Of a DNA stretch of 64,000 bases, positions 1-64,000 are shown in pieces. How positions within the stretch are numbered: the stretch's first letter is position 1; each line of letters starts with the position of its first letter. The translations under genes were made by a program, and so were the position numbers. Source of the stretch: Trypanosoma brucei (taxonomy: Eukaryota). The stretch is from the NCBI GenBank assembly GCA_000002445.1, contig CM000208.1, positions 3,040,001 through 3,104,000 on the forward strand, written 5' to 3'. Under the pieces are notes generated by a model. That model was not told the origin of the DNA. It saw only the letters and a program-made list of their open reading frames with translations, and did no database searches.

Positions 1-947
1 ACACAAATACAAATGACGGCCGCATGCACCCGCCTGCCGGAAACGTTGCTCACATGCACCTCCGTTGAAAGTAAACCAACAGCAAGAGATCCACTGATAA
101 GACTGAATACATTGTTGTTAGTGAAAGAAAAGATATTGAACAGCGGCACCACACGAGTGGCCAAACACACGGCAATCGCCGCCTTATGTTTCTTCTCCAT
201 CTTCAGAAGCAACAAGTTTGTGAAGCTCACCATGACAAGGAATATGAATGCATCTCTCAAAAAGTTTGGATAGACTGGACTGTAAAAGTTCATATCCGGA
301 AATACCACTCTTGCAATCAACGCGCAGAGAATTAGGAAGGAAAGTTCCGAGTCACGAAAGCAATACGTCAGGTGATAAACAACTGTCTTCGCCTTCCCTC
401 CTCTCAGATTTTCAGCGCTTATGCGTCCCAGCACCGTGTTGAATTCGATCAGTTGCAGTACCATTAGAGCATACCACTGTGTTGAGATATCAACTATATT
501 GAACGCTTTCATGAGCGTCAGAGCAAAGAAAATGCGCAGAACACTACTGCAGACACGAGAAAATATGTCACCCAGTGGCGTAGCGGAGCGGCACCGCCTT
601 GCGTGCACACCATCCAACGCACCGCACATGATAGCTACAACACATAACAAAGACGACATTAATATGGGCCCAGTTGCCGCTGCAGTGTGTGACTGAGGGG
701 TTTGGTCATAGTACTCGCTGAGGATCTGGTATGACTGCACGGAGCTCATTAAACCCACTAATGTAATGGTGTTGGGTGCCACGGCCTCCGGCACAAAAGT
801 GCTATCTAAAAAAACCCAAAGTGAGTGGAGCACCAACGTCACAAAACTAACGGGACGCGTCTCAACACTTGTATCTGCATGTGCGACGCGGTCCCGCTCC
901 AGAGGTGTAAAAAAAAAACTGTGGTCACTCAGGTAGTGGGATACCAT
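1..947 (-). CDS. Partial CDS (N-terminal 315 codons; the 3' end lies beyond the left edge) encoding a hydrophobic, probably multi-pass membrane protein of unknown function
   Basis: Minus-strand ATG at 947-945, with an in-frame stop just upstream at 968-966. I checked every codon down to position 3 and the frame stays open. The product is rich in hydrophobic segments. A purine-rich plus-strand tract at 960-1100 gives a polypyrimidine tract on the coding strand just upstream of the ATG. The ORF track omits it because it has no stop inside the window. Confidence 0.5.
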   Translation of the reverse strand, partial: MVSHYLSDHSFFFTPLERDRVAHADTSVETRPVSFVTLVLHSLWVFLDSTFVPEAVAPNTITLVGLMSSVQSYQILSEYYDQTPQSHTAAATGPILMSSLLCVVAIMCGALDGVHARRCRSATPLGDIFSRVCSSVLRIFFALTLMKAFNIVDISTQWYALMVLQLIEFNTVLGRISAENLRGGKAKTVVYHLTYCFRDSELSFLILCALIARVVFPDMNFYSPVYPNFLRDAFIFLVMVSFTNLLLLKMEKKHKAAIAVCLATRVVPLFNIFSFTNNNVFSLISGSLAVGLLSTEVHVSNVSGRRVHAAVICIC

Positions 948-2733
948 TGACCACGTAGCTTCAAATCAGTTAGCGTTCAGGAGTGAAACGGCAAAAGAAG
1001 GAAAAAAGAAAGATATATACGTGCGTTAGGAAAAACGAATTCGAAAACAGAGGTAAAACGGCTTTTCAGCGGAACATTATATTCGAAAGTGTTTGCTCCT
1101 GATAGATATGCAAAAAACGATTTATGTGTACGCCCACCTACAGGTGCTTACACGCTTGCAAAAGTGATGCAATGCTGAGTTGCGGCAGAAAAAGAGAGCA
1201 CTTCCGAATAGCCCCCTTCCTGCCACATATACACATATACGCTGTTTGAGAAAGAAACTACGAGGATACTTTTGCGTCATCATGTGCCTACTAGAGGTAG
1301 TGCATATTGACGTGCCCCCCCAAAAAAAAGTGTAAAGAATGGGAGCCAAACGTTTTCTCTAGCGAAGAAAAAAAAAGAAAGAGAGAGAGCTAAAGAGGGA
1401 TATCTTAGAGGCAGTGACACTCGTAGACATTTAGACAAGCAAGCAAACACGGTAATAAATGTACATGGCATGAAGGAGTGCACAGAAAGCGAGTAGTCTG
1501 ACCCGTGAGTCATGGGTACAGAACATATATGATTTCAAACGGTTATGATCAAGTATAAATGACCAGGACTGCAAGCGAATAAATCAAAGTTAAAAGGAAA
1601 AAAAAGCAAGGCAAGGGAGACGAAAGATAAAAGAAGAGAAAAAAAAAGAGGGACACAAAGTCCGGCAGGTCAATATAAAAGTTTATTTGTTTACTCCACT
1701 TCTCTCCGGCATCGAAACTTTTTCCTCATTGATCCTCTTACTGGAAGAAGCGTTACATGAGGAGCGAATACAAATATAAAATAGGAATCAAGTATATCAT
1801 AGGGGGGAAGGGAAGGCTAAAGGAAAAGAATGCCATTCAAAGGAAACAGCCCCTTCCTTTTGTACAGATACACACATATACAAATACTTAATGTGAAATA
1901 ACAGCCCGAATGCTCGCAATTTATCATACATTGGTCTAACAAACTGTGCAGAACCACCAGATCCCGGAGCATATATTTATATACAAATGTATGTCACGGA
2001 AATTCGCCACTTATCTTAGGTTATACCGCCTGACTGTGCGTATTTCCTCCTCCCCCCCCTTTCTCGCTTTCTTTACTACCCCTTCACATATCTCTGATGT
2101 TGTGGTGCCGCTGAATCATTGCCTGTACACTTATTTCTGTGATCCTTAAGTCAGTGCTCAAGTTTGCAATTTGTTGCGTTTGCAGAGATGCACACCAAAC
2201 GTGCAGAGTCCCCTCCCCCAGAAAAAAAAAACAGAATGAAATTATGAAAAACAAAACACCATTAAAAATCATTCAAAATATTAAACAATGACCCCGCCCC
2301 CCCCTCCATATATACACCGAAACAAAAGTATGAAATAGTGGTAAGGGGCAAACGAGACCGACGAGACGGAACATGACCCTTCATCTATTATTCCACGCAC
2401 TCCAATCAGGTCTGCAAATCACAAAATACATCCAACTACTGCCATTAGTGGTATATCGGTTCCCCATTAATTAATTCTTCTGCTTTCTTTCTCTTTTTCT
2501 GTTCTCCCCCTCTCCCTACCTTTTACATATTTTGCTTTTTTCCCTCTTGGGCAACCTTTTATTTCAGTTTAATACATCATTTCCACCACCGCAGTTCAAT
2601 AACAGGTCCTGAAGTACATGTATTACATAGCGCGGCAATGACGCCATCATCCCGTATCAATTAATCCATTTGTTTGTGTGCTTCCTTCTGTATCTATTTC
2701 GTAAGGAGGCTCACAGTCCAGTTGGTTTCACAG

Positions 2734-5700
2734 TTACTTGGTTACCTTTCGTTTGATGCGCACCATCGCCGTTACTGCTTTGCGCAGTTCATCCGCTTTG
2801 CGGTCCCACACGGATCCCAGCGTACATCCGTTACCATCCACCACTTGCACGGTACTGTTCGGCCCAGCGTCCCTCACGCGATTCACCACACCAACGGAGA
2901 ATCCCGGAATGCCATGAATCGGTTGCGTGTCATACCCCAGTAAGGTCATAGTGATTGGTTTGTTGTTCACCATGGCATCGCGGCATGCTTCGAAGAAGGT
3001 TCCAGCTGCCGCAAAGTCCACTACTGATGCTTCCAATGGAATGAGAAGCCGCTCGAACGCCGTGTTTGCAAAGTCAACAATCTCTTTGCTGTCAAGGCGG
3101 CTCGCGACGGCTGTGTCCGGAACAGAGAATGTCGTTTTAGTGTACAGGAAGTCCTCAGAGGAGTACTGCCCAGTGCCACTTACGGAAGTGGAGCCATCAC
3201 CACCGCACATCTCGGAAGCAACGAGGGCCAAGCAATGAAAGGCTGGCCAAACACTCGGCTTAAAGGGATGGTGCACAATTGAGTGGGACATGTCATAGCC
3301 GTACGTTCCAACGTAGTTGTCGCCCTGCCTGGCCGTAGTGAGCAGGAGCGTGCCACGGGCGCGCAGCGATATTGAATCCACGGCAGCCAAGGCATCGAAA
3401 AGTACGTTCAGTGGGCAGACCCAAGCACGAAGAAACGCCTCGTGGTTTGCGTCACTAAGCGTGACAACAGCGCGCTCTTTGTCGTAGCTCAGAACAATGG
3501 CGTACGGTCCCCCAGAACCTCCATTCCATACCTCTCTATTGGCTTGTATAACAGCGGGGTCGAAGTTCACAATGAGGCAACGTTCCTTGGGGGCCTCTAA
3601 CGCAGAGAGAATTTGGCCAACAAGTGCTTCAGGAGTGGAGTGCTTAACGTCCTTGTCCATGTGTGTCGTGAAGACACTCACCTTGTCCCCCAGATGATTG
3701 TGGGAGTAGTTCCTCGCGACAGTCGCTGCACTTTCCAATGGCAAATGTGCGGACAACATGAAAGAAGTATGGAATCCACTGAGGTTAGCCACAGTTTCCA
3801 CGTTTGCATCGAAGCCGAGAGTATCTAAAGCTTCAGCAAGGATTGTCACAACATAATTCTTTTTCGGATATTCAAAACGAAGGAGTCGCATTGTGGGTGG
3901 AAGTGAGTACCGAGCATCACTCAAAATGGAATCCTCGAACTGTTGGGCGCTGAGTTTGGAAATAGTGTCTGGCGACTTGGCAGCCAATATATAACCGTAC
4001 CCAATCACGGCAGAATACAGCCGGGGAAGTGGCACGTTCCATGTCTTACGGTACTTCTTCACACTGACGTCAGCGAGCCGAACGACCCCCTGCTCTGCAT
4101 CGAAGCCAATAACAATGGCAAAGTGACAAGGTTCGGCACGTTGGTCCACCATGACATTCAATGCAATGTTAACATTAAAGCCAATAAGCATAACACTTTT
4201 GGTTTTCACAACGAGATCAATATGTGCCATGAAAGTGTCATCTGTGATGTTTACTGGTCCATCTGCAGCATCCCCACGACGGTTAATGAGCACAACACCA
4301 AGTGCAACAGCGTCGGCGAGGTTCAACTTCTTAAGAAACACCCTGTACCAGCTAAAGGCCCTGCAAACAGAAACCTTGGTGCTGTTACCAACAATGGTGG
4401 CAATGTCAAGGTTGAGTACCTGGCACAATTTTGTAACGGGAATACCACGCAGTTTACCGCGGTCTAGTGCGCTACCAACGCCACTTTCCCGGTGTTTTCC
4501 TTGGTTCAGAAGAGTGCATGAGACAAGGTGGTGCATTAATGCGAGGCCAACTATGTGTGGTGCGATGGAGGCGTCAACCGCAGTCATTAATAACCCGCCA
4601 CTGAGGGAACCATCGAGCATGCCCAGCGGGAATATGGAAGGTACTTTTTCCATGTGTCGTTCGCTCACAAAGACGCGAACGAATCCACGGGATCGATTGC
4701 AGTATCCGTCCTTCACGCACAACGCATTGTAGAGCGTTTGTAGAGGAACGCCATGCTCCTCAACAACAATACGGCCATCCTCCAACAAAAGTGGCACCCC
4801 GAAACTAACAGAGTGCAGGGCAGGCCTGAAATCAGTAATCAGGGCAAAGGTGCCTTGGTTCTTGGCCGACCAACGTGGTTTTATTGGGTCTGGTAAACCC
4901 TCGCCATCGGGGTTCTCAGTGTAGTTCAGGCGCATCCTTATTTCGTGTTGTTCAATCAAGTAAGGATCAAAGTTTATTATATACATTGGGTTTTCCTCAT
5001 TTTGAGACAGCTCCTTGCGAAACTGGGACAAAGTTCGGATGGTGGCTTGTTCCTCCGCACCCATCCCATCACACGACTCATCTACTGCTTCCGTGTCAAA
5101 TGTAACCACCTCACAGCGAGTCTTGGTCCTCAGCATTGCCGGATGACCTTCTACGAACTCATTCGTCACATCAAATAGTTCAGCGAGTGTAACAGACGGA
5201 AAGGATACGTAGTGCATTGCCAAACGGTTTTGGCGAAGGATGTCTTCGATTGTTATCTTCTCACCGGATACATAGCTGCACGCAAGTGCAATGCTGAGTA
5301 ACCAAGCGCATGGCGCATTGGCCAACTCGTTTACGTCGTTCGAATCAGGTTGTGTTAACATCGGCTTTAAGAATTCCTGCAGTTTTTGCTTCGCGGCCTG
5401 GGCTTTACGGCGGTTGTTCAGAGCATCGGTATGCTCAGGAGATTTAGCAGCAGTTAGCACCACCTTTTTGGAGTGAGCACCGGTAGCGGTGGCGCCGGCC
5501 GCTGTCGATCCCGCAAGTGGCGGAAGAAAGCTGGAGTTGGCTGCGGTGGCGGTTGCACCTGGATCTAAAGTGGGTCGCTGAACGTTGAAGCGAGCCCCTC
5601 GTCCAATCGCCATGGCCGAGGCTGATGGGCTGACTGCAGTTTCGGATGCCAAACGACCCTCACGCCCATCTGCAGTGACACAAGGCGCAAGCTTCTTGAT

Positions 5701-5775
5701 GTCGGAATGCATCAGATCCAGCTTTGCCTGGATTGATTGCAACCTTTCATCCAAAGATTCTGGTTTGGCTCCCAT
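2734..5775 (-). CDS. Large conserved hypothetical protein with about four tandem phytochelatin-synthase-like (papain-fold, C83-like) domains
   Basis: A 1013-codon ORF. The track start at 5835 is GTG, so I used the first ATG at 5775 (MGAKPESL...). The protein contains four repeated blocks. Each block has a motif resembling the PCS catalytic-Cys region (ANAPCAWLLSIALA, and WPAFHCLALVASEM in the last repeat). Each also has a downstream motif resembling the PCS GHFSPIGGY...VARFKYPPHWVPL region (GTFALITDF; CHFAIVIGFDAEQGVVRLADVSVKKYRKTWNVPLPRLYSAV; GPYAIVLSYDKERAVVTLSD). The Cys is kept in repeats 1 and 4 only. Confidence 0.6.
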   Translation of the reverse strand: MGAKPESLDERLQSIQAKLDLMHSDIKKLAPCVTADGREGRLASETAVSPSASAMAIGRGARFNVQRPTLDPGATATAANSSFLPPLAGSTAAGATATGAHSKKVVLTAAKSPEHTDALNNRRKAQAAKQKLQEFLKPMLTQPDSNDVNELANAPCAWLLSIALACSYVSGEKITIEDILRQNRLAMHYVSFPSVTLAELFDVTNEFVEGHPAMLRTKTRCEVVTFDTEAVDESCDGMGAEEQATIRTLSQFRKELSQNEENPMYIINFDPYLIEQHEIRMRLNYTENPDGEGLPDPIKPRWSAKNQGTFALITDFRPALHSVSFGVPLLLEDGRIVVEEHGVPLQTLYNALCVKDGYCNRSRGFVRVFVSERHMEKVPSIFPLGMLDGSLSGGLLMTAVDASIAPHIVGLALMHHLVSCTLLNQGKHRESGVGSALDRGKLRGIPVTKLCQVLNLDIATIVGNSTKVSVCRAFSWYRVFLKKLNLADAVALGVVLINRRGDAADGPVNITDDTFMAHIDLVVKTKSVMLIGFNVNIALNVMVDQRAEPCHFAIVIGFDAEQGVVRLADVSVKKYRKTWNVPLPRLYSAVIGYGYILAAKSPDTISKLSAQQFEDSILSDARYSLPPTMRLLRFEYPKKNYVVTILAEALDTLGFDANVETVANLSGFHTSFMLSAHLPLESAATVARNYSHNHLGDKVSVFTTHMDKDVKHSTPEALVGQILSALEAPKERCLIVNFDPAVIQANREVWNGGSGGPYAIVLSYDKERAVVTLSDANHEAFLRAWVCPLNVLFDALAAVDSISLRARGTLLLTTARQGDNYVGTYGYDMSHSIVHHPFKPSVWPAFHCLALVASEMCGGDGSTSVSGTGQYSSEDFLYTKTTFSVPDTAVASRLDSKEIVDFANTAFERLLIPLEASVVDFAAAGTFFEACRDAMVNNKPITMTLLGYDTQPIHGIPGFSVGVVNRVRDAGPNSTVQVVDGNGCTLGSVWDRKADELRKAVTAMVRIKRKVTK

Positions 5776-6274
5776 TGTAACAAAGCTGTTTTCTGGTGGT
5801 GCTTCGCGGAAAAGATGCCAGAAATAATTCGACACGCAGTTTTAACCAATTGAAAGGAAGAGAGAGGCATTAACACCAGCGGTGTAATATCAGAAAGACA
5901 GAATGACACGGAAGTGTGAACGGCAGTATTACGTGTCCACTACGCACAAAAAAAATTTAGTGAGTGAGACATTAATGACACAATAATTGCAACAATGCAA
6001 TCCCCCCTCTTCACGCACGAGGCCGGATTTCAGCAGTTTCCACATGTTTTCTTGCTTTTACCTCTCCCTCCATTTTTAATAATGAAACTAACTACGGAGA
6101 TGGCCACCTGAACCCACATCACCCTACAATCGTACGAAACACATGATCAGAACCCAGCAATGGTAAACAGACGTATATTTCAGCGGAAAGTACAACATTA
6201 TTCAAGATACCATAAGTCACATTGATGGCGGTTAATAAATTAAAGCCTTCACGGTCGCGACTAACGACGTGAGT

Positions 6275-7285
6275 TTAACTTCTGAATAACTCAATATCAG
6301 CAACGCGCGCAAGGTCCTCATCAAGTCCCACAATTTCGCCGCCGTCCGTCAAATCCGTGCGCAACCCAACCGAACCTGTGCTTGCCTGTTTATACCGACA
6401 GACTCCATGTTGAAGCACAGCATTACCTAGACTGCTAAAGTCGCCACGCCTAATAACCAAGAGCATGCCATCGTGCAGTCTGGCATCAAACATATAAAAG
6501 CCACGTATCACACGTACCCGCATAAAACCTCTTGAAGAATAAAAACGCAACAACGCTTCATCTGATGCCAAGCAATGTAACCAGACTTCCGCCACACCGC
6601 AGCGAAGGTTCGAGTGGCCGGAATCGATCGGTCTGTCAGGGAGTGTTTTGGGGTCCCTTGGAGGGTTATTCAGCTGCTCACTATGGCTTTCTATTCCAAG
6701 ACGCTGCTGCAAAAAACTTGAAACAGCTGTAAAAAAACTTTTCAGCACCGGAGCGAGCGCTTTGCCAAAGGAGAGACCACCATTTCCTGCCCGAATGAGA
6801 GGCGGCACAGGAATATTGAAGAACATGTATGTTAAAAATCGTGTCAGTAAAAGTTCCCCAACACCGCGACGGCGGAGTCTTGGATCCACGGCAAACGACA
6901 TCAAATAGCCCGTCGGTGATGGCTCCAACTGGCCGTCTTCGTACCGTTTATGGCCGAGTTGACCAATACAGAAACCAGCCAGACAGGAGTATACCAAAGG
7001 GGGTTCAACAACCCCAGCTTCCGTAGACAATTCTGTTTCCACTCCACTATGCGTGTCATGGGGATCCATGACGACATCTCTATGAGATACATGCGCAACA
7101 ATAGCCACAGACGATCCTGAGCGCAGCCAATTGTAGTAATCGTCCGGATATTCGACAGGGAAAGATATGGCGTGGAGCGCCTGTATGCTTTCCATGTCGC
7201 TCTCTGCAATTCCCCAGCTAAGATGCACTGTTAATGGTCTTCCCCCATTACGACTCGGGAGTGCAACAAGCTCCACTGCGCTCAT
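6275..7285 (-). CDS. GNAT-family N-acetyltransferase
   Basis: A 336-aa ORF with an ATG start that I verified. An acetyl-CoA-binding motif A (YLMSFAVDPRLRRRGVGELLL, the R/Q-x-x-G-x-G/A pattern) is followed by motif B (VWLHCLASDEALLRFYSSRGFMRV). Confidence 0.7.
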   Translation of the reverse strand: MSAVELVALPSRNGGRPLTVHLSWGIAESDMESIQALHAISFPVEYPDDYYNWLRSGSSVAIVAHVSHRDVVMDPHDTHSGVETELSTEAGVVEPPLVYSCLAGFCIGQLGHKRYEDGQLEPSPTGYLMSFAVDPRLRRRGVGELLLTRFLTYMFFNIPVPPLIRAGNGGLSFGKALAPVLKSFFTAVSSFLQQRLGIESHSEQLNNPPRDPKTLPDRPIDSGHSNLRCGVAEVWLHCLASDEALLRFYSSRGFMRVRVIRGFYMFDARLHDGMLLVIRRGDFSSLGNAVLQHGVCRYKQASTGSVGLRTDLTDGGEIVGLDEDLARVADIELFRS

Positions 7286-8212
7286 TTACACCTCATGGAT
7301 GAATAAAAAAGAGAATGAGGATAGCGGAAAGCACTACAAGATAAAGAAATTAATAACGTGGCAGTCCAGGCTTGAAATGACTAAAGGAAATAACGGCAGG
7401 TTTCTACACCCAAAGCAAAGGTGCGGGAACTCCACCAACTAGCATCCTCTCTTTATCTCCTAACCGGAAGCACATGATTTCATGGCTTAACTCACCAGTA
7501 ATGTCGTTGTATGTTTTTTTTTTAAAAAAAAAAGAAGATAAAAAAGATATAAGAAATTGTGTTAAACAAACCATGTGCTTATTTTTCACCATTACAATCT
7601 ATGTAACAATTAGCATATACATATGAGCGCTCAATTAGCCTACCGATAACTAAAGAAAAAGAAACAAGAAAGGGAGAGGACAACAATACAACAACAACCA
7701 CTCTTCGCCTTTACACACACACATTCGCTTATTCCTTCCTATTAAACGCCCCTTCACTTCTCTTTTTTTGTTATTCCACTGAAAAGTGATCATATGTAGA
7801 GAGTTGCCTCGTATATAATTTCCTTTGTAGTTGGTTTATTTATTCCGTTGTCTTCACCACATTTTCCTTTTTTTTTTTTACAGTTTTTTTTCTTTTTCAG
7901 ATCGTGGATGCAAGAAGGTTTGCGGCAACTCTTCTTTCCCGTCTCCGTACGCTCCTGATCCTATACCTTCTATAGTTAAATTAATTCGTTCACAAATGGG
8001 CACATCACCTCATCCCCTCCCTGAAAAAAAAAAAGAATAAAATGAATTTAAAAAAAGATAAGATTAGGAGAAAAAAAAAATGACGCCCATGTAAATAATC
8101 TTTTCGTATCTCATCCACCCGTATTCATCACATAACCTCAAATTTCCCCCTCCCCCGTCCGAGCGTTAAGTTGAAAAGTTACCAGGAGCGGAACCATTAT
8201 CATGGTGTTTAA

Positions 8213-8256
8213 ACACGTACACACAAACACACACATATATATATATACGTATATAT
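8213..8256. repeat. Compound (AC)n(AT)n microsatellite
   Basis: acacacaaacacacacatatatatatatacgtatatat in the intergenic spacer. Confidence 0.8.
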
Positions 8257-8410
8257 GAAGTCAAAGTGAGAAAAACAGAGGAAGAAACTCTCCAAAAAAA
8301 AAAAAGATAAGCGATCAAGTACAAAACAAAAGAAAGTGTCAGAAGAGTCACAGCTGAACCACAATTTGGTCTCTTGTCGCTTTGTCTCTTTTTCATCTTC
8401 AAAGCCCAGT

Positions 8411-8437
8411 ACACACACACACACACACACACACACA
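8411..8437. repeat. (AC)13 microsatellite
   Basis: Perfect acacac... run in an intergenic region. Confidence 0.9.
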
Positions 8438-8749
8438 AGGCATTACTAAAAAGCGGAGTTATCATCAGCTCTTGTCTCGTCGTGTGAGGATATTCGAACA
8501 CAAAGTAATCGATTTCGAAAAACAACAGTAAAAAAAAACGAAGCAAAAAAAAAAAGCTGCCAAAAACGGCAACATCTCGTACAGATTGTCCCCTTCACTT
8601 ATTCGCTCCTCCAGTACTTAGAAAAAAAAAGGAAATCAGAACATACACACACAGACACTCATACATGTCGCCGCTTCATGTTTCTAACATAACGTGACGC
8701 AGTGATTTATTCACACTATTACAATAAGTAAAGGGGACTTAATGAGACA

Positions 8750-9664
8750 CTACTGCTTTGCCTGAAGCTTGGCGGCACGCCACCCCTTCACCTTTCTTGT
8801 GATGTATTCAATTGTGAAGAAGCACACCACTGTGTGTGTCGCACAGCGGAAAAAGTACGGCGCGAAGGAGTCGTACACCGCCAATGCCCCCTCCTCACGA
8901 ACGACTCGTCCTATCGTCTGAGTCACACTCTTATACTTTGCTTTGGTGGTATCAGCGGACATACGTACACGTGCGAATTCAACTGGCATCGTGATAACGG
9001 AATAAAACAATGCTGTAAGGATGCTCGCTGCATTGACGACAATGTTGTCTCCGTATGGTTGGGTTCCGTGCAATTGAGAGTAGGAAACATTACGACGCCG
9101 CAACGCGGAAAGGACTTGATCATGCACAGCGACTTGGGCAACGCCCACCAGTGCTGCACGAGAAGCAAGGGCACTGACACCACGCCAATATCCCGTGATT
9201 CCGTTAGTTGAGTATACGGTAATCGCCGCACGCGTCAACGACTGCTTCGATGCACCGGTCATTTGCAGAACGAGACAAACCTCCACTGGGGAAGTGAGGA
9301 TACTGGAAAAGACACCAGCCAGGGCGCCAGCAAGTGCACGCTCGGCAACTGTTGGCATGCCGTCGGCGTCACCCTTCAGAGACATGATGGCATCACGAAA
9401 TATGGGATAACACCCAAGTCTTGCAGGAGCGTACACGGCCTGGCGGAGGATTCCCGTAGACAAACCCCTGAATGGTCCACGTTCCCACACCTTAACCAAA
9501 CATTCCTTCTGTGAGGTACCTTTGGGTGCAGTCATCACCGTATTCTTCCACATTTCATAAGGGTGCGTGAACAACCATGCAAACATGCCGGAAAAACCAG
9601 CAATCCCGATCGTGTAGACCTTAGGAAGGGGCGCATTCGCGGGCGCCTTTGTCTCTTTCGACAT
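8750..9664 (-). CDS. MCP12: Mitochondrial carrier family protein (possibly the carboxylate carrier MCP12 of T. brucei; the symbol comes from recollection of synteny)
   Basis: A 304-aa ORF with an ATG start that I verified. It has the three-fold repeat structure with P-x-D/E-x-x-K/R signatures (PYEMWKN, PVEVCLVLQ, PVEFARVRM) and six predicted transmembrane helices. Confidence 0.8.
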   Translation of the reverse strand: MSKETKAPANAPLPKVYTIGIAGFSGMFAWLFTHPYEMWKNTVMTAPKGTSQKECLVKVWERGPFRGLSTGILRQAVYAPARLGCYPIFRDAIMSLKGDADGMPTVAERALAGALAGVFSSILTSPVEVCLVLQMTGASKQSLTRAAITVYSTNGITGYWRGVSALASRAALVGVAQVAVHDQVLSALRRRNVSYSQLHGTQPYGDNIVVNAASILTALFYSVITMPVEFARVRMSADTTKAKYKSVTQTIGRVVREEGALAVYDSFAPYFFRCATHTVVCFFTIEYITRKVKGWRAAKLQAKQ

Positions 9665-9959
9665 TTCTTTTTTTTTCTTCCTGTCGTTCGATCCTCGAGT
9701 AGATGTATTAAAATGTATTGTTACTTTCTTGCTGTTTTTTTTTTTTTTAGGGGGTCCCTTTTGTTTTGTTTTGTTTTGCAGGCGAAGAAAAAGTCGGAAA
9801 TTACACGGATCTCATCACACCAGAGGCGTCAACAAAGGATACTTGACATATGTAAGATGGTACCACAGAAATACAAAAATAAGTGAATAAGAAAACGAAA
9901 GGCAAATCACTTGTACAATGCACGTCTACAGACGTTGAGTTGCACGCACAGCGTTAAAT

Positions 9960-10050
9960 TGCTTGAAGGGAAGGGAAGGAAAAAAAAAAAAGAAGAAAAT
10001 TATCTAAAAAAAAGAAAAAGGGGGGAAAGAAAAAAAAAAAAAGAAACACT
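9960..10050 (-). promoter_or_regulatory. Candidate polypyrimidine tract / trans-splice acceptor region for the mitochondrial carrier gene
   Basis: The plus strand is almost pure purine (gaagggaagggaaggaaaaaaaaaaaagaagaaaa...), which gives a long polypyrimidine tract on the minus (coding) strand about 300 nt upstream of the ATG. Confidence 0.35.
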
Positions 10051-10293
10051 TTATATACTGTGTATTGTCTTCCGGTTGTCGTCTTGCTGCTGCCGACATT
10101 GCGCACAATTGAATACAATTTTTACCTCTTTTTGTTATTTTTTTTTTTTTGTAACGGCAGTTACTTCGGTCAAAGGTCGCGAATGGGTTGACTCCTTTGA
10201 TCCTATAGTGTCAAACAGACAACAGAGTACGACACGCTAGCACAGTGAAGACTCTACCTTTACCCAAGTTCCTCAATGTTTCAACAAACTCAT

Positions 10294-11442
10294 TCACTCG
10301 TTATTCTCCATATTGGAGGCTTTCTCGGGAGAGCGTGCGGCGACGCTGTTCTTTCCCCTGTATCCTTGTTGTTGTATAACCTTATAGCGCAGCGTCCCAC
10401 GCCAATGATCATACAGTTGACTGACAGTTCTTGCAGGGTGCCACACGGAGCGGTAGGCGTAGTAAATTTGTTGAAACCTCTGCTGTCCCTTCGTGAAGCG
10501 TGCCAAACCTTTTATGATAGCTTCATCTTCCGATGCGCTAAATTTATACCGTTTTTGCTTGCCGGATGATGTCCCAACGCCCACATTAGCAAAGTTGCTT
10601 ACCTCACTGCTAGAGTGTGTTTCGATAGTAGAGCCCCTTTCAGACCCCACACGAAACTCACTCGGATTAGTAGGGTGTAGTGACGGTCCTCCAGCTCCAC
10701 GGTTGACCATTTCACCAACAGCATCGAAAGATGACACTGTGCGGGTGGTGCCCGGCAGTGCGGGCAGTTGTTCCAAGACGTCCAAGGCATTATTTTGTTC
10801 AGCTTCGTCAACAGTGTCATCACCGGAATTGGCAGCGGGACTCAACGTCTCACTCGCTGGCACTGGACTTTCCGGTCGCACATAGGCCCACTCCGTTACT
10901 TCAGGAGAATCACGCCGCCTTTTCGTACCAGCGGCACCGTTTGAACAAGTTTTCCATTTCCCTGGTGTTTGACCACAATCATACTCTCCCATGCAAGGGG
11001 AAGAGCGTCCAGTCAACGCGTCGTAGCCTTCACTAATAAGTGAGCGAAGGCGCTCCGTAGACGAGGTGATTCCTCCACTACCGTCATCGGGGTCACACTC
11101 ACCAGATTCAAGTCGCGCAATGATCTGTCGAAGATGAGCGTTTTCGTCAACAACGTGCCTTAACATCGCATACACATCAGCCACAGTCATCGGTTCAAGG
11201 TGTGACAACTGGTCCGTCTCCCTCTGGACACCCAAAGAAGAGGCTAATAATGCGGAGACGATTCCACTTCGGTATCCGCACGTACGCCAAAACTCCGAAC
11301 TGCCGTGGAGAGGTTCAAGCGCGACGGCGGCCGCAACTGAGAAGTTGTTGCCCTGCTTTATGTGCCCACAGAGAATCTTGTGGACCTCCGAGAAATCTGT
11401 TGGTGAAGGGGATGTGGATGGAACGCCAGCGTGACAGTACAT
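10294..11442 (-). CDS. TRF: Myb-domain protein, TTAGGG-repeat-binding-factor (TRF)-like telomere protein
   Basis: A 382-aa ORF with an ATG start that I verified. The C-terminus carries a single Myb/SANT-type helix-turn-helix (KQKRYKFSASEDEAIIKGLARFTKGQQRFQQIYYAYRSVWHPARTVSQLYDHWRGTLRYKV). The N-terminal two-thirds are helical, in the manner of a dimerisation domain. I recall TbTRF as a 382-aa protein with a C-terminal Myb domain; the symbol is tentative. Confidence 0.6.
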   Translation of the reverse strand: MYCHAGVPSTSPSPTDFSEVHKILCGHIKQGNNFSVAAAVALEPLHGSSEFWRTCGYRSGIVSALLASSLGVQRETDQLSHLEPMTVADVYAMLRHVVDENAHLRQIIARLESGECDPDDGSGGITSSTERLRSLISEGYDALTGRSSPCMGEYDCGQTPGKWKTCSNGAAGTKRRRDSPEVTEWAYVRPESPVPASETLSPAANSGDDTVDEAEQNNALDVLEQLPALPGTTRTVSSFDAVGEMVNRGAGGPSLHPTNPSEFRVGSERGSTIETHSSSEVSNFANVGVGTSSGKQKRYKFSASEDEAIIKGLARFTKGQQRFQQIYYAYRSVWHPARTVSQLYDHWRGTLRYKVIQQQGYRGKNSVAARSPEKASNMENNE

Positions 11443-11804
11443 TGCCCCCCTGGAATTACGTCAACAAAGTATATGAGAAAAATATAAAAGAACAACCAAA
11501 TTTTGATGTTGTATACTGAAGTCTTGTGTATTAACAGCGCGCAGTAGTCACGTATAAGCGGAATGATAAATACCCTTTTATGAATCCCTGTTTTCCTTAT
11601 ATATCTCCCTGGCAATACGCGAACTTGTGTGGTTGTATGAATGCTTGTATTTCTCTCAACAATTTATGAATGAAATTCGGTTGTAGCTAGTTATCACTAT
11701 GTTCCTTCACTTACAGAAAACCTTTTGGGAGGCGCCCTTGGAGAGAGACAAAAAAGGAAGAAAAAAGCAAGTTCGATGCCACACGGAAACATGAGCGACT
11801 GGGA

Positions 11805-11812
11805 GAGGGGGT

Positions 11813-11834
<22 letters not shown>
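11805..11834. repeat. (AT)15 microsatellite
   Basis: Perfect atatat... run in an intergenic region. Confidence 0.9.
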
Positions 11835-11846
<12 letters not shown>

Positions 11847-11881
11847 AAATGTTCGCGGCCACAGCACCTTGTGTAATAATT

Positions 11882-13966
11882 CTAATCTATGGTAAAAATA
11901 TGTTTGTTGCTCAAAGGAACCTCATTCATGCACTCACGAAGTTTCGCTTCAGCCGCTTCCTGCAGTTTCGCTGCGTTAGCACGCCGCTTCAGCCGCTCGG
12001 CTTCTCGCTGTGCTTCACGCTCAACGCGCTGTGCCTCTTGACGCTCCTCCTCCTCCGTCATATCCAAGCGCTGCTGTACGCCCTGACGCCATGCGTCCTG
12101 TCTTCGCCGCAAAGTTTCCAGCTCCTCTTCCTTCCTCCGCTCATCCGAAGGACCGTCTGAAGGAGGAACCGCGGCGGTAGCAGCTGGCATTACCGTTGCC
12201 GCTTCAACCGGGGTGTGGTTGTGATCAATACTGCTATCGACTACCGCACCGTTACCCAATGCACAACCTTCTGTGACAGTGGTATCGGTGTTTGTATCCT
12301 TTCTGTTCTCACCACTTTTCTTCTCTATCTCTTCTCTCTCTACCCGCTCCCGCTCTCGTCGTGCGGCCTGAACCTTCTCCATCACCTGCCGCACGCGCTC
12401 CTGATCAGACATTGTGGAAAACTGTGGTGTAGAGACGTCTTCCTCCCTCCTTTCCACATTCTTCTCCATTGAATTTGGAACCGCCGTGCCGGTGTGAACG
12501 TCTTCACTTTCTGTAGTAGGATTTGCATCATCATCGACGGTTGCGGTGTCTGCCTTCTTCCCGTCGGTATGATGATCATTGAGCACCTGCTCTCCTCCGG
12601 CGTCGGCGTCCATGGGGGCATCAGCAGTACAACTCCCCATCAATTGCTGCCGCATATCCGCTGCGCTCACTCCCGTAGGAGCTGGTGGCACAACCCGTAA
12701 CACCAACGTCAGCGTGCTGCGCTTCCGTTCAAATTTCGCCTCGAGTGGTGTCGGTTCAACCGTGAAGGGTAGTAGCAGGGAACCGTGGTAATTGTGCAGG
12801 TTACTACGAGCAATTTTCACGTACATGCCCTCCACCTCCACATCGAGTGCAGAGGAGGACTGCAAACCCACAAATTCCATTTTCACAACGAGAGCCTCGG
12901 GAACGCCGATGCGGCGGTCCACAATCTTCCATCCCCACGTATCAGAGAGGTCAATGTGACCACGATGGGCAATGGTGTACTGCGGCATGTTCTCCTCTTC
13001 AGGTGTTCCTCTCCTGGTGGAACTTCCTTTGGCTTCTTCACTAATTACTTTTTTATCCTTTCCCTTATTCCCATCGCTTCGACATCCGACGCTACCGGCG
13101 ATCCCCTTCTCCGATGAGGAACCTCTGCCCGACTTTTCCTCCGCGACCTCCAGTGGTTGGGGGAGCTTTTGCGTTGGCCGTTTCAACACTGGTTCATTTG
13201 CCGCTAGTTCAAAAGGTGATTTGCCCTTCTCCCGCCTGACCGTTTGGTTTTGCAGGCTCCCCACTGACGCGACGTCACTGGACAACCGACGAAATTGAAA
13301 ACCGTGGTTATCTCCGTAACCTGTGTTGATATGCTCAACGGCAATGTTCACCAGAAAGCAACAAAAACGGTCGCTTCGATCTGCCAACTGCAACGTGTGT
13401 GGGTGAAACACCGCATCATAGACAACCACAGCATCCGGGCCACAACTCTCGACCTCTTGCCCTTCCTCACCCGCATTCCGATTTGGTTCCTCACTGAACA
13501 ACTCTGTTCGTGGTTTCGAGATAGAAACCGGGACGAACCAATTACTACTATTGCGATCACCTGTAGTTTCCTCACGGAAGGGGTCAATCTTCTCACTGCT
13601 ACACATATTAATGTATACGGGCGTGTTCGCATGCTTTTTTGCCTGCGCTGCCACTGACGAAGTGGCTTTCACACGATAGGATGTTTTTGCTTCCAAAAGC
13701 TCCACAACGAAACCCGGACGCGGAAAGACAAAGTCAAAGCTATAATCCCCTCCTTCCCTTGCCTCCCGCTCAACTTGTTCAAGATAGGCCTCTTCTTCGC
13801 GGCGGGTTTCGGGGTCTTCCATGGACTTCATGTATTCTTGAAACAGCTTCAAGAACTTCGGGTCATCCATTTTTTTTCTGATTGTTTGAATCTCCTCAGG
13901 TGTGGGGGTAAATGTTTCCCCATCCTTCGTGTTCTTATTCATAAAATTAACTGTTTCTAGTGGCAT
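11882..13966 (-). CDS. PIH1-domain plus CS-domain protein (kintoun/PF13/DNAAF2-like R2TP-type co-chaperone)
   Basis: The track start at 14038 is TTG, so I moved it to the first ATG at 13966 (MPLETVNF...). The N-terminal PIH1 motifs are FPRPGFVVELLEAK...PVYINMCSSEKI and VYDAVFHP...FLVNIAVEHI. A CS/p23-like beta-sandwich follows (YTIAHRGHIDLSD...YVKIARSNLH...TLTLVLRV). The C-terminal tail is acidic and charged, coiled-coil-like. Confidence 0.65.
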   Translation of the reverse strand: MPLETVNFMNKNTKDGETFTPTPEEIQTIRKKMDDPKFLKLFQEYMKSMEDPETRREEEAYLEQVEREAREGGDYSFDFVFPRPGFVVELLEAKTSYRVKATSSVAAQAKKHANTPVYINMCSSEKIDPFREETTGDRNSSNWFVPVSISKPRTELFSEEPNRNAGEEGQEVESCGPDAVVVYDAVFHPHTLQLADRSDRFCCFLVNIAVEHINTGYGDNHGFQFRRLSSDVASVGSLQNQTVRREKGKSPFELAANEPVLKRPTQKLPQPLEVAEEKSGRGSSSEKGIAGSVGCRSDGNKGKDKKVISEEAKGSSTRRGTPEEENMPQYTIAHRGHIDLSDTWGWKIVDRRIGVPEALVVKMEFVGLQSSSALDVEVEGMYVKIARSNLHNYHGSLLLPFTVEPTPLEAKFERKRSTLTLVLRVVPPAPTGVSAADMRQQLMGSCTADAPMDADAGGEQVLNDHHTDGKKADTATVDDDANPTTESEDVHTGTAVPNSMEKNVERREEDVSTPQFSTMSDQERVRQVMEKVQAARRERERVEREEIEKKSGENRKDTNTDTTVTEGCALGNGAVVDSSIDHNHTPVEAATVMPAATAAVPPSDGPSDERRKEEELETLRRRQDAWRQGVQQRLDMTEEEERQEAQRVEREAQREAERLKRRANAAKLQEAAEAKLRECMNEVPLSNKHIFTID

Positions 13967-14966
13967 GGTTCGTGTTCTTTGCACTTCGTCACCTATCCCA
14001 GTCACGTAAAGAGAGAGGATGAGAGGAGAGATACACAAAAGGAACAGTTTCTACAGCACCAGGGGAAATGTGATAGCATCGTGCGTACAACGGCACAGGA
14101 AAGAGAATATTTTCGTAGTGATGACCAACGAACGGACCATAGCACAAGACCGTCTCCCTTTGAAGGCAAAATGCAACCCAGACGCAGCGGGGGCTACACA
14201 CCAGTCTCTTGATGAATGAAGGAGAGGGCGGTGGAAATAAAGAGCAAAACAAAGCAGTAAGAAAAGATAATTACACATACACGAATATATCTCTGGGGTT
14301 GAAAGAATCCCCTTCAACCCCCACAACCGTGCCGCCAAAACTCACATCGCACTAGCACAAACATCATTGGCGCCCGCCATATCAGCGTCAACTACTGTAC
14401 CATTGAAAAGACGAAGGTGGGGAAAAGAGGGGAGAAACAAACCAAACCCAAGACAGGATCTGCAAAATGGGTGGGGCTGAGAGTGGCAGCCCTACTTGCG
14501 TACACCCTAAATTTTATTCCTCCCAGTTGAACATCAAAACGCCAACCCTCAAAGGCTGTCACCGCACCCGATGGATGTTGAAGGGCATGGCAGCAGGAAC
14601 TCGAGCACAACTTCACTTGGGCCGCAATGCACCATAGGACAGCATGTACTCATGACACAACCACCCTGCCCAACCAACATACAGAAAGGTAAAGCAAGAA
14701 GGGAATAAGTAAAAATTAAAAAAAAAGGAGGAGGACAACACGACAGTGTACAGTTGCACCCACTCCAATATGTACTCAGCCGTACCGCTCACACTGTAGA
14801 GTCTTCAACAACCTTTTATCATATCACGTCCCTTAAACACATCCTTGTTATACACATAGTCAGGTGTGAGCACGCAGTTACACATGCCCTTCCCTCCTCT
14901 CCATTAGCATTGTACCCTTAACCATCCCCTATATGCGTGCAATAACGAAAGGGGAAAAATTAAAAA

Positions 14967-17900
14967 TTAGTGTTTTTGTTTTCTACGCTTCCGCTTCGTA
15001 TGCCCTCGCTTCTTCCCCTTGCGAGCCTGTTTTGTCTCAGGTGTTTTGTCGGATGCTGTGACTGTTTCAGAAGGACTTTTGCCTCCACAGCTACTTTCAC
15101 CGCCGTTCTCGGCTCTTCTCTTCACTACTTCACTGTTAACAGTTGTATTGGCGTGTGCTGGACGCCTGACGCTCTCTGGTGTGCACAGTCCCGCCGTGCT
15201 GTCGTTCGTGGTGTCGTCGTTCGTACGCAACCTCTGTTCATTTCTTCTCTGCAAGGCATAATTGCGGCCAGATCCGGCCACCTGTGGGGAATGACGCTCG
15301 CACCGCGTTTGCAAACCCATTGAATGGAGTCGTTCCGCCTGTCTCTCCATCGCCTCCCGTGAAAGCCGCTCACGCCTTCGTTGATCATTCCGCAACTCAT
15401 CTAATAACTCACTAAAGTGTTGCGTCGTTTTCCACTTGCGTAAGAACTCATCATACAACCTAGCGGTTGCATCATCAGCATGACCACTTTGGACACGTCG
15501 CACATGAAAACCAAGGCCCCCACGGGCACTCGTGAAACTCTTGTATGTCTTTCCGTTGTAAGATCCTGTTGCATTATATCGCCTACTTCTAGACACTGAC
15601 GAGGAATCTTTGTCAGTGGACGCATACGACAATCCGTTGGCATAGTTGAAGTTTTCCTCTTCGTCCCAAACACTTTCAGCCTGCCCCTTCGACACTTTGC
15701 TATAAGTTCCATTCTTCCCCAACTCAAAACCTCTACCCGCCATCTCTCGGGCCGTCCTCACATCCCATGGCTTCATGTCTGACGCACTGCTGACATTGTT
15801 GTAGTACTTATGAGTGCATAGTTCGCCTATGCCTACTGAAGATGATGCTCGGCGCGGTGGCGATGCCGAACACGGGGTGAAGCAAGTCAGCAGAAGGCCA
15901 TCCGAATGCATGGAAATATCCTTCTCGCCGTTGAATTGCTTATACCTTTTCTTACTTACAGGGTTGTTGCGCGTCCGTGGAACAGAAGGGGCTGATCCTC
16001 CGTCAAGAAAGTTCGGACTTCTCTCACCTTTTCGGCCGCTTTCCCGCTTCTCTAAGCTGCGAAGATTGGTTATTTGCAAACTGCCCCGCGTACCACTCTG
16101 GCGATCGCTATTCTGTTGACCATTTGCCACGGACACGCTGTGACCTTTTGCGGCCGGCTCTTCCGGTGCACGGACAAAGATGGGAGGCATGCTGACCAAA
16201 CCATTCGCGGTGGGGGACATTTCGTTTCCTTGTCGGTGTTTTTCCTTCAAAACGGTATCCTGCCGCACATCTGCATCATCTACAATATTACTGTGTTTCT
16301 TTCCTTCGGTCTGAAGAGAAGCTGCTCCGTTGGAAGGGTTCTTAGGTTTAGCCCTCACCGACACGGGGCTTCCACGTCTCGTCGGCGGGTTACTTGGGTC
16401 ATTATTTTCCTCTTCATCATCACCGTAGGAGGTCAGACTTGTGCTGCTGCTATTGATGCCATCCTCGTTAGTGCGACGTACGCTACTTCTCAGGTGGTCT
16501 TCCGATTGCGCTTGCTTGTTTCCTGTACCTTCTTCTTGATCTGGCTTCTTTTCCGCCATCGAAGCAGGAGGCGGAGAAGTATTTTCAAGAGACGGGTGAT
16601 TCACAATCGAGAAATCACCTTCCTTTGTGTACGAGTTAGTTGAAAACGAGGGAAGATTCTCGTGATTATCCGCATGGAACATCGACGGTGATCTTCCGGT
16701 GGCCCTGCAATAAACTTCGTAGGTTGTGACCGCCTGCGCAATATCTTTAAGTCGCTCACCAGTTCCTTCAAAAAAATGGTTGGTTTCAGTCCACATTGAC
16801 TTCAGTTGCTGAAGGTCCGGTGCATGTCGGTAGTCGGACGTATAAGGCAGTACAAGTCCCCACATACACTGCGAGTCAGCTGTGGCGGAACTCTTGCCTT
16901 TAGTCGGTGTGCGTTTCCCCCACTCGCGATCATAAACAACGGAATTTTGCACAGCATATAACGGAAACGTGTTAACACGAGGGACGCTCCGCAACAAAAC
17001 ACCAACTGCTGCGCACCATCCTCCCTCTTCTTCCACTAGTGGCAGCCGGAGCAAACACCGCGTGAATGTTCCCTCGCTGCATTCCATGAGCATTACCAGG
17101 AATAAGCCAAGCTCGTCTAGTTGATCACGATCGTGGCCGGAAATGGGCACCTTGAGTGGCAGCTTGCATCGGCCCTCCGGAAGACCCTTCTCGTTTACCC
17201 AAAACAATTCACACGTGTCGAGTGAAAGGTGCGCCTTATCACGAGCCACGACGAGGGATCGTCCAGAAGAAAACCCGCTTGTTGCCGTAGCAGATATGGT
17301 ACAACCATGGGAGGTGCAGCGCCCCTTTTCTGTGAGGACGAGGTTACTCCTGCCTCCATAAACCGCCTCGAGACTGCTGTCTCGAATCTCCAGACTACCC
17401 TGGTTTCTAACCCAAATACTGCCGCTGTTCTGTGAGAAGACACTGCGGAATACCACAGCACTACTTGTGTCGCTTACGATGAGGCTGTGGCCACTGCAGC
17501 GGCTGACACTCACATTTTCGACCTCAAGCGAAGCATTATCAGTAAGCATCATTGCTGTGGATGCCACTCCAGACCCCAAGAAGCTGCTGTTGTGTACATT
17601 CAGTGTTGCGCGCCCTGAACCCAAAAGGACTGGAATTTCGGAACCCCCAACGTCAGCTGCCGATCCACAATTGTGTACAAATTCGCATTCAGAGAAGGCG
17701 CACAGATTTGTTGCAGAAACATGCACACTCGCAAACGATTCTGTTGACGAAATACCTCTGTGAACGCGCTGTGCAGCAGCTCCAAACATACACTCGTTGA
17801 AAAACACCGGACCATCACCCGTCACCTCCACGCGATTTGCAAACCACACACACTTGAAAACAATCAACGAATGGGCATCGATCTTCACCGGTTGCTTAAA

Positions 17901-18230
17901 AACACTCCACAGAGACCTACCGCTGTCGCCACGTGACTCCTTCCTCGAATCCGCTGACTCGCCGTCAGTAGAAGCCGCAGGCGGTGCTGCACCCATAATA
18001 AGACAAGGGGCGCCATTTTTTATGTAAGACTGCCCATAATCACCATTCTGAAGACAAACACGAAAGGACTGACTCCCAGCTATTTTTTTCAGCTCGGCAG
18101 GCAACGTCGCCGGTGAAGCGTGTGTGGTTAAGAGCGAAGGGGCGCTTTCCATAAAGTTGGCGAACGCGATTCTCACACTGGACACATTCCATGAGGGGGT
18201 CAAACAACCCTCATTGGTTGCTTCGGTCAT
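14967..18230 (-). CDS. Conserved hypothetical protein with parallel beta-helix-like repeats and a Ser/Arg/Lys-rich basic C-terminal half
   Basis: A 1087-aa ORF with an ATG start that I verified. The N-terminal 400 aa show about 22-residue periodic N/S/G/V repeats (NVHNSSFLGSGVAST..VENVSVSRCSGHSL..VFRSVFSQNSGSI..) typical of PbH1-type beta-helices. The C-terminal 500 aa are low-complexity S/R/N-rich and end with KGKKRGHTKRKRRKQKH, which looks like a nuclear localisation signal. Confidence 0.6.
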   Translation of the reverse strand: MTEATNEGCLTPSWNVSSVRIAFANFMESAPSLLTTHASPATLPAELKKIAGSQSFRVCLQNGDYGQSYIKNGAPCLIMGAAPPAASTDGESADSRKESRGDSGRSLWSVFKQPVKIDAHSLIVFKCVWFANRVEVTGDGPVFFNECMFGAAAQRVHRGISSTESFASVHVSATNLCAFSECEFVHNCGSAADVGGSEIPVLLGSGRATLNVHNSSFLGSGVASTAMMLTDNASLEVENVSVSRCSGHSLIVSDTSSAVVFRSVFSQNSGSIWVRNQGSLEIRDSSLEAVYGGRSNLVLTEKGRCTSHGCTISATATSGFSSGRSLVVARDKAHLSLDTCELFWVNEKGLPEGRCKLPLKVPISGHDRDQLDELGLFLVMLMECSEGTFTRCLLRLPLVEEEGGWCAAVGVLLRSVPRVNTFPLYAVQNSVVYDREWGKRTPTKGKSSATADSQCMWGLVLPYTSDYRHAPDLQQLKSMWTETNHFFEGTGERLKDIAQAVTTYEVYCRATGRSPSMFHADNHENLPSFSTNSYTKEGDFSIVNHPSLENTSPPPASMAEKKPDQEEGTGNKQAQSEDHLRSSVRRTNEDGINSSSTSLTSYGDDEEENNDPSNPPTRRGSPVSVRAKPKNPSNGAASLQTEGKKHSNIVDDADVRQDTVLKEKHRQGNEMSPTANGLVSMPPIFVRAPEEPAAKGHSVSVANGQQNSDRQSGTRGSLQITNLRSLEKRESGRKGERSPNFLDGGSAPSVPRTRNNPVSKKRYKQFNGEKDISMHSDGLLLTCFTPCSASPPRRASSSVGIGELCTHKYYNNVSSASDMKPWDVRTAREMAGRGFELGKNGTYSKVSKGQAESVWDEEENFNYANGLSYASTDKDSSSVSRSRRYNATGSYNGKTYKSFTSARGGLGFHVRRVQSGHADDATARLYDEFLRKWKTTQHFSELLDELRNDQRRRERLSREAMERQAERLHSMGLQTRCERHSPQVAGSGRNYALQRRNEQRLRTNDDTTNDSTAGLCTPESVRRPAHANTTVNSEVVKRRAENGGESSCGGKSPSETVTASDKTPETKQARKGKKRGHTKRKRRKQKH

Positions 18231-18600
18231 ATCTCCCGGGGAGGGGGAGTGAGAAGCGAATAGTGGGTCAACTTTGCACTCTTGAGGGAGGGGAGGGTGG
18301 GAAAGGTGCGGGGGTCAAAGAAAAAAAAGTAAAACATTTACATGACGACAATTCCGAAAAGGGCAAACAGGTACACCAACAAAGGCAAATTCATGAGACG
18401 CAAGCAAGAAGGTAAACGGCGAAACAATGTTAGACGACTCCTTTCAAAGTAAGTAAACTGTTCGTTTCTTGAAAGCTACTTGCACACATGCGAGTATGTC
18501 TGAGGCGATAACGAGTATAACGCACGCGCCTTCCTCGGTACGAAAAGTGCAACGAAAGAGGGGTAGCTGTGTTCCAAACAACTGTACCATCCCCTCGTAC

Positions 18601-19923
18601 CTAGGGCGGAAAAAGTTTCTGGCGAATATCAACCCGCCGCTCCGCAACAATCGTTGCCACTTCCAAAAGGTCCGCCGATGTATACGGAGAATCGATAGAT
18701 GGGATGAAGCCCCACTGCAACTGCCAGGCGGCCCGACCTTCGCCAGTGGCCACAGATATGCCATCACCGCCGCCGCTAACTGGAGCACCCACCACACCGC
18801 GTTGTTTTGGATTTGTAGCCGGAGACGCGTAGCAAAGAGAAAGTTCCTCACCCTCCTTGATCTCACGAATGCTGAACGTGTGCAAGTAAGGCTCGTACAA
18901 CAACTCAGAATCAACCCCAGCCAGCATATTGTCGAACACGTCGATTCCGCAGAAGCTCTCTTCAGTAGCCATTGTGTAATAGCAGTTAGGTTCCGGGCTA
19001 TGGTTAAGCTTGTCCACAACAGGGATAAGAGTAGCCGCCCCGGTGCGACGTGAAAGCACCAAACTCACCCACCATGCATACTCTTCCTTTGTCAGCCTTT
19101 CGCGCAGAAACACACTAAGCGGCAGGCCTTCCATATCGCGATGGAAGTACTCCCACAACTGAAGTGCCGGGCTGCTGGTATCCTCCAAACCAGTGGTGAC
19201 GCCGACAGACGACTTCGCCTTACCTAACAATTGTGTCACCTCCCCCATTTCTAAAAATGGAAGGTTGTTGCAGGGTGTGACCGATTTCTTTAGGTAGTCC
19301 ACATACCCAGCATGCGAAGGAGGAGGATCACCCGAACACTCCACGGCCACAAGTTGACCGACCAGGTCTTCTACGTGCATGAAAAAGGACGTTAACGGGT
19401 CGGTGGCTGGTGGTGGACTAGAGAAAAAAATTGCAGAGGTGGGAACACTCAACAGAAAAACACCGGGAAGGATATTTCGTGTGGCCACAAAAGAGCTTCC
19501 ACGAGGTGCATTTGCTGCTTCTGGTTGTGCTAGCGTCAGGAACGGTGATATTACGGCCTTCAAATCGGTAATGCAGCTCCGTGCAAAGAGAAAGTCATCC
19601 ATGTTGGGCGACAAGGTTCCAGTTGGAACCACAGCCAGTTTGTTCCGCATACAGTCCCGCCACCAGTTCCGCCGCATCCCACTCATCACAGCACATCGCC
19701 ACCGACGAAGCGATGTAACACTCATGCCAAGTTCGCGGCAGAAGAAGTTTATCACCTCTTCACCATCTGCTGCTGTCGATATCTCAAGAGGTAATAGCAT
19801 CTTAATTGAATCCTCACGAGAAGGACAGTTCAGCGATGAGGCTATATCCTTGTAGAGGCGGACAATGGTAGGCAACGAGCAGTGCAGGTTGCGCAGTAAA
19901 GCCGGGGGGCTCTGAGTCGGCAT
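18601..19923 (-). CDS. SET-domain protein lysine methyltransferase
   Basis: A 440-aa ORF with an ATG start that I verified. SET signature motifs are present: LIPVVDKLNHSPEPNCYY (the NHS-x-x-PN motif), and EELSLCY towards the C-terminal part of the SET fold. Confidence 0.75.
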   Translation of the reverse strand: MPTQSPPALLRNLHCSLPTIVRLYKDIASSLNCPSREDSIKMLLPLEISTAADGEEVINFFCRELGMSVTSLRRWRCAVMSGMRRNWWRDCMRNKLAVVPTGTLSPNMDDFLFARSCITDLKAVISPFLTLAQPEAANAPRGSSFVATRNILPGVFLLSVPTSAIFFSSPPPATDPLTSFFMHVEDLVGQLVAVECSGDPPPSHAGYVDYLKKSVTPCNNLPFLEMGEVTQLLGKAKSSVGVTTGLEDTSSPALQLWEYFHRDMEGLPLSVFLRERLTKEEYAWWVSLVLSRRTGAATLIPVVDKLNHSPEPNCYYTMATEESFCGIDVFDNMLAGVDSELLYEPYLHTFSIREIKEGEELSLCYASPATNPKQRGVVGAPVSGGGDGISVATGEGRAAWQLQWGFIPSIDSPYTSADLLEVATIVAERRVDIRQKLFPP

Positions 19924-20097
19924 CCTTTTCCACTTTCTCCCCCACCCCCAGCTGCCCTATTGCCTATTTTCCAGTGGATGAACATCAGTTCACCAAGAAG
20001 CAAGAATAGCAATTCAGCAAAAGGGAAAGCTGTACTACAGCAGTTGGCATTATAAACAAACAAATAATCGAGGCTCTTCAGTGGTGAGTTGAGACTT

Positions 20098-20109
20098 GGG
20101 GGGGGGGGG
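20098..20109. repeat. G12 homopolymer (C12 on the coding strand of the flanking genes)
   Basis: A perfect run of 12 G in the SET to ProRS intergenic region. Confidence 0.9.
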
Positions 20110-20800
20110 CGAGGAATCTTCTTCCCTGAAATCCCCTTAAAATATCACCTCCTCCGTTTTCCACTGTCGGTGATGACGAAAAATGTTTAGCGTGGCATAA
20201 TTGAAACCATTTTCCCTATTGACCACCTCTTAGCTCTACCCGTTTTACGTTACAGCGGCGGTGAACGACAAGAGTTTTAGCACTGACTCCACGTAGCCTC
20301 TCTCGTCTTCACTACTGCACTCCGAAATTAACTCGCCTGAAAACATTCCTTTTTGCTTCCGTTCCTCACACTCCAGTGTACTCCTCTTTCCTTTACTTAT
20401 TTCTTCGCACACATTCTCTCCTCAACCACCTGTCTTCTCCCACCCCCATCAGTTTGTTGAAAAACGTTTTGACCGTTCCCGTAGCGAACGGCAGCGGTTA
20501 TTTCCTCTTCTCGCGCTCACAAGACGACACCAGCAGCCACTTCCCGTCGTGTGCTCATGAGATGAAATCGATAGTGAAACCACATTATAATAATTGGACA
20601 GCGAAAGAAAAAAAAACCAACCGGCAAAAACAAGGAGAGGGAATACAATAAAGAAGTAGGGATAGGGGAAGAAACAACTGCAAGGGGAAAGAGAAAGAAG
20701 ACAGCAGTACACAATGATGCAAATTATTGACCATTGCCAGGACATCATTTCAGAGGAATATGAAAGGAAAAAAACAGGTGACTTATGTGCTGGCTCTGTT

Positions 20801-23227
20801 TCAATAGCTTCTCCCAAATAAAACCCACTTCTGCGCCGGTTTATCACAAGATCTGCATATGCACTTCTTTCCTTCCACAGATTCGGGCTGTTCAAACGGT
20901 ATGCACAGAGCCTTCGCTCCCATACTCGGCGCACGGGCGTCCTCCCGCTCCTCTTGGGTCTGCAATGCCTTAGACTCCTCAGCGCTGTCCTTCTTCACCT
21001 GATCTTCGCACGATTCGGCGCCACACCACGGCGCGAGCACGAGCGATTTATTGTTAATTGCTGCAGTGAAGTCATCCCATCGCGTTATCTTCTTTCGGTT
21101 CTCCTCCGCCTCCTTCGATGCCCTCTGGAACATGATGTTGTGAATTTCGTTGAGCAAGTCAGACATTGTCTCAGCGATGCGACCGTCCCAGGGTACGCTG
21201 CGACGTTGACCGTCACAGCGCAATACCAACGATAACTGTTTCGTTTCCATTTCCTTCGGTCCAAGTTCCACACGGACAGGCACACCCTTAAGCTCCCAGT
21301 GGTTAAAGCGCCAGCCGGGACTGTAGTTGTTGCGCAGGTCAGCCTTCACCCGGATGCCAGCGGTGCGGAGCTCCCCTTCGAGTGCCTTACACCCGTCCAG
21401 AAGCACGTTGCGCTGTTCTTGTCGAGTGTCTTTGGTGATGCCAACGGGAATTATAACAACCTGCAAGCAGGCAACGCGTGGTGGCAATACTATGCCGCGG
21501 TCATCACCGTGCACCATAATGGTAACACCAATGACACGGGTGGACAAACCCCACGAATTTTGCCACGGAATCAGGGTTGAGTCATCATTTTTGTCTGGGT
21601 CCTGGAAACAAATGTTGAACATCTTTCCGAAGTTCTGACCCAAGTTGTGACTGGTGCCACCCTGGCAGCCACGACCGACAGCTGCAATGTATGTTTCCAC
21701 TGTTGTCGTGTAGTACCCCCCAGCAAACTTCTCCTTTTCCGTCTTTTTGCCCTTCACAACTGGTACGGCAAGTAGATCAGTGTAAACAGCCGCATAGTGA
21801 TCAAGAATTTCCAAAACTTCACGGGAGCATTCCTCTTCGGTCTGCCACGCGCAGTGACCCTCTTGCCAGAGGAACTCCCGCGTACGAATGAAAGGCATAG
21901 GGTGTGAAAATTCCCATCGCACAACACTGTTCCATGCATTCAAGCGAACTGGAAGGTCCCGGTGCGAACGGATCCACTTGGCGTAGTACGGGTACATAAC
22001 TGTCTCGCTTGTGGGACGAATCGCGACGGGAACTTCGAGGTCGGATTCGCCTGCTTTGGTTACCCATGCCACCTCCGGGGCGAAGCCTTCAATGTGATCT
22101 TTTTCCCGCTCCAAGCACGTCTTGGACACGAACATAGGGAAATAGCAGTCCTCAACACCCATCGCCTCAATGCGGCTGCCAAAGAACTTTTGGACGCTTT
22201 TCCAAATAAAGAAGGACCAAGGACGCATTATGTAACAACCGGAGACGTCATAATACTCAATCATTTCCGCCTTCGTAATAACCTCCGTGTACCATTGAGA
22301 GAAGTTATCGCGTCGACTCGCCATGATTCCCAGTTTGGTTTCGCCCTTGGTGTCTCCCTTGGCTTCGCCTACCGAGGGCCCGGGCGCCACCTTTGTTTTT
22401 TTTGCATCAGTAGTGGCGGGCGCGGTGGTCGCCTTCTCTGAAAAGTCGACAACAATATATGGAAAATCAATTTTCTGCAAGAAATCCTGGAGCTGCGTCG
22501 GTGTTATTAAAGTACTCTTGTCGTTACGACATGGATGAAAAACAACTGGAAGGGTGCTGTCGACCAACGCCTTGTCCAGGGCGACTTTTACGTCCTTCGC
22601 GCCATTATTAACCAATGCAAAGGGTGTCACGCTACCCTGCACAACACCCAACTTTTCAAGTAAAAGGTCTTCCGACGCAAAGCGGAGGTCCTTCGTTTTC
22701 ATGGCGTTCTGTACCGTTTTCATGTTAGTTTTGGTTGTATGTAATGCTGAAACGAGAACCAATTCACCCTTTGAACTCTTGAGAAACAAGTTCTTGGTGC
22801 CAATGCAAGGGACCTCAAATCGACCTAGTTCCTTGTTCGCCTCTTCCACCGTGTGCTTCTCTTCATGAGAAATAGTTGGAAGACTTAAACCCAAGCTCTG
22901 CAGCACTTGCAAGAGCTCCGCCTCGCCTCGACAATTACTTGCTGACATTGTTCTGGGTGCTTTTGTGCTCTGCTCTGTTGTGGTGGTAAAGGGGGAGTTT
23001 ACACTAGGGCGCAAATTTGAACATAATGGTCCATGCACTTCACTGCGATGTCGTTGAGAGTAGCACCGCGCTGAATAACAGGCAGCAGCAGCATGACTGT
23101 TAATAACTCTCCGTGTCACTGCGGAGAACAGCAGGCCCCGCCGCTGCCTCTGGCGCAAGGCGGCGCAACTCCAACAGCGCGACAGGAGAGGACTAAGGTT
23201 ATTGCGGATACATGTTGCCATCAGCAT
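20801..23227 (-). CDS. Prolyl-tRNA synthetase (eukaryote/archaeal-type class II) with an N-terminal YbaK/ProX-like editing domain and a presequence-like N-terminus
   Basis: The track start at 23254 is TTG directly after a stop. The first ATG is at 23227 (MLMATCIRNNLSPLLSRCWSCAALRQRQRRG...), which is Arg/Ser-rich like a mitochondrial targeting signal. A YbaK-like domain follows (GTKNLFLKSSKGELVLVSALHTTKTN...). The ProRS core carries class II motifs (RRDNFSQWYTEVITKAEMIEYYDVSGCYIMRPW, FRTREFLWQEGHCAW, GGYYTTTVE...GRGCQGGTSHNLGQNF), an anticodon-binding domain, and a C-terminal zinc-binding domain characteristic of ProRS. Confidence 0.9.
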   Translation of the reverse strand: MLMATCIRNNLSPLLSRCWSCAALRQRQRRGLLFSAVTRRVINSHAAAACYSARCYSQRHRSEVHGPLCSNLRPSVNSPFTTTTEQSTKAPRTMSASNCRGEAELLQVLQSLGLSLPTISHEEKHTVEEANKELGRFEVPCIGTKNLFLKSSKGELVLVSALHTTKTNMKTVQNAMKTKDLRFASEDLLLEKLGVVQGSVTPFALVNNGAKDVKVALDKALVDSTLPVVFHPCRNDKSTLITPTQLQDFLQKIDFPYIVVDFSEKATTAPATTDAKKTKVAPGPSVGEAKGDTKGETKLGIMASRRDNFSQWYTEVITKAEMIEYYDVSGCYIMRPWSFFIWKSVQKFFGSRIEAMGVEDCYFPMFVSKTCLEREKDHIEGFAPEVAWVTKAGESDLEVPVAIRPTSETVMYPYYAKWIRSHRDLPVRLNAWNSVVRWEFSHPMPFIRTREFLWQEGHCAWQTEEECSREVLEILDHYAAVYTDLLAVPVVKGKKTEKEKFAGGYYTTTVETYIAAVGRGCQGGTSHNLGQNFGKMFNICFQDPDKNDDSTLIPWQNSWGLSTRVIGVTIMVHGDDRGIVLPPRVACLQVVIIPVGITKDTRQEQRNVLLDGCKALEGELRTAGIRVKADLRNNYSPGWRFNHWELKGVPVRVELGPKEMETKQLSLVLRCDGQRRSVPWDGRIAETMSDLLNEIHNIMFQRASKEAEENRKKITRWDDFTAAINNKSLVLAPWCGAESCEDQVKKDSAEESKALQTQEEREDARAPSMGAKALCIPFEQPESVEGKKCICRSCDKPAQKWVLFGRSY

Positions 23228-23511
23228 TGAAGCTTTTGGAGTGAACAGCACCAATCATGGTGGAAAAAGTGAAAAGGTATACGATGCACGACGAGGAAGA
23301 AAAAAAAGTACCTTCAATCACAACCTTCTTCCCCGCAGCGCATATAAAATGCGTCACGAGATTATGACGATAACGAAAAACAATAGTGCAACATGTTCAA
23401 TAGCAGATACAAAGCGAAGTGAGTAAGGGAACTGCTCAACTAACCTAGCTCCGAAAGACACAAACTGTTATCACGCCTTACTAATTCCTTCCTCACTCCG
23501 TCCAATGTGCG

Positions 23512-23982
23512 CTAGTGTACCAATGAGAACCTCATGTCTGGACTCATATGTCGCAACTCATCCAATTTATTCTTTCCGTAATTCATTTGCCACTCAATAC
23601 GAGTAATATACTTCCGCGATATGTTTGCACTCTTGTCAAATTCGGACCGTATGAATCGGCGAAGATTAGCCTGCGTTCGAAGATCCCTCATTCGTCTGGT
23701 TTCCTTGAGTAGATCACGGTAGAGTTGAAGTATTTCCCTTTGCACACCGCTAAGCCGAGGTCCCCGTGGTAATTGATGCTGCATTTCCGCAGGAGACGTT
23801 GGAGAAGCTGTGGACGCAGCGGCTGCAGAATGTCCAGGGGTCACAGAATTTCCAGAGTGTGATAAATTGTTTCCATACACTGCGTCTCTGTAAACCTTTG
23901 TCAAGGCATCAAAGGCAAAGTTGTGTGCGGTCCCTCCGCGATCGTTCACTCTGTGTCTGAGCCACTGTGAACAGTGCAGCAT
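23512..23982 (-). CDS. LYR-motif (Complex1_LYR family) protein, probably mitochondrial
   Basis: The track ORF runs up to 24117. The segment upstream of M46 is a translated polypyrimidine tract, so I moved the start to ATG 23982 (MLHCSQWLRHRV...). The C-terminal 90 aa carry the LYR signature (EILQLYRDLLKETRRMRD...RRFIRSEFDK...ITRIEWQMNYGKNKLDEL). A later start at MQHQLPRG... (89 aa) is also possible. Confidence 0.5.
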   Translation of the reverse strand: MLHCSQWLRHRVNDRGGTAHNFAFDALTKVYRDAVYGNNLSHSGNSVTPGHSAAAASTASPTSPAEMQHQLPRGPRLSGVQREILQLYRDLLKETRRMRDLRTQANLRRFIRSEFDKSANISRKYITRIEWQMNYGKNKLDELRHMSPDMRFSLVH

Positions 23983-24001
23983 CCTCCCAAGACTGACCAA
24001 C

Positions 24002-24040
24002 TTTGTGAAAACACGAGGGTAAAAAATGGTAGGGACAAAT
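24002..24040 (-). promoter_or_regulatory. Polypyrimidine tract and AG trans-splice acceptor candidate for the LYR gene
   Basis: The minus strand reads catttgtccctaccattttttaccctcgtgttttc. An AG follows (plus 24001-24000), about 17 nt upstream of the ATG at 23982. Confidence 0.35.
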
Positions 24041-24215
24041 GAATCAGAAACCCGGAGCACAACCAAACTTGTGCACTCACAGATGCACAATAACAACCAA
24101 AACCACGAAGATACCAATGGGATAATAAGCTTGCAAACGACCCCTACGCCTTTTCCCCTAAATGTGTTTCATCCGCTTCACCCCCACGTACACCCTTTTC
24201 ACATGGCAACGCGTT

Positions 24216-27032
24216 TCAATCAAGGAAATCGTAGACTTCATTGTCAAGGAAGCCCTCCATGTTATCTGGCACATTTCTGTCAGAGTTTTTCACGCGGTCC
24301 TTACTTTGAGTCCACGGGTTGGTGACAAGAATGCCTGGGCACAGGAGCAACTCCGATGTGTGCTCCATATCCCGGAAAAACGCCACTTCCTCTTGTACAC
24401 CAACCAGGCGGAGAGGCATTTTACTGTTCTTTCCGCGGACTAAGGTCCCCACCGCTGCATCAAACGATGCCGCAGCAGCTGCGGATTGGCCGCTTTCATC
24501 ATAAAAGCGGAGCGGATGCCTGCTCTTTGCGACCGTCGACCACGGAAGGAGGTATCCAACAAAACGTGATGCCGTGTCGCCTGTGGGATTCACTATAGCG
24601 CAGGCCTCTCGCACAGACCCAGTGGTCCCAAGCCACAACCACTTTCTGCTAGAGTCACGTGTGGGCGAAAGCTCGTCCAGGAGGTCCCAGCGCGACGCAT
24701 CGCCGCTGAAGCTACGGTGTGCGGGAGGGTAAACAACATGCCTTTTCCACAACTCCGAGTCGCCACTGCCACCCGTTTGTAGTGACAAGTTCTGACCGTC
24801 GCACCCGAGAGGGTAAGACCAACCAAATGCACTAAACTCCGTACAAGTGGGGTCTGGAACCAGCATATCCAACAACGAACGGAGCACCATACAGTTAGTA
24901 GGAGCCTGCCAATGCGCTTCCTGTTCTCTGCCCCCGGGGTCACAACACGAGCAGTATTCGTGGTGCAACAACAACATTGTCCACAGAAGTCGATGGCGCA
25001 TCATCCGTTGTATGTCAAACTTCCCGGATTCGGTGCCCTCCCTTCCGCTTTGATTATGGTTCGTCAAGCTACTCCCTCCAACTTTTGTTCTCTCCCAAAC
25101 ACCGAAGAAGGCGTTTGCCGCTGTATTCGAGTAGGCTCTTCCTTTCAACCAGTTCACGCACTGCTGTGAGTGGAGCACAAGGGCCTGTATTGCTACGAGG
25201 CGCAGTCCTTCCACCACCGCTATAACATCCTGCTGGAAGGGATGCTGAAGGACGTGTCGTGCAGTGAAAAGCGGCGAGTGGCCTCCCGCGTGGTGTTCAA
25301 TATCGGATATGGCTGCGGTAATTTCGCCATTGTCACCGAGTGACCTCCACACACTGGAGTGAGATGAGCACTCATCAAGTGCATTGTAATAGCGTAGCAG
25401 TGATGTCTCAAGAACACGGAAGGCAACGTTACGAAGCAAGGTGGCAACGTCATTGCGAGAAGCAACCGTGCCTCCCGCAAGAAGCACAGATCCTTCACAA
25501 CCTTCTTCCATTAGGCTTGCTTTCTTTTCCACCATCACGGCCCTTACGAGGTGGCGCGCCGCTCGGTAAAAAAAGTGAAGCACTTGAAGTTGCTGCTGTG
25601 GGGTCTCTCCTGGGAAGCATACGTAATCACCAACCGATCCGCGTGACGGGCGCTGGCCTTTCTGCATCTTTTCTTTAATGTCGGACAGGAGCCGCTCGCA
25701 AAGGTCCTTGAGAGCATGAACACGTGGTTTATGGGGAAGTAGCGCGTAGTGGTGTTCCGCAGACTGTCCCTGTAGCCTTTGTAGCTCACTGATGGCGTTG
25801 TAAATAATTGTTTGAATGCTCCCAAACGAAAGGGGGAGTAGCGTCCCGATACCGGTATCAAGCACTTGGCTGACAAATTCGGCCAGCGGTACGATACATC
25901 GGAGGATTACAGACGGCTCGTCCAGCTTTAATTTCACTTCGACAGGCACCACGGGCGCTGAAGTCATATCTCTTTCCTCATTGCTCCCAACTCCCACTCG
26001 TGAATCAACTGACAACCGCAACAACACGCGTCGCAGCTTATCATCATCCCCAACGAAAACACTCAAAGAAGGACTGTTAGTTGCCGGACCACCAGTGCTC
26101 CGGGGTGAGGTATCAAACCAGTCGTTGTAGAACCGCGCGTAAGCAGTGCGAACGCTGCCGTGAATAAGCAACGGCGCCTCGCCCCTCCAGAAAAAACATT
26201 TTTCCAGAGAATCAGTTACAGGATTTATCGATGCGGAACAACAGCTCCTCGATTGCCCTGTTTCCGCTGGGTGGCGTTGGCCCCATAAACCAAAAAGCGC
26301 CACCATCTTGCATATGACATCGTTAACTTCTTGTTTAACCGCTTCGTCACTGATATGGAGGGACTGACGGGCGAAATTGTGCAGCAAAAACTCCAGAGAC
26401 GGCCACTCGTGGCGGGACATATCCTCCAAACTCATCTCACTGAGGTTGTTGACGTAGAGCGCCACGTGTCCAACAACTATCTGCATTGGCATATTGGCAA
26501 CACTGAGTAGCCATTCCACTATCACAGGCAGCAGCGGTCGCACCGCCGAGTGCGTCGCAACAAGGGGAATTAGAGGAGTTAGTAAACGTTCTGTTAATAG
26601 AATTATCGAACCCCCTGAGTGTCCGCATCGTATTGCCCACCCACATCCCTCCGGCCCGACCGCATATCCCAAACGCTTCGTCACTTCCACCGCCAGGAGC
26701 GGGTGGAGTTCACCACTATGACTACGGTCCAGAAACAATGTCAGTAACGCATCGACGCGACCTGGCGATTCCCACCAGCGGACCGATACCTTTTGTTGCT
26801 CACGAAGAAAACGACGCACGGCAACAGAAGTTGAATTCAAAACTACTGAAGTTTCCCCTTTTGAGCTCGTATTTGTGCTCCCTAAACGGTGACCGTTCCC
26901 TTGAGTTACCCCACCTTTTGATGGGCCGCAATGGTATCGAGTGGCGGTACCACGAGGACATACAACCGCAAAGCGAGGCACCACCCGTCGTGCTACCGGG
27001 GGGAACATGATCAGCTTTCCCCAAAACACCAT
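24216..27032 (-). CDS. Conserved hypothetical protein (938 aa) with no recognisable domain; the N-terminus resembles a mitochondrial presequence
   Basis: A long uninterrupted ORF with an ATG start that I verified (MVFWGKLIMFPPVARRVVPRFAVVCPRG...). It sits in the same orientation and spacing as its neighbours. Codon usage looks coding-like. Confidence 0.6.
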   Translation of the reverse strand: MVFWGKLIMFPPVARRVVPRFAVVCPRGTATRYHCGPSKGGVTQGNGHRLGSTNTSSKGETSVVLNSTSVAVRRFLREQQKVSVRWWESPGRVDALLTLFLDRSHSGELHPLLAVEVTKRLGYAVGPEGCGWAIRCGHSGGSIILLTERLLTPLIPLVATHSAVRPLLPVIVEWLLSVANMPMQIVVGHVALYVNNLSEMSLEDMSRHEWPSLEFLLHNFARQSLHISDEAVKQEVNDVICKMVALFGLWGQRHPAETGQSRSCCSASINPVTDSLEKCFFWRGEAPLLIHGSVRTAYARFYNDWFDTSPRSTGGPATNSPSLSVFVGDDDKLRRVLLRLSVDSRVGVGSNEERDMTSAPVVPVEVKLKLDEPSVILRCIVPLAEFVSQVLDTGIGTLLPLSFGSIQTIIYNAISELQRLQGQSAEHHYALLPHKPRVHALKDLCERLLSDIKEKMQKGQRPSRGSVGDYVCFPGETPQQQLQVLHFFYRAARHLVRAVMVEKKASLMEEGCEGSVLLAGGTVASRNDVATLLRNVAFRVLETSLLRYYNALDECSSHSSVWRSLGDNGEITAAISDIEHHAGGHSPLFTARHVLQHPFQQDVIAVVEGLRLVAIQALVLHSQQCVNWLKGRAYSNTAANAFFGVWERTKVGGSSLTNHNQSGREGTESGKFDIQRMMRHRLLWTMLLLHHEYCSCCDPGGREQEAHWQAPTNCMVLRSLLDMLVPDPTCTEFSAFGWSYPLGCDGQNLSLQTGGSGDSELWKRHVVYPPAHRSFSGDASRWDLLDELSPTRDSSRKWLWLGTTGSVREACAIVNPTGDTASRFVGYLLPWSTVAKSRHPLRFYDESGQSAAAAASFDAAVGTLVRGKNSKMPLRLVGVQEEVAFFRDMEHTSELLLCPGILVTNPWTQSKDRVKNSDRNVPDNMEGFLDNEVYDFLD

Positions 27033-27728
27033 CGTTTAACAGCAGTGGCGGTACGAGGGTATAATTACGATGCAAACAAAGACAAAACAGTGCAAAAGTT
27101 AGATGTTTAAGCCGGTCCACAGTAACCCTTCTACACAGAAATACGAAGGATGAAAACTAAATGTAACGAAGGACAGTGCGGTGCCTCTTACCCAGTAACA
27201 CTTGGTTTAAGGATTTTCACTGCAAGTACCAACCGACTCCGAACTCTCCAGAGCCAGCGGTAACGACAACAACTTGCTTTCGTAAACAAACATCTCGCTT
27301 CATTGCAACGTCAAAGAGAATTTAAAATCATTTGTTGTGGGAAGTGGCAATAAGAGCGGTGGTAACGAACACTTACATACGGAGGAGGAGTAACAGTTGG
27401 TAACGACATCATGAAGAGAAAACCATGATAATAATGACAAAAGCAACGAACCTGCTGATCTAATGTGAATAGGGACCCTTGTAAACGAATGCACGATTGT
27501 TAGTAACAAAATTTTTGTTGGCACCTCCGTTAAAAACTTTTATTACTTACACCACACGCTTGTTAGCATCAATAGATAGCCCCTGTCATCCAACCGCCAA
27601 GTACTAAAAAATGTAAAAATAAAAAATGAAAACCACAATTTATTCCTTATTGTCGTGAAAGTCTAAATCAAAATAACAAACCACATCATTGGTTTGGCCA
27701 CAGACGCGCGGCATCTGTTCTGCCGTAT

Positions 27729-30700
27729 CTATCTTCGGCATAGACGCACTGACGCCCACCTCCCCGCGAGGTTGGGGTCGTTTTGCGAAAGGGGAAACAA
27801 TCTGGGGGAATTGCTATTAGTTGCATTGCATGATTGGATATACAGTGAGTCACATCGGCCTGGGGAAGACACGGACCTTCGTTGGGTCAACTCGCCTGTA
27901 ACCACCTGCTGCCTACCCAACGGAGCCACAACGTCAATACCCAGCTGCGATCTAGCAGCGGTAAACCCATCGGCAGATGCGTCCCTATCAGATTCTGTCG
28001 ATCTTCGGCCCGCGAAATCTTCAAAAACGAAGGGTGGTAACGTCATTCTGCCGCTAAGTGGTGATGGCGGCAGACTCCGTGGTGTTTCCCTGGGGTACGC
28101 CACCCCACCACCAGGCTTTGGACTGGGCATGGGTGTCCATTTCGACTGCCCCTGCGAGTGTATGAACAAGCCGGGTATGCGGTTCTTCGCACCGCTCTTA
28201 ACTGCAGACACGCTTAAAGGTTGAATTGGGAAGCCGTGGCCTACCTGTTGCATTGGTTGATTTTCCTTTTGTTCTTCAAAAGGTCCCTTGGGCATCCGGC
28301 TATGCTGTATCCGAACTACGGCGGGACTTCCCTTATTTTCCACCACGTTCATCGACTGCTGTTGGAATAACCACCTGATTGCTTCAGTAAGCATCAAACG
28401 CAACGTATGACTAAATTCGTCCAGCTGTTGTTCCAGATGCTTCTGTAGGTGCGCCAAACCGCCGTCATACAATGAATGCAAGACTGGCACACGGTTTCTC
28501 ACACCCAAAAACTCTGAATCGACTGAAAGTTGTGCTTCAGTATCATTTCGATGCGATGGACAGACATTCTCCTCTACATTGTTAGTTATCTCTTCTTTCG
28601 CAGCACAACCTGTCACACATGTATTCCTCTGCGGCTCTACACTCTTTGGCTGCAGATGCGGCCGCTGTGCCAACTGGCACTCTTCCCTCTCGCATACATC
28701 ATACGCTACGGGAGTCGCTTTCATCTCTACACGCAGCGTCGAGCGGTGGGTGTATAAGTTCCTCATCCGCTTCTCCAATTGAGCTACACACTCTCCGGCG
28801 CAATGTAAAAGTTCGGCAGTACTTTCACAACCTTTCAACGTTGTTGTTGAGGCATCAGAACCCCCTCTAAAAACTACAGGGGTACCACACTCCTCAGATA
28901 GCATCACAATCTCTGAGGATTTGAGCGCTTCCAAAGATTCAACGAGTGCCATTAGTTTCGGGTGGTCAGACACTGATGTTACACCCTTGTTGCACACACC
29001 CATATTCACTCGCCTCAGCACGTGTGAAAGTTGGTCCGCAACCCACTTTCTCCGAGACTCACCACACTGTAATGCAGCAACCACATGGAGTAACTGAGTT
29101 TCAATGTCCTGAGTTTGAGATACACTCATACTCAACGGGTCGTCACCGTCATCAAGGCCAACAGCATCTGTGAAGCAACCGCCGTTTGAGTCTATGTTGC
29201 TCTCACATCCCCTTAACTCCGCTTTAAGTTCACTTATTCTCTGCTGCAATCGCTTGTTTTCTTCAACCCTCCTTTGGTCGAGCTCCCTTAGTCTTTTCAC
29301 CTGAGCCTCACTTTCCAAAAGGGCAGTTTTAACTGCATTGCACCTTGATATCACCGCTTTAAACTCCAATTCCCTCTCTTCAATGCGCTGCATCGTGCGC
29401 ATCGCGGTGAGTCGGGCTTGACGCAGTGCTGTCGCCAGGAGTTCTTGCTTTAATCTGACTACCTTTTCCCTCGCGAGCCACTCGTCCATCTCCCCAACCA
29501 ACTTTGCTTCAGCGCCTTCAGTGGAAATAGCCCAACTACATGGATGGGGTGCGACCGCACCCGGGGCACAACAGAACGGTAAGGCGGTAGGTCGCTGCAC
29601 GCTGCATTCGTCGCTCGCCACACCCGAAGGCTGTTCATCTGTTCCGCTTGTTCTCACATCGGCACCCTGCTCATATCCATAAGCAGCTGTCTCCCCCTTT
29701 GTGATCCCTCCTTCTCCATCCAAATCCTCCTTTACCTGCTGTCCCCAGTTGACGTTGGGCACGGCGGAGGTCGACACACCAGACGTCGGCGGAAACGGTT
29801 GTATGTCGTCTACATCCGCTGGTGACAGCACGTGCTGTCGCTGCGCCGACATGGTATTATGGTATTCCCAGAGACACCGAATTGCCACAGCGAGCTGATG
29901 CTCTGCAAACAAACAACGACGCTTCCAGTCGGCAGTGCCATTTCCCTCCACGTTGACCCCTCCTTGACCCACAGCCATAATAGAAGAACCAGAAAAATCC
30001 AAAGCACCTCCAAATCTCTGTGAGCCCTCCTCCCACATATAGCGGCAACCACTAGGCGAGCTCGCTTGGACTGGGGTGATTGCGCTGGTGTGGTGCCCTC
30101 GACGACGCCGCTTGGCGTTCCTTCCGCCCGTCAGCATGAATGAGAGTGGAGGCCGATGCCCATCATTCGCAATTTCCGTGATCGTCTCTGACGTTGCGTA
30201 GACCCCCTTCACAGGTGAAAGAGACCGCAATTTCTCCTGAGTAGGGTCGTTATGACTTGTATCAGCATTCACTGGGCACCCGCGAACGAGGAGCGTTTCA
30301 AAATGTGCGGGGTGCTCTTCCACACTACCAGAGGTGAAAACGGCACTTTGGGAATAAGCCGTCTCGGTCAGTAACTTTGACCGCAATGCTTCATCATCGT
30401 CTCCTGCGCCTCCCCCGCAATACAAGTTTCCTGAGTTCCGCTCCTCCACCAAAGCGTCCCGTCTGTGTGGTTCTATATGAGCGCTCCCTTCACGAACTGC
30501 GCATACCTCTTCCCCATTCCTGTTAACCATTAGTAAGTCAAAGGTCGGGATGCAGTGGGACGTCAGTCTTCCCTCAACGGACACCTCGCGGGGGGTGAGA
30601 ACAATGCTAGGAGTCCGCGGGGAGCAGCTGAACATGGGAGACATCCCTGGTCCCGCCACATCTTCCAGCACATCGGGAAGGCTCGAGTCTGTCACAGAGA

Positions 30701-30836
30701 TGGCATCACATCGACCGCGCGCAGGCAACTCAGGGGATGCCTGAGACGAAGAAGGGGAGCTGCTGCTGGTTGAAGCAGCAATATTGGAAGTTATTTCGGG
30801 GGCCACCGACACGACTTCTTGGTTGTCGCAGTTCAT
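27729..30836 (-). CDS. Conserved hypothetical protein (1035 aa) with a central coiled-coil segment and low-complexity Ser-rich termini
   Basis: An ATG start that I verified (MNCDNQEVVSV...). A heptad-rich block lies mid-protein (EMDEWLAREKVVRLKQELLATALRQARLTAMRTMQRIEERELEFKAVIS...QVKRLRELDQRRVEENKRLQQRISELKAELR). The flanks are S/P/G-rich. Confidence 0.6.
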   Translation of the reverse strand: MNCDNQEVVSVAPEITSNIAASTSSSSPSSSQASPELPARGRCDAISVTDSSLPDVLEDVAGPGMSPMFSCSPRTPSIVLTPREVSVEGRLTSHCIPTFDLLMVNRNGEEVCAVREGSAHIEPHRRDALVEERNSGNLYCGGGAGDDDEALRSKLLTETAYSQSAVFTSGSVEEHPAHFETLLVRGCPVNADTSHNDPTQEKLRSLSPVKGVYATSETITEIANDGHRPPLSFMLTGGRNAKRRRRGHHTSAITPVQASSPSGCRYMWEEGSQRFGGALDFSGSSIMAVGQGGVNVEGNGTADWKRRCLFAEHQLAVAIRCLWEYHNTMSAQRQHVLSPADVDDIQPFPPTSGVSTSAVPNVNWGQQVKEDLDGEGGITKGETAAYGYEQGADVRTSGTDEQPSGVASDECSVQRPTALPFCCAPGAVAPHPCSWAISTEGAEAKLVGEMDEWLAREKVVRLKQELLATALRQARLTAMRTMQRIEERELEFKAVISRCNAVKTALLESEAQVKRLRELDQRRVEENKRLQQRISELKAELRGCESNIDSNGGCFTDAVGLDDGDDPLSMSVSQTQDIETQLLHVVAALQCGESRRKWVADQLSHVLRRVNMGVCNKGVTSVSDHPKLMALVESLEALKSSEIVMLSEECGTPVVFRGGSDASTTTLKGCESTAELLHCAGECVAQLEKRMRNLYTHRSTLRVEMKATPVAYDVCEREECQLAQRPHLQPKSVEPQRNTCVTGCAAKEEITNNVEENVCPSHRNDTEAQLSVDSEFLGVRNRVPVLHSLYDGGLAHLQKHLEQQLDEFSHTLRLMLTEAIRWLFQQQSMNVVENKGSPAVVRIQHSRMPKGPFEEQKENQPMQQVGHGFPIQPLSVSAVKSGAKNRIPGLFIHSQGQSKWTPMPSPKPGGGVAYPRETPRSLPPSPLSGRMTLPPFVFEDFAGRRSTESDRDASADGFTAARSQLGIDVVAPLGRQQVVTGELTQRRSVSSPGRCDSLYIQSCNATNSNSPRLFPLSQNDPNLAGRWASVRLCRR

Positions 30837-31621
30837 TTATTAATGCAGAAGCGGGCAGTACAAGGCTCTATCAATGGAGAAGATGAGATCTATTAGTGAA
30901 AAAAAACTAGATGACCCTATATATATATACTCTATTAAAATAAAAGGGACCACCCTCGGATTACCTGGAATTTCTCACTGTGTAAGAACTCGAAACAAAA
31001 AGGGCGTGAGTGCTCCAAACCGCTACCCTCTTCACAATCTAATTCTACCACCCCCGTTGGTGCTAACAAACTGAGCCCTTGTGGAGTAGAGCAGAACGAA
31101 AAGAAAGTGGGGAAAAAGATGTTTGGAACAATCGTAGGAGTAACCTTTGTTACACTCAGGAAGAATGGGGAGATCCAACGAAGTAGGACCTTTGCTTGCA
31201 CTTTCTCCGATAGCGCATCTCTCCTTTCGTTACTCACGCTCCCTATTTTATCTCCTTCCTCAGCGATCGTTTTTCTTCAGGTGGCCATCAAAACAGAATG
31301 CACACTGCGCTAGGGTCTGGGAACCGTGGTCCAATAACCGTAACACCCACACTCGCTCCACGCGGCAACCGAACAAGGTCCGCGGTGGGGATAATTACCA
31401 TCTTACGGGTGGTAGTAGCAACACTTCCCACTTTATTACTTCTAATAGAGACTATGGGATAACCCCACCGAAGCCGATCCCTACGTAAGCATAACTATAC
31501 AACAGAGAACCCCCTCTCGACCGCCCACACGTTGCAACAGCCATTCAAGAATGGCTCTGTAACCTGGTGCACGCGTGACCCCCCCCCCCACGTGAGTTCA
31601 CTTCTCGCCCACCGCTGTCTT

Positions 31622-32245
31622 TTAGTTGACATTTGTGCTTATCCCTACGGGTGCGAGTGTTGGCTTCGGCGGCACCAACGACAGCTTCCCTTCCGTATCT
31701 TTCTGGCACTGTTCATCCAGCCAGTGCTTCCTTTGAGTCTGTACCTCGAGTTCGCGGCGGCGCACCGCCAGCATCGCAGCCTTCCGCCGCCACCAGGAAA
31801 AGTTTTCGTAGAAGAATCGATCCTCCAGGTGGAAATCCTCCGTCTGCCCACCGTTACTCCAGGGCGCACCGATTGGCGCATTCGCATAGGGCCAGAAACG
31901 AATCCCCGTCTGGTCCATGAGGCACGTGCGCCACTCCCACTCTTCATCACGACAAAAAAAAAGTGCCCGTGCCGGCTCCGTCATGTGGCATTTCAACAAC
32001 GTAGCACTCTGCTGCGGGCAGAGGCGGAAGGATGCTTCACTTGCTTGCATGAAAGATGTGACCGTTTGCACGTCTTCTTCCACACATTTCAGTGGGTTTG
32101 CACGCCAGTAGTAGCAGTCACGGCTGGCACTGACAGCGTCCTGGAGTGATGGTAGTGCCTGGTACAGGGGTGCAAATGCTCGGAGGACGGGGGCCGGAAT
32201 GCCATCGCGGAAAATACCTTCCAGTGGTTTTGTGAATTGGTCCAT
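31622..32245 (-). CDS. Twin Cx9C (CHCH-domain) protein, a predicted mitochondrial intermembrane-space protein
   Basis: The track start at 32566 is GTG, so I moved it to the first ATG at 32245 (MDQFTKPLEG...). Two Cx9C pairs are present: CYYWRANPLKC, then a 21-aa loop, then CPQQSATLLKC. Both are followed by an aromatic/Trp-rich segment. Confidence 0.5.
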   Translation of the reverse strand: MDQFTKPLEGIFRDGIPAPVLRAFAPLYQALPSLQDAVSASRDCYYWRANPLKCVEEDVQTVTSFMQASEASFRLCPQQSATLLKCHMTEPARALFFCRDEEWEWRTCLMDQTGIRFWPYANAPIGAPWSNGGQTEDFHLEDRFFYENFSWWRRKAAMLAVRRRELEVQTQRKHWLDEQCQKDTEGKLSLVPPKPTLAPVGISTNVN

Positions 32246-32490
32246 ACGCTTATAAGGGACTACTTCCTCTGTGCCACCAAATAACCTATTTCTCTTTCTC
32301 GATTGTTCCTCGTCAAAAACAAGACCCCTTAGCTTGTTCCTATAAAACCTCGCGTTGCTACTTCCTTCGTTGTTCGCACGTTCACCTCCTTGGCAGCGGG
32401 GTGGTGCACTGGTTCTGTCTAAAAGCCTTATGAGCAGACAACGAAGCAACTGCAAACCGCTAGACAAACCACTCGGTAACTTTGGTGCAC

Positions 32491-32541
32491 AAGAACAACG
32501 GGATGAAGAAAGCAGAGAGGAAAAAACAAAAACTTTTACAC
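32491..32541 (-). promoter_or_regulatory. Polypyrimidine tract and trans-splice acceptor region candidate for the CHCH gene
   Basis: The plus strand is purine-rich (aagaacaacgggatgaagaaagcagagaggaaaaaacaaaaac), giving gtgtaaaagtttttgttttttcctctctgctttcttcatcc on the minus strand. This accounts for the spurious VKVFVFSSLLSS extension in the ORF track. Confidence 0.35.
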
Positions 32542-33916
32542 TACACGAATGCCTACGTACCCACACAAGTTAAGATCGCTGGTGTACGCCTCCATGTGCC
32601 CTGCAAAGTTAGGGCACGTGGTTACTCGTCGGGTTCCTCTATCAAGTACACTTGTTACAGTCAGCAACCGATCATTATGACAGCAAGTGAATGGGTAATA
32701 ATAAGTATAAAATACGGCAGGGGAAGAATAGGCTATATGCTCCTATGTTCCTTCGCCCCTTCTGTTCCCTTTCCTTCTCCCTTCCTTGTCTCCTTTTTCT
32801 TCCCTCAACACCCCCAAGACTGTCGTCTATCCGGTCGTTACCGAAATTATCCACATAAAGCAATTGGCAATAACTTTTGCATCAATACTGTGCACAACAC
32901 CATTTCACGAGAGCGTGTTTCGACAAGCGCACTTGCGCGCAGTCACGAAGGCAATAACACAATATTTATATAAAACATAAACGTAAGCAAAGATAGCGTC
33001 CAGGAAGCAACAATCGAAGAGAAGGATGAAGGAAGCAAAAAAAATTGAAACAAAAAAAGACCAAAATATGCACGAGAGAGGGCGCGACTAAACCCCATCC
33101 CCATTGAAGTGAAAAAAGTCGCAAACCTTTTGAACAATCCTTGAAGCAATAATGAAAATGTTATACATCGAAGGATACGATGAATAGGGATAAAAGTGGT
33201 CAAAATTAACTTCAATACCGTTCCCTTTGGCTGACACTAATCCCAGGGAATGGAACATCTGAGCCCTCTAAGAAGACACGAACAAACACTTAAAGAAAAG
33301 AGCAAAGGGAGAAAAACATCCCATATTCGGTGTGGAAAACTACTCAAACGAAAAGTTGCCGTTGTGCGGTCAAATTACCCCTCAAACTGCGCTGACCCCC
33401 TCACATATTTCTTTTAAAGTGCAGCCGTACGTACGCCACCCACTGTGTTTGCTCCCTATGCACTTCCATATTCCGCCCTCCTAAACAAACGAATACCATG
33501 AGGTGGAGGGAGGGAGGGGGGGCAGAACTGTAGTATGCACAGAGGTGCTCAACCGAATTGTCCGTCCAGCACACCCCAAAGCCTTTACACAAACCTCACT
33601 TGCCCTCTCCCAAACTCACGTTCCACTGTCGTTGCTGCTTTACCCTCAAGACGCTTCTTCCTCCCTTCTCCTACAGTCCAGCTGCATTACTTTGTTCGAC
33701 CGAATCCACCACATCACCTTCACCTCGTTTAACCACAATTTATAACAAAATGAAAATCGAAATTCTTCCTTCTTTACAACTATACCACTGAAGCTTTTCT
33801 TCCCTCCATATTTTTTTAACCTACCCTTACACATCCGCGGTACATCGGATGAGGCAACAACACGCAACAACCGTATAATTTTCCAATTATAAGCATCCTC
33901 TCGAAGCCTCCGAATA

Positions 33917-34891
33917 TCATACCTGGGAGCTGAGAGGCACTGTGGGCATATGCAGAAGTGTAGACACAGGTCCTCGGCAGACGGGGCACTTGGGTGTGTG
34001 CCGCACCAACTCCTCCGCACAGTTTTTGCAAAGACACATATGTCGACAGGGAATCACGGCGGTGTCTTTGGGCAATGTAAGGCAGATAACGCATAGTCCG
34101 TCATCATCATCACCTTGACCACTGGCTGACGAACCTACAACCACCTCAGGCTGTGCACCAACAACACAATTCTCCTCGCAGGCGCCGTAGAGATTTTCTA
34201 CAACGTACGCCGATCCACCGGAGGTCACGACTTGGCTTATGACACGCTGCTTCACGTTTTCCGCGAGGTCCACAGTGGTGTGCTCCGTGTGTTCTGTGAA
34301 AACAGATGACGGTTCTGCACTAGCACCGCTGCCTGAGACGTTGGACTTTTTTATTCGGTAACGCAGGACAACAACGCAGGGTAGTTGTTTGGGATATTGT
34401 GGATTGTAAACGCGTTCTATTTCGTCTAAGTTGGATGCATCGACGACCACACTGACGTCCTTAGTTGTTTGAGAGCCCTCCAGTGAAATGCGAGGGGGTT
34501 CCATCTTGGGTTTGTTTGGCATATAGTACACGTCACCGTTTTTCACACACATTCTTACACCGGTGTGAACTTCGTACGTTAATGAGGCGGTAGAGCTTAT
34601 AATAGAAAAGTTTAACGTACTCGTAGCGGGATCGTACCTCACAGAAAGGGGATCCACGGTCGCCAACATCTTCAAAATCTGACCCTCCTGAACACCGTAT
34701 TGAGAAGCACCACCACTAGGGGAATTGGGCATCTGAACTGATGGTGGTGCTGGTGCCGCCGGCGGTGCATTCAACGGCTGATTTGGATATTGGCCAGCCA
34801 AGTGCGGTGGCATGTGCAGAGGTGGCGGTGCACTACCAGACACACGATTTGGTGGCCGATTATTCCGATTGGCCGACGAGCTCCCCCCCAT
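33917..34891 (-). CDS. N-myristoylated RING-type E3 ubiquitin ligase, MGRN1 (mahogunin)-like
   Basis: A 324-aa ORF with an ATG start that I verified. It begins MGGSSSANR (Gly2 and Ser6 fit the myristoylation consensus) and has a Pro-rich linker. The C-terminus carries a C3HC4 RING finger (CVICLTLPKDTAVIPCRHMCLCKNCAEELVRHTPKCPVCR) preceded by the conserved MGRN1/DAR2-type region (VVLRYRIKK...). Confidence 0.75.
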   Translation of the reverse strand: MGGSSSANRNNRPPNRVSGSAPPPLHMPPHLAGQYPNQPLNAPPAAPAPPSVQMPNSPSGGASQYGVQEGQILKMLATVDPLSVRYDPATSTLNFSIISSTASLTYEVHTGVRMCVKNGDVYYMPNKPKMEPPRISLEGSQTTKDVSVVVDASNLDEIERVYNPQYPKQLPCVVVLRYRIKKSNVSGSGASAEPSSVFTEHTEHTTVDLAENVKQRVISQVVTSGGSAYVVENLYGACEENCVVGAQPEVVVGSSASGQGDDDDGLCVICLTLPKDTAVIPCRHMCLCKNCAEELVRHTPKCPVCRGPVSTLLHMPTVPLSSQV

Positions 34892-35441
34892 CTTATTGGC
34901 CTTCCTTCGAAACCTTCCCTAAATACGAACTTCTCAGTAAGTTGCTCGCCTTCCTTAACGAGCTAACTTATAGGTGTGGTTGCTGATGTAGTTATTTTTC
35001 CCTGTTATTAGTCGCTTCTTCCCGCTCACTGGATGCACCCAAAATTTAGGCTTTGTAGCACCCTCCCTACTGTCTCTGCTTACCTCCCACCTCTGTTACA
35101 ACGCCTGCACTACCGCTTCTTTTGCCCTCTTACTATTCCTTAATGTATGTGTATATATGTGCGCAGACCTTTCGGTAAGGCACTCTCTGATTATTATCAC
35201 CCTCTTGACGGCAGCCGCACCCTCGCGTATATTTGGTGTGCTCACACTTGTTTTATCCCCAACACGATTTCCGCAGGACACAACTAAGAAGGTAAGCATC
35301 GAAAGAAAAGAGAAGACATAGTAACCCAGCATAAGCAAACAGTAACACAAGGGGGAACATAGCAGAAAAATAATTGCATGTCTGCTCGCTCGTTCACCAA
35401 AGCAAACGCAGGAGCTCAACAACTCAAAGCTGAAGGGGGAA

Positions 35442-38321
35442 TCACAGGTAGCCATAGTGCCGTACTGCCCCCGACCCCCGTTTCACCACAGTAACTTTGT
35501 TTTGACTTGCGGATCGACTTGAAGGCGCTGCCGATGCACCAGGACAGTGACTTTCTTCTTTGCCGGGTTTCCCCTGAAGCCTTTTCTGATTTCCAGGTGA
35601 GGCAGAAACTGCCTGGTGACGCGAAGTACGTGAACACCCGGAGCGCTTGTGTAGCATGTGTGCCTTTATCGCTGTTAACTCCTCCTCAAGTGCGGCAAAA
35701 CGCTCACTATCGAGCGATAATGCCCTCGGCGCGCCGGCGACGTTCGGCATATCACCCGCTGTCAACAGCCTACCTGGGTTAGGGGGCTCCACGGCGACGG
35801 TTTCCACAGCCTCTGCGCGCGGGTCCGGTGGCTGGCCCGCAACTGCTTGTCGCCGCCGACATTGCTGGGAACATTCCAGAGCGGTGCGGTACGCTTCGCG
35901 GAGCTGGGCCTTCAGCAATGAGTTCAGATCAACAAGAGACTGCTTTTCACTAGTCAGTGCGTCTACATCCCGACGCGTCAGTTCCAGTTCCTTTGCAAGA
36001 TTGTCACGCTCACGAAGCAAACCTCTGGCATCCTGCTCCAGTTGCAGGCACCGGTGCCGCAGAGACTCAACCTTCCGTGCCAGCGTTCCGTCCTTGTGCG
36101 CGAGGCGTTTTCCCATCACCACCCTCTGTCCTCCGAATCCTGCACCTCTCCCTCTATTGCTGCTACTGCTACGATCACTACTATCGTCCTCATGTGCAGC
36201 TGGTTTATCTGATGGTAATCTATTTTTCTTATTCCCACATAGCGGCTGTTGTTGTTTTCGGCGGTCGCTGTCCCCTCTGGATAAGCAGCCGCATGCAACC
36301 TCACTAGTTTGATGTCGGCGCACGCCTACGTTTTGTTGCTCCAAGAAAACAGCCCCTGTTGAGCGCAAACGCAACACCTCTATTCGATGACGGGACACCT
36401 CTTCCTCTCTCTCGCGTAAGGTACTACGCAATTGATCGTTGTCCTCCCGTGCTCGCAGCAAATCCTCCTGCAGCTCCCGAACGCGGTGCTGCATCTCCTT
36501 TGCAGTCTTCACTGCGGGGTCATTTTGCAATTCTATGGCGAAAGATGAAACCTGCTCACGTATTGCTGCGTTGGCCCTCTCGAGATCGAGAACCTTCCGC
36601 TCAAGTGTTTCTTTATCGCATCGTAGCGCCTCAATAAGCGCCCGGTGACCATTGGCGTCCTCCACTAAGCGATACTGCTCTTCAACAGCGTGCCGTGCCG
36701 CCTCACTGGCATGCAACTCCCGCGTGAGCCGCGCCACCTCCGCTTGTGCACGCTCTTGAGAATCTAACATGCGGCGCTGCTGCATCTGCAGCTCTGCGTG
36801 TGCAAGCTCCACATCACGGCTAGCAGCAATCGTTTTCTCATCTGCAAGTTGCTGGACCTCAAGAGCACGGGCAGCAGTGATTTTCTCTTCTTCACGACTC
36901 TGCTGCAGCTCCCGCCGAAGACGCTCCACTTCGCTGTGTTGTTGCAAGTGTTCTCTCTGAAGGCCGTCACACCGATCCTGGTACTCCCTCACGCGGCACA
37001 TGGCTTCCTTTTTCGCCTCGAGGGCAATCCCCAAATCACATTCTAGCTGTTGCAATCGCAAGGCGAATTGACGTTGCGTCTCGTCCATGTTGCGGCGCTG
37101 TTCCTCTATTTGTGCTGCAGCCTGGTCATACTGCTCCTGGGCCCTCCGGTTCTCGTTAATGAAGTGTCGGGTATCTTCATCACGCTGAAATTGTGTTGTC
37201 TGCAAACGGTCTTGTAACTCAGTTAGCTCCCTTTGAAGCCGACCACATTCCGCTTCTAGTGTGGAAACTCGCTGCACATGCTGACGAACAGTGTCTTCAG
37301 CCGTGGTGATGCCGTGATTCATAGTTGCTCTGCATTCAGCCAGTTTTTGCTCGTATTTTTGTTTCTGATCGGCAGCACTTGCAGTGATCGATTGAAATCG
37401 GTGTTGCAGGAGTTCGTGCTCTTGTTTCAATAGGGAGAGTGCCCTGGACGTCTCACCCAAACGACCTTCATTTTCTACCTTCTCACGCTGTAAGGCATCC
37501 ATCGCATCAACGGACGCGCGGAGCTCCGCTTCTAGCCTATTAACCTGCTGCCTCCACCCTTCCTCCACCTCTGTTGCCAACATTTGCCCCTTTGTCGCCA
37601 ACTCTGCTCGAGCGTCATCAAGTGCCTTGAAGCGTCTTAGGTACTCATCATGTAGTCGCTGCTTCTCCTTCTCCATTAAAATACCCTTGTTATGAATATC
37701 CTCTTTCAACTGTTTTTCCCTCAGTTCATAAGCCCCCTGCATCTGCTGCAACGCTCGCTCCTTTTCCTCCTCCACCTCACGAAGCCTCTGCCCCAGTCGC
37801 TGTGCCTGCTGCTCTGACTCTTCCAAACGCTTTGTTGTAAGGGCGTCGTCTGACCTGTGACGCTTCAGTTCACTGTAAAGTGACTGTACCTGTGTTGCCG
37901 CCTCTGCGAGCGCCGCATCTCGGTCCTTTATGAGGTTGTAGTTGAATTTGTAGTCTTCCTCTGTCTTCAGCAACTGCATACGAACGGCTTCCAGCTCCTC
38001 CTCACGCTGCCTCAATGCATGTTCCAGTGTTGAGATTCGTTGCTCTACGGCGCTGCGGAGCTCATACTGTTTTCGCTCGATCTCTTCGTACTCTGCAGCT
38101 GCATACGAAGAGATTGGTGATGCATCTTCTCCTGATACGCCGACTGACGCAGAAGTAGCCGTTGTGCCATGCGTTGTCGACTGCATCACCATAGGGCTAT
38201 AAATTACGGCACCGCTACTGAAAGACTGGAGACGCTTCGCTGGCGACGACGAAGATGGTGTACGTATCGGCTCATGCTGGACGGGCTGGGCAACATTATG
38301 CATGCCCATGGCCTCCCCCAT
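35442..38321 (-). CDS. Long coiled-coil protein (959 aa), possibly cytoskeletal or flagellar
   Basis: An ATG start that I verified. Heptad-rich sequence is almost continuous from about residue 80 to 640 (many LQ..EL../RLQRELTELQDRLQ blocks). The C-terminus has a Ser/Arg-rich region. Confidence 0.65.
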   Translation of the reverse strand: MGEAMGMHNVAQPVQHEPIRTPSSSSPAKRLQSFSSGAVIYSPMVMQSTTHGTTATSASVGVSGEDASPISSYAAAEYEEIERKQYELRSAVEQRISTLEHALRQREEELEAVRMQLLKTEEDYKFNYNLIKDRDAALAEAATQVQSLYSELKRHRSDDALTTKRLEESEQQAQRLGQRLREVEEEKERALQQMQGAYELREKQLKEDIHNKGILMEKEKQRLHDEYLRRFKALDDARAELATKGQMLATEVEEGWRQQVNRLEAELRASVDAMDALQREKVENEGRLGETSRALSLLKQEHELLQHRFQSITASAADQKQKYEQKLAECRATMNHGITTAEDTVRQHVQRVSTLEAECGRLQRELTELQDRLQTTQFQRDEDTRHFINENRRAQEQYDQAAAQIEEQRRNMDETQRQFALRLQQLECDLGIALEAKKEAMCRVREYQDRCDGLQREHLQQHSEVERLRRELQQSREEEKITAARALEVQQLADEKTIAASRDVELAHAELQMQQRRMLDSQERAQAEVARLTRELHASEAARHAVEEQYRLVEDANGHRALIEALRCDKETLERKVLDLERANAAIREQVSSFAIELQNDPAVKTAKEMQHRVRELQEDLLRAREDNDQLRSTLREREEEVSRHRIEVLRLRSTGAVFLEQQNVGVRRHQTSEVACGCLSRGDSDRRKQQQPLCGNKKNRLPSDKPAAHEDDSSDRSSSSNRGRGAGFGGQRVVMGKRLAHKDGTLARKVESLRHRCLQLEQDARGLLRERDNLAKELELTRRDVDALTSEKQSLVDLNSLLKAQLREAYRTALECSQQCRRRQAVAGQPPDPRAEAVETVAVEPPNPGRLLTAGDMPNVAGAPRALSLDSERFAALEEELTAIKAHMLHKRSGCSRTSRHQAVSASPGNQKRLQGKPGKEESHCPGASAAPSSRSASQNKVTVVKRGSGAVRHYGYL

Positions 38322-38742
38322 CTTTCGACGCGAACCGAAACTTCGCGTTACCCCGCACGCACCTCAGCCCCACAGTTGGTGCCAATGTCTCTAAGGCAGT
38401 GTGAGTAAGCGAGAAAGAAACAGATATAAAGGGTTAGTGACGGTGGAAGCGGAATGAAAGCAACGGTTTAAAACAACTCATTTATTCACGGACAGGGGGG
38501 GGGAACGAAATGATATTGTGTTCTTCCTGCAAAACTTTGCCCTTATACACTTAGAAAACAGCAAAATGGTTAGTGAATATATAGAGGCAGGAAAATAAAC
38601 TGAACTAAGCTATCACGCAACGGTTAGTACCTCAAACATATTCTAAAACAAAAATTGGGGAAGAGAGAGGGGGTAATGCCTTGGAGAAAGCAACAAAAGT
38701 TTCTGAGCGAACAAAACGGAGCAAGCTGATACTCTAACCCTC

Positions 38743-39435
38743 TCAGCAGGCACACCCGCCTTCCTTTTTCTGTTGACGCGTCGGGGGCTCCAGACGTTGC
38801 GCACCACGAGGTCCAGACAAAGAGCCGGGACCTGAATTTGCACCCAAACCGTGCTCAAGAAGAAGCCGCGCAAGTTTTGCAAAAACCTCTTCCACGTTCA
38901 CGTTTTCTTTGGCAGAGACCTCAAAGAAACCGTTGACATCCTCCTCTTGAGCCACTGCTGCACCGTCCTCGTACGACACCTGTCGCAAAGACTCCATGTC
39001 CTTCTTATTTCCCACCAAGATGATGAGAAGAGTTGGGTCTGCATTGGCTCGCAACTCTCGCATCCACATTTGCGCTTTTTTAAGACTCTCTGCGCTCGTT
39101 ATATCGTACACCACAAGTGCGCCGCACGCTCCACGGTAGTAGATGGGGGCGAGAGAGCGGTAGCGCTCCTGCCCTGCTGTATCCCATATTTCGAATTTGA
39201 TTGTCCCACTAGCGGCATTTGCTACTGCGCCCCCGCCACCGGATTGTGAAGTTGCCGATACCGTAACGCTTCGCGAGAGGAAGGCGGCGCCAATAGTGGT
39301 TTCTTGGTTCGAGGAGAACTCGTTGCGCGCAAACCGTAGAGCAATGGAACTCTTTCCTACTGCACTCTCCCCGAGCAAAACAGTTTTGGCGGTTATTGCA
39401 TCCTGTCGTTTGTATGGTGTCGCTGACACCGACAT
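38743..39435 (-). CDS. RAB5A: Rab5-family small GTPase (the symbol is from recollection of T. brucei synteny)
   Basis: The track start at 39528 is GTG, so I moved it to the first ATG at 39435 (MSVSATPYKRQDAITAKTVLLGESAVGKSSIALRF...). It has the P-loop GESAVGKSS, the switch II motif WDTAGQERYRSLAPIYYRGA, NKKD, ESAK, and a C-terminal GGCAC prenylation motif. The effector-loop and YYRGA hallmarks are Rab5-type. A Gly/Ala-rich insertion of about 17 aa (SATSQSGGGGAVANAASG) lies between beta2 and beta3. Confidence 0.85.
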   Translation of the reverse strand: MSVSATPYKRQDAITAKTVLLGESAVGKSSIALRFARNEFSSNQETTIGAAFLSRSVTVSATSQSGGGGAVANAASGTIKFEIWDTAGQERYRSLAPIYYRGACGALVVYDITSAESLKKAQMWMRELRANADPTLLIILVGNKKDMESLRQVSYEDGAAVAQEEDVNGFFEVSAKENVNVEEVFAKLARLLLEHGLGANSGPGSLSGPRGAQRLEPPTRQQKKEGGCAC

Positions 39436-40073
39436 ATTTACAAGTGGTAACTTATCACCGTTTTTTTTCTCACTCCTTTTTTTTTCTTTTCCACGCCCTT
39501 CGCTTATTTTTTGATTTTTGAGACTCACTTCCCTTACCTACCTCCTAAGGTCTTTGCGACAAACTACTCTCCTAGCTTTTGTTGCTCTCTTCTACGTCGT
39601 TTTGGCTTGCTTACACGCTTATGGAGCAGTGAGGGTATTGCCAGCCCCAAAGCACAATGTAAAGAATACACAAAGGGGAGAAGTATGCAAAGGGAATCAA
39701 CAACACGAGAAAAAAAACAGGAGTAGTCAGATCACCCACAGGGACTAAAAAAATCATCACCTCCACCCACCCGTCCGCCAACGGCACTATCTCAAGTACC
39801 TTACATACTTAATGTGTACCCGTGGCGCGCGACGGCCCACTGTTACGGTGCCACAACTTCAGGTTTTCCCAAGCCATTTCCAGTTCGTAGCTAATTTGCA
39901 GTCCACAGACTAGGCTTGAAAGGGGTCCACAACTTCCTTAATTATAACACGACCACTGCCACAACGAGTATCCAAAACTACACCGAACCGTCCGCTCACA
40001 GGTCCACATGGTATCGCTCTCAACGATTATTACGAACAGATAAATCCGCCAAAGACGCGGCAGCCTCGACTAA

Positions 40074-40985
40074 TCACATACACCAACAGCCACTCTTCTT
40101 ACGCCCCCTCTCCTCAGATTTCTTCTTTAAAAGTTTCAACAGTTCTTTCTGCACGGTACCCGGCACAGAGTCCTCTGTTCCTATATATGCGATCGTTCCC
40201 CCGGAGATACCTGCTACCTCCAATGTGTCAGAAAACGATGGTGAACTGACACACAACTCGTTTGGTCCGTTTCCTCGCTTCACCACATGCAGGCGCCATG
40301 GCCTCTTTGATGAGCTTACGCTACGGCTTTCCAATTCCGCCTGACTTACAGTAGAATCCACCATACGGCCGACAACAGTGGTGGGTGTGAAGTGTATAAA
40401 AAATGGAGACACCCCGAACCCCTCAGCAAATACAACTAGAGGTGTCACACAACCCTCAGTTGGTCTTCCAAAGGCCGTGCGTTCGGTGTTACGTGGGCCG
40501 TACTTTGCATTTGAGGCCACAGTTGGATAGCTTGGGGTCGGCCTTGACTCAGGAACGGGTTGCCGCACATGCATTCGCTTGCAGCGGTGGCTCTGTGGAG
40601 CACGGTGCTCAACGCAGTACGTATTTCCACAATCATCACAGATTATAGTGACATGCTCATTTTTTTGGCACTCCCGATAGCTGCAGCGGTTCGACTGTCC
40701 TTCTTTTGTCCCTGGAGATTGAGAAGGCTGGCAACCACTTGTAGTGTGACGCGCCATCGCTTCCGCTGCTGATTGCCCGCAATATTCGAGTTGAACCACC
40801 ATACCACAGCGCTCGCAACGAAGTGGTTGAACGCCAAATGCACAACAGTTGTGACTACCCACTGATGTGTGCTCGGGGCAGAACATCTCACCACAAAAAC
40901 CACATCGAGCGGCAAGGAAGCTGATGTGCCCACAGCCGCTAAAGGTGCACCGTTTGCTCTCGTCGTCACAAACGCCAACTTGCAT
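40074..40985 (-). CDS. AN1-type zinc-finger protein (ZFAND1/Cuz1-like: two AN1 fingers plus a C-terminal ubiquitin-like region)
   Basis: A 303-aa ORF with an ATG start that I verified. It carries two AN1 signatures: CTFSGCGHISFLAARCGFCGEMFCPEHTSVGSHNC and CSYRECQKNEHVTIICDDCGNTYCVEHRAPQSHRC. Confidence 0.75.
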   Translation of the reverse strand: MQVGVCDDESKRCTFSGCGHISFLAARCGFCGEMFCPEHTSVGSHNCCAFGVQPLRCERCGMVVQLEYCGQSAAEAMARHTTSGCQPSQSPGTKEGQSNRCSYRECQKNEHVTIICDDCGNTYCVEHRAPQSHRCKRMHVRQPVPESRPTPSYPTVASNAKYGPRNTERTAFGRPTEGCVTPLVVFAEGFGVSPFFIHFTPTTVVGRMVDSTVSQAELESRSVSSSKRPWRLHVVKRGNGPNELCVSSPSFSDTLEVAGISGGTIAYIGTEDSVPGTVQKELLKLLKKKSEERGRKKSGCWCM

Positions 40986-41197
40986 CGCCGCTCCCCCAAC
41001 CCACCTTCACTACCACTTTAAAGTGATCGGACAGAAGAAACTAGGGAAAGAAATCAAGTGCGCACGGTGCACTTCCATATGAACCGTGATAGGGGTAACC
41101 CTGTCAACTGCATAACAACATGGTAAGAACAAACGCACATTTTAAGCACTTAGGCTTTTATTAATTAACAAGCATCAATTTTCTTCATCCTCCTTTT

Positions 41198-43618
41198 TCA
41201 AGGATCACGCACGTCTGGCGGACACGCCCGTTCTTCAGAACTAATACCCAAAAAGCTTAAAAGCCCAAATGCGCGAAGCGATACGTCAATAGCTACCTCC
41301 AGTTTCGTACGGCTCAACGTCCCGCTCAACCACCAGGGGCCTTCCCTGTGAGCAAGCTTACCACCCTCCAACCCTAGTAGAACGCCACCAACCACGACAC
41401 ACTCATTTAAAAGTTCTTGTACCTTCAACATGCCCTCGCCCTCTCCGTCCCTCAAAGCGAGCAAGTCCTTAAGAGAGTTGGTAGAACGCAAAAAAGAAGA
41501 GCCCTTGTCCAGATCGCCGTCCGTTGTGGAAGCATCTTGACATAGAACACAGCGCCACTGTTCGTGCAGCCAAACAAAACCGTTAGAAAGTAGATCCTTG
41601 ACTACCTGCGGGTGGTGGTCAGCGTTGATGACTATTTTTCGCGCATGCGCAATAGAGGAAAGGTACGAAGCAGACTCGACGACTGCCCGCCACCGACAGG
41701 TGGCATCCCAAAGAAACTTCCCGTCATAAGCCTCGAATGCACGGACCCCAGCCGAAACAATCTCCACCCCTGGACCCTTGTACGGGCGCGTTCCGAACAG
41801 CATGCGCGCCGCTGCGAGCGTCATGAGCACAATCCTACGGTACGGTCCGCCATTTGGATTTAGGTGATAAACCGGCACTAGGCCAAATTTTGAATCTCCA
41901 CGACGATCCTCCCTGTGTTGCAAACCACCTTGCTCCCTTTCCTCCTCACCATAGTAGTGAAAAGAATCCCCATCGTTGCGGTCGATACCATAAAAGTCAG
42001 TAATGTTACACCACACTTCATCCTCCTTAGCAACTTGTAACCACAGCTTGCCTTTCATCCAATGATTTAGTTTTCTGATCTGTACTGGAGGTGAGACAGG
42101 AACTGGTCCGCTCAGCTTACGAAAAGCAGCAATGAAAAATCCGCCAGTATCGTCCTTGTGCGGTAACACGCGAAGAACTTTTCGGCCATCATATGAATTA
42201 GGTAATACGCTATTGCGGAGATGAGTTGTATCCGGTGAAAGAAGTCCACCAAAAGAGTGCAATTGAACTCCGCATTCCCTCAATATAGAAGAAACGTCAA
42301 GTAGTTCCACTGCATCCCCAAAAAGTTCCAAACCAGCACACACAACTTCTTCGTCTTCTTTCGGTTGCAAGCTACACGTGCTGTAGACAAGAATGCCATC
42401 CGTCTCCAACAAGTCCAAACCACGCCGAAGTAAAGCCCGCTGTGTTGGTAAAAGCGACTTCACGTAACCGGCACTCCATGAGCTTGCCAGTGACGGCTCT
42501 TTACGCAAAGTACCATCTCCACTGCAAGGAACATCGCAAATCACTCGATCAAAGCGTCTCTCTCCGAGGTGCATGTCCCCTTGTGTTGTAGGACACAATA
42601 AGCGTGGCCACTGCACGGCATCACAACGTGTACAAATAACATTGGGGGCGTGATATCTCTTCAAACGAGCGGGTAAAGTTTGTGTGGCCTTTACACGATC
42701 TTTTTCGTTTGCAACCATTACACCAGAAGAAACCGCCGAGCTGTTCCACCCGTTTTTCAACATTTCATCGAGAGCTTGCAACGTTTTGCTCCCAGGTGCA
42801 GCACACATATCCAACACGGTGTGGTGCGGTTGAATTCCAGCGACGATCACCGGTAAAGCGGAGACAACTTCCTGAAAGGATACAGCGCTTGCCGCATGAA
42901 GAGTTCGGCATATATGTTCAACGTAAGAGTCCGCGTGATACGCTGCATGTGAACAACCAAAAAGTGCCACGCTGGTGGGCATAAGAGGGACCACTGGTCG
43001 CAGCACTGAGCTCACTGTAGGATCATTTTTTAAAAACTCATTAGCAATAGAAACCATTACCCGCTCGTTTCGATGCACCCGCAATGTCATCGGAAGCGGT
43101 GACGTAGCACACGTAAGAAACTCGCACCATTCCTTACCAACATCAGCGCCGTTGGTGCACTCAAATAAGGATGCGAAACGGTCACCTTTGTAGTACTTCA
43201 GCAAAGGTGCATTCTCGTCCATGGGTATTTTACTGCCAACACCTCGACGACGGTCGTGGACGCTCAATGGTGCAGCTGCCTGATCGATAGCAAAGCACAA
43301 TTCCGTAACGTCAATACAATCAGGTGTCGAGCGGCTACGGGGAATGCGCCGTGCAATTTCCCATAAGTCGCAACCACTTACACTGTCGCCAAGCTCCTTG
43401 CAAAGACGAATGATGCCCTCGCCTTCGATAACAGGTGAAGCACCATCTCCATTGGACTCATCAACGCCCTCAGCCGCAGTTTGTTGGGTAGCAAACGACA
43501 GTAGAAAACGAAGTGGGGCAGATGGATCAAGTTGTGGAGAGACACGGGCGATGAGTGCAGACAGTGCGGGTGTTAGGGGGTTTCTCTGTCTTTTGCAGCG
43601 CTGTTTCGGTTTCCACAT
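41198..43618 (-). CDS. NOL1/NOP2/Sun (NSUN) family RNA cytosine-C5 methyltransferase
   Basis: The track start at 43681 is GTG, so I moved it to the first ATG at 43618 (MWKPKQRCKRQ...). The SAM motif is DMCAAPGSKT. Motif IV, which carries the catalytic Cys, is VICDVPCSGDGTLRK. Motif VI is VYSTCSL. Long N- and C-terminal extensions are present. Confidence 0.8.
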   Translation of the reverse strand: MWKPKQRCKRQRNPLTPALSALIARVSPQLDPSAPLRFLLSFATQQTAAEGVDESNGDGASPVIEGEGIIRLCKELGDSVSGCDLWEIARRIPRSRSTPDCIDVTELCFAIDQAAAPLSVHDRRRGVGSKIPMDENAPLLKYYKGDRFASLFECTNGADVGKEWCEFLTCATSPLPMTLRVHRNERVMVSIANEFLKNDPTVSSVLRPVVPLMPTSVALFGCSHAAYHADSYVEHICRTLHAASAVSFQEVVSALPVIVAGIQPHHTVLDMCAAPGSKTLQALDEMLKNGWNSSAVSSGVMVANEKDRVKATQTLPARLKRYHAPNVICTRCDAVQWPRLLCPTTQGDMHLGERRFDRVICDVPCSGDGTLRKEPSLASSWSAGYVKSLLPTQRALLRRGLDLLETDGILVYSTCSLQPKEDEEVVCAGLELFGDAVELLDVSSILRECGVQLHSFGGLLSPDTTHLRNSVLPNSYDGRKVLRVLPHKDDTGGFFIAAFRKLSGPVPVSPPVQIRKLNHWMKGKLWLQVAKEDEVWCNITDFYGIDRNDGDSFHYYGEEEREQGGLQHREDRRGDSKFGLVPVYHLNPNGGPYRRIVLMTLAAARMLFGTRPYKGPGVEIVSAGVRAFEAYDGKFLWDATCRWRAVVESASYLSSIAHARKIVINADHHPQVVKDLLSNGFVWLHEQWRCVLCQDASTTDGDLDKGSSFLRSTNSLKDLLALRDGEGEGMLKVQELLNECVVVGGVLLGLEGGKLAHREGPWWLSGTLSRTKLEVAIDVSLRAFGLLSFLGISSEERACPPDVRDP

Positions 43619-43986
43619 ATTCGCAAGAGGTAAGAACAAGCAGATATTCTTTGTATCCAAGTTCCTCCCGCACCAGTACACACGGACTCAGAAAAAATGA
43701 AGGATTTCGCCCAACCTCCACTTCGCTCACCCCTTCCCTTGTCCCCACTGACCCTGCTTCACTTTTATTCGATAACTCATTTCAAGCACACAGAAGGGAA
43801 AAAGAAAGCAGAGCGGTTCCCGCGCAACTTAGTTATGGGAGGTTTACTTCCAACCAACTGGGGCGATTGGAGCCGCACTACCGCACATTCAGTCGTTTTG
43901 GAGGGGAAATAAATGACACAAAAGAGACTTAACGGTGTAAGCACCCGTGGCTGAAAGTGTTTCTCGCTGTAAGAAGCACTTGAGGG

Positions 43987-44877
43987 TTAAACCTCCCAGA
44001 ATTCTTTTCCCTCTTTATTCCTCACGTTGCGGTCAGCACCTTGACGCAGCAGATATCGGCCAAGTTCCTCGTTGTTATCCATTGAGGCATAAAACAACGC
44101 AGTATCACCACGGTAGTCTTGAAGGTTAATCCACCGCTTGTGCTCTACTTCAGTATGCCGTTTTCGACTCGCACCCACAAGCTCCTCAACAACATCCAGT
44201 GAGCCCCTACCAATTGCACGATGAAGTGCGGATTGCCCACGTTTGTTTGTATGGGCAATGAAAGCCCCAGACTGCAGCAGAAAACTGACAATGGTGAGTC
44301 TCCCACGGCTGGCTGCGTGAAGGAGTGGTGTGTTGCCACTGTTGTCAGGTTGGTTGACAACGGCAATGCGATGTTCAGCAAGAGGTTCTTCCGTGTTTAC
44401 ACTGGCTTCCCCGCGTTTACTATCCCAAAATAGCTGTTGTGCGACATTCCACCTCCTCTGCTCCGCTGCCTTTGACAAGATAGTGGTCAGAAACTGTATA
44501 GGAGCCCCAACCATGCACGCGGTCAAAAACGGAGACGCCCCGTCGTGGTCCACGCTGTAGACGAGAGCATGATATGGAGCACTCATGAGTTTCCCAGCTA
44601 GCGAGTAGCTCTGCATCGCCACTGCCCAATGGAGCGCTGTCCTTCCATCATCATCTTGGTGGCTCCATGCACCCCCAAAACTGTGTTGCGCCACTATGTG
44701 TGACTCAAAGCTAATGTTGGCTGCCTGACAGAAAAGGGTTGGACCTCCATCTTCATCTTCCTTCAAGTCACTGCTGGCGTCGATGACCACAGCGCGTCCA
44801 GGGCACAACCTTTTGAGGCACTCCAAAACAGCATCGATTTCGTCACTCTTGCATATTTCCGACAGGTGATCACTCAT
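43987..44877 (-). CDS. Ankyrin-repeat protein
   Basis: A 296-aa ORF with an ATG start that I verified. It has at least four to five ANK repeats, including DDGRTALHWAV, DGASPFLTACMVG, GNTPLLHAASRGRLTIVSFLLQSGA, RGQSALHRAIGRGSLDVVEELV and GDTALFYASMDNNEELGRYLLRQGAD. Confidence 0.75.
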   Translation of the reverse strand: MSDHLSEICKSDEIDAVLECLKRLCPGRAVVIDASSDLKEDEDGGPTLFCQAANISFESHIVAQHSFGGAWSHQDDDGRTALHWAVAMQSYSLAGKLMSAPYHALVYSVDHDGASPFLTACMVGAPIQFLTTILSKAAEQRRWNVAQQLFWDSKRGEASVNTEEPLAEHRIAVVNQPDNSGNTPLLHAASRGRLTIVSFLLQSGAFIAHTNKRGQSALHRAIGRGSLDVVEELVGASRKRHTEVEHKRWINLQDYRGDTALFYASMDNNEELGRYLLRQGADRNVRNKEGKEFWEV

Positions 44878-45255
44878 CCCACAGTTGGTCCCCCCTTTAT
44901 TCCTACGGCGCGAGGCCCATTAACGTTAGTGACAACAAACAGTCAGAGAACGCGTGGGGAAAGATATGACAAAGGAAACGACATCAGCAGCACAGTTTTC
45001 AGTTTGAGTCGTGGAAGGGATCCCCAAAAGACAACACATCCTCATTTTCGCATTACAAAATACATCAGGAACACTACGATAAAGGTAAAGTAACACATGG
45101 ACAAAGCACCGCAGGAAAAAAAAAAGAAACAAAACAAAATGCGATACAACGTTTGAAGCATAATCATGACGGCGATGGTTCACCATCTTCGCTTCCTTGG
45201 TTATTGTTAACTAACTGCGAAAATAGATATACTCACGATAACGAAAAGGGGGAAG

Positions 45256-47118
45256 CTAGGTTCCCTGTCCAGTGTTACCCACCAGGCGGTGGGATTTGCA
45301 AACTGCCGCTAAACCCAATGTGAATCCCATACTGGGTAGAAACTCGGCCATCACTTCGAGGAAGGGAATGAAGATATAGTTTATGAACGACGTCTGTCCC
45401 TCAGCAATCATAGGGGTTTGGCGGTCCATGAACGGACTACATGACATACCCAGGGATCGCTCCCGGTCACCTTGCGTGTAGAACTCGTCGGACACCCTCT
45501 CGCTCCATTTAAGGTATAACGGAAGTGGACGACAACAATTCGAAATATCAGCCAGCTTTAGTGCCATCGCCAATGCGAGGTTCTGATCACAATCCTCCGT
45601 AAAAGGCCGCTTCTCGCTTAAACGACGCTTAAATTGCGTCATGTACTTCTCGTGCAAAGACATGTCAGTGGCCAATACCATGTCGATAACGGTATTTCGG
45701 AAATCTCGCCAGTGTTCCTCAGAAAAGCACGCCAAAATATTTAGCGCCGGATTTCTCATTAACTCAAATACGCTAGCAACGTGCATATTTTCCAGCACAC
45801 TACGATCATTGTAAAGCGTGGCGTTGTACGTTTGCGTCAGTATACTAAAGTTGTTGTTAATGCCGGGGTGATTGTAATCGTGAATAGCCGCCGCAAAAAG
45901 GGCTGCAAGCACTTGCCTGTCGTTCAACTTGCATAGCTCCGCCAGACCGCCTTTGCTTAACAGATAGTGTGTGATATGAAGCACGTCTGCCGCGTGCATC
46001 GAGTTATGATACGGATTAGCATGGTATCCACCTTCGACGGCACTGAGCCAGTTTAAAAAAATTCGCTCGTTGATTTCAAATTTACGAAGAAAACCATACT
46101 TGACTACGAGGGCGTACATTGTTATAAATAGTGCGCCGCAGCCAGATTGATCATTCTTGCAATTGATATCGTCCCCATCAATAGCTGCCTGAAGCTCAAA
46201 CACGTTGTAGTCCCAATCGTCCAACCCGTTTAATGCCTCCCAAACCATTTTGTGTTTTTTGCTCATTCGACTAAGACGTTCAGGTAGTTCTGACTCAGTG
46301 TAGGGATCAATCAAGCAGTTTGAAGCATTGCAAGCCTTCGATCCTTCAGTTTTTGGCCACCTACTCTTGATTAGCCGTAGAAGTTCCACATCGTATTCCT
46401 TGCACTCTTTCTTCTCGAATACCAGGCGGAGAAGTTTCCTTTCCGGTATATACGAGTCTTCGGCATGTGGACCCGAGGTTTCTCCGACACTTGTCTCCGA
46501 CACTTCCTTTGCTTTTGGGTTAATTTGATTTGATAAACGGGAAATATTGTCTCTTAATTTTCCAATCTTAAGAGTATTCTTGGTGTCCTGCTTTCTACGC
46601 CAAATATTGTTCTCACACAGCACGCGCACTTCCTCTTCCAGCATTCTCACCTGCAACTTTGCCTTTTCCAGCTCCTCCATTATCTTTTGAACTTTGTTTT
46701 TCTCCTCCTTAGGGTTTGCGTAAACGGCATTCGCGTCAACCAAACATTTGAGAATCGTCGCCGAGGTATCTTCCTCAGTTTTTTGAATGGGAAAGCAGAG
46801 CGCACTCTTCTCGCTACAGTCCTCTTTGCCACAAAGAATGTGCGCAGTATCCTCCGATCTTGCTAGAATGCTAACGCAATTGCCATTGAACGCATTCCGA
46901 AGTACGTCAAAGAACAGTCCCCACCCAGCATCTTTCCCGAGCTGATATTTGATCGTCTCTAGAGCCTCTTCACCAAAATTGCTTTGATAAAACTCACCAT
47001 TAGTGGTCGCCACGAAAAGCGCAAGCTGCCGAGCCGAGTTATCCATCTTGGCCATAGTAGAGGACCCATCAGATGTAACGGCAAACATGGTCGGGCACTT
47101 TCGGAGCGCTTCCAACAT
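45256..47118 (-). CDS. PDEA: Class I cyclic-nucleotide (cAMP) phosphodiesterase, HD-domain type (the symbol is from recollection of T. brucei synteny)
   Basis: The track start at 47124 is TTG, so I moved it to the ATG at 47118. This gives a 620-aa product. The PDE catalytic-domain signatures are YHNSMHAADVLH...HDYNHPGINNNF, HEKYMTQF and ALKLADISN. There is no GAF, FYVE or other N-terminal regulatory domain. Confidence 0.85.
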   Translation of the reverse strand: MLEALRKCPTMFAVTSDGSSTMAKMDNSARQLALFVATTNGEFYQSNFGEEALETIKYQLGKDAGWGLFFDVLRNAFNGNCVSILARSEDTAHILCGKEDCSEKSALCFPIQKTEEDTSATILKCLVDANAVYANPKEEKNKVQKIMEELEKAKLQVRMLEEEVRVLCENNIWRRKQDTKNTLKIGKLRDNISRLSNQINPKAKEVSETSVGETSGPHAEDSYIPERKLLRLVFEKKECKEYDVELLRLIKSRWPKTEGSKACNASNCLIDPYTESELPERLSRMSKKHKMVWEALNGLDDWDYNVFELQAAIDGDDINCKNDQSGCGALFITMYALVVKYGFLRKFEINERIFLNWLSAVEGGYHANPYHNSMHAADVLHITHYLLSKGGLAELCKLNDRQVLAALFAAAIHDYNHPGINNNFSILTQTYNATLYNDRSVLENMHVASVFELMRNPALNILACFSEEHWRDFRNTVIDMVLATDMSLHEKYMTQFKRRLSEKRPFTEDCDQNLALAMALKLADISNCCRPLPLYLKWSERVSDEFYTQGDRERSLGMSCSPFMDRQTPMIAEGQTSFINYIFIPFLEVMAEFLPSMGFTLGLAAVCKSHRLVGNTGQGT

Positions 47119-47771
47119 CGCCAACAGGGTACAATCCGCTCTCCTGGTTTCCCTAACTCCCTCCGTTTCTATCCCGCCAACCCCTCGCCTCTGGCTGAAG
47201 TTGCTGAAGGTGATGTCACACCTCCCGAGTTCCTAATAACCAACCGCCTCACCCCCGTATAGCGGCCTCGACTCTAACTTAGGTGGACGAAAAAAGAAGT
47301 TGAAAAGTGAAATCATAAACAAGCAGTGGTAGAAGAGTAAAAACGCAAACATACCCAACGTGGAAAAGCAGCTTCCACATACCCCGACAGAAGTAGTGAA
47401 CTTGTATGGCAACGAGAAGGATAAATATAAAGATACACAAAAATTAATGTGTACGATATTTACATATACATGTGTGCACAGAGGCGGAGAACACCCTAAA
47501 TAAGGAAAGATTAGAGAATAAAAGTGTGCGGACGACCCCGCACCACACAACTAACTCAAGGTAGCACAACTGCGCCCTTTTACCCTCTCCTTCTTTCTTC
47601 ATTGGTTAGGTTAAATGCATTACGTTATTTCCCAGCATAGGCATTCGAACAATAAATACAGAGAAAAAAGAAAAAAATTAAACTAGACAACGGCATTCAA
47701 AGGCATGTTGGACTCACCCCTGCCGTGCAGTGCATCTCAGTTCGCATCACTCAGGGAAGCAGACAAACGTG

Positions 47772-47795
47772 TATATATATATATATATATATATA
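47772..47795. repeat. (TA)12 microsatellite
   Basis: Perfect tatata... run in the PKAC to PDE intergenic region. Confidence 0.9.
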
Positions 47796-49226
47796 CTAAA
47801 ATAACTTAGGGCATAACATGGAAACTTGGTCAAAAATTACACTTTCGAAGGGAAACAAAAAGAAAGAAGGATAACCCCATTCATTCAAACGAAACAATGA
47901 GCCCCCACCAGCCACGCCGGCACGAAGTGGTGGCCACACCGATTCGAGGACACAACGTATGGACAGGTAAGCGCCACAAAAAAATGTCTGATTTCTGTCA
48001 ACGGAGCGAAGTGACCAAACAATCAAACAGAAAATGTGGGTGGAATGGTGCGAAATCAGTTCCTCGGGTTTGAGAAATTGTGGGGACGCACACCATCTCA
48101 GTGCAAGATCCATCTTGCAAGGAGCACTCGAAAGTTCATGCAACACAGTAAAGTGAACGTGGACACACAAACAACATCAATGTTTCCTCATAGCAGCAAC
48201 GCGGATTCGGTAGTGCTGCGACGCAACAAACAAAGGTTAATGGGTACCTAATAGTCGGGGTACATAACTATTTTGAGCGAGCGAGCGGAGTCCCTTCCAA
48301 AGCTTCCTCGGTTTTAAAATTGCCTGCAACGCTCATAAAAACACATATCCTCAAGATACCCGGCATTCGTCCACATCTAACCACCATCACCCTCTCGATT
48401 GTGAAAAAGAGCGATCATGTAACCGACTGCTTACGCGCACCTGGTGTTGCAGACTCACATCCACACGTCTCCCCCCGGTATTTCAGAAGAAGTCAAAAAC
48501 GGGAGAATAGGCCGCGCATTTCAGTGTGATCAAAAAGTTCAAAGCAACACTGCCATTACGTGCTTCCGTATTCTTACCCGATTTTATGCAGCTATAAAAA
48601 GATACGAGATACAACAACTTCCACCCTGGGACTCATATTTTACCCAATCGATGTATTTTTCACAATCATTTAGCATATAACAAACCCACTGCAGTATCAG
48701 GCACAAAAACAAATATATGTTGTCACTGTCCCCTCTCCCGTTTATTTCCGGGCGAACCCATTACCGCTGTCCCTGCCCACTGTGTGCATATTACTTTCTG
48801 CACCCTCACCAACACCTTTAGTTCGACCCCTCGCACAACCCGAAACGAAAGTTCACATAATCTATAAGGAGGGTAAAAGCATTCAACTGTATGATGGCAA
48901 TTCTGTGACGGAATAAAAAAGGGGCTCCTCAAAGGGGACAATCACATTCTCTAAGTAAGAGCCTCTGCTGTACTCCTCGTTGCTTTCGCAAACGAAATAC
49001 TTCTAACATGTGCCTCACCCCTCCTGCGGCACTTGAGGAGACAGCTTTGGCTCATGCCATTCTCCCCTTTGCTGCTTCTGACACTGCCAAACACGAGCAC
49101 GAAACCCGGAACCTGGCTTTTTGTCAACAGCAGAAAGAAATCACAGAAATCGGCTATTAGCAACAACATCTTAAGGGGTGCAAACATCACGGCTGTTGAT
49201 ACCGTTAAGGACGTCAAAGGAAGTGC

Positions 49227-50240
49227 TCAGATCCTCGTGTATTCACCATCGCAAAACCCCGAGAATAACTCCTGCTGTGCCTCAGTCAAAGGTTGAAGTG
49301 GATGGCGAGGACTTTCTGGATAACGATCGAAGTACCTAGTGTCACCATCGTTGTTTAGACGCACGTGAATGGGAGCGGCGACACCTCTCTGTAGGAGAAC
49401 GTTCCAATTAACCCCACTGTAGAACTTGTGTCGCTTAACGTCCTGCACACCACGTTTTACTGACCCAAGGCGTTTCGTTGGTTCAATTGTTAAAAAACTC
49501 TTTATGAGGTCCTTCGCCCGCATCTCCACCCACTTTGGAAACTGAAGTTTCCCCTCTAAAATTTTTTCGTATGTTCTAAAAGGACTCTCGTCGAAAAAAG
49601 GAGGATAACCGACAAGCATCTCATAGAGAAGAATTCCGAGTGTCCACCAATCCACAGCCCGATCGTGACCTTTACTTTGGATTATCTCCGGCGCAAGATA
49701 CTCTGGAGTCCCACATAGCGTGTACGTTCTGTCCCTAACGCGTTTCGCGAACCCAAAGTCCGTAATCTTAATGTTTCCCTGCTTGTCCAAAAGCACATTT
49801 TCTGGCTTCAAGTCACGGTATACGATGCCGCACTCATGAATATATTCAAACGCCAAAACCACTTCTGCGGAGTAGAACTTGGCTACATCATTAGGGAATT
49901 TTCCCGCCTTCCGGAGGTGGGAGAACAGCTCGCCACCCACCACATACTCGAGGAGGAGGTACAATCGGTCATCATCCATAAAACCTTTATACATTGTCAC
50001 AATAAATGGATGGCTCAACTCCTGTAGAATACTCGACTCGGCCAGTATATGGTCTACCTGTTTCATACGCAAAATTTCCTGCTTTTTAAGAATCTTCAAA
50101 ACAACGTATTGTCCAGAAGCCCTGTGTCTACATAGGCGGACGCGCCCAAAAGTACCGGTACCTATTGTCTCTCGGATCTCCAGGTCTTGCAGCTTCCAGC
50201 TGGACACGTCCTTCCTTGTCAGGCACCCATCCGACTTCAT
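49227..50240 (-). CDS. PKAC3: Protein kinase A catalytic-subunit-like AGC kinase (the symbol is from recollection of T. brucei synteny)
   Basis: A 337-aa ORF with an ATG start that I verified. It has the full kinase signature set: GTGTFGRV, VLK, HRDLKPEN, DFG, GTPEYLAPE and DWW. A C-terminal AGC tail ends with FSGF, in the manner of the PKA FSEF hydrophobic motif. Confidence 0.9.
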   Translation of the reverse strand: MKSDGCLTRKDVSSWKLQDLEIRETIGTGTFGRVRLCRHRASGQYVVLKILKKQEILRMKQVDHILAESSILQELSHPFIVTMYKGFMDDDRLYLLLEYVVGGELFSHLRKAGKFPNDVAKFYSAEVVLAFEYIHECGIVYRDLKPENVLLDKQGNIKITDFGFAKRVRDRTYTLCGTPEYLAPEIIQSKGHDRAVDWWTLGILLYEMLVGYPPFFDESPFRTYEKILEGKLQFPKWVEMRAKDLIKSFLTIEPTKRLGSVKRGVQDVKRHKFYSGVNWNVLLQRGVAAPIHVRLNNDGDTRYFDRYPESPRHPLQPLTEAQQELFSGFCDGEYTRI

Positions 50241-50624
50241 TTCCTATCCCTTAGACCCGTAATCGGGACCAAATATGCGCAGGAAGCTAGACTAAAGGTT
50301 TAATAATACCGCCACAGCGGATATTACTCTTTCCTCTCAACAACTTCCCGTTTCGATGAAGCTCGCTTCCCCGTGTCACACCTTTCAATACACGCTGTCC
50401 TGTTACCGTTTCTTTGGAGAGGAGAAAAAAGGAAAAGAGGAAACTGCAGATACCCTCGTCGCCGAAAGCACAATGTTAAGAAGGAGAAGTACTTTATACG
50501 CTAAAAGATATTCTTCATGGGCATGCACGTGACAGACATTTATGAATGTCCTCCGAATGCATTTCTCTCACGGTTTCGAGGGAGAAATCGTCAAACACAG
50601 CATAAAACAAATGAAAGGTATCTT

Positions 50625-53372
50625 TCATCCGAATAATTTGGCCAATCTTACGGCACCCGACTCTTGGACAGAATTCCATCCTTCCTCAATTTGACGCAAA
50701 GCGTCAGTATCCCCTTTTGCTCTGTCCTTCAACTGACTTAACAATTCCGGTTCAGAATGACGGCGACAATCCGCACCCGCCGTTTTCCAATCGCCACAAA
50801 GGACATAGTATTCCATTCTCCATTCTATTTGAGGAATTTTAGGTATGTACTGTTTGGCTTGCTGTCGCTGACAATTGGCAAAAAGTGCTCTCACAAATGC
50901 AAAACCACTAACAGGGGACCTACCTTTGCCTCTAATATCACTTATCTCATCGACAAGATTCCACTGCTTTGTTTCCACAGCTGCTTTTACCATACACCAG
51001 GTATTCATTTTGTCGGAAACTCCAAACTTGTTCTTAATACGATCGGCAACATCCTTGCAACCATGCTCGTGGCAAAGAGTAATTGTTTTTGTGACACTGG
51101 CATCCAAGAAACGACGATCCTTTAGTTTCTTTACCAGATTTTTTTGTTCCTCCATGAGATCCATGTGCAGCCGAAGCCATTTTTCGCTGTCAGAGGGTGG
51201 TCGGAATGAACCTGAAAGCAGCGAGTGGGAGTAAGTGTTCCCACTCAAACCGCCTTTCGAAGGTATATTTACAGTACCCATTGTGCATGACAACAGCGTA
51301 GAGCGCACAATATTAAGCTTGATTACTAGCAAGTCCTCACAACTTTGACCCCCCTCCCCACGTTTACCGGTAGAAACCCTTACCTCCTCGAGGTACCGTA
51401 AAAGATCCAAGTAAGCGCAGTCATCTGGGTATGTCTTAAAGATTTCCATCACTTTACTATTCGTCACTCTCGCTGACTTGGCAAATACGAACAGCATTCT
51501 CCTTGATGTGACGAACTTCTTCAAGAGGGTCAACGCATCACTGCTTTCAGAGGAAATCAAATATTTTATGACCGTAAAAATTAATCCTGTATCACCCGAC
51601 CTTATAGCTTGTCGAAGCCCCTCTTCCAGTTGATTGATTTGCAGCAAGTGAGATATTCTCTCCGATACTGATGTTTCAGCCTCGAGTACAGCAAGAGCCG
51701 CACTTACTTTCTGACTGCGATAAAGTTTAAGCGCAATTTCGCAATATGCAGACTGCTTACAGCACTTTAATTTGTCCACAACTCTGGAGACCAGGCGTCC
51801 CTCATCTGCCTGCGAGACGGAAGAGTTCGTTAACATCAGCATCGCCCACTCCATCATGACATCCTTGGCGCTGAAACCCAGTAACTCACACACATGATAT
51901 GCAAGTTGGTGATAATTCAGCAGTGCGAGTCGCCTTACTAATTTCTCTTTTAATTCTGACAACTGCGCTTGGGATAACAACGTCCCTGCTTTACTCTTGC
52001 ACAACATATTAACCGCTCGGAGGTGCCGAATAACGTCAACGAAAACATCAGATTCGTACATTGCACAAAACGACTTACCGAAGGCTGCTACACGCATCAA
52101 TCGTTTCTGCTGCGATACACTCAACTCGAATTTGGCAGCGGCGATGCAATCGTCCACTGCCTCGGAGAGCCCATGTTTGTCCCTTTGCAAATCACGGATT
52201 ATTTTCACAGAGTTGGCGTTTCCACACATAAACTCATCATATGCCGATAACAACATGGCGGATTTAGCTCGCGATCCCACAGAAAAAATACGTCGTACGG
52301 GCTCGGGTACAACCTGGAGAAATTGATACGAGCGAGCTGAAAGAATCCGCACACCATCGCATTCAGGAACCAGGTGGGCATCGACCGGAATATCGTTGAG
52401 GTAATCTGATTTATCCGGATCATCGACACTGAGTAAACTGAGAGTCGTTGGAAAATTAAGCGCAGCATCGAACTGCTTATTCCGATGCAAGTACGATATG
52501 CACCTATCCCCACACCACATAAACTGAGATGGTATTACATCTGTGTTTATGTTCAAAAGACGTGTGATATCATCAAAAGAACGTGAAGCAACATATACTG
52601 TACCATCACGAACCATAAAAGCCACACTTCGGCCGTTGGGAGAAAGCGCCATATGAACAAAATTCCCACCTTCGATGTAAACACCCAGATCGTGGCACAT
52701 ATACTTTTCGTGAAATACGATATGATAAACGGTCGAAGCGTTTTCCGTTGTAACAAAAGGTACAAAAATCTCGGTATGCCCACTATCGCTAAATCGCGGC
52801 GGTACTGCTAACATTGAACAAGGTTTATTATCATGAAGCAGACGAGGTATTGAAATCGAGACCGCTTCGTACCCCTCAGTACTGCCGCTCTCAACCAGTA
52901 CCAGTCGGAGTTCCTGAAGTCCTACAAGCAAGGCAACACCGGCTTCGGTGCTAGTACATAAAGATGGTACTGGAACCCTCAGAGACGACCCAATAGGTTC
53001 TCCTCTAAAATTAAAAAAACGCAGCGCCCCAGAATTAGAAACGACTATAAGATTATCTTTGGGATAATCCCAACATGCAAACATTAAGTTTGTCATATCA
53101 TCCATATATATTTGCGGAGATAAAGGATGTGGTGTCCCGTTGGCGTTGTAAAGTTTGATAACGCTTCCCCTACTCCCCGAAGAAGATACATTACGATGAT
53201 ACAAGGCCAGTAGTCCACCCGAACGACAATAAGCAATATCATACCTGAAAAAGTCAACGTCCAGTCCCCACAGTAAATCATCAAAGTCAACAAGTCGAAC
53301 TACATTTTCTCGACCAAGAGCTATCCATGCGCCAACCCTTGCAGTTCTCACAAACCTTCTTGGACGTGACAT
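50625..53372 (-). CDS. Vps16, the HOPS/CORVET tethering-complex subunit
   Basis: A 915-aa ORF with an ATG start that I verified. The N-terminal propeller region (YRKxELY-type start, WCGDRCISYL) and the central region align by eye with metazoan VPS16: VPECDGVRILSARSYQFLQVVPEP..RVAAFGKSF...VIRHLRAVNML..LSELKEKLVRRLALLNYHQLAYHVCELLG matches [61 protein letters not shown]. A C-terminal alpha-solenoid is also present. Confidence 0.75.
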   Translation of the reverse strand: MSRPRRFVRTARVGAWIALGRENVVRLVDFDDLLWGLDVDFFRYDIAYCRSGGLLALYHRNVSSSGSRGSVIKLYNANGTPHPLSPQIYMDDMTNLMFACWDYPKDNLIVVSNSGALRFFNFRGEPIGSSLRVPVPSLCTSTEAGVALLVGLQELRLVLVESGSTEGYEAVSISIPRLLHDNKPCSMLAVPPRFSDSGHTEIFVPFVTTENASTVYHIVFHEKYMCHDLGVYIEGGNFVHMALSPNGRSVAFMVRDGTVYVASRSFDDITRLLNINTDVIPSQFMWCGDRCISYLHRNKQFDAALNFPTTLSLLSVDDPDKSDYLNDIPVDAHLVPECDGVRILSARSYQFLQVVPEPVRRIFSVGSRAKSAMLLSAYDEFMCGNANSVKIIRDLQRDKHGLSEAVDDCIAAAKFELSVSQQKRLMRVAAFGKSFCAMYESDVFVDVIRHLRAVNMLCKSKAGTLLSQAQLSELKEKLVRRLALLNYHQLAYHVCELLGFSAKDVMMEWAMLMLTNSSVSQADEGRLVSRVVDKLKCCKQSAYCEIALKLYRSQKVSAALAVLEAETSVSERISHLLQINQLEEGLRQAIRSGDTGLIFTVIKYLISSESSDALTLLKKFVTSRRMLFVFAKSARVTNSKVMEIFKTYPDDCAYLDLLRYLEEVRVSTGKRGEGGQSCEDLLVIKLNIVRSTLLSCTMGTVNIPSKGGLSGNTYSHSLLSGSFRPPSDSEKWLRLHMDLMEEQKNLVKKLKDRRFLDASVTKTITLCHEHGCKDVADRIKNKFGVSDKMNTWCMVKAAVETKQWNLVDEISDIRGKGRSPVSGFAFVRALFANCQRQQAKQYIPKIPQIEWRMEYYVLCGDWKTAGADCRRHSEPELLSQLKDRAKGDTDALRQIEEGWNSVQESGAVRLAKLFG

Positions 53373-53617
53373 AGGTTGGCTAATAAGTTAACAATATTAA
53401 AAATTGGGGGAAAATATTTCTTTAAAAAATTAATTGAACATGCACACCAAATTCAGCTTTTCTTTCAATAACAAACGTGTGTGGAAACAGTACTAATGTA
53501 CAACTCCATTTCATTACATACATTTATAGATACGCATACGTAGTCATAATGTGTAAAATACATCGCAAACATATAGACACGCACTCAATGGTAAATAAAG
53601 AAAAAGCGGTAAGTACG

Positions 53618-55858
53618 TTACTCCCATTCTAGAGGAACAACACAAAAAAGGGTTAAAGAAAACTGCACATCTTCATGTACACACCTAGCGCGAGGAACTA
53701 ATCTATATGATTCCTGAGGCTTCATCGTTACGTCCAAATTGAAAACAACAAGAATATCTGACCTAAACTCCGTTAACCATAAGAGGTCATCACCGCCAGG
53801 ACACAAATAACAAGCACTACGTATTTCCAAGCCAACACCAACGGTTCGTTTGTGGTTTGGTATTTGTGATATTGCCACAACGAAATTTCTAACTGTTATA
53901 TCAGTTTTATTTTTAATCACGAACGACGGGCCCAATTCTGACCCTTTCCTCCACCAGTCCTTAATTGTTTTAAGTTCCGGAGGGGAAAGTGGAACGAAGT
54001 CAAAGCAATCCAAGCACGTTGCGCCCAAGGTACATGGGAAAGGAGCAGAGGAAGACACAGTTACCTGTAACGATTCATTTCCTTTGAGTAACACCACTAA
54101 ACCAACCTCACCACCCTTGGCCTTTTTAGTAGAAAGCAATTCATTTCTGGGACAAACATCACATCTTCGCATTCCCCCCAACCCGTCAGCCGAATATTTG
54201 AAAATATGCAACTGAGTCCATTCATCATGCATTTCATTATCTCTACTAGACGCTCGCACGACCAACACTACCTCTTTCTCCGAATTGCTGTTATTTGAGA
54301 GGAGAAACGAAGGATTACTAGCAAAAGTTGACACAGTATCCGATCCTCCCAGACAACAGCACGGATACTCAATCACATGTCTGTGAATATAGAGTGGATC
54401 ACCGTGAGGCCAGAGAAGTAGGCCAATTCGTTCGAAATACGATATTGCATGCTCTAAGTGCATGCTATTGGATGGAAACTCTACTATACCATCTTTCACC
54501 AAATGTGGAGTAGCGCCGATATATTCAATTGGTTTATCATTCAAGGAAGAAAACCGTACCACACACGTATATCCTGAGTCAGCGTTAGGAGCCTCCACTG
54601 CCGTCAGAAGATAAGGTGTAAACGGAATAATACCAATTTCTTCCAAGCATCTAAAGGCTCTTTCAATCTCCGGATTCGCATGAAACGCAACTATTCTCTT
54701 TTTACGAACACAATCTTTCAAGAATCTGAATATATCAGCTACACTAACATGTTTCTTCAAATTCTTCATTTGAAGTTCAAAGCAGATACCACCGGTCAAG
54801 CACGAGAGGGCATAACCAAGACCAACTCCTGTAATATTTTTGTACCCGCCGTGAAGTTTTGCAAAAGCCTTCTCTACTAAACATCCCCAATAGTCACCAC
54901 TGTTGCTTTCATGGTGAATACCCGCCGGACGATCACCGATCATCGGAATAAAGTCATCAATAACGACCTCTATTGGAGTATCACCGGAAAAAAAACGAAA
55001 TGCGAAGGCTCCTATGCAAGGAAGTTTCCAAATGCAAAGGTTCCTAAGCAAATAAGAAACCTGTTGGACCACACTAAGGGCAGCACGAAGGTTAGAAGTA
55101 TCATTTATTACTGAGGCTACCAATGGTTTGTCACCAACACAGCATTCGTTTTGATCCCTTTGGTCTTCTACAAGAGAGCTCACCCTCACCCACTTTATAT
55201 CACTATTTTTTAAGGCAGTATCAGGCGGGAAACTATTATCTGTAAATGGGGCACCAGATGTAGCTGCGTTGTTCATAATGTCCCTGCAAGACGCATCGCA
55301 TACCTCCGTTGAGCAATGACATGCTCCCATGAAGCAATCCTCATTCCACGATTCCATTCGCCACCTCCAAATTTTTGCTGTCTCTGGAACAACTGCTTTT
55401 CGCCATCGTGTTTGATTTACTTCCCACTGCATTCTATTTATCTCCGTCTGCAAATGTATTGCATATTCAACCTCACTTGATAAACCAGTGCCAGACAAGT
55501 CGACAACGTGTAACCCTGCACAGGCAACAGCCAAATCCTTTAATGCAGCACCGGACGTGTTATCTAAGTGTACGTTGCACAATACGAGACGTGTAACCGA
55601 ACTGCTTCTCAGAACAGCAAAAAGACGTACTAACTGATCGGTTGGTACTTGCATCCCACTGACATCTAACACCTCAATCTCAGACCGCCTTTCAAGAAAA
55701 TGAATGACACAATCGAAAAATTTGGACGAATAGACATACCTGCTGAGATTCAGTTCGTTGGGAGATTTTTCCAAACCTTCCAGCAAATCTGAGTATACTT
55801 TACAACCCAACCACTCAGAGATATACCGGTACTCCTCAGCCACACTAATTATTTCCAT
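53618..55858 (-). CDS. Calpain-like (C2 family) protein with an N-terminal leucine-rich-repeat region; the catalytic Cys appears to be substituted
   Basis: A 746-aa ORF with an ATG start that I verified. It is the first gene of the minus-strand PTU. The N-terminal 150 aa are LRR-like (LDVSGMQVP..LVLCNVHLDNTSGAALKDLA..LHVVDLSGTGLS). Calpain core motifs follow: GDTPIEVVIDDFIPM, YWGCLVEKAFAKLHGGYKNI and GYALSCLTGGI. The position that aligns with GDCW reads GDKP, so Cys is replaced by Lys. Confidence 0.65.
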   Translation of the reverse strand: MEIISVAEEYRYISEWLGCKVYSDLLEGLEKSPNELNLSRYVYSSKFFDCVIHFLERRSEIEVLDVSGMQVPTDQLVRLFAVLRSSSVTRLVLCNVHLDNTSGAALKDLAVACAGLHVVDLSGTGLSSEVEYAIHLQTEINRMQWEVNQTRWRKAVVPETAKIWRWRMESWNEDCFMGACHCSTEVCDASCRDIMNNAATSGAPFTDNSFPPDTALKNSDIKWVRVSSLVEDQRDQNECCVGDKPLVASVINDTSNLRAALSVVQQVSYLLRNLCIWKLPCIGAFAFRFFSGDTPIEVVIDDFIPMIGDRPAGIHHESNSGDYWGCLVEKAFAKLHGGYKNITGVGLGYALSCLTGGICFELQMKNLKKHVSVADIFRFLKDCVRKKRIVAFHANPEIERAFRCLEEIGIIPFTPYLLTAVEAPNADSGYTCVVRFSSLNDKPIEYIGATPHLVKDGIVEFPSNSMHLEHAISYFERIGLLLWPHGDPLYIHRHVIEYPCCCLGGSDTVSTFASNPSFLLSNNSNSEKEVVLVVRASSRDNEMHDEWTQLHIFKYSADGLGGMRRCDVCPRNELLSTKKAKGGEVGLVVLLKGNESLQVTVSSSAPFPCTLGATCLDCFDFVPLSPPELKTIKDWWRKGSELGPSFVIKNKTDITVRNFVVAISQIPNHKRTVGVGLEIRSACYLCPGGDDLLWLTEFRSDILVVFNLDVTMKPQESYRLVPRARCVHEDVQFSLTLFCVVPLEWE

Positions 55859-58800
55859 TTAATTACTTCCTTTGCGTTTTGAAAGCGAATATTGAGGACA
55901 TAAAGAGGGAGAGAAAGTACCGTAAGCACAACACGCCACTCCCGGCCCAGGGATAACAGAAACTATATTCATCAATTGAAAAGTAGATATCAAAGGTTTC
56001 AATGTCCCCCAGAGTCAGAGTAGAAGCAAGCCGTTGCGGGTGTCAACGGCGCTGGTAACGCAAACAAGTAAAAGCGAAAAAATCACGTCCCTATCGCAGT
56101 CACCCTCCCCCCCCCCCCCCGCAAAAAAAAAAAAAACGTCAAGATCGGCCGCGCGTTGAGACAAGGCAAATAAACTAAACATGGGAAAAGAAAAATTTGT
56201 AGAAGCAAATGAAAACGCACCGCACACGAGCGGTGCAGAAGTACAGAGGTAGCTGGTAAAGAAAAGAAGTGACGCCGGAACGCGCGCCGCCATAGGCTAA
56301 GTAACAGCCCCCTCCACACAACCCATCTCGTGGACCGCAACGGCGCCCCGGCTGCAACGACCACGACCAGGCGCACCACGATCGGACACCCCGCCGAGGA
56401 AAGAAAACAAGGGGCCCCTACACAGCCTCGCCGCAGTAATCCGGAAATGCGCAGCAACCAACCGTCGCAGAGAAGGTTCCATTGCCCAACTCCGCCGCTA
56501 GAAGGGGGAAGGGAAAGAAACACGTAACGCCGCGCCAGTTCAGCTCTTTAGAGGGCCCAAACGGTATGGTCAAAGGAAAACCTGCTACGGGGAAGAGATT
56601 GACAGACGGTTGGTAACTGTCTCGACCTGTTCATTTCGGCTGCGTGTTACCCAAAGGGAGGCGGTACATATTCGGGTAACTGCCAGTCGTTATGTGGTTT
56701 CCGAGGTTTGTAGAAGGAGGAGGCCGAAACGGTATCAGCTACGTTACCGATTTGTGGTCGGTGAGCCGCCAATCCTGCGTTTGCTTGTCTTCGTAGGTCG
56801 CCAACATTTTCAACATCGACTTTGACACACCTTGCTCAGCTACGAGTCTGTTGGTGACTGGACTACGCGACCTCGGCGGTTGAAAGCGAAGGTGAACACT
56901 GGGGCGGGTAAATAAAAGAAGGTCAACTCCCGGACGTGGGCAGGCGGGTCGTTAACTTCGGCCGGTTTGTTAGCAGTTGTGGCGCTACTGTTTAAACAAG
57001 TGGAGGGGTGTGAGACGACACCGCGCACCCAACCATGGGAGGAGTACATCGGTGGAAAGCAGACCCAAAGCGCTTACCGACATTGTGAGAAAGCGATGTC
57101 AAGAGAGGGGAACGAGTGACAGTGCCCACAAACTTTTCATCTCTTTCATTGGCTTCAAAAAAAAAAAAACAAAAAAGGGTCCTCTCAGAGTAAAGGGAAA
57201 GACTACGCAATCAGTATGGACCAATATGATAAGATCAACTGTAAGGAAGAAACCCCGACGGAGGCAACCTGATGCCACAACAAACTTCGGCGTGGAAGAC
57301 GGGAATCATTACGGCTCCGAAAGGGTGGAAGGGAAGTGAAGAGGGAAACAGTTTGAGAGTGATTAAGAAGCTACATCATGCCGTTGTGAACCCGTGGGTT
57401 ACACCCCACTCCCGGTGGTGACTTCTTCAGAACGAAAGGAAATAATTGTTTAGTTGTGAACAGGGGAAATTGAGTTAGTCGGTTGTCAAACGTGCGCAGC
57501 AGTGGAAAATGGGTTGTACGGCAAAAAATGAAGACAGTGTTCCAGAGATAACACGGGCAATTCCCCCAAATCACACCTAACAACACTGTCAATGATTCCT
57601 GCTTATTCACCAGGAAACGACGTCAACACCACGAGCAATTCGACACATGGGTCTGATAATGTCCTCAAGGCACTACACTGTATAATAATGGAACGGCTCA
57701 GCAACTAACCTCATGATAAAGATCAAAAAGTGGGAAAGAAGGGCAGCATTTGAACGGCTAAAAATAACAAATAAGGTAAAAGACACAAGGGGAACCACAG
57801 TTGCGACATCTGTGTTGTGGCTTTTTGAAAGAGACAAATTGCACTTTGGAAAGCGACTCCCGTGTGGTTTGATTCAGCCTCTTCACGCCCCTTTGCGTAC
57901 GTATATGAGGAGCTTGGATGCGTTGTGAGAAAGCGGTGCAACTTTGAAGAGTGTGATACGGACGACAACTTATCAGCTACTCGAAAAGCTCGTAATGTCC
58001 ATAACAAAAATAAATCCAGCGTATATTGAGACAGGAACGGTAAACACCCCAATGGAAACGGGAAGGGAAATGGATGCACAAAGGTTAGTGTCTTGTGTTA
58101 GCTTCCGGATTCGCAACGGGGACAACGTCGGCGAGGTAGTAGCGCACAGAATTGCAAAACGTTTAGTGAAGCAGTACGCGTCGTATGAAGGTGGCACCTG
58201 TTATCCAGGATATGATGTACCACGCTTGGTGGATGTGGATTTGTTCGTTACGGTTCACGATTGGACAAGAGGAAGAGGCTTTGGTGGTTGGATCCGAAGG
58301 TATTATAATTTATGAGGGCGGACTCGAATAAATAGCTGGCTCGGGTTTCTTAAAGGTAGTTAAGTCATACACACTAAACACGTGGAAAGGATCCGGAGCC
58401 GCATCTGGTCGTAACAGCATCATCGTCAAAGCGCATGTTATCGAACTTCACCATCTGTACGGCGGGTTGCGTGGCGGTGAAGTAAACACGTAACTGCCAT
58501 GACAGACAAAGCTGGTAACGCCAGAGGTTCCAGCATACCCTTCCCTCATTGTCTGTCTGGGGATGCTGTGAAGAGTGCAACCACTTGCTCCTTAATTTGT
58601 GCTGCTGCATTCATTGGTTATACAATGCCATCGTTGTTAGGTGAGGTTGAAATGTTAACAATGTGATGCGTAGCAATGTGAACAGAAAGTGCCCTTACAT
58701 CGCCGACGAAACTGAAAAGGTTTGGAGTGCACGTCTGATTTCTTTACACCCCAGTACACCGTCAGGTACGTGGTTCACGTTGGAATGGGAAGGGGCGGCG

Positions 58801-60763
58801 AAATGGCGAGGCATTTTTGTAATCTTAACGGACCTTGTACGTTTACTGTCTTCGTATTCGCGAGAATACACAACGTTACTTTACAAGTTATTGCGCGGCA
58901 GAAAGAATGATGTTGAAGCAAAGTGGCGCGGATCGTGCACCCACGAAACGGTGGGGACACGGAACTTTCCAGTTCTACGACGCAGCTTCATGTAAGCGAT
59001 GAGGGAGTAGCTTCATCCCCCTCTAGTAAGTGTGGACCTTCAGGCGATATATTCTTACCTTCACCGACGTTCGGGATGAGGACGGCGGTGTGGACATTCT
59101 GACACGGGTGACCCGGTGGTATTGACGGCTCACAATCAAAAGTTAGGGTTTAGTTGTGCTATGAACAGGATGCACAAAAAATGTGCGGGAAAGGTGGCGT
59201 TTGCCGACTTTCATTTGTACTATAAGTGAGTCTGCTCTGCGAGAGGTGAGTCTATGGGAGCAATGTCCTGTTGTTTCGCGGAGGGCGCCATATTTTTTGC
59301 GCTTGTCATTGTGGACCGATGGTGTCACAGTCACTGCACATATACCCTCTGACTTAACAGCACGGAGAGTCACTTACGTACCGGATTATATGCCACATGT
59401 TTGCCGTGCGGTAGTCGCCTTTACGTCACCTTTTATTTTCATGCTTTGCTTTCCGTTGGCACACCGCTGCTTGCCCCATGGCATATTCTGTGGATTTGTT
59501 GGGAGATGAGACAGGCTTGTGCCCAGACAAACGTACCGTATTTGAAGTCCAACCTTCTATTCAGACAGATAATACTCGCCATCAGCTTACCGAAGTGATG
59601 TTAACTGATGAGTTTCGGTGTAGGGCTGTGTTTTTTATTCAGAGAGTTGAAGTGCAATTTGTGTGTCAGGGGCGCCGTTTTCATACCCTGTACATATCGC
59701 AAAGGTGGGTGGATGGAAATGATTATTTTTTTTCTTTGATGCAAAGGAGCACACTTTGTTCTAGTCGTATCACGCGTAGGTGTGCAGAGGTTACGTTTGA
59801 AGCATATTACCCAGTTCGTAAAGCACGCTGAAGACATTGAAACACACATCACCAGCTATGTTGATTGACACCACCAGTAGACAAAGCTGACCACTGCGCG
59901 TGAACACTTTTTCGCACATGCCAAATTCTTTAACTATAATACCTATGAGGACGCGGTGTGTTTAGCTTAGTGGTAGTTTATGGAAGAGGGGGGCCATGCT
60001 TGTAGGAAATGCTACTTGGTAGTTCGTGTGAAGGCTGTAAAGCTCGTGCAGTTGAGCTGATTGCCAACGGTGTACTGATGCTACGTCAGCGGTGAGTAAA
60101 TACTGTTTTATTCGATACTTCTATGTTTCAAGGGAGTTTCTGCTGGATGGTAGTTTTTCACATTTTTTACTTTCCTTTCCTACACACGAAGTTTACTGTT
60201 GTTGGGAAGCAACTATCACGTGCATCGCCGTGGTTATATAAATGTTGTGTGCATTGGAAGTGGTTGCCCAAACTCCCTCACTACATGAAGGAGGAGGCAT
60301 GCGTCCTTAGTAAACCCCGAAACACTTGCCTGTCGACGTGCTTCGCGTGACGTGAAGAGGGAGTTTATGTCGGTCGTCTGCCCTCTCCCTCGGGGCCCGA
60401 CCTGAAATGATGCTGGGGATGTTTAGTATTTCTTTGCTTCTGTACAGTTTTCTATACGTGTACACCCTTCGTCGCGACGGGCCCCACATGTTTGAGCACA
60501 GCTATTGCAGTCCAGAAAGCCCTGTCGCGTTGCATGACTCTCACTACCCCCTGGCATAAAATACTACCAACAGTGTGTTTTCCTCTCTGTCTTTTAGGGC
60601 ATAGCAGTTTCGAGCCATACAAATCCTTTTAGCTGCCACCGCGCGTTGACGGGGCTACCGCTGCAAGACACTGCAACGACACACATATACAAATATATAT
60701 ATCACAACCTCCTGATCTAGGAAACGGTTCCCTGGTGACTGCAACTGGATAAATCCTTCCGCC
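55859..60763. promoter_or_regulatory. Divergent strand-switch region between the minus-strand and plus-strand PTUs: a candidate RNA polymerase II bidirectional transcription-start region
   Basis: Coding polarity flips here: all the genes to the left are on the minus strand and the adenylate cyclase to the right is on the plus strand. There is no long ORF. The region contains the C14/A14 homopolymer pair and a GC-rich island. Confidence 0.7.
56107..56136. repeat. C14-GC-A14 homopolymer pair (G14 and T14 on the minus strand) at the edge of the strand-switch region
   Basis: The sequence is cccccccccccccc gc aaaaaaaaaaaaaa, about 250 bp upstream of the first minus-strand gene. Confidence 0.9.
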
Positions 60764-63700
60764 ATGAAAGCACCAGCCTTGCTGTTGTTTTTACTGTCAG
60801 CATGTGCCGCATCGCCGCCGACGAGGGAAGCCGGGGGTGTACAAGTAACCGTGACAATTGTGTCTCTGATGTACAGTAAAAACTGGCCTGCTGAGTACAT
60901 CAACGCTGTCAATGCTGGTTTTAACGCATCCCTGGCCGCGCGGAACTGGGTGGTAGCGCCTGGGGTTAATGTTTCGGTAGTTCCACCCCCGTCGTACGAC
61001 ACCCCAGCATATCAGCACCTGGAGAAGTACTTAGAAAATGTAAAGGACGATAACAGCAGTATGGTGGTTGTGTTGGGTCCCATGGGCGAAGAGAGCAGCT
61101 TTGCCTCGTATGATACCCTGAAGAAACACGGTCTTGTCGGATTCGCTCCTATGACTGGGGCTGCGGGTTTTGAGACTTACCTTCCACACCTCTATTTTCT
61201 TCGCCCTGGTTTTACGGGTGAACTCATAGCCCTTATCCGTTATGCCGTGACTTACCTGCGCGTTCTCCGGTTGGGGTTTACCTACCTTGAAGGTATGATG
61301 GGGGGTACTACCACATACGAGAATGCTGTGGACTTTTTGTCACGCATGGGATACACGTTTTGTTGTATTTTCACAGTGCACGGGACAGCCGAAAGGCGGA
61401 CGGTAACAGGTAGGGAGTTCGATGTGGCATGGAACGAGTTTGCCGGGAAACTTCCACAGGCTGTTATTGTTGTTGCTACTGTAAATGATGAAATAAAGAA
61501 TTTTGTCAAGAACCTTGTGGCTGATCCACGCACCGCGGATGCGTACCTGTTGGCTCCCTCACTAATGCAGAAGTCGATCGTGACAGTATGGAAGGAGGCA
61601 TTGGAAGCTGCAAATGCCACTTTTGTCCCTCGTCGCGTAATCCAGACAGGCACCAACCCACTTGCCAACGACACAGACAGTCGTGCCATTAGTCGCTTTC
61701 AAGGTGAGATGCGGGATTATCTTACGGCATATGGGGAATGGGCCGGTGTCGACGACGCAGAGTGCTTCCTCAAGGACGACGCAGAGGGAGAACTGATGGT
61801 TGCTGGTTGGCTCGCTGGAGAGGTGCTATCGCAAGCTCTACGGAGCCATGGATGGATGAACAATCGCACAGCTTTCATGGAGTCGCTCTACGAGCAACGC
61901 CGTTACGTCGTTGACAACATCGTTATTGGTGACTTTGGAGGTAGTTGTGAGGACAATTCTACTGATAGCGGTGCCATCTGCCAGTGCAACCGCGGCGGTA
62001 GGAAGGTATACATGAAGGAGATTGCAGAGGGCTACCGACTAAGACCGCTTGTTGGCGGCTACATCGTACAGTCCCAACTGGAGTGTAATAGTGATCCTGC
62101 AATCCTGCAGCCGCCGCTCAGCGGACTCGCCATCCTCATAAATGATCGCCAGGAGCTTACGAGGGCTGTGAAACAGTTTAAAATTGGCACGTCTGCCGTA
62201 TCTGCAGATGGCGAAGACGATGACGTGGACAGGCTTGTCATTCAGGTATTTGACACAAAGGCGCATACCGCTTTCGACGATCTCAAGGCGCTGCAACAGA
62301 GGAAAATTTTAACTGCTTTGTTCGGTGTCGTAACTGAGTCGTTGTTAGAACTCTCAAACGTGACATTCATTGACCCAATGGTGCCAACGCCTCATTTAAA
62401 CACTTTCAACAGGAATGTGATCCGCCTGTCGCCAACATTGGAGCAGCAGCTTTATGTACATGCGACCTACCTGTCTAGCATCCGTGCTGTTAATGTCCAC
62501 TGTATTGTCAGAAGCAACGAAGCGGCTCGCATCATCGACGTGCTTAGGAAGACGTTGATTACCTTTGGTCTGAATCTCAGTTCCACAAAAGTATTGGAGG
62601 CCAGGACCACGATTAGGGGGAATCTACCGACAAGGGGCAGTGTATTTCTCATTGGGCTCGTCGGCACTGACATTGCGGCAATTGAAGAACACCTCCGCAC
62701 ACACGAGAGGACTCTTATATTTGTCCAGTATTCTGACATCGCGTTGCTATACAATGAGTTTGTGCAAACATTTAACAACACTCATACTGCCGAACGTCTT
62801 GTGTTCGCAACAAGTTTACCGCACTGGGCAGACGCCAACACGACATCGGAGACTGTGCGACGGTTCCAGGACGTTATATCTGATGTGGCGCTACGGACAC
62901 CGCTGTCACTGTTGGGTTTTGCCACTGGCAGGTTGATGCAGAGGAACTTGCAGCGTATGCCCAAGGTGACCCCTGAACTCCTGTCCGACCTCTTCTTCGA
63001 AGAAACAGTGATCACTGTCGACGACATGCGCTATGGACCATTCAGGCACTACGATTGCGTAATCAACGATGTCGTTACCGAGGATAATTGTATAACAAAT
63101 TTTGGTGCGGCGGACATCAGTGTGTGGTCGATGGCGCGTGCGCTACGACCACATGAGCCAGTACTGCAGGAAGCGATGTTTCCGTCGATGAAGTATAACG
63201 TTCCTAATGGTAACGCCCTCACCCCCGCACAACTTGCTGGCGTAATCGGTGGGACCTCGGCAGCCCTGTTCCTCCTTTTGGGGCTTGGCGTGCTATTGTA
63301 CTTCGTCCTTCGCGATGGTCGCGACAACGACAACGCGCCCAAGGAACCAACAGACCCGGTGACGCTCATCTTCACCGATGTCGAGAGTAGCACTGCGCTG
63401 TGGGCTGCTCACCCCGAACTGATGCCGGAGGCCGTCGCAGCTCACCACAGCATGATCCGCTCGCTGATTTCCCGTCACGGATGCTACGAGGTGAAGACGG
63501 TTGGGGATTCGTTCATGATAGCCTGCAAGAGCCCAACAACCGCAGTCAAGCTTGTGCTCGACTTACAGGTGATGTTCATGCAGTACGACTGGGGCTCTTC
63601 TGTGTTCGACGATTCGTACCGCGAGTTTGAGTTGCGTAAGGCGGATGATGTCGACGGTTACGCCCCACCAACCGCGCTCCTTGACAGCGCAACGTACGGG

Positions 63701-64000
63701 CAGTACTGGAACGGGCTGCGAGTGCGAGTTGGTGTGCACACCGGGTTGTGTGATATTAGACATGATGAAGTGACGAAGGGTTACGATTATTACGGGCAGG
63801 TTCCCAACCTTGCTGCGCGGACGGAAAATGTGACGAACGGCGGGCAGGTGCTGCTAACGCACGCGATGTACCTTGCACTCAGCACCGCAGAACGTGAGGA
63901 ATTTGACGTGACCCCATTGGGTGAAGTACCGTTGCGTGGTGTGCCGGAGCCTGTTGTAATGTACCAGCTGAACGCCGTTCCCGGCCGCTCTTTTTCTGCA
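60764..64000 (+). CDS. Receptor-type adenylate cyclase (GRESAG4-like), partial; the 3' end lies beyond the right edge
   Basis: ATG at 60764. It starts with a signal peptide (MKAPALLLFLLSACAAS) and a large extracellular periplasmic-binding-protein-like domain. A single transmembrane segment follows (GVIGGTSAALFLLLGLGVLLYFVL). The class III cyclase catalytic domain has PVTLIFTDVESSTALW...YEVKTVGDSFMIA...RVGVHTG...GYDYYGQVPNLAARTE. The ORF track omits it because it has no stop inside the window. Confidence 0.88.
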   Translation, partial: MKAPALLLFLLSACAASPPTREAGGVQVTVTIVSLMYSKNWPAEYINAVNAGFNASLAARNWVVAPGVNVSVVPPPSYDTPAYQHLEKYLENVKDDNSSMVVVLGPMGEESSFASYDTLKKHGLVGFAPMTGAAGFETYLPHLYFLRPGFTGELIALIRYAVTYLRVLRLGFTYLEGMMGGTTTYENAVDFLSRMGYTFCCIFTVHGTAERRTVTGREFDVAWNEFAGKLPQAVIVVATVNDEIKNFVKNLVADPRTADAYLLAPSLMQKSIVTVWKEALEAANATFVPRRVIQTGTNPLANDTDSRAISRFQGEMRDYLTAYGEWAGVDDAECFLKDDAEGELMVAGWLAGEVLSQALRSHGWMNNRTAFMESLYEQRRYVVDNIVIGDFGGSCEDNSTDSGAICQCNRGGRKVYMKEIAEGYRLRPLVGGYIVQSQLECNSDPAILQPPLSGLAILINDRQELTRAVKQFKIGTSAVSADGEDDDVDRLVIQVFDTKAHTAFDDLKALQQRKILTALFGVVTESLLELSNVTFIDPMVPTPHLNTFNRNVIRLSPTLEQQLYVHATYLSSIRAVNVHCIVRSNEAARIIDVLRKTLITFGLNLSSTKVLEARTTIRGNLPTRGSVFLIGLVGTDIAAIEEHLRTHERTLIFVQYSDIALLYNEFVQTFNNTHTAERLVFATSLPHWADANTTSETVRRFQDVISDVALRTPLSLLGFATGRLMQRNLQRMPKVTPELLSDLFFEETVITVDDMRYGPFRHYDCVINDVVTEDNCITNFGAADISVWSMARALRPHEPVLQEAMFPSMKYNVPNGNALTPAQLAGVIGGTSAALFLLLGLGVLLYFVLRDGRDNDNAPKEPTDPVTLIFTDVESSTALWAAHPELMPEAVAAHHSMIRSLISRHGCYEVKTVGDSFMIACKSPTTAVKLVLDLQVMFMQYDWGSSVFDDSYREFELRKADDVDGYAPPTALLDSATYGQYWNGLRVRVGVHTGLCDIRHDEVTKGYDYYGQVPNLAARTENVTNGGQVLLTHAMYLALSTAEREEFDVTPLGEVPLRGVPEPVVMYQLNAVPGRSFSA

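What the first reader, a model, noticed from the sequence alone, without database searches (positions are those of the whole stretch)
2734..5775. About 1000-aa protein built from four tandem phytochelatin-synthase-like (papain-fold) domains; only two keep the catalytic Cys
Reading the translation directly, a block of about 200 aa recurs four times. Each block has a motif similar to the PCS catalytic-Cys helix (PAYCGLASLSVV in plant PCS; here APCAWLLSIALA and AFHCLALVASEM). Each also has a motif similar to the PCS His region and the following beta strands (GHFSPIGGY...LILDVARFKYPPHWVPL; here CHFAIVIGFDAEQGVVRLADVSVKKYRKTWNVPLPRL, GPYAIVLSYDKERAVVTLSD and GTFALITDF). Canonical PCS enzymes have one such domain. 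A single polypeptide with four of them, and apparent loss of the nucleophile in repeats 2 and 3, is unusual. It could be a glutathione or trypanothione-conjugate peptidase, a transpeptidase, or a pseudoenzyme scaffold. Trypanosomatids are not known to make phytochelatins, so the substrate would be of interest.
Basis: partly seen in the sequence, partly recalled or inferred. Interest (0 to 1): 0.65.

Follow-up and report, generated by a model that had tools for sequence, protein, structure and literature searches.

The report
Four-domain degenerate phytochelatin-synthase-like protein
This Trypanosoma brucei gene encodes a conserved, unstudied 1013-residue protein made of four copies of the phytochelatin-synthase (papain-type) fold, none of which keeps a complete catalytic site, so it is most likely a binding or scaffold protein and not a phytochelatin-making enzyme.

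Summary
The ORF (window 2734-5775, minus strand, 1013 aa) is real. It is identical to T. equiperdum TEOVI_000510100 and to a T. b. gambiense chromosome 10 gene, and by synteny it is Tb927.10.12820.

**Catalytic residues.** The Cys claim is only partly right.
- Block 1 keeps a Cys at the nucleophile position (C156) but lacks the His and Asp.
- Block 2 keeps the His and Asp (H551, D569) but has His407 at or next to the Cys position.
- Blocks 3 and 4 lack both Cys and His.
- C848 in block 4 lies one helix turn past the nucleophile position and is not conserved.

No block has an intact Cys-His-Asp triad.

**Family.** This pattern holds across a family of four-domain proteins in kinetoplastids and diplonemids. 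The family includes a second T. brucei paralogue, and many members begin with MGxGxS. The nearest relatives with an intact triad are two-domain proteins, for example in the red alga Pyropia.

**Verdict.** Best reading: a pseudo-peptidase that binds a ligand or partner. It is a new variant of a known fold family, of moderate interest.

The parts
2734..5775 (-). Complete CDS of 1013 aa plus stop. It is the orthologue of T. equiperdum TEOVI_000510100 and of a T. b. gambiense chr10 gene. Inferred to be Tb927.10.12820.
   Evidence: ORF list and translation. 100% match to P0001. Chromosomal position and neighbours. The flanking genes MCP12 (Tb927.10.12840) and CCT (Tb927.10.12810) are named in a paper.
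5692..5754 (-). N-terminal amphipathic helix, residues 8-28 (LDERLQSIQAKLDLMHSDIKK). It is conserved in orthologues and may form a coiled coil.
   Evidence: DSSP of the model shows a helix at 8-28 with pLDDT about 76. The alignment consensus is E..L..I..KL..MH.DIKK.
5428..5691 (-). Disordered Ser/Ala/Thr/Pro-rich linker, residues 29-116. It is poorly conserved and greatly expanded in Leishmaniinae.
   Evidence: pLDDT is below 50 for residues 29-116. The alignment shows gaps and insertions here. Block identity is 11-43%.
4642..5400 (-). Block 1 (residues 126-378), a PCS-like A-type domain.
- Keeps Cys156 at the nucleophile position and the C-terminal D356...R363-G364-F365 motif.
- The His position is T309 and varies across the family.
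- The Asp strand is replaced by an inserted hairpin.
   Evidence: HHalign gives 98.0%, E 1.5e-13, against the PF05023-positive profile and 97.4% against B3. Pfam gives a partial hit.
5308..5310 (-). Codon of Cys156, the only Cys at a nucleophile position in the protein.
   Evidence: It lies immediately before helix 157-170. It is C in 38 of 44 family members. Codon checked.
3940..4641 (-). Block 2 (residues 379-612), a PCS-like B-type domain and the most conserved block.
- His407 sits at or next to the nucleophile position.
- The following are kept: His416, catalytic His551, Asp569, and K574-Y575...W579, which correspond to AtPCS1 K185-Y186...W190.
   Evidence: HHalign gives 97.5-97.6% against the PCS-like profile. 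Pfam gives a partial hit to profile positions 124-197. Family counts are H407 41/44, H416 36/44, H551 31/44 (Q in 9), D569 44/44 and W579 42/44. Identity to the Bodo-like homologue is 55%.
4555..4557 (-). Codon of His407, at the start of the block 2 helix where PCS has its catalytic Cys. The register is uncertain by 1-2 residues.
   Evidence: The helix runs 406-421. H in 41 of 44 members. Codon checked.
4069..4125 (-). Segment H551...D569 (CHFAIVIGFDAEQGVVRLAD). These are the retained catalytic His and Asp equivalents of block 2.
   Evidence: Aligned to GGGHFS...DVHP of triad-bearing relatives. Codons checked.
3310..3939 (-). Block 3 (residues 613-822), the most PCS-like block by sequence (A-type).
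- No Cys: Y641/V642 occupy that position.
- No His: P757/Y758 occupy that position.
- Asp775 and the D800...R807-G808 motif are kept.
   Evidence: HHalign gives 99.7%, E 2e-26. This block carries the best Pfam stretch, 711-808, and the alignment to the Alr0975 sequence.
2737..3309 (-). Block 4 (residues 823-1013), the most degenerate PCS-like block (B-type).
- Pro844 occupies the nucleophile position.
- There is no His.
- Position 980 is D or E across the family.
- C848 is not at the catalytic position.
   Evidence: HHalign gives 95.2% against the PCS-like profile and 92.2% against B3. The separate AF2 model has pLDDT 80.3. Its nine best Foldseek PDB hits are all Alr0975.

Best explanation
**What it is (shown).**
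- The gene encodes a soluble protein of about 110 kDa.
- It consists of an N-terminal helix, a disordered linker, and four papain-fold domains of the phytochelatin-synthase (MEROPS C83 / PF05023) type.

**How it arose (inferred).** The four domains look like two copies of a two-domain module, A-type followed by B-type. That module survives today, with an intact active site in its A-type domain, in uncharacterised two-domain proteins of red algae and other eukaryotes.

**Catalytic sites (shown).** In the trypanosome protein every canonical Cys-His-Asp site is incomplete.
- Block 1 keeps only the Cys. It also keeps the D...RGF motif, which from memory binds gamma-Glu in PCS.
- Block 2 keeps the His, the Asp and the Lys-Tyr...Trp loop, but has His where the Cys should be.
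- Blocks 3 and 4 keep only the Asp.

**How it most likely works (inferred).**
- It is a pseudo-peptidase. It does not make phytochelatins or cleave glutathione by the PCS ping-pong mechanism.
- It uses the conserved remnants of the substrate clefts, above all the block 1 and block 2 pockets, to bind a partner.
- That partner could be a protein, a peptide, or a gamma-glutamyl thiol.
- The protein probably acts as a scaffold or sensor.

**Family context.** Many family members, including the second T. brucei paralogue, carry an N-terminal MGxGxS myristoylation-type motif, which suggests membrane-associated roles for the family. This orthologue group in Trypanosoma has largely lost that motif.
For: **Architecture and fold.**
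- PF05023 scores above its cut-off, and 16 of 18 orthologues hit it.
- Blocks match each other and the PCS-like profile in HHalign.
- The full-length AF2 model has pLDDT 72.8 and pTM 0.71.
- The B4-only model also hits Alr0975 first.

**Degenerate sites.** Family-wide counts are. The required residues are defined in PMC3855540.

**Constraint despite the lost triads.**
- Blocks are 63-77% identical within Trypanosoma and 36-55% identical to the Bodo-like homologue.
- C156, H407, H416, D569, W579, T644, R805 and Y878 are conserved across paralogues that are only about 24% identical.

**Two-domain ancestry.**
- The C-terminal half of the triad-bearing relatives is itself PCS-like. It matches its own N-domain at 97.9%, B2 at 87.6% and B4 at 71.6%.
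- B1~B3 is the strongest block pair.

**Other.**
- Family distribution and the T. brucei paralogue are shown.
- MGxGxS N-termini are listed.
- No strongly hydrophobic segment was found. The best 19-residue Kyte-Doolittle window scores 1.75 and lies inside a folded domain.
Against: - No experiment or localisation data could be found. The non-catalytic role is inferred only from missing residues.
- The near-invariance of C156 in block 1, and of H407, H416, H551 and D569 in block 2, is what one would expect if some chemistry were retained. That chemistry could be a thiol-based reaction, or a His/His/Asp metal site.
- Papain-like enzymes with substituted nucleophiles can keep residual activity. 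Cys-to-Ser examples are quoted in PMC10318531.
- The exact register at the start of the block 2 and block 4 helices is uncertain by 1-2 residues.
- I could not inspect model coordinates or PAE, so inter-domain geometry is untested.
Confidence: 0.6

Rival explanations
1. It is an active but non-canonical enzyme. There are two versions.
- Block 1 works as a Cys-dependent enzyme, with the general base supplied from a non-homologous position such as the conserved His188.
- Block 2 has become a metal-dependent hydrolase that uses His407, His416, His551 and Asp569 as ligands.

The substrate would be a gamma-glutamyl thiol, such as glutathione, glutathionylspermidine, trypanothione, or one of their conjugates.
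For: - Family-wide conservation is high for C156 (38/44), H188 (32/44), H407 (41/44), H416 (36/44) and D569 (44/44).
- Block 1 retains the D356...R363-G364-F365 motif. From memory of the NsPCS acyl-enzyme structure, this motif holds the gamma-Glu moiety.
- Block 2 retains equivalents of the second-substrate loop residues K185, Y186 and W190. PMC3855540 shows that K185 and Y186 are essential for AtPCS1 activity.
Against: - The canonical His position in block 1 varies freely across the family: A, H, T, G, K, W, M and others.
- H551 is Gln in the whole paralogue-B clade, including the T. brucei paralogue.
- No oxyanion-hole Gln is present in any block.
- No precedent is known to me for a metal-dependent PCS-fold enzyme.
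Confidence: 0.2
2. Blocks 1 and 2 form one composite active site. The Cys of block 1 and the His/Asp of block 2 meet at the inter-domain interface, so the tandem pair makes a single working transpeptidase or peptidase.
For: - What each block keeps is strikingly complementary. Block 1 keeps Cys but not His or Asp. Block 2 keeps His and Asp but not Cys.
- pTM of 0.71 suggests a compact, defined arrangement of domains.
Against: - In the papain fold the Cys helix and the His strand face each other within one domain. Nothing here shows the two clefts meet.
- Coordinates and PAE were not available to me.
- Possession of C156 does not track possession of H551 across the family. Six of the nine members with Gln at position 551 still keep the Cys.
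Confidence: 0.07
3. It is a genuine phytochelatin synthase (glutathione gamma-glutamylcysteinyltransferase), as some database names for orthologues and paralogues state.
For: UniRef names the T. congolense orthologue 'glutathione gamma-glutamylcysteinyltransferase'. It names the paralogues 'Phytochelatin synthase'. These names most likely derive from the PF05023 hit.
Against: - No block has the Cys-His-Asp triad or the oxyanion Gln.
- No Phytochelatin_C domain was found.
- Each block on its own scores below the Pfam cut-off.
- No paper found links trypanosomatids with phytochelatin synthesis.
Confidence: 0.02

Closest known systems
Nostoc sp. PCC 7120 Alr0975 (NsPCS) and the phytochelatin synthase family (MEROPS C83, Pfam PF05023)
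   Same: - It is also the best match for block 4 alone.
- Sequence-profile similarity covers the His-Asp half and the C-terminal D...RGF motif.
   Different: - PCS has one catalytic domain per chain with Cys-His-Asp and an oxyanion-hole Gln. Here there are four domains per chain, and none has a complete triad.
- There is no Cys-rich Phytochelatin_C domain.
- Sequence identity is only 10-18%.
Uncharacterised two-domain PCS-like proteins of 450-570 aa, for example Pyropia yezoensis I4F81_007707 plus many unnamed transcriptome or metagenome proteins (P0111, P0092, P0101 and others)
   Same: - They are the closest triad-bearing relatives of the individual blocks, especially block 3 (HHalign 99.7%, E 2e-26).
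- They share motifs such as GMTLAE(L/I)(Y/F)D and DV.P.KY...W.
- They already have a second, degenerate PCS-like domain that resembles blocks 2 and 4.
   Different: - They have two domains, not four.
- The N-terminal domain has an intact QQxINCC...GGGHFS...DVHP site.
- Their function is also unknown.
Second T. brucei paralogue (P0137, 1155 aa, chromosome 10 at about 1.77 Mb) and its clade in kinetoplastids, including Trypanoplasma, Novymonas and Angomonas
   Same: - Same four-domain architecture.
- Same pattern of retained residues: C156, H407, H416, D569, W579, T644, D775 and P844.
   Different: - Only 24% identical.
- It starts with MGNGQ (MGxGxS in most of the clade), a myristoylation-type motif.
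- The block 2 His551 is Gln.
Degenerate papain-clan domains that bind without cutting. Examples are the C39-like domain of the haemolysin transporter HlyB (PDB 3zua) and the calpain-like proteins of kinetoplastids. The comparison rests on my own knowledge.
   Same: - They are papain-clan folds that have lost catalytic residues but are conserved and act by binding.
- 3zua and other C39 domains appear among the structural matches.
- Kinetoplastid calpain-like proteins likewise form an expanded family with degenerate triads, and many are N-acylated.
   Different: - They belong to different families within the clan (C39 and C2, not C83).
- They are not four-fold tandem arrays.
- No direct evidence here shows that this protein binds a protein substrate.

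Membership tests
Phytochelatin synthase family (Pfam PF05023 / MEROPS C83) | Significant sequence-profile match to PF05023 | tested here: met
   The whole protein scores E 2.2e-7, 30.7 bits, against a gathering cut-off of 24.9. 16 of 18 orthologues hit the family. The score is summed over partial stretches. Single blocks score 11.8-15.5 bits, below the cut-off, and block 4 does not hit.
Phytochelatin synthase family (Pfam PF05023 / MEROPS C83) | Papain-like alpha+beta fold closest to solved PCS | tested here: met
   [not shown]
Phytochelatin synthase family (Pfam PF05023 / MEROPS C83) | Catalytic triad Cys56-His162-Asp180 (AtPCS1 numbering; PMC3855540) within one domain | tested here: not met
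   Residues at the Cys/His/Asp positions are:
- B1: C156 / T309 / none
- B2: H407 / H551 / D569
- B3: Y641-V642 / P757-Y758 / D775
- B4: P844 / F959 / D980

Phytochelatin synthase family (Pfam PF05023 / MEROPS C83) | Oxyanion-hole Gln (AtPCS1 Gln50 / NsPCS Gln64; PMC3855540) | tested here: not met
   The positions aligned to the QQ of triad-bearing relatives are L/A in B1, E635/Y636 in B3 and K839/P840 in B4. The B2 register is uncertain, and no conserved Gln is present.
Phytochelatin synthase family (Pfam PF05023 / MEROPS C83) | Cys-rich C-terminal regulatory domain of eukaryotic PCS (Phytochelatin_C, PF09328) | tested here: not met
   No Pfam hit other than PF05023, even at E up to 10.
Phytochelatin synthase family (Pfam PF05023 / MEROPS C83) | Gamma-glutamylcysteine dipeptidyl transpeptidase or glutathione-deglycinating activity | not testable with these tools
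   This needs an enzyme assay.
Pseudoenzyme (pseudo-peptidase) of the papain clan | Clear homology to an enzyme family, with loss of residues essential for its chemistry | tested here: met
   Homology is shown. Every block is missing at least one triad residue.
Pseudoenzyme (pseudo-peptidase) of the papain clan | Maintained under purifying selection, so not a decaying gene | tested here: met
   - Intact ORFs are found in all trypanosomatids sampled, in Bodo and in a diplonemid.
- Blocks are 63-77% identical within Trypanosoma and 36-55% identical to the Bodo-like homologue.
Pseudoenzyme (pseudo-peptidase) of the papain clan | Demonstrated lack of catalytic activity | not testable with these tools
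   This needs biochemistry.
N-myristoylated protein | N-terminal MG followed by a small residue at position 6 (MGxxxS/T/A/G/C/N consensus, from my own knowledge) | tested here: inconclusive
   - The T. brucei protein starts MGAKPES, with Glu at position 6, which is unfavourable.
- Other Trypanosoma orthologues lack Gly2.
- Many other family members start MGxGxS, and the T. brucei paralogue starts MGNGQIN.

The most novel reading that the evidence does not exclude
The conserved half-sites are not relics. On this reading, block 1 (Cys156 plus the D...RGF pocket) and block 2 (His407, His416, His551, Asp569 and the Lys-Tyr...Trp loop) together form a working thiol-ligand site. That site would bind or process a gamma-glutamyl thiol specific to these organisms, such as glutathionylspermidine or trypanothione. 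The kinetoplastid and diplonemid four-domain family, often N-myristoylated, would then be a previously unrecognised class of membrane-proximal thiol/redox sensors or trypanothione-handling enzymes.
Probability: 0.15. Interest if true: 0.75.

Novelty: new variant of a known kind. Interest (0 to 1): 0.45.

Why it matters
- Trypanosomatid thiol metabolism is a long-standing drug-target area. It is built on trypanothione in place of glutathione.
- This family is conserved and has several paralogues. It derives from a glutathione-processing enzyme, yet I found nothing published on it.
- If the protein is a pseudoenzyme, it adds a clear case of four-fold tandem pseudo-peptidase domains to the papain clan. 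It also flags a misleading database name, since orthologues and paralogues are labelled 'phytochelatin synthase'.
- If the retained Cys and His/His/Asp sites are functional, it would point to unknown thiol or metal chemistry in kinetoplastids.
- Either way, the residue map (C156, H407, H416, H551, D569) gives directly testable mutants.

Tried and rejected
**Searches that found nothing useful.**
- Self-BLAST of the protein found no internal repeats, so sequence-level repetition is not detectable.
- phmmer against PDB sequences gave no hit. The protein is therefore absent from solved trypanosome complexes.
- NCBIfam gave no hit.
- The block 4 profile against PDB sequences gave nothing meaningful.
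- Literature searches found no paper on this protein. I tried phytochelatin synthase with Trypanosoma, Tb927 or Leishmania, 'phytochelatin synthase-like', and Tb927.10.12820 with its neighbours.

**Resources not available.**
- The NsPCS structure paper (PMC1310510) is not held. A search for its gamma-Glu-binding residues found nothing. The statement that the D...RGF motif binds gamma-Glu therefore rests on memory only.
- The AlphaFold-database Foldseek library was unavailable.

**Ideas rejected.**
- C848 as a catalytic Cys, for the reasons given in the observation check.
- A membrane protein: no strongly hydrophobic segment was found.
- A real antisense gene: the plus-strand ORFs 3943-4467 and 4151-4732 lie inside the CDS, and no homologue matched the window outside the CDS.
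- A second family member in the window: none was found.
Full report
**Locus.**
- The finding sits on one long minus-strand ORF. The mechanical ORF runs 2734-5835 from an upstream GTG. The first ATG is at 5775 and gives a 1013-aa product starting MGAKPES.
- That product is 100% identical to T. equiperdum TEOVI_000510100. It is encoded at about 3.0 Mb on T. b. gambiense chromosome 10.
- The neighbours are a GNAT-type acetyltransferase-like gene, the mitochondrial carrier MCP12 (Tb927.10.12840) and, downstream, choline-phosphate cytidylyltransferase (Tb927.10.12810). By gene order the gene is Tb927.10.12820. This is an inference.
- No paper in the library mentions that identifier.

**Observation.**
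- Self-BLAST sees no repeat, but profile methods do.
- I cut the 18-orthologue alignment into blocks B1 (126-378), B2 (379-612), B3 (613-822) and B4 (823-1013). HHalign then links B1~B3 (97.4%, E 1.4e-11), B2~B3 (97.2%, E 3.2e-11) and B3~B4 (92.2%, E 6e-7).
- Pfam PF05023 (Phytochelatin) scores 30.7 bits, above its 24.9-bit cut-off. It hits 16 of 18 orthologues. Single blocks fall below the cut-off, and only the His-Asp half of the profile is matched.

**Wider family.**
- An exhaustive profile search returned 112 representatives. Many are full-length four-domain proteins of 1000-1200 aa.
- Among them are Bodo saltans CUG91861 and a protein of the diplonemid Artemidia motanka.
- A follow-up search showed that one 'distant' clade is a second paralogue present in T. 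brucei itself (P0137, 1155 aa, chromosome 10 at about 1.77 Mb). This paralogue also occurs in T. congolense, Novymonas, Angomonas and Trypanoplasma.
- It is 24% identical to the protein studied here.

**Bridge to PCS.**
- The same search found shorter PF05023-positive proteins of 200-570 aa. Their Pfam E-values run from 1e-7 to 1e-16 over nearly the whole profile.
- These have an intact site: QQxINCC ... GGGHFS ... DVHPxKY. One named member is Pyropia yezoensis I4F81_007707.
- Against a profile of these proteins the four blocks score 98.0% (E 1.5e-13), 97.5% (5.8e-12), 99.7% (2e-26) and 95.2% (2.9e-8) over 167-196 columns.
- The C-terminal half of these proteins is itself a second, degenerate PCS-like domain. 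It matches its own N-domain at 97.9%, B2 at 87.6% and B4 at 71.6%.
- Together with B1~B3 being the best block pair, this suggests the four-domain protein is a duplicated (A-type + B-type) module. This is an inference.

**Structure.**
- AlphaFold2 on the orthologue alignment gives pLDDT 72.8 and pTM 0.71. The model has an N-terminal helix (8-28), a disordered stretch (29-116) and four alpha+beta domains with parallel secondary-structure order.
- Foldseek against the PDB puts nine Alr0975 (Nostoc PCS) chains first, with E from 7e-7 to 1.4e-5 and target TM 0.61-0.68.
- Block 4 had the weakest sequence evidence, so I modelled it alone (pLDDT 80.3, pTM 0.79). Its nine best PDB matches are again Alr0975, with E from 3.7e-5 to 2.7e-4 and TM 0.59-0.65.

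**Catalytic residues.** PCS needs Cys56, His162, Asp180 and the oxyanion Gln50. Arg152, Lys185 and Tyr186 line the second-substrate cavity (AtPCS1 numbering, PMC3855540). I mapped these positions using the HHalign and HMMER alignments, the helix starts in the models and a 44-sequence family alignment.

| Block | Cys position | His position | Asp position | Other retained features |
|---|---|---|---|---|
| B1 | C156, just before helix 157-170 (C in 38/44) | T309, freely variable | absent | D356...R363-G364-F365 |
| B2 | H407, in the first turn of helix 406-421 (H in 41/44; register ±1-2) | H551 (31/44; Gln in the paralogue-B clade) | D569 (44/44) | H416, K574-Y575, W579 |
| B3 | Y641/V642 | P757/Y758 | D775 | D800...R807-G808 |
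| B4 | P844 | F959 | D980 (D or E across the family) | none |

- C848 in B4 is the fifth residue of its helix. It is replaced by A, G, S or T in most family members.
- No block has an oxyanion Gln.
- No domain can therefore run the canonical PCS or papain mechanism.
- All four blocks are nevertheless constrained. They are 63-77% identical within Trypanosoma and 36-55% identical to the Bodo-like homologue, with B2 the highest.

**Interpretation.**
- The best-supported reading is a pseudo-peptidase made of four degenerate PCS-type domains that acts by binding.
- The conserved remnants in blocks 1 and 2 are the part that this reading explains least well. They keep alive two rivals: a non-canonical thiol or metal-dependent activity, and a composite B1/B2 site.
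- I could not test inter-domain geometry, because coordinates and PAE are not exposed.
- The database names 'phytochelatin synthase' and 'glutathione gamma-glutamylcysteinyltransferase' given to the orthologue and paralogues are very probably over-annotations.

**Other features.**
- Many family members begin MGxGxS, a myristoylation-type motif, followed by a conserved helix.
- The T. brucei protein begins MGAKPES, and other Trypanosoma orthologues lack Gly2. Acylation of this orthologue is therefore doubtful.
- No strongly hydrophobic segment is present.
- Leishmaniinae orthologues are 1350-1550 aa, because of an N-terminal extension and acidic inserts in B1 and B4.

**Novelty and score.**
- The Pfam domain is already detectable and annotated automatically.
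- I found no description of the four-domain architecture, the half-site pattern, the paralogy or the link to two-domain triad-bearing relatives.
- I rate it a new variant of a known kind, with moderate interest (0.45).

Noticed in passing
L004:6001-9468 (T. b. gambiense FN554973.1, about 1.77 Mb); not in the window: There is a second T. brucei four-domain PCS-like paralogue (P0137, 1155 aa). It starts MGNGQ, is 24% identical to the window protein, and has Gln in place of the block 2 catalytic His. UniRef calls it 'Phytochelatin synthase'.
   Followed up: partly
N-termini of family members; window 5755-5775 for this protein: Many members of the family start with MGxGxS, a myristoylation-type motif, followed by a conserved HL+KWE helix. 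One starts MGCGGS. The window protein has MGAKPES, and its Trypanosoma orthologues lack Gly2, so the motif seems to have been lost in this orthologue group.
   Followed up: partly
L005-L008 and proteins P0111, P0173: Catalytically intact two-domain PCS-like proteins of about 450-570 aa occur in very GC-rich (about 70%) eukaryotic transcript contigs and in the red alga Pyropia yezoensis (I4F81_007707). They appear uncharacterised and differ from classical plant-type PCS: they have an NCC motif and no Phytochelatin_C domain.
   Followed up: partly
window 60716-64000 (+): An open reading frame runs off the window end (at least 1078 aa, starting MKAPALLLFLLSACAAS). It has two periplasmic-binding-protein-like adenylate-cyclase domains and a cyclase catalytic domain, so it is a receptor-type adenylate cyclase.
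   Followed up: yes
window about 55860-60715: All 21 large ORFs from 2.7 to 55.9 kb are on the minus strand, and the next gene (from about 60.7 kb) is on the plus strand. GC skew changes sign near 56 kb. The roughly 4.8-kb gap has no ORF of 155 aa or more and looks like a divergent strand-switch region. No tRNA or Rfam hit occurs anywhere in the window.
   Followed up: partly
window 3943-4467 (+) and 4151-4732 (+): Two ORFs of 174 and 193 aa lie antisense inside the CDS. No homologue of the family maps there outside the CDS frame. They look like chance ORFs.
   Followed up: no
window 6275-7285 (-): The upstream neighbour (336 aa) has only a weak, partial GNAT acetyltransferase match (PF00583, E 1.8e-7, residues 106-155). 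It has long non-matching flanks.
   Followed up: no
alignment A1, Leishmaniinae orthologues P0008-P0012, P0015, P0017: Leishmania, Leptomonas and Novymonas orthologues carry an N-terminal extension of about 400 aa. They also have acidic or low-complexity inserts inside block 1 (after the His-equivalent strand) and block 4. This makes them 1450-1550 aa, against about 1010 aa in Trypanosoma.
   Followed up: no

What the first reader, a model, noticed from the sequence alone, without database searches (positions are those of the whole stretch)
20801..23254. Prolyl-tRNA synthetase with a presequence-like N-terminus and an internal Met that could start a cytosolic isoform; a possible case of dual targeting by alternative trans-splicing
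The open frame extends upstream to a stop at 23257-23255, but the first ATG is at 23227. From there the protein begins MLMATCIRNNLSPLLSRCWSCAALRQRQRRGLL..., which is Arg/Ser/Ala-rich, amphipathic and non-acidic, like a mitochondrial targeting peptide. About 100 residues later comes MSASNCRGEAELLQVLQ..., just ahead of the YbaK-like domain. Trypanosomes encode most aminoacyl-tRNA synthetases once and use them in both compartments. A long-plus-short isoform arrangement via two splice-acceptor sites would fit. Fusion of a YbaK trans-editing domain to ProRS is also notable.
Basis: partly seen in the sequence, partly recalled or inferred. Interest (0 to 1): 0.5.

Follow-up and report, generated by a model that had tools for sequence, protein, structure and literature searches.

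The report
Dual-targeted trypanosome prolyl-tRNA synthetase gene
This is the single prolyl-tRNA synthetase gene of Trypanosoma brucei; published splice-site maps from 2010 onward already indicate it makes a long, mitochondrion-targeted form and a short cytosolic form by adding the spliced leader at two sites, so the finding is correct but already described.

Summary
The ORF is 20801-23227 (-), 808 aa, with an in-frame TGA at 23257-23255. The N-terminus is basic and free of acidic residues. The second in-frame start is Met94 (ATG 22948-22946), not about residue 100. The window is T. brucei TREU927 chromosome 10 (offset 3,040,000), and the gene is Tb927.10.12890, formerly Tb10.389.0630.

- Nilsson 2010 lists Pro-RS among the synthetases where alternative trans-splicing could give dual localisation (MITOPROT 0.98). 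For the Pro-RS group it says the major splice site is internal and a small fraction lies upstream of the first AUG.
- Kolev 2010 maps the 5'-most spliced-leader site to window 23232. That is the base after the AG I predicted from sequence alone.
- Rettig 2012, Parrot 2021 and a 2024 biochemical paper repeat the model.
- The 2024 paper shows that residues 94-260 are an active ProXp-ala editing domain.

My additions:
- A pyrimidine tract followed by ACAGAGCAG, with AGs 27, 25 and 22 nt before the internal ATG, is conserved in seven Trypanosoma-type sequences.
- The 93-aa extension stays open and basic although it is only 24-33% identical between species.
- Leishmaniinae use two tandem genes instead.

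I found no direct demonstration that the long ProRS isoform is imported into mitochondria.

The parts
20801..23227 (-). Long ORF of prolyl-tRNA synthetase (808 aa plus stop), the predicted mitochondrial precursor. It corresponds to Tb927.10.12890 / Tb10.389.0630.
   Evidence: 99% identical to the T. b. gambiense protein. Kolev 2010 Table S1 gives ORF 3063227..3060801 on chr10 v4, which equals the window coordinates plus 3,040,000.
22949..23227 (-). The 93 codons that encode the presequence-like N-terminal extension, present only in the long isoform.
   Evidence: Net charge +8 and no acidic residue in the first 40 aa. Frame kept open in 7 species, with 24-33% aa identity against 74-81% for the rest of the protein. 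MITOPROT 0.98. TargetP and MitoFates positive. Called an MTS in PMC11286415.
23255..23257 (-). In-frame TGA that closes the frame upstream of the first ATG.
   Evidence: the stop codon starts 30 nt upstream of the ATG.
23262..23308 (-). Two 16-nt polypyrimidine tracts (23308-23293 and 23277-23262) that serve the upstream acceptor.
23232..23234 (-). Upstream trans-splice acceptor. The AG is at 23234-23233 and the first mRNA base is 23232, giving a 5-nt 5'UTR before AUG1. This is the minor site, which yields the long mRNA.
   Evidence: It is the first AG after the polypyrimidine tracts. [quoted passage not shown]
22988..22997 (-). Internal polypyrimidine tract CTCCCCCTTT, lying inside the presequence-coding region.
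   Evidence: The homologous tract is 13-25 nt long in five other Trypanosoma species, where it is the most pyrimidine-rich 30-nt window of the whole CDS.
22953..22976 (-). Cluster of internal AG acceptors, with the G at 27, 25, 22, 20, 12 and 5 nt before the internal ATG. This is the predicted major site, which yields the short mRNA. The first AG predicts an mRNA 5' end at 22974.
   Evidence: ACAGAGCAG with AGs at -27/-25/-22 is conserved in T. cruzi, T. rangeli, T. grayi, T. theileri, T. melophagium and L010. Published data say the major site is internal. The exact published coordinate could not be retrieved.
22946..22948 (-). Internal ATG (Met94), the start of the 715-aa cytosolic isoform MSASNCRGE...
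   Evidence: The Met and its context are conserved in all trypanosomatid orthologues. The 715-aa form is the annotated CDS in assembly GCA_001457755.2. It is the first AUG downstream of any acceptor between 23023 and 22949.
22481..22867 (-). ProXp-ala-type aminoacyl-tRNA editing domain (Pfam tRNA_edit, residues 121-249).
   Evidence: Pfam E=8e-29. Best solved relative is C. crescentus ProXp-ala 5vxb, E=3e-27. Ala-tRNAPro deacylation was measured for the T. brucei enzyme (PMC11286415).
20804..22324 (-). Archaeal/eukaryotic-type ProRS core, anticodon-binding domain and C-terminal zinc domain (residues 302-808).
   Evidence: TIGR00408 at 570 bits against a cut-off of 437. Pfam domains.
20079..20800 (-). 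3'UTR running to the 3'-most mapped polyadenylation site (722 nt).
   Evidence: Kolev 2010 Tables S1 and S13 give 3060079 and 722 nt.
23199..23258 (-). Out-of-frame upstream ATG (23258) with a 19-codon ORF that overlaps AUG1. It is left out of the mRNA when splicing occurs at 23232.

Best explanation
The gene is the single T. brucei prolyl-tRNA synthetase. It consists of a ProXp-ala editing domain fused to a eukaryotic-type ProRS, preceded by 93 codons of mitochondrial presequence.

The polycistronic precursor RNA receives the spliced leader at one of two places:
- Splicing at the AG at 23234-23233 (minor site) gives an mRNA that starts at 23232. Its first AUG (23227) yields the 808-aa precursor. 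That precursor is imported into the mitochondrion through its basic N-terminus and then trimmed.
- Splicing at the AG cluster about 20-27 nt before the internal ATG (major site) removes AUG1 and the presequence. The first AUG is then 22948, which yields the 715-aa cytosolic enzyme.

Shown, from published data plus sequence: both classes of acceptor site, both in-frame starts, and the presequence-like composition with its conservation. Inferred: that the long protein is actually made, imported and processed, and that the ratio of the two forms is set by splice-site choice and mRNA stability.
For: Published mapping:
- Nilsson 2010 report an internal major site and an upstream minor site for the group that includes Pro-RS. 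They give MITOPROT 0.98 and 145 TPM at the major site.
- Kolev 2010 place the 5'-most SL site at window 23232 and list the gene among ORFs with an acceptor inside the ORF.
- Rettig 2012 proved this mechanism for IleRS and name ProRS as a likely further case.

Sequence:
- The first AG after two 16-nt polypyrimidine tracts is at 23234-23233, which matches the mapped site exactly.
- An internal polypyrimidine tract is followed by AGs at -27/-25/-22 from the internal ATG. These are conserved at identical positions in seven Trypanosoma-type sequences.
- At four-fold degenerate third positions in that block, 48 of 55 are pyrimidines, against 1099 of 1997 in the mature enzyme (Fisher p=6e-7).
- Five AUGs lie between AUG1 and Met94 (an in-frame one at 23221, and 23213, 23094, 23034 and 23024), so leaky scanning on the long mRNA is unlikely to reach Met94.

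Presequence:
- Net charge is +4 to +8 in the first 40 aa of all the N-terminally extended orthologues examined. The frame is open in all seven genomic loci tested, despite 24-33% identity among the six Trypanosoma orthologues compared.
- TargetP and MitoFates are positive.

Comparative: Leishmania and Leptomonas split the two roles between tandem genes, one with and one without the basic extension.
Against: - I found no experiment showing import or processing of the long ProRS isoform. Peikert 2017 found 15 synthetases in the importome, but the table that would show whether ProRS is among them was truncated in storage. In crude organelle fractions the ATOM40-knockdown ratio for ProRS was 0.85 and not significant.
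- By sequence rules the upstream signal (two 16-nt tracts) looks stronger than the 10-nt internal tract of T. brucei, yet the internal site is reported as the major one.
- The exact internal coordinate and the minor-site tag count could not be retrieved.
- My hydrophobic-moment measure gives no clear amphipathic helix.
- The current TriTrypDB CDS reportedly starts at Met94.
Confidence: 0.8

Rival explanations
1. There is only one functional product. The real start is Met94, and the upstream 93 codons are 5' UTR or precursor sequence that happens to be open. Mitochondrial ProRS activity would come from the short protein through an internal or cryptic signal, or from import of tRNA that is already charged.
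For: The major splice site is internal. Kolev lists the start codon as misannotated. TriTrypDB reportedly annotates the short CDS, and another assembly annotates 715 aa. Parrot 2021 discuss internal or cryptic targeting signals for other synthetases.
Against: An SL site is mapped 5 nt upstream of AUG1. The frame is open in all seven species examined, with 2-5 stops in each of the other frames. The basic, acid-poor composition is conserved although the sequence is not. Three predictors call it a presequence. In Leishmaniinae a dedicated paralogue keeps such an extension.
Confidence: 0.1
2. Both isoforms come from one long mRNA by alternative translation initiation (leaky scanning or reinitiation) rather than by alternative trans-splicing.
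For: AUG1 lies only 5 nt after the spliced-leader junction. Alternative initiation is the mechanism used for dual targeting of synthetases in other eukaryotes (for example C. elegans ThrRS, abstract).
Against: Five AUGs, four of them opening other short frames or in frame at Met3, lie between AUG1 and Met94. Internal SL-addition sites are reported as the major 5' ends. The internal acceptor signal is conserved at the nucleotide level.
Confidence: 0.05
3. The long isoform is made, but its extension directs it somewhere other than the mitochondrial matrix, or has a regulatory role such as controlling assembly into the multi-synthetase complex.
For: The extension is long (93 aa), Cys-rich and predicted to be disordered. 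No localisation experiment was found.
Against: Its composition and three predictors fit a matrix presequence. The mitochondrion encodes no tRNAs or synthetases, and T. brucei has only one ProRS gene.
Confidence: 0.05

Closest known systems
T. brucei isoleucyl-tRNA synthetase, dually targeted by alternative trans-splicing (Rettig et al. 2012, PMC3273800)
   Same: A single gene with two in-frame AUGs separated by a presequence. A minor upstream and a major internal spliced-leader site give a long mitochondrial form and a short, more abundant cytosolic form. ProRS is named in that paper as a likely parallel case.
   Different: For IleRS the two mRNAs, the two proteins, their locations and compartment-specific tRNA charging were all shown experimentally. 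For ProRS only the splice-site maps and the predictions exist.
Leishmania and Leptomonas tandem ProRS paralogues (LmjF.18.1210 / LmjF.18.1220; Parrot et al. 2021, Gowri et al. 2012)
   Same: Same domain architecture and same chromosomal neighbourhood (LYR-family gene upstream). One form carries an 86-99-aa basic N-terminal extension and the other does not.
   Different: The two forms are encoded by two genes rather than two mRNAs of one gene. The editing domains have diverged (36-58% identity), while about 1.7 kb of the core is identical at the nucleotide level.
ProXp-ala trans-editing proteins and ProXp-ala-ProRS fusions (C. crescentus ProXp-ala 5vxb; P. falciparum and fungal ProRS)
   Same: The N-terminal domain is most similar to ProXp-ala (E=3e-27). 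The T. brucei enzyme deacylates Ala-tRNAPro. The same fusion occurs in euglenids, fungi and Perkinsus.
   Different: In bacteria, plants and metazoa the domain is free-standing. It is not YbaK proper, which is the Cys-tRNAPro deacylase.
Metazoan bifunctional Glu-Pro tRNA synthetase (EPRS), the source of the database name 'bifunctional aminoacyl-tRNA synthetase'
   Same: The ProRS core and the C-terminal zinc domain are of the same eukaryotic type.
   Different: No GluRS domain is present. The name 'bifunctional' is a carried-over misnomer.

Membership tests
Archaeal/eukaryotic-type class II prolyl-tRNA synthetase (TIGR00408 proS_fam_I) | Full-length match above the curated cut-off, including the class II core, the HGTP anticodon domain and the ProRS-C_1 domain | tested here: met
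   TIGR00408 scores 569.9 bits against a cut-off of 437 over residues 302-808. Pfam PF00587, PF03129 and PF09180 are all above their cut-offs.
INS/YbaK superfamily, ProXp-ala cluster | tRNA_edit fold with closest similarity to ProXp-ala rather than to YbaK | tested here: met
   PF04073 E=8e-29. The four solved relatives found are 5vxb ProXp-ala, 1vjf, 1vki and human PRDXDD1 8huz, and no YbaK chain is among them.
INS/YbaK superfamily, ProXp-ala cluster | Ala-tRNAPro deacylase activity | not testable with these tools
   Measured for recombinant T. brucei ProRS and for its isolated domain in PMC11286415.
Dual targeting by alternative trans-splicing (IleRS paradigm) | A single gene for the enzyme in the genome | tested here: inconclusive
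   The window holds one copy, and the homologue search returned one T. brucei cluster. The literature states that Trypanosoma has a single gene. I did not scan the whole genome.
Dual targeting by alternative trans-splicing (IleRS paradigm) | Two in-frame AUGs separated by a presequence-like segment | tested here: met
   ATG at 23227 and ATG at 22948, 93 codons apart. Net charge +8 and no acidic residue in the first 40 aa.
Dual targeting by alternative trans-splicing (IleRS paradigm) | A spliced-leader acceptor upstream of AUG1 | tested here: met
   Polypyrimidine tracts followed by a first AG at 23234-23233. This coincides with the mapped SL site chr10:3063232.
Dual targeting by alternative trans-splicing (IleRS paradigm) | A spliced-leader acceptor between AUG1 and AUG2, with AUG2 the first AUG downstream of it | tested here: met
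   The signal is present and conserved in seven sequences. No AUG lies between 23023 and 22949. Use of the site is reported, but the exact coordinate was not retrievable.
Dual targeting by alternative trans-splicing (IleRS paradigm) | The long protein is in mitochondria, the short one in the cytosol, and each is needed for tRNA charging in its compartment | not testable with these tools
   No such experiment on ProRS was found. The importome table that could show it was truncated in storage.
N-terminal mitochondrial matrix presequence | Positively charged, lacking acidic residues, rich in Arg, Ser, Ala and Leu | tested here: met
   It ranks first of the 21 long ORFs in the window, and the property is conserved in all the N-terminally extended orthologues examined.
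N-terminal mitochondrial matrix presequence | Amphipathic helix | tested here: inconclusive
   The maximum helical hydrophobic moment is 0.31 over 18 residues, which does not stand out. Dedicated predictors are positive in the literature: MITOPROT 0.98, TargetP and MitoFates.
Bifunctional Glu-Pro tRNA synthetase (EPRS) | A GluRS catalytic domain fused to ProRS | tested here: not met
   Pfam finds only the tRNA_edit domain and the ProRS domains.

The most novel reading that the evidence does not exclude
The polypyrimidine-plus-ACAGAGCAG block just before Met94 is a conserved dual-use element. It encodes the last residues of the presequence (an Arg two residues before Met94 could also act as a processing site). 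At the same time it is the internal splice acceptor that sets the cytosol-to-mitochondrion ratio of ProRS throughout the genus Trypanosoma. Leishmaniinae escaped this constraint by tandem duplication, with gene conversion still homogenising about 1.7 kb of the enzyme core. Neither the nucleotide-level conservation nor the conversion tract appears in the papers I read.
Probability: 0.45. Interest if true: 0.3.

Novelty: already known. Interest (0 to 1): 0.15.

Why it matters
Trypanosome mitochondria encode no tRNAs and no synthetases, so each cytosolic synthetase gene must also supply the organelle. Alternative trans-splicing is the demonstrated solution for IleRS, and ProRS is one of the standard further candidates. 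ProRS is also a drug target (halofuginone class), so it matters for inhibitor and knock-down studies which isoform is being expressed. For this scan the result is mainly a calibration point. The finding itself adds nothing new.

Tried and rejected
- Rettig 2012 Supplementary Table S1 and the Siegel 2010 supplements, sought for splice coordinates, are not held.
- Kolev 2010 Table S4 (all acceptor sites) and Peikert 2017 Suppl. Data 1 (pure-mitochondria ATOM40 data) were truncated in storage. Neither the exact internal site nor ProRS's importome status could be read.
- Cestari 2013 and Kalidas 2014 (localisation and RNAi of T. brucei synthetases) are not held.
- I looked for RNA-derived contigs carrying a spliced-leader junction by exact-protein lookup of the short and long forms and of P0008. 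This returned only a genome record annotating the 715-aa form and an adapter-bearing contig with no spliced leader.
- A helical hydrophobic-moment test of amphipathicity was uninformative.
- I rejected the 'bifunctional' (Glu-Pro) reading because there is no GluRS domain.
- I rejected YbaK proper because the best matches are ProXp-ala.
- I consider leaky scanning unlikely because five AUGs intervene.
Full report
**What is there.** The minus-strand ORF 20801-23254 is closed upstream by TGA at 23257-23255. Its first ATG is at 23227, which gives an 808-aa protein.
- Pfam finds an aminoacyl-tRNA editing domain (tRNA_edit, residues 121-249), then the class II core, the HGTP anticodon domain and the ProRS C-terminal domain.
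- NCBIfam places residues 302-808 in the archaeal/eukaryotic ProRS equivalog TIGR00408, at 570 bits against a cut-off of 437.
- There is no GluRS domain, so the database name 'bifunctional aminoacyl-tRNA synthetase' is a misnomer.

**Identity of the gene.** The protein is 99% identical to the T. brucei gambiense orthologue. Kolev et al. 2010 Table S1 gives Tb10.389.0630 as ORF 3063227..3060801 on chromosome 10. That is exactly the window coordinates plus 3,040,000. The window is therefore T. brucei TREU927 chr10:3,040,001-3,104,000, and the gene is Tb927.10.12890. Peikert 2017 Suppl. Data 2 confirms that the two identifiers are the same gene.

**Checking the observation.**
- The N-terminus reads as quoted. 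The second start, MSASNCRGE, is residue 94 (ATG 22948-22946), so the extension is 93 aa rather than about 100.
- The first 40 residues contain 8 Arg and no acidic residue. The first Asp/Glu is at position 63. This is the most basic N-terminus of the 21 long ORFs in the window. The short form begins with a net charge of -4.
- My helical hydrophobic-moment measure (0.31) does not single it out as amphipathic, so that word in the finding is not confirmed by my test.
- The 279-nt extension has no stop in frame and 3 and 5 stops in the other two frames. The probability of no stop after shuffling is 0.02.

**Splice signals in the window.**
- Upstream: two 16-nt polypyrimidine tracts (23308-23293 and 23277-23262) are followed by no AG until 23234-23233, 6 nt before the first ATG. 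A spliced leader added there gives a 5-nt 5' UTR and leaves out the out-of-frame upstream ATG at 23258.
- Internal: a 10-nt tract (22997-22988) is followed by AGs whose G lies 27, 25, 22, 20, 12 and 5 nt before the internal ATG. No ATG lies between 23023 and 22949, so any mRNA spliced in that cluster starts translation at Met94.
- Between AUG1 and Met94 there are five other AUGs: Met3 in frame, plus four that open short out-of-frame ORFs. Leaky scanning on the long mRNA is therefore unlikely to be the source of the short form.

**Published experimental mapping.** It agrees with these signals.
- Kolev 2010 report the 5'-most spliced-leader addition site of this gene at chr10:3063232, which is window 23232. 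That is the base immediately after the AG I had predicted. They report the 3'-most poly(A) site at window 20079.
[quoted passage not shown] It is my inference that the gene is listed there because its main site is internal.
- Nilsson et al. [quoted passage not shown] - Rettig et al. 2012 proved this mechanism for IleRS and named ProRS as a probable further case.
- Parrot et al. 2021 and a 2024 biochemical study repeat the model. The 2024 study treats residues 1-93 as the MTS and notes that TriTrypDB's CDS lacks it. It also shows that residues 94-260 are an active ProXp-ala Ala-tRNAPro deacylase.
- Peikert 2017 mark the protein positive by TargetP and MitoFates.

**Comparative evidence generated here.** I fetched the orthologous loci of T. 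cruzi, T. rangeli, T. grayi, T. theileri, T. melophagium, an unnamed relative (L008) and a Logan contig (L010).
- All the genome loci long enough to show the upstream gene keep a Complex1_LYR gene upstream of ProRS.
- In all seven species tested (T. brucei plus six of these relatives), there is an in-frame upstream ATG 76-93 codons before the conserved MS(A/S)(S/A)(D/N)C(R/K)G start. There are no stops in frame and 2-5 stops in each other frame. L010 has a 79-codon equivalent by eye.
- The extensions of six Trypanosoma orthologues (including the T. congolense protein) are only 24-33% identical to the T. brucei one, against 74-81% for the rest of the protein. In all the N-terminally extended orthologues examined the first 40 residues are net positive, +4 to +8.
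- Between the window and T. b. gambiense, 5 of the 7 amino-acid differences fall in the 93-aa extension.
- The one strongly conserved stretch of the extension is at the nucleotide level. A 13-25-nt pyrimidine tract is followed by ACAGAGCAG, which places AGs at exactly -27, -25 and -22 from the internal ATG in T. brucei, the five named relatives and L010.
- In the five non-brucei species this is the most pyrimidine-rich 30-nt window of the whole 2.4-kb CDS.
- At four-fold degenerate third positions in the block, 48 of 55 are pyrimidines, against 1099 of 1997 in the mature enzyme (Fisher p=6e-7). The data are pooled and the species are not independent.
- This pattern points to selection on the RNA signal and not only on the peptide.
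- In T. brucei the tract is the weakest of the set.

**Leishmaniinae.** L. major and Leptomonas pyrrhocoris carry two tandem ProRS genes downstream of the LYR gene.
- The first copy has an in-frame upstream Met 87 or 99 codons before the conserved start, with a basic extension. The second copy has no upstream Met.
- This fits Parrot 2021, who assign mitochondrial and cytosolic isoforms to separate genes in Leishmania and a single gene in Trypanosoma.

**Mechanism.** One gene produces two mRNAs through the choice of spliced-leader acceptor.
- The long mRNA encodes the mitochondrial precursor. The short, more abundant mRNA encodes the cytosolic enzyme.
- Shown by published data and sequence: the two acceptor classes, the two starts, the presequence-like extension and its conservation.
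- Inferred: translation, import and processing of the long form.
- An Arg two residues before Met94 (PRT|M) is present as Arg or Lys in five of seven Trypanosoma sequences. It suggests, as inference only, that processing could yield a mature mitochondrial enzyme almost identical to the cytosolic one.

**Weak points.**
- I found no localisation or import experiment for ProRS itself.
- The internal site's exact coordinate and the minor-site counts were not retrievable.
- The T. brucei internal tract looks weaker than the upstream one although it is reported as the major site. Differential mRNA stability, as shown for IleRS, may explain this.

**Verdict.** The ProXp-ala-ProRS fusion is also well known and has been characterised biochemically. 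Novelty: already known. Interest: low.

Noticed in passing
L006 6001-8196 and 10455-12650; L007 6001-8172 and 9381-11576: The tandem ProRS paralogues of L. major and Leptomonas pyrrhocoris share a perfectly identical DNA tract of about 1.74 kb. It runs 1722 or 1613 nt up to the stop codon and 22 or 120 nt beyond it, with abrupt divergence at both ends. The editing domains are only 36-58% identical. This points to ongoing gene conversion of the enzyme core, or to assembly collapse. Gowri 2012 called the copies 'identical' and both cytosolic, which does not hold for the N-terminal part.
   Followed up: partly
window 23512-23982 (-): A 156-aa Complex1_LYR-family protein (Pfam E=3.5e-11) lies immediately upstream of ProRS. 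The LYR-then-ProRS gene order is conserved in the trypanosomatid genome loci that extend far enough upstream.
   Followed up: partly
window 24216-27032 (-): A 938-aa ORF with no Pfam match also has a presequence-like N-terminus (net charge +7 in the first 40 aa, first acidic residue at position 60). It may be another mitochondrial protein in the same transcription unit.
   Followed up: no
window 23199-23258 (-): An out-of-frame upstream ATG opens a 19-codon ORF that overlaps the first ProRS ATG. It would be included only in transcripts spliced further upstream than 23232, where it could dampen translation of the long form.
   Followed up: no
window 22988-22997 compared with L001-L005 and L010: The internal pyrimidine tract is 13-25 nt long in the five other named Trypanosoma species examined and only 10 nt in T. 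brucei. This suggests lineage-specific weakening of the internal acceptor, even though that site is reported as the major one in T. brucei.
   Followed up: partly

What the first reader, a model, noticed from the sequence alone, without database searches (positions are those of the whole stretch)
55859..57200. Strand-switch edge with a G14/T14 homopolymer pair and a roughly 1 kb GC-rich ORF-poor island: a candidate bidirectional Pol II start zone
Transcription polarity diverges here, with the minus-strand PTU ending at 55858 and the plus-strand PTU starting at 60764. Immediately past the first minus-strand gene lie C14-GC-A14 (56107-56136) and a block (about 56280-57100) that is clearly more GC-rich than the surrounding AT-rich intergenic DNA and has no credible ORF. 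Guanine runs and GT/GC-rich elements have been reported at trypanosome divergent strand-switch regions and start sites. This is the place to look for a promoter-like element and for start-site chromatin marks.
Basis: partly seen in the sequence, partly recalled or inferred. Interest (0 to 1): 0.55.

Follow-up and report, generated by a model that had tools for sequence, protein, structure and literature searches.

The report
Known trypanosome divergent transcription start region
This is the edge of an already catalogued divergent RNA polymerase II start region on Trypanosoma brucei chromosome 10, and its G14/T14 homopolymer pair is a typical example of the G- and T-runs already reported at the upstream ends of such regions, so the finding is real but ordinary.

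Summary
C14 lies at 56107-56120, GC follows, and A14 lies at 56123-56136. The block 56280-57100 is 56.3% GC, the 98.9th percentile of the window, and has no credible ORF.

Eight of eight published poly(A) sites place the window at T. brucei TREU927 chr10 (v4) 3,040,001-3,104,000. The gap lies between the calpain-like gene (Tb10.389.0470) and the adenylate cyclase ACP4 (Tb10.389.0430). Kolev 2010 Table S14 lists both units as "Divergent" putative Pol II units.

On the minus strand, which is the coding strand of the leftward unit, the element reads T14-GC-G14-AG. It contains four of the published 10-mers enriched on the coding strand at start-region 5' ends, including the top one, G10 (132 coding versus 17 non-coding).

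The cumulative GC-skew minimum of the whole window, 56496, falls inside the island. A published trans-spliced plus-strand RNA starts at 58641, so rightward initiation lies upstream of that point.

The element is strand-specific, not bidirectional. The T14 could equally be a splicing polypyrimidine tract. I could not reach the exact start sites or the chromatin marks.

No tRNA, Rfam family, Pfam domain, retroelement or homologue was found in the gap. Verdict: already known, low interest.

The parts
53618..55858 (-). Calpain-like cysteine peptidase gene, the first ORF of the leftward Pol II unit. It is Tb10.389.0470, inferred to be Tb927.10.13030.
   Evidence: Pfam Peptidase_C2. It is 99% identical to a Logan contig protein and 50% to the T. 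congolense orthologue. Kolev Table S14 gives it as the first ORF of a divergent minus-strand unit. The assignment rests on gene order and the ID series.
55859..56106 (-). Leader and presumptive 5' UTR of the calpain mRNA, with three alternative polypyrimidine-tract/AG acceptor candidates (AG at 56106/5, 56053/2 and 55871/0).
   Evidence: Polypyrimidine scan using Kolev's definition. No mapped splice-site data were accessible.
56107..56120 (-). G14 on the coding strand of the leftward unit (C14 on the plus strand). With the following AGGG it forms a potential G-quadruplex motif at 56103-56120.
   Evidence: Five overlapping matches to GGGGGGGGGG, plus CGGGGGGGGG and GGGGGGGGAG from Wedel Dataset EV1. 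G4Hunter score 2.64 and a quadruplex-motif hit.
56123..56136 (-). T14 on the coding strand (A14 on the plus strand). It is both an oligo-T element of the GT-rich class and a candidate polypyrimidine tract.
   Evidence: The 10-mer TTTTTTTTGC is in Dataset EV1 (13 coding versus 2 non-coding). The first AG downstream is at 56106/5.
56137..56496 (-). Left half of the GC-rich island and its flank. Measured over 56107-56496, a stretch that includes the two homopolymers, it is 66% G+T on the minus strand and 57% GC.
   Evidence: On the plus strand the GC skew is -0.15 and the T/A skew is -0.55.
56497..57156 (+). Right half of the island, with G over C on the plus strand. The cumulative GC-skew minimum of the whole window, at 56496, is its left border.
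   Evidence: GC skew is +0.16 and the G4Hunter bin score changes from -0.37 to +0.32.
57100..57351 (-). Pyrimidine-dense block on the minus strand. It includes T6GT13 (57176-57157; A13CA6 on the plus strand) followed by an AG at 57154/3.
   Evidence: Four Dataset EV1 10-mers match on the minus strand at 57163-57167.
58641..60404 (+). Published trans-spliced, polyadenylated novel transcript Tb10.NT.185 (1763 nt, 0.21 RNAs per cell in procyclic forms). It sets a downstream limit for rightward initiation.
   Evidence: Kolev 2010 Table S7. An AG lies at 58639-58640, directly before the start coordinate. The coordinate offset was verified on 8 of 8 poly(A) sites.
60574..60597 (+). Polypyrimidine tract plus AG, the probable spliced-leader acceptor of the adenylate cyclase mRNA.
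   Evidence: This is a sequence inference only.
60764..64000 (+). Receptor-type adenylate cyclase GRESAG4 / ACP4 (Tb10.389.0430 = Tb927.10.13040). The ORF runs off the end of the window. It is listed as a single-gene divergent unit.
   Evidence: Pfam adenylate cyclase domains, translation, Kolev Table S14 and the annotation in supplementary file 22, and the ACP4 identifier.

Best explanation
The interval is the calpain-proximal edge of a known divergent strand-switch region on T. brucei chromosome 10, where two Pol II units start back to back.

[quoted passage not shown] It is an instance of the oligo-G/oligo-T ("GT-rich") sequence class. That class is strongly enriched on the coding strand at the upstream ends of T. 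brucei transcription start regions.

Inferred mechanism at the DNA level: the rigid 30-bp G and T runs exclude nucleosomes and bias Pol II initiation leftward. Inferred mechanism at the RNA level: the T14 can serve as the polypyrimidine tract for the first spliced-leader acceptor.

The GC-rich island is the compositional hinge of the region. Its left part is G/T-rich on the minus strand and its right part is G-rich on the plus strand. Divergent initiation most likely occurs in and just right of it, between about 56.1 and 58.6 kb.

Shown: the anatomy, the match to the published 10-mers, the listing as a divergent unit pair, and the plus-strand RNA starting at 58641. Inferred: nucleosome exclusion, promoter activity, and the exact start sites.
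For: The window maps to Tb927_10_v4 3,040,001-3,104,000 (8 of 8 published poly(A) sites fit). Kolev 2010 Table S14 lists both flanking units as "Divergent".

Wedel 2017 Dataset EV1 gives these coding versus non-coding counts in the 5' fifth of 199 start regions: GGGGGGGGGG 132/17, CGGGGGGGGG 13/1, TTTTTTTTGC 13/2, GGGGGGGGAG 7/1. All four occur in the element on the minus strand, as 8 overlapping hits at 56105-56121. In that study, synthetic promoters built from such 10-mers drove orientation-dependent transcription and H2A.Z deposition.

Maree 2017 found oligo(dG.dC) runs longer than 7 bp absent from nucleosomes, and oligo-dT runs concentrated just upstream of the first splice acceptor of each unit.

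The global minimum of cumulative GC skew is at 56496. The stretch 56107-56496 is 66% G+T on the minus strand. Tb10.NT.185 starts at 58641 directly after an AG.

The calpain gene is also the first gene of its unit in T. vivax, T. melophagium and T. cruzi, so this boundary is old.
Against: I could reach no start-site, Pol II or histone-variant data at nucleotide resolution for this locus.

G runs of 10 or more are not exclusive to the strand-switch region. Two others lie inside the leftward unit, at 31579 (sense) and 20098 (antisense).

The plus strand of the gap has no comparable element. The T/A skew switches only at 58525, and the local GC-skew flip at 56496 is in the top 0.4-0.9% of positions but is not the largest in the window.

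Three polypyrimidine/AG candidates compete for the calpain acceptor.

The gap shows no sequence conservation with T. vivax, T. melophagium or T. cruzi. No close-strain sequence was available.
Confidence: 0.6

Rival explanations
1. The homopolymers act only in RNA processing. T14, and the other pyrimidine tracts, direct spliced-leader trans-splicing of the calpain mRNA. The G14 is a slippage-grown by-product. Initiation is dispersed, set by chromatin over about 56.5-58.6 kb, and does not depend on this sequence.
For: T14 is followed by the first AG at 56106/5, within the usual distance from tract to acceptor. Oligo-dT runs of 7 or more concentrate at -70 to -20 of the first acceptor of each unit (Maree 2017). 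A-runs on the plus strand, which are T-runs on the sense strand, are common throughout the leftward unit: 29 runs of 8 or more. The SPARC study found no shared motif under Pol II peaks.
Against: G10 is 8-fold strand-biased specifically in the first fifth of start regions, which a splicing signal does not explain. Two stronger conventional polypyrimidine tracts lie closer to the ATG.
Confidence: 0.25
2. The GC-rich island is a decayed retroposon of the ingi/L1Tc, DIRE or SIDER type, lying on the plus strand and ending in the A13CA6 tail at 57157-57176. On this view its GC richness is a historical remnant rather than functional.
For: On the plus strand the island ends in a poly(A)-like tract. 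The orthologous gaps in T. melophagium (L003 8368-9366, a C2H2 zinc-finger ORF), T. cruzi (L004 9398-9793 and an RVT_1 ORF) and T. vivax (L001 1262-5837) all carry retroelement remnants on the strand opposite to the calpain gene. These remnants account for the GC-rich blocks seen in T. melophagium and T. cruzi. The literature states that such elements accumulate in strand-switch regions.
Against: No Pfam reverse transcriptase, endonuclease or zinc-finger hit appears in any frame. tblastn found no similarity to the T. melophagium, T. cruzi or T. vivax remnants, nor to T. vivax and T. congolense ingi proteins. The Pr77-type CCCTGG start is absent from the island. There is no target-site duplication. 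T. brucei ingi/RIME DNA itself was not available for comparison.
Confidence: 0.15
3. The island is an unannotated minus-strand transcript, either a non-coding RNA or a dead gene, and is the true first "gene" of the leftward unit. It would be spliced at about 57153 and polyadenylated near 56150-56270.
For: The anatomy is gene-like. A 250-nt pyrimidine-dense block with a T-tract and an AG (57351-57153) lies upstream, and another pyrimidine-rich stretch (56274-56121) lies downstream. The island's GC content and best-frame codon scores (0.04-0.07) lie between intergenic and coding values. The minus-sense T/A skew extends to 58.5 kb.
Against: Kolev Table S7 lists no novel transcript there in procyclic cells, although it does list one on the other strand at 58641. 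The reading frames are inconsistent. No homologue was found. There is no Rfam hit even at E<=1, and RNA folding z-scores are about 0.
Confidence: 0.12

Closest known systems
GT-rich Pol II promoter elements of T. brucei transcription start regions (Wedel et al. 2017, EMBO J, PMC5579346)
   Same: Long G and T runs lie on the coding strand at the upstream end of a Pol II unit. Four of the published enriched 10-mers occur in the element, and the 390 bp that include it are 66% G+T on that strand.
   Different: The native element is a single 30-bp pair, not a 210- or 416-bp synthetic concatemer. Its activity is untested. It is present for only one of the two divergent units.
Divergent strand-switch start sites mapped by 5'-triphosphate RNA-seq (Kolev et al. 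2010, PLoS Pathog, PMC2936537)
   Same: This very gap is in their Table S14 as a pair of "Divergent" units. Their novel transcript Tb10.NT.185 lies within it.
   Different: The table names flanking genes, not coordinates, so it does not say whether initiation is at the island.
[quoted passage not shown] 2017, PMC5359979)
   Same: An oligo-dT run of 7 or more lies upstream of an AG before the first gene. Oligo(dG.dC) and oligo(dA.dT) runs are known to be refractory to nucleosomes.
   Different: A G14 lies between the tract and the AG, which is unusual. Two other tract/AG pairs lie closer to the ATG.
Retroelement-occupied strand-switch regions (ingi/L1Tc clade with the Pr77 hallmark; PMC4748587)
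   Same: The orthologous gaps in three other Trypanosoma species carry such remnants in the same relative orientation. The island ends in an A-tract.
   Different: No protein, Pr77 or target-duplication signature was detected in the T. brucei island.

Membership tests
T. brucei divergent Pol II transcription start region | Two head-to-head gene arrays separated by a non-coding gap | tested here: met
   22 minus-strand ORFs up to 55858, a plus-strand ORF from 60764, and a 4905-bp gap.
T. brucei divergent Pol II transcription start region | Experimental evidence of initiation (5'-triphosphate RNA enrichment) | tested here: met
   Literature look-up: Kolev 2010 Table S14 lists Tb10.389.0470->1070 (-) and Tb10.389.0430 (+) as "Divergent" putative Pol II units. 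The locus identity rests on the 8-of-8 coordinate check.
T. brucei divergent Pol II transcription start region | Enrichment of H2A.Z/H2B.V, H4K10ac, BDF3 and the SPARC complex | not testable with these tools
   No ChIP-seq tracks or start-region coordinate tables were reachable.
GT-rich promoter element (Wedel 2017) | Published coding-strand-enriched 10-mers present on the coding strand near the 5' end of the unit | tested here: met
   8 overlapping hits at 56105-56121 on the minus strand, including G10, the top-ranked 10-mer. Not met for the plus-strand unit, which has only 3 scattered hits.
GT-rich promoter element (Wedel 2017) | Drives orientation-dependent transcription and H2A.Z deposition | not testable with these tools
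   Needs a reporter assay or genome editing.
Sequence-specific 75-bp Pol II promoter (Cordon-Obras 2022) | Match to the defined promoter sequence or motifs | not tested
   The paper is not held. Citing papers give no sequence.
Spliced-leader acceptor signal | Polypyrimidine tract followed by AG upstream of the ORF | tested here: met
   T14 followed by AG at 56106/5. Two further candidates exist.
Spliced-leader acceptor signal | Mapped spliced-leader junction reads | not testable with these tools
   Kolev Table S4 is truncated in the held copy. The Nilsson 2010 supplements lack the gene.
ingi/L1Tc-clade retroposon remnant (DIRE/SIDER/RIME) | Pr77 5' hallmark | tested here: not met
   No CCCTGG lies between 55953 and 60548 on either strand. 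Only the hexamer start of Pr77 was tested, because no full consensus was available.
ingi/L1Tc-clade retroposon remnant (DIRE/SIDER/RIME) | Residual similarity to endonuclease, reverse transcriptase or zinc-finger ORFs | tested here: not met
   Pfam scan of six frames. tblastn with remnants from three species and with T. vivax and T. congolense ingi proteins gave E>=0.04.
ingi/L1Tc-clade retroposon remnant (DIRE/SIDER/RIME) | 3' poly(A) tail and target-site duplication | tested here: inconclusive
   An A13CA6 tract lies at the plus-strand end of the island, but there is no flanking direct repeat.
Structured non-coding RNA gene | Match to a known RNA family, or unusual folding stability | tested here: not met
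   No tRNA. No Rfam hit at gathering score or at E<=1. The mean folding z-score of 128 windows is -0.02, and the island windows are mostly at or above 0.

The most novel reading that the evidence does not exclude
The roughly 1-kb island, with G-rich halves facing outward from 56496, could be a compact, sequence-defined bidirectional core promoter. On one side it would feed a long housekeeping unit. On the other it would feed a single-gene unit encoding the procyclic-specific adenylate cyclase ACP4. That would give trypanosomes a natural case where initiation of one developmentally regulated gene could be controlled on its own.
Probability: 0.12. Interest if true: 0.5.

Novelty: already known. 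Interest (0 to 1): 0.15.

Why it matters
It matters little beyond confirmation. The locus is a catalogued divergent Pol II start region in the reference T. brucei genome, and the G/T-run signature is the published one.

It could serve as a convenient natural test case. There is one clean 30-bp G14/T14 element on one side only. The opposite unit is a single gene, ACP4. A mapped plus-strand RNA brackets the start zone to about 2.5 kb or less. That arrangement would suit editing experiments on what sets the direction and position of Pol II initiation in trypanosomes.

Tried and rejected
- tRNA and Rfam scans, at gathering score and at E<=1, found nothing.
- The bacterial promoter/terminator scan is irrelevant to this organism and gave background-level promoter counts.
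- Self-similarity of the gap to the rest of the window, and a search for pseudogenes of the window's own proteins including the adenylate cyclase, found nothing.
- A Pfam scan of all six stop-masked frames of the gap found nothing.
- A chimeric query of 11 gap ORFs against 5.8 billion proteins had no hit. T. brucei reference proteins seem to be absent from that database, so this says little about T. brucei annotation.
- An exact look-up of the calpain protein failed. The 99% identical Logan contig is only 2.3 kb and adds no flank and no spliced-leader junction.
- blastn and tblastx of the gap against the orthologous gaps of T. vivax, T. melophagium and T. cruzi matched only at homopolymers.
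- An apparent T. melophagium/T. cruzi conserved patch turned out to be a shared retroelement ORF motif.
- Direct, inverted and tandem repeats and target-site duplications: nothing notable.
- Sliding-window RNA folding z-scores showed no signal.
- The CpG-island idea was rejected because CpG observed/expected is about 1 everywhere.
- Supplements of the SPARC, Staneva 2021 and Nilsson 2010 papers hold no data for this locus. Siegel 2009 and Cordon-Obras 2022 are not held.
Full report
**Observation.**
The sequence is as described. C14 occupies 56107-56120, followed by GC and then A14 at 56123-56136. C14 is the longest G or C run in the window. The block 56280-57100 is 56.3% GC, the 98.9th percentile of 820-bp windows. 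The intergenic regions inside the leftward unit are 31-50% GC. Twenty-two minus-strand ORFs end with the ATG at 55858. A plus-strand ORF runs from 60764 to the end of the window. Nothing in the 4905-bp gap looks coding. The longest stop-to-stop segment is 154 codons. No Pfam domain appears in six stop-masked frames. A chimeric query of 11 gap ORFs had no hit.

**Where the window comes from.**
The flanking genes are a calpain-like peptidase, Vps16, a protein kinase, a PDE and an ankyrin protein on the minus strand, and a receptor adenylate cyclase on the plus strand. The calpain protein is 50% identical to its T. congolense orthologue and 47% to the T. vivax one. Kolev et al. 2010 (PMC2936537) list poly(A) sites and 3' UTR lengths in Tb927_10_v4 coordinates. 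Subtracting 3,040,000 reproduces the stop-codon-minus-UTR position of eight out of eight window genes exactly. The window is therefore T. brucei TREU927 chr10 (v4) 3,040,001-3,104,000. The PDE is Tb10.389.0510, which is PDEA, Tb927.10.13000. The cyclase is Tb10.389.0430. From gene order and the ID series I take the cyclase to be Tb927.10.13040, which is ACP4, and the calpain gene to be Tb10.389.0470, Tb927.10.13030.

**What is already published for this gap.**
[quoted passage not shown] The paper says it mapped putative start sites genome-wide from 5'-triphosphate RNA-seq and summarised them in Table S14. So the gap is a catalogued divergent start pair, and the rightward unit is a single gene.

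Their Table S7 lists a novel transcript Tb10.NT.185 at 3,098,641-3,100,404 (+), 1763 nt, 0.21 RNAs per cell. In window coordinates this is 58641-60404, and the two bases before 58641 are AG. Rightward transcription must therefore begin upstream of about 58.6 kb, not at 60764. No novel transcript is listed over the island.

**The homopolymer pair.**
On the minus strand, which is the coding strand of the leftward unit, the element reads T14-GC-G14-AG. It lies 250 nt upstream of the calpain ATG.

Wedel et al. 2017 (PMC5579346) searched 199 start regions for 10-mers at least six-fold enriched on the coding strand. Most such 10-mers lie in the 5'-most fifth of the regions and consist of long G or T runs. 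Their Dataset EV1 gives these coding versus non-coding counts: GGGGGGGGGG 132 versus 17, CGGGGGGGGG 13/1, TTTTTTTTGC 13/2 and GGGGGGGGAG 7/1. All four occur in the element, giving eight overlapping hits at 56105-56121 on the minus strand. Synthetic promoters made of such 10-mers drove orientation-dependent transcription and H2A.Z deposition.

Maree et al. 2017 (PMC5359979) found oligo(dG.dC) runs longer than 7 bp absent from nucleosomes. They also found oligo-dT runs concentrated just upstream of the first splice acceptor of each unit. G14 plus AGGG is also a potential quadruplex motif.

The element is thus a typical member of a known class. It is strand-specific. The plus strand of the gap has only three scattered matches to the list, so it is not a bidirectional element. 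G runs of 10 or more also occur twice inside the leftward unit, at 31579 in the sense orientation and at 20098 antisense. A G run alone is therefore not diagnostic.

**The T14 as a splicing signal.**
Using Kolev's definition of a polypyrimidine tract, T14 is followed by the first AG at 56106/5. Two other tract/AG pairs lie nearer the ATG, with AG at 56053/2 and 55871/0.

**The island.**
The global minimum of cumulative GC skew for the whole 64-kb window is at 56496, inside the island. The T/A skew minimum is at 58525. In the transcribed intergenic DNA of the leftward unit, the sense strand has both G>C (+0.11) and T>A (+0.15). By that yardstick the gap divides into three zones.
- 55859-56496 has minus-sense composition. 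The stretch 56107-56496 is 66% G+T on the minus strand.
- 58526-60597 has plus-sense composition.
- 56497-58525 is mixed, purine-rich on the plus strand.

The local flip at 56496 ranks in the top 0.4-0.9% of positions but is not the largest in the window. The island therefore consists of a left part that is G/T-rich for the leftward unit and a right part that is G-rich for the rightward one. Taken together with the NT.185 start, divergent initiation is bracketed between the calpain acceptor (56105 or further left) and 58641. That zone is at most about 2.5 kb long, and the island is its left part. CpG observed/expected is about 1 everywhere, so the CpG-island analogy does not apply.

**Other identities tested for the island.**
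There is no tRNA or Rfam family. There is no unusual RNA folding: the mean z-score is -0.02. There are no repeats and no similarity to the rest of the window. Best-frame codon scores of 0.04-0.07 lie between intergenic values (maximum 0.028) and coding values (mean 0.127), but the strand and frame are inconsistent. This most likely reflects GC content alone.

**Comparative view.**
The calpain gene is the first gene of a syntenic unit (calpain, Vps16, kinase, PDE, ankyrin) in T. vivax, T. melophagium and T. cruzi. In T. grayi the contig ends 50 bp upstream of it. The other side of the gap is species-specific, so this is an old boundary and a synteny break. The gaps share no sequence with the T. 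brucei gap.

GC-rich blocks just upstream of the calpain gene in T. melophagium and T. cruzi are retroelement remnants on the opposite strand. One is a 332-codon C2H2 zinc-finger ORF (L003 8368-9366). The other is L004 9398-9793, which shares the motif EET.LHLL.CPALR. T. vivax has an ingi-type element further away.

This raised the idea that the T. brucei island, which ends in A13CA6 on the plus strand, is a decayed retroposon. tblastn with all these remnants and with T. vivax and T. congolense ingi proteins found nothing. There is no Pr77-type start and no target duplication either. The idea remains possible but unsupported.

A second alternative is a minus-strand processed RNA covering the island. 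It is suggested by pyrimidine-dense blocks on both sides, at 57351-57153 and 56274-56121. It is not supported by Kolev's transcript list.

**Verdict.**
It needs three corrections. The element is unidirectional. The rightward unit starts before 58641. The exact start positions remain unmeasured here and may extend to 58.6 kb. The feature is already known as a class, and this locus is already catalogued. Interest is low.

Noticed in passing
window 58641-60404 (+): The published novel transcript Tb10.NT.185 (Kolev 2010 Table S7; 1763 nt, 0.21 RNAs per cell) lies inside the strand-switch gap upstream of the adenylate cyclase gene. It begins right after an AG. It holds only 114-138-codon stop-to-stop segments with no homologues.
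   Followed up: partly
window 60764-64000 (+): The adenylate cyclase, ACP4 by gene order and ID series, is listed as a Pol II unit of a single gene (first ORF = last ORF in Kolev Table S14). ACP4 is reported as procyclic-specific and as down-regulated by a bromodomain inhibitor (PMC10269879). A one-gene unit next to its own start region is a natural candidate for regulation at initiation.
   Followed up: partly
window 20098-20109 (G12, plus strand), 20546, and 31579-31589 (C11, plus strand): Two further G/C runs of 10 or more lie in intergenic DNA inside the leftward unit, one antisense and one sense. The largest local GC-skew flip of the window, at 20546, lies about 440 bp from the antisense G12. 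Whether either marks an internal start or stop site was not examined.
   Followed up: no
L003 8368-9366 (-); L004 9398-9793 (-) and 4604-5374 (-); L001 1262-5837 (-): The orthologous strand-switch gaps of T. melophagium, T. cruzi and T. vivax each carry ingi/L1Tc-type retroelement remnants (C2H2 zinc-finger ORF, RVT_1). All are on the strand opposite to the calpain gene, so they point away from it. In T. melophagium the remnant is 48-56% GC against about 31% in the neighbouring coding sequence.
   Followed up: partly
window 57100-57351 (-): A 250-nt block is very pyrimidine-rich on the minus strand, with tracts of 33, 17, 16, 23 and 24 nt, ending in T6GT13 and an AG at 57154/3. It looks like a strong trans-splicing signal, but no annotated gene lies downstream of it other than the GC-rich island.
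   Followed up: partly
window 47125-49226: The unusually long 2.1-kb intergenic stretch is mostly the 1823-nt 3' UTR of the protein kinase gene Tb10.389.0490, according to Kolev's poly(A) table.
   Followed up: yes
window 55952-55932 (-): The sequence CCCTGGGCCGGGAGTGGCGTG, 94 nt upstream of the calpain ATG, begins like the Pr77 retroposon hallmark (CCCTGG...). It carries a CGTG, but at the wrong distance. This is probably chance.
   Followed up: no

What the first reader, a model, noticed from the sequence alone, without database searches (positions are those of the whole stretch)
57200..60700. About 3.5 kb non-coding segment upstream of the adenylate cyclase, different in composition from every other spacer; a possible degenerate element, pseudogene or long structured leader
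Every other intergenic region in the window is AT-rich and low-complexity, with homopolymers, microsatellites and strong purine/pyrimidine strand asymmetry. This block has balanced base composition and high sequence complexity. It contains many ORFs of 60-120 aa in mixed frames on both strands that look like decayed coding sequence (57944-58315, 58663-58995, 59183-59509, 59478-59831). I recognise none as a known domain. Candidates are a degenerate retroposon (ingi/RIME/DIRE/SIDER-type), an RHS/ESAG-like pseudogene remnant of the kind often found near GRESAG4 genes, or a conserved GRESAG4 5' region.
Basis: seen in the sequence. Interest (0 to 1): 0.5.

Follow-up and report, generated by a model that had tools for sequence, protein, structure and literature searches.

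The report
Duplicated non-coding block at strand switch
The flagged 3.5 kb is non-coding DNA where two Trypanosoma brucei gene arrays start in opposite directions, and most of it is a second copy of the region upstream of a related adenylate cyclase gene on chromosome 7, not a decayed retroposon or pseudogene.

Summary
The window is T. brucei TREU927 chromosome 10, about 3,040,001-3,104,000. The flagged block lies in the 4.9 kb gap (55859-60763) between 22 minus-strand genes ending with a calpain-like gene and the plus-strand receptor adenylate cyclase ACP4. This is a divergent strand-switch region, listed by Kolev et al. 2010 as a start of Pol II transcription in both directions.

- **Coding and RNA tests:** there is no Pfam domain in any frame, no Rfam or tRNA hit, no excess RNA structure and no coding-type constraint. 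The ORFs are no longer than chance.
- **Composition:** GC is not an outlier. The block is poorer in low-complexity tracts than most spacers.
- **Main new result:** window 57246-60380 is 94.5% identical to the region upstream of a paralogous cyclase on chromosome 7 (presumably ACP3). The two cyclase coding sequences are only 63-75% identical.
- **Gene conversion:** site patterns are mosaic. This explains why the chromosome 10 alleles differ by about 5% here against about 1% in the flanks.
- **Transcript:** window 58641-60404 (+) is a published low-abundance spliced, polyadenylated transcript, Tb10.NT.185.

Its "conserved GRESAG4 5' region" idea is supported. Interest is moderate.

The parts
55859..60763 (.). 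Divergent strand-switch region: the whole gap between the calpain-like gene's ATG (minus strand) and the cyclase ATG (plus strand).
   Evidence: All 22 long ORFs left of it are on the minus strand and the cyclase is on the plus strand. The window-wide minimum of cumulative keto skew is at 57799, of G-C at 56496 and of T-A at 58525. Kolev 2010 Table S14 lists Tb10.389.0470 and Tb10.389.0430 as first ORFs of 'Divergent' Pol II units.
53618..55858 (-). Calpain-like cysteine peptidase, first gene of the minus-strand polycistron (Tb10.389.0470, inferred to be Tb927.10.13030).
   Evidence: Pfam Peptidase_C2, E = 1e-18. The cluster members are T. brucei calpain-like peptidases on chromosome 10.
55859..57245 (-). 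Chromosome-10-specific half of the gap. It is purine-rich on the plus strand, which means polypyrimidine tracts and G/T richness on the minus strand. Presumed leader and initiation side of the minus-strand polycistron.
   Evidence: Nine purine tracts of 12 nt or more in 1.34 kb. Plus-strand G+T fraction falls to 0.333 at 56101-56400, below the window's 1st percentile. No usable homology to chromosome 7 (35-57%).
56103..56137 (-). Homopolymer tract, read on the minus strand as T14-G-C-G14. It is length-polymorphic and coincides with an assembly gap in T. equiperdum OVI.
   Evidence: Sequence, runs, N-run in L005 and indels in L004/L006 at this place. G- and T-rich 10-mers on the coding strand are the reported feature of T. 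brucei start regions (PMC5579346).
56869..57164 (+). Weak (72%) homology to the chromosome 7 locus, left of the high-identity block.
   Evidence: blastn, 72.4% over 301 nt, E = 3e-39.
57246..60380 (+). High-identity paralogous block shared with the upstream region of the chromosome 7 cyclase.
   Evidence: blastn against L007 8574-11723: 94.5% over 3151 nt. By 250-nt windows identity is 86-87% at 57251-57750 and 94-99.6% at 57751-60500. Logan contigs of the chromosome 7 copy lose homology to chromosome 10 at the same left edge, 57246.
60381..61000 (+). Continuation of the duplicate through the cyclase 5' UTR and first 237 nt of coding sequence, at 89-95% identity. Beyond 61000 the coding sequences are 63-75% identical.
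   Evidence: The apparent 635-nt insertion in L007 is an assembly gap of Ns flanked by identical 255-nt copies.
58641..60404 (+). Published novel transcript Tb10.NT.185 (1763 nt, 0.21 RNA per cell in procyclic forms), trans-spliced and polyadenylated.
   Evidence: Kolev 2010 Table S7: Tb927_10_v4 3098641-3100404, plus strand. The coordinate offset of 3,040,000 comes from two poly(A) sites. The paper states that RNAs lacking a spliced leader or a poly(A) tail were excluded from this list.
58639..58640 (+). AG splice-acceptor dinucleotide directly upstream of the mapped 5' end of Tb10.NT.185, preceded by a T-rich stretch.
   Evidence: Sequence. Conserved in all four copies.
60573..60597 (+). Predicted polypyrimidine tract plus AG acceptor of the cyclase mRNA, giving a 5' UTR of about 166 nt. 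It lies 193 nt downstream of the Tb10.NT.185 poly(A) site.
   Evidence: Sequence GTGTGTTTTCCTCTCTGTCTTTTAG. Conserved in all four copies. This is a prediction and was not mapped here.
60764..64000 (+). Receptor-type adenylate cyclase (Tb10.389.0430, inferred to be Tb927.10.13040, ACP4). It runs off the window.
   Evidence: Pfam Peripla_BP_A-cyclase, E = 3e-138, and Guanylate_cyc, E = 1.5e-39. Kolev Table S6 names it. ACP4 identifier from PMC9481589.
57995..58315 (+). ORF A (106 aa from the ATG), annotated 'hypothetical protein, unlikely' in T. b. gambiense. It is open in all four copies but unconstrained.
   Evidence: Variable sites by codon position are 4/4/6 and pN/pS is 0.4-1.4. Its only homologues are its own alleles and paralogue.
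58666..58995 (+). ORF B (109 aa), first ORF of Tb10.NT.185, annotated 'hypothetical protein, unlikely' in T. b. gambiense. Unconstrained.
   Evidence: Variable sites by codon position are 8/3/8 and pN/pS is 0.46-1.2. Its cluster holds only the chromosome 10 and chromosome 7 copies.
60126..60380 (+). Near-invariant island inside the block, with few variable sites among the four sequences.
   Evidence: 177 nt (60146-60322) are invariant among the chromosome 10 alleles. Identity to chromosome 7 is 98.8-99.6% at 60001-60500. Only 60135, 60145, 60200, 60323 and 60372 vary in the span.

Best explanation
The block is non-coding DNA in a divergent strand-switch region of T. brucei chromosome 10. RNA polymerase II starts here in both directions: leftwards into the polycistron that begins with the calpain-like gene, and rightwards into a one-gene unit, the cyclase ACP4.

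- **Why it looks different.** Other spacers are UTRs and RNA-processing signals (polypyrimidine tracts, poly(A) regions) inside one polycistron. This block is neither.
- **What it is.** From about 57246 rightwards it is one copy of an old segmental duplicate (upstream region plus cyclase gene). The other copy precedes the paralogous cyclase on chromosome 7, presumably ACP3. Repeated gene conversion between the chromosomes has kept the upstream 3.2-3.8 kb at 94-99% identity, while the cyclase coding sequences drifted to 63-75%.
- **Allelic divergence.** The same exchanges make the chromosome 10 alleles of different strains differ by about 5% in a mosaic pattern.
- **Transcription.** Rightward transcription starts upstream of 58641. 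The stretch 58641-60404 is released as a rare spliced, polyadenylated RNA with no conserved ORF. Its poly(A) site is coupled to trans-splicing of the cyclase mRNA about 190 nt downstream.

**Shown:** the strand switch, the skews, the absence of coding or RNA-family signal, the duplication, the mosaic pattern, and the published transcript and unit tables.

**Inferred:** where initiation occurs, gene conversion as the cause of the high identity, the cyclase splice site, and the ACP3 and Tb927.10.13030 identities.
For: **Locus identity**
- Gene order is PDE, 337-aa kinase, Vps16, calpain-like, gap, cyclase.
- Cluster members lie on TREU927, DAL972 and T. b. equiperdum chromosome 10.
- Two poly(A) sites in Kolev 2010 fit a window offset of exactly 3,040,000. 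An AG lies directly before the mapped 5' end of Tb10.NT.185.

**Strand switch and start region**
- Gene strands.
- Cumulative skew minima fall inside the gap.
- Plus-strand G+T is 0.33 next to the minus-strand gene and 0.51-0.59 across 58.0-60.4 kb.
- G/T runs switch strand near 57.7 kb.
- Kolev Table S14 lists both units as 'Divergent' and the cyclase as a one-ORF unit.
- Coding-strand G/T richness and 5-10 kb divergent regions are the published properties of such regions (PMC5579346; PMC11796357).

**Non-coding**
- Pfam six-frame search found nothing. Rfam and tRNA searches found nothing.
- No homologues beyond its own alleles and paralogue.
- ORF lengths match chance.
- No third-position excess, and ORFs are broken in other alleles.
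- No excess RNA structure.

**Duplication and conversion**
- 94.5% identity over 3151 nt to chromosome 7.
- The identity profile is 94-99.6% in the block against 63-75% in the coding sequence, and pS is 0.25 in the cyclase N-terminus.
- Site patterns are ABBB 91, ABBA 61, AAAB 48 and ABAB 19. They form 109 runs against 175.5 +/- 6.9 expected.
- Divergence within each haplotype group is not raised.

**Transcripts**
- Tb10.NT.185 on chromosome 10, and the 4.9 kb Tb7.NT.111 ending about 310 nt before Tb927.7.7470 on chromosome 7.
Against: - No chromatin or 5'-triphosphate RNA track for this locus could be read. The start-region assignment rests on a published table and on base composition.
- On chromosome 7 the homologous block lies between two genes of one unit (Tb927.7.7480 to Tb927.7.7470). 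The block is therefore not a start region by nature.
- The roughly 5% allelic divergence also covers 55900-57245, where chromosome 7 offers no template. Conversion from chromosome 7 does not explain all of it.
- The near-invariant island at 60126-60380 and the high identity overall could reflect purifying selection rather than conversion.
- The T. brucei genome could not be searched at the DNA level. The count of two copies is a lower bound based on annotated ORFs.
- The plus strand has a mild excess of stop-free frames (p = 0.02).
Confidence: 0.75

Rival explanations
1. The block's high identity between chromosomes 7 and 10 is kept by selection, because it is a functional module. It could be a shared promoter and/or a long non-coding RNA (Tb10.NT.185 / Tb7.NT.111) that controls the two procyclic-form cyclases ACP3 and ACP4.
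For: - The block is 94-99.6% identical while the adjacent coding sequences are 63-75% identical and synonymous divergence in the cyclase N-terminus is 0.25.
- There is a near-invariant island at 60126-60380.
- Both copies give spliced, polyadenylated RNAs with homologous 3' ends.
- The splice AG and poly(A) region are conserved in all copies.
- ACP3 and ACP4 are both reported as up-regulated in procyclic forms (PMC7719234).
Against: - Outside the island the copies differ by 4-6% with no sign of constraint.
- The mosaic site patterns are the signature of exchange, not of uniform constraint.
- There is no excess RNA structure.
- Tb10.NT.185 is very rare, at 0.21 copies per cell.
- Such upstream RNAs are expected by-products of coupled splicing and polyadenylation (PMC2936537).
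Confidence: 0.15
2. The block is the decayed remnant of a protein-coding gene (an RHS/ESAG-like or other T. brucei-specific pseudogene) that was duplicated together with the cyclase.
For: - The plus strand has 14 stop-free frames of 60 aa or more, against 8.5 +/- 2.4 in local shuffles (p = 0.02).
- Four plus-strand ORFs of 108-123 aa are strung over 57.9-59.8 kb.
- Codon-usage scores of two of them reach the mean of true genes.
Against: - No Pfam domain in six frames at E <= 1.
- No homologue among 5.8 billion proteins beyond its own alleles and paralogue.
- No tblastn similarity to cyclase, trans-sialidase-like or retroposon proteins.
- The longest ORF equals chance.
- Substitutions are even over codon positions.
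- Stop-free windows score well on codon usage by construction.
Confidence: 0.06
3. The block is a degenerate retroposon of the ingi clade (DIRE, RIME or SIDER) inserted next to the cyclase.
For: - Strand-switch regions do collect retroposons. The syntenic T. vivax region carries an RVT_1-containing element on the far side of the gap.
- An A13CA6 run lies at 57157-57176.
- The sequence exists in at least two places.
Against: - No reverse-transcriptase, endonuclease or zinc-finger remnant.
- No similarity to the T. vivax element's ORFs.
- The A-run lies outside the high-identity block, on the wrong side for a plus-strand element.
- No A or T run at either block edge.
- Homology to the other copy fades gradually on the left (97%, then 86%, then 72%) and continues into the cyclase gene on the right. 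That is how a duplicated segment behaves, not an insertion.
Confidence: 0.03
4. The block is a long, structured 5' leader of the cyclase mRNA.
For: It lies upstream of the cyclase on the same strand and is transcribed in that direction.
Against: - A separate RNA ends at a poly(A) site at 60404.
- A conserved polypyrimidine tract plus AG at 60573-60597 predicts a 5' UTR of about 166 nt.
- Folding z-scores average 0.18 on the plus strand, with none below -2.1.
- No Rfam hit.
Confidence: 0.03

Closest known systems
Divergent strand-switch regions / Pol II transcription start regions of T. brucei (Siegel 2009; Kolev 2010; Wedel 2017)
   Same: - It lies between two head-to-head transcription units and is about 5 kb long.
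- It has no canonical promoter motif.
- Each coding strand is G/T-rich and the skew flips inside the region.
- The first downstream gene is preceded by a polyadenylated upstream RNA.
- It is listed as 'Divergent' in Kolev's table of units.
   Different: - One arm is a one-gene unit holding a lineage-specific cyclase.
- About two thirds of the region is a paralogous duplicate of an intergenic region inside a unit on chromosome 7, so that sequence is not specific to start regions.
- Chromatin marks were not examined here.
Concerted evolution by gene conversion in T. brucei multigene families (tandem arrays, GRESAG4/ESAG families, segmental duplicates)
   Same: - Paralogous copies show mosaic shared tracts.
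- The copies are as similar to each other as alleles are.
- Assemblies break at the repeat: the OVI contig ends inside it, and gambiense chromosome 7 has a gap inside it.
   Different: - The homogenised part is the non-coding upstream region. The coding sequences have diverged to 63-75%.
- The partners are on different chromosomes and are single copies, not an array.
Novel or long non-coding transcripts of T. brucei (Kolev 2010 'NT' transcripts; later lncRNA catalogues)
   Same: - Spliced-leader acceptor and poly(A) site are mapped.
- Abundance is low.
- There is no conserved ORF.
- It sits directly upstream of a protein-coding gene.
   Different: No function is known. On chromosome 10 only the right 1.76 kb is in the RNA, whereas on chromosome 7 a 4.9 kb RNA spans the whole spacer.
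ingi / RIME / DIRE / SIDER retroposons
   Same: The sequence is kilobase-sized, present more than once and located in a strand-switch region.
   Different: - No coding remnant, no terminal A-run and no sharp ends.
- Only two copies were detected, both in the same position and orientation relative to a cyclase gene.
- The homology continues into that gene.

Membership tests
Divergent strand-switch / Pol II transcription start region (T. brucei) | [quoted passage not shown] | tested here: met
   22 minus-strand genes end at 55858 and the plus-strand cyclase starts at 60764.
Divergent strand-switch / Pol II transcription start region (T. brucei) | G/T richness on each coding strand, with the skew switching inside the region. 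| tested here: met
   Plus-strand G+T is 0.33 at 56101-56400 and 0.51-0.59 at 58.0-60.4 kb. Cumulative skew minima are at 56496, 57799 and 58525. G/T runs switch strand.
Divergent strand-switch / Pol II transcription start region (T. brucei) | Experimental evidence of initiation (5'-triphosphate RNA, upstream polyadenylated RNA). | tested here: met
   From the literature only. Kolev 2010 Table S14 lists both flanking units as 'Divergent', and Table S7 gives the upstream transcript. No read-level data were seen.
Divergent strand-switch / Pol II transcription start region (T. brucei) | Enrichment of H2A.Z/H2B.V, H4K10ac and Pol II. | not testable with these tools
   No ChIP-seq tracks are available.
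ingi-clade retroposon (ingi, RIME, DIRE, SIDER) | Remnant of reverse transcriptase, endonuclease or zinc finger (ingi, DIRE). | tested here: not met
   Six-frame Pfam search gave no family at E <= 1 except a chance HPr-kinase match at E = 0.18. tblastn with the T. vivax element's ORFs gave E >= 0.049.
ingi-clade retroposon (ingi, RIME, DIRE, SIDER) | 3' A-run and target-site duplication at sharp ends. | tested here: not met
   There is no A or T run at 57246 or at 60380-61000. Identity decays gradually on the left and continues into the cyclase gene on the right.
ingi-clade retroposon (ingi, RIME, DIRE, SIDER) | Conserved 79-nt 5' signature and match to the element consensus. | not testable with these tools
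   No kinetoplastid repeat library is available.
RHS / ESAG-like pseudogene | Detectable similarity to RHSP, ESAG, VSG or cyclase domains. | tested here: not met
   Pfam; tblastn with cyclase and trans-sialidase-like proteins.
Paralogous GRESAG4 upstream region homogenised by gene conversion | Homologous sequence in the same position and orientation upstream of another receptor cyclase gene. | tested here: met
   Window 57246-60380 matches L007 8574-11723 at 94.5%, and the cyclase follows in both.
Paralogous GRESAG4 upstream region homogenised by gene conversion | Mosaic of tracts with conflicting relationships among alleles and paralogue. | tested here: met
   109 runs of site patterns against 175.5 +/- 6.9 in permutations. 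Examples are the tracts 57432-57497 (ABAB), 58519-58761 (ABBB) and 59023-59343 (ABBA).
Paralogous GRESAG4 upstream region homogenised by gene conversion | Copy number and donor copies across the whole genome. | not testable with these tools
   No DNA search of a T. brucei genome is possible. ORF-based searches find only the chromosome 7 and chromosome 10 copies.
Processed non-coding transcript (lncRNA-like) | Mapped spliced-leader acceptor and poly(A) site. | tested here: met
   Kolev 2010 Table S7. AG at 58639-58640.
Processed non-coding transcript (lncRNA-like) | No ORF under coding constraint. | tested here: met
   Variable sites by codon position are 4/4/6 and 8/3/8, against 6/4/19 in the cyclase N-terminus. 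ORF D is disrupted in three of the four copies.
Protein-coding gene | Conserved ORF with homologues, or an excess of synonymous change. | tested here: not met

The most novel reading that the evidence does not exclude
The block is a portable cis-regulatory module that travels with, and is kept identical between, the two procyclic-form flagellar-tip cyclase genes ACP3 and ACP4. It could be an initiation zone, a non-coding RNA, or both. On chromosome 10 it supplies a private promoter for a one-gene unit. This would be gene-specific Pol II control in an organism thought to lack it, and the near-invariant 255 nt at 60126-60380 would be its core.
Probability: 0.12. Interest if true: 0.75.

Novelty: new member of a known kind. 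Interest (0 to 1): 0.4.

Why it matters

The part I did not find described in the papers I read is this. A 3.2 kb non-coding stretch upstream of ACP4 is far more similar to the stretch upstream of ACP3 on another chromosome than the two cyclase genes are to each other. It shows clear tracts of inter-chromosomal exchange.

This matters in three modest ways:

- **Polymorphism.** It explains a local spike of "allelic" divergence (about 5% against about 1%) that could be misread as a mutation hot spot or as balancing selection.
- **Read mapping and assembly.** It warns that short reads and assemblies are unreliable here. One assembly breaks inside the block and another has a gap in it.
- **An experiment.** It offers a natural test of whether sequence upstream of a trypanosome gene can carry promoter or regulatory function, because the same block sits at a start region on chromosome 10 and inside a transcription unit on chromosome 7.

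Tried and rejected
- **RNA and repeat searches that found nothing.** Rfam at E <= 1 over 55000-64000 and ARAGORN over the window. Tandem repeats gave only the A-run and two trivial hits. Repeats shared with the rest of the window gave none touching the block.
- **Failed look-ups.** Exact-protein look-ups of the window's calpain-like and Vps16 proteins, the TREU927 678-aa version and the T. congolense orthologue returned nothing. The window's own genome record is therefore not retrievable, and T. congolense synteny could not be checked.
- **A false negative.** A search with the 14 longest stop-free frames joined by X spacers found no homologues. T. b. gambiense does hold three annotated "unlikely" ORFs here. 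The composite query probably spoiled the word filter.
- **More distant species.** Comparison with the syntenic T. vivax and T. melophagium loci showed no similarity to the gap. The calpain-like gene is the first gene of its unit there too, and no cyclase lies within 10 kb.
- **Mutation hot spot, considered and rejected.** Divergence within each haplotype group is not raised in the gap.
- **Replication origin, considered.** The four early origins on chromosome 10 are at 0.80, 1.25, 1.92 and 2.65 Mb, not at 3.10 Mb. ORC binding here is unknown.
- **Insertion in the chromosome 7 copy.** It is an assembly gap.
- **Papers not held.** Cordon-Obras 2022 and Siegel 2009 could not be read. Their promoter motif and G-tract statements were therefore not tested.

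Full report
**1. Where the window comes from**

The long ORFs left of 55858 are all on the minus strand. Pfam identifies, in order:
- a cyclic-nucleotide phosphodiesterase (45256-47124)
- a 337-aa protein kinase (49227-50240)
- Vps16 (50625-53372)
- a calpain-family peptidase (53618-55858)
- on the plus strand from 60764 to the window's end, a trypanosome receptor-type adenylate cyclase

The calpain-like protein is 99% identical to a cluster whose named members are the chromosome 10 proteins of T. b. brucei TREU927, T. b. gambiense DAL972, T. b. equiperdum and T. equiperdum.

In the supplements of Kolev et al. 2010 (PMC2936537), the poly(A) site of Tb10.389.0510 (a phosphodiesterase) is at 3,085,049 with a 207-nt 3' UTR. 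That of Tb10.389.0490 is at 3,087,404 with a 1,823-nt 3' UTR. Both fit the window exactly if window position x equals Tb927_10_v4 position 3,040,000 + x.

Published identifiers Tb927.10.13000 (PDEA), Tb927.10.13010 (PKAC3) and Tb927.10.13040 (ACP4) follow the same gene order. That the calpain-like gene is Tb10.389.0470 (Tb927.10.13030) is inferred from this order.

**2. Checking the observation**

The gene-free stretch is real and is larger than stated: 55859-60763, 4,905 nt, the longest spacer in the window.
- **Low-complexity tracts.** The flagged block 57200-60700 is poor in them. It holds five purine or pyrimidine tracts of 12 nt or more in 3.5 kb, where most spacers have 2-8 per kb. It also has few homopolymers.
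- **GC content.** At 0.469 it is not exceptional. Other spacers run from 0.31 to 0.49. A few other spacers also lack low-complexity tracts.
- **ORFs.** The longest stop-free frame (138 aa) equals the shuffle mean (135.7 +/- 27.5). The number of frames of 60 aa or more is mildly raised, 26 against 18.8 +/- 3.0. With shuffles that keep local composition, only the plus strand stands out, 14 against 8.5 +/- 2.4, p = 0.02.

**3. Not coding, not a known RNA, not a retroposon remnant**

- Six-frame translations of the whole gap, with stops masked, hit no Pfam family at E <= 1 apart from one chance match at E = 0.18. That excludes recognisable reverse transcriptase, endonuclease, RHS, ESAG, VSG or cyclase remnants.
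- tblastn with the two cyclases, the chromosome 7 trans-sialidase-like protein and the ORFs of a T. vivax retroposon found nothing.
- Rfam and tRNA searches were empty.
- Sliding-window folding gave mean z-scores of 0.18 and 0.02 on the two strands, no different from coding controls.

T. b. gambiense annotates three ORFs here as "hypothetical protein, unlikely". Their only relatives in 5.8 billion proteins are their own alleles and one paralogue each.

Across four copies, variable sites fall 4/4/6 and 8/3/8 over codon positions in the two best-kept ORFs, against 6/4/19 in the first 237 nt of the cyclase. pN/pS runs from 0.4 to 1.4. Another ORF is frameshifted in three of the four copies.

**4. 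A divergent strand-switch region**

- The window-wide minima of cumulative G-C, keto and T-A skews fall at 56496, 57799 and 58525, all inside the gap.
- The plus-strand G+T fraction drops to 0.33 at 56101-56400, next to the minus-strand gene. That is below the window's first percentile. It stays at 0.51-0.59 from 58.0 to 60.4 kb, upstream of the plus-strand gene.
- Runs of G/T change strand near 57.7 kb.

[quoted passage not shown] Divergent regions of 5-10 kb with two oppositely oriented promoters are the norm (PMC11796357).

Kolev's Table S14 lists Tb10.389.0470 as the first ORF of a minus-strand 'Divergent' unit. It lists Tb10.389.0430, the cyclase, as a plus-strand 'Divergent' unit consisting of that one ORF.

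The left 1.4 kb of the gap (55859-57245) carries nine purine tracts, which are polypyrimidine tracts on the minus strand. It also carries a T14-G-C-G14 tract on that strand. The low-complexity signals that mark ordinary spacers are RNA-processing signals, and the core of a start region does not need them.

**5. A published transcript inside the block**

Kolev's Table S7 lists Tb10.NT.185 at 3,098,641-3,100,404, plus strand, 1,763 nt, 0.21 RNA per cell. In window coordinates that is 58641-60404.
- An AG sits at 58639-58640, directly before the mapped 5' end, after a T-rich stretch. It is conserved in all copies.
- The paper states that RNAs lacking a spliced leader or a poly(A) tail were left out of this list.
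- The poly(A) site lies 193 nt upstream of a conserved polypyrimidine tract plus AG at 60573-60597. I take this as the cyclase acceptor. It is a prediction and gives a 5' UTR of about 166 nt.

Rightward transcription must therefore begin upstream of 58641. The block is not part of the mature cyclase mRNA.

**6. The block is a second copy**

The gambiense "unlikely" ORFs have paralogues on chromosome 7. The locus fetched there (L007, FN554970.1 2,184,135-2,204,464) carries, on one strand, a trans-sialidase-like gene, the same small ORFs, and a 1,205-aa receptor cyclase.

blastn aligns window 57246-60380 to L007 8574-11723 at 94.5% over 3,151 nt. Window 56869-57164 aligns at 72%, and the cyclase region at 75%. 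An apparent 635-nt insertion in L007 is a run of Ns flanked by identical 255-nt copies, so it is an assembly gap.

With the assembly gap removed, identity in 250-nt windows runs as follows:

| Window region | Identity to chromosome 7 |
|---|---|
| Left of 57000 | 35-57% |
| 57001-57250 | 75% |
| 57251-57750 | 86-87% |
| 57751-60500 | 94-99.6% |
| 60501-61000 | 89-92% |
| Rest of the cyclase coding sequence | 63-75% |

Synonymous divergence in the cyclase N-terminus is about 0.25, against about 0.05 per site in the block.

Two Logan contigs are the chromosome 7 copy (99.8%). They lose homology to chromosome 10 at the same left edge.

By position, strand and gene order, the chromosome 7 cyclase is presumably Tb927.7.7470 (ACP3). 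Kolev lists a 4,900-nt novel transcript, Tb7.NT.111 (3.39 RNA per cell), ending about 310 nt before its ATG. The homologous poly(A) site is therefore used on both chromosomes.

On chromosome 7 the block lies inside a two-gene unit (Tb927.7.7480 to Tb927.7.7470), not at a strand switch.

**7. Gene conversion and the allelic spike**

Against T. b. gambiense and T. b. equiperdum chromosome 10, the window differs as follows:
- 0-1.4% per 500 nt from 44000 to 55500, including a 2.1 kb spacer
- 2.6-8.9% from 56000 to 60999
- 0.2-2.0% further into the cyclase

The genome-wide figure for TREU927 against DAL972 is 1.16% (PMC2854126). T. equiperdum OVI is 99.6-99.9% identical to the window, and its contig ends inside the block.

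Divergence within each haplotype group is not raised. Window against OVI shows 4 substitutions in about 1,960 nt. Gambiense against T. b. equiperdum gives 0.19% once one 65-nt patch is set aside. A plain mutation hot spot is therefore unlikely.

In the block, TREU927-chr10, gambiense-chr10 and gambiense-chr7 are roughly equidistant, at 94.4-96.4%. Site patterns (window, gamb10, bequi10, gamb7) are ABBB 91, ABBA 61, AAAB 48 and ABAB 19. They occur in runs: 109 runs against 175.5 +/- 6.9 in permutations. Stretches where the window groups with chromosome 7 alternate with stretches where gambiense chromosome 10 does. This is the signature of repeated exchange between the two loci.

Two things are not explained by this. 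The 5% allelic divergence in 55900-57245 has no template on chromosome 7. The near-invariant island at 60126-60380 also remains unexplained.

**8. Synteny**

In T. vivax and T. melophagium the calpain-like gene is also the first gene of its unit, with a 3-4 kb gap upstream. No cyclase lies within 10 kb. T. vivax has an RVT_1-bearing retroposon there. The cyclase and its upstream block therefore look like a lineage-specific arrival at an old strand switch. This is an inference.

**9. Verdict**

The block is non-coding start-region DNA, and two thirds of it is a conversion-homogenised paralogue of the ACP3 upstream region.
- The retroposon, RHS-pseudogene and structured-leader readings fail their tests.
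- The "conserved GRESAG4 5' region" reading passes.
- The start region and the transcript are already in the literature. I did not find the duplication or the exchange described in the papers I read.
- The most novel reading still open is that the block is a shared regulatory module for two procyclic-form cyclases. I give it about 0.12.

Noticed in passing
window 45256-64000: Three cAMP-pathway genes sit within 19 kb: phosphodiesterase PDEA, the PKA catalytic subunit-like kinase PKAC3 and the receptor cyclase ACP4. Only Vps16 and a calpain-like gene lie between them. The first two are also neighbours in T. vivax and T. melophagium.
   Followed up: partly
window 55900-57245: The TREU927/OVI haplotype differs from the gambiense/T. 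b. equiperdum haplotype by about 5% in the chromosome-10-specific part of the gap too. The chromosome 7 copy cannot have been the donor there, and divergence within each group is not raised.
   Followed up: partly
window 60126-60380 and 59460-59655: These are near-invariant islands inside a block that otherwise differs 4-6% between copies. The first is 98.8-99.6% identical to chromosome 7 and lies just upstream of the Tb10.NT.185 poly(A) site.
   Followed up: partly
window 56103-56137: A C14 run followed by an A14 run (T14-G-C-G14 on the minus strand), about 250 nt upstream of the calpain-like ATG. It is length-polymorphic in gambiense and T. b. equiperdum, and T. equiperdum OVI has an N-gap at the same place.
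   Followed up: partly
window 57432-57497: In this 65-nt patch gambiense chromosome 10 matches gambiense chromosome 7, while T. b. equiperdum chromosome 10 matches the window (17 consecutive ABAB sites). It looks like a discrete recent conversion tract.
   Followed up: yes
window 60764-64000 and Kolev Table S14: The cyclase is listed as a transcription unit of one ORF (Tb10.389.0430), followed by a minus-strand unit. No cyclase lies next to the calpain-like gene in T. vivax or T. melophagium, which suggests a lineage-specific insertion at an old strand switch.
   Followed up: partly
window 47125-49226: This 2.1 kb spacer, the second longest clean one, is mostly the 3' UTR of the PKAC3-like kinase. 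Kolev gives 1,586-1,823 nt, with its poly(A) site at window 47404.
   Followed up: yes
L001 1262-5837 (T. vivax, syntenic locus): A retroposon-like set of minus-strand ORFs (RVT_1, faint C2H2 zinc finger) lies on the far side of the gap upstream of the T. vivax calpain-like gene. It shows no similarity to the T. brucei gap.
   Followed up: partly
L007 11724-12103; L005 start; L006 1-10000: Assembly and annotation artefacts occur at the repeat. Gambiense chromosome 7 has an N-gap flanked by identical 255-nt copies. The T. equiperdum OVI contig ends inside the block, at window position about 57853. The T. b. equiperdum record has no gene called for the cyclase.
   Followed up: yes
window 53618-55858: The calpain-like protein is annotated as 678 aa in TREU927 and T. 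b. equiperdum but 746 aa in gambiense and T. equiperdum. The 746-aa ATG is open in the window.
   Followed up: no
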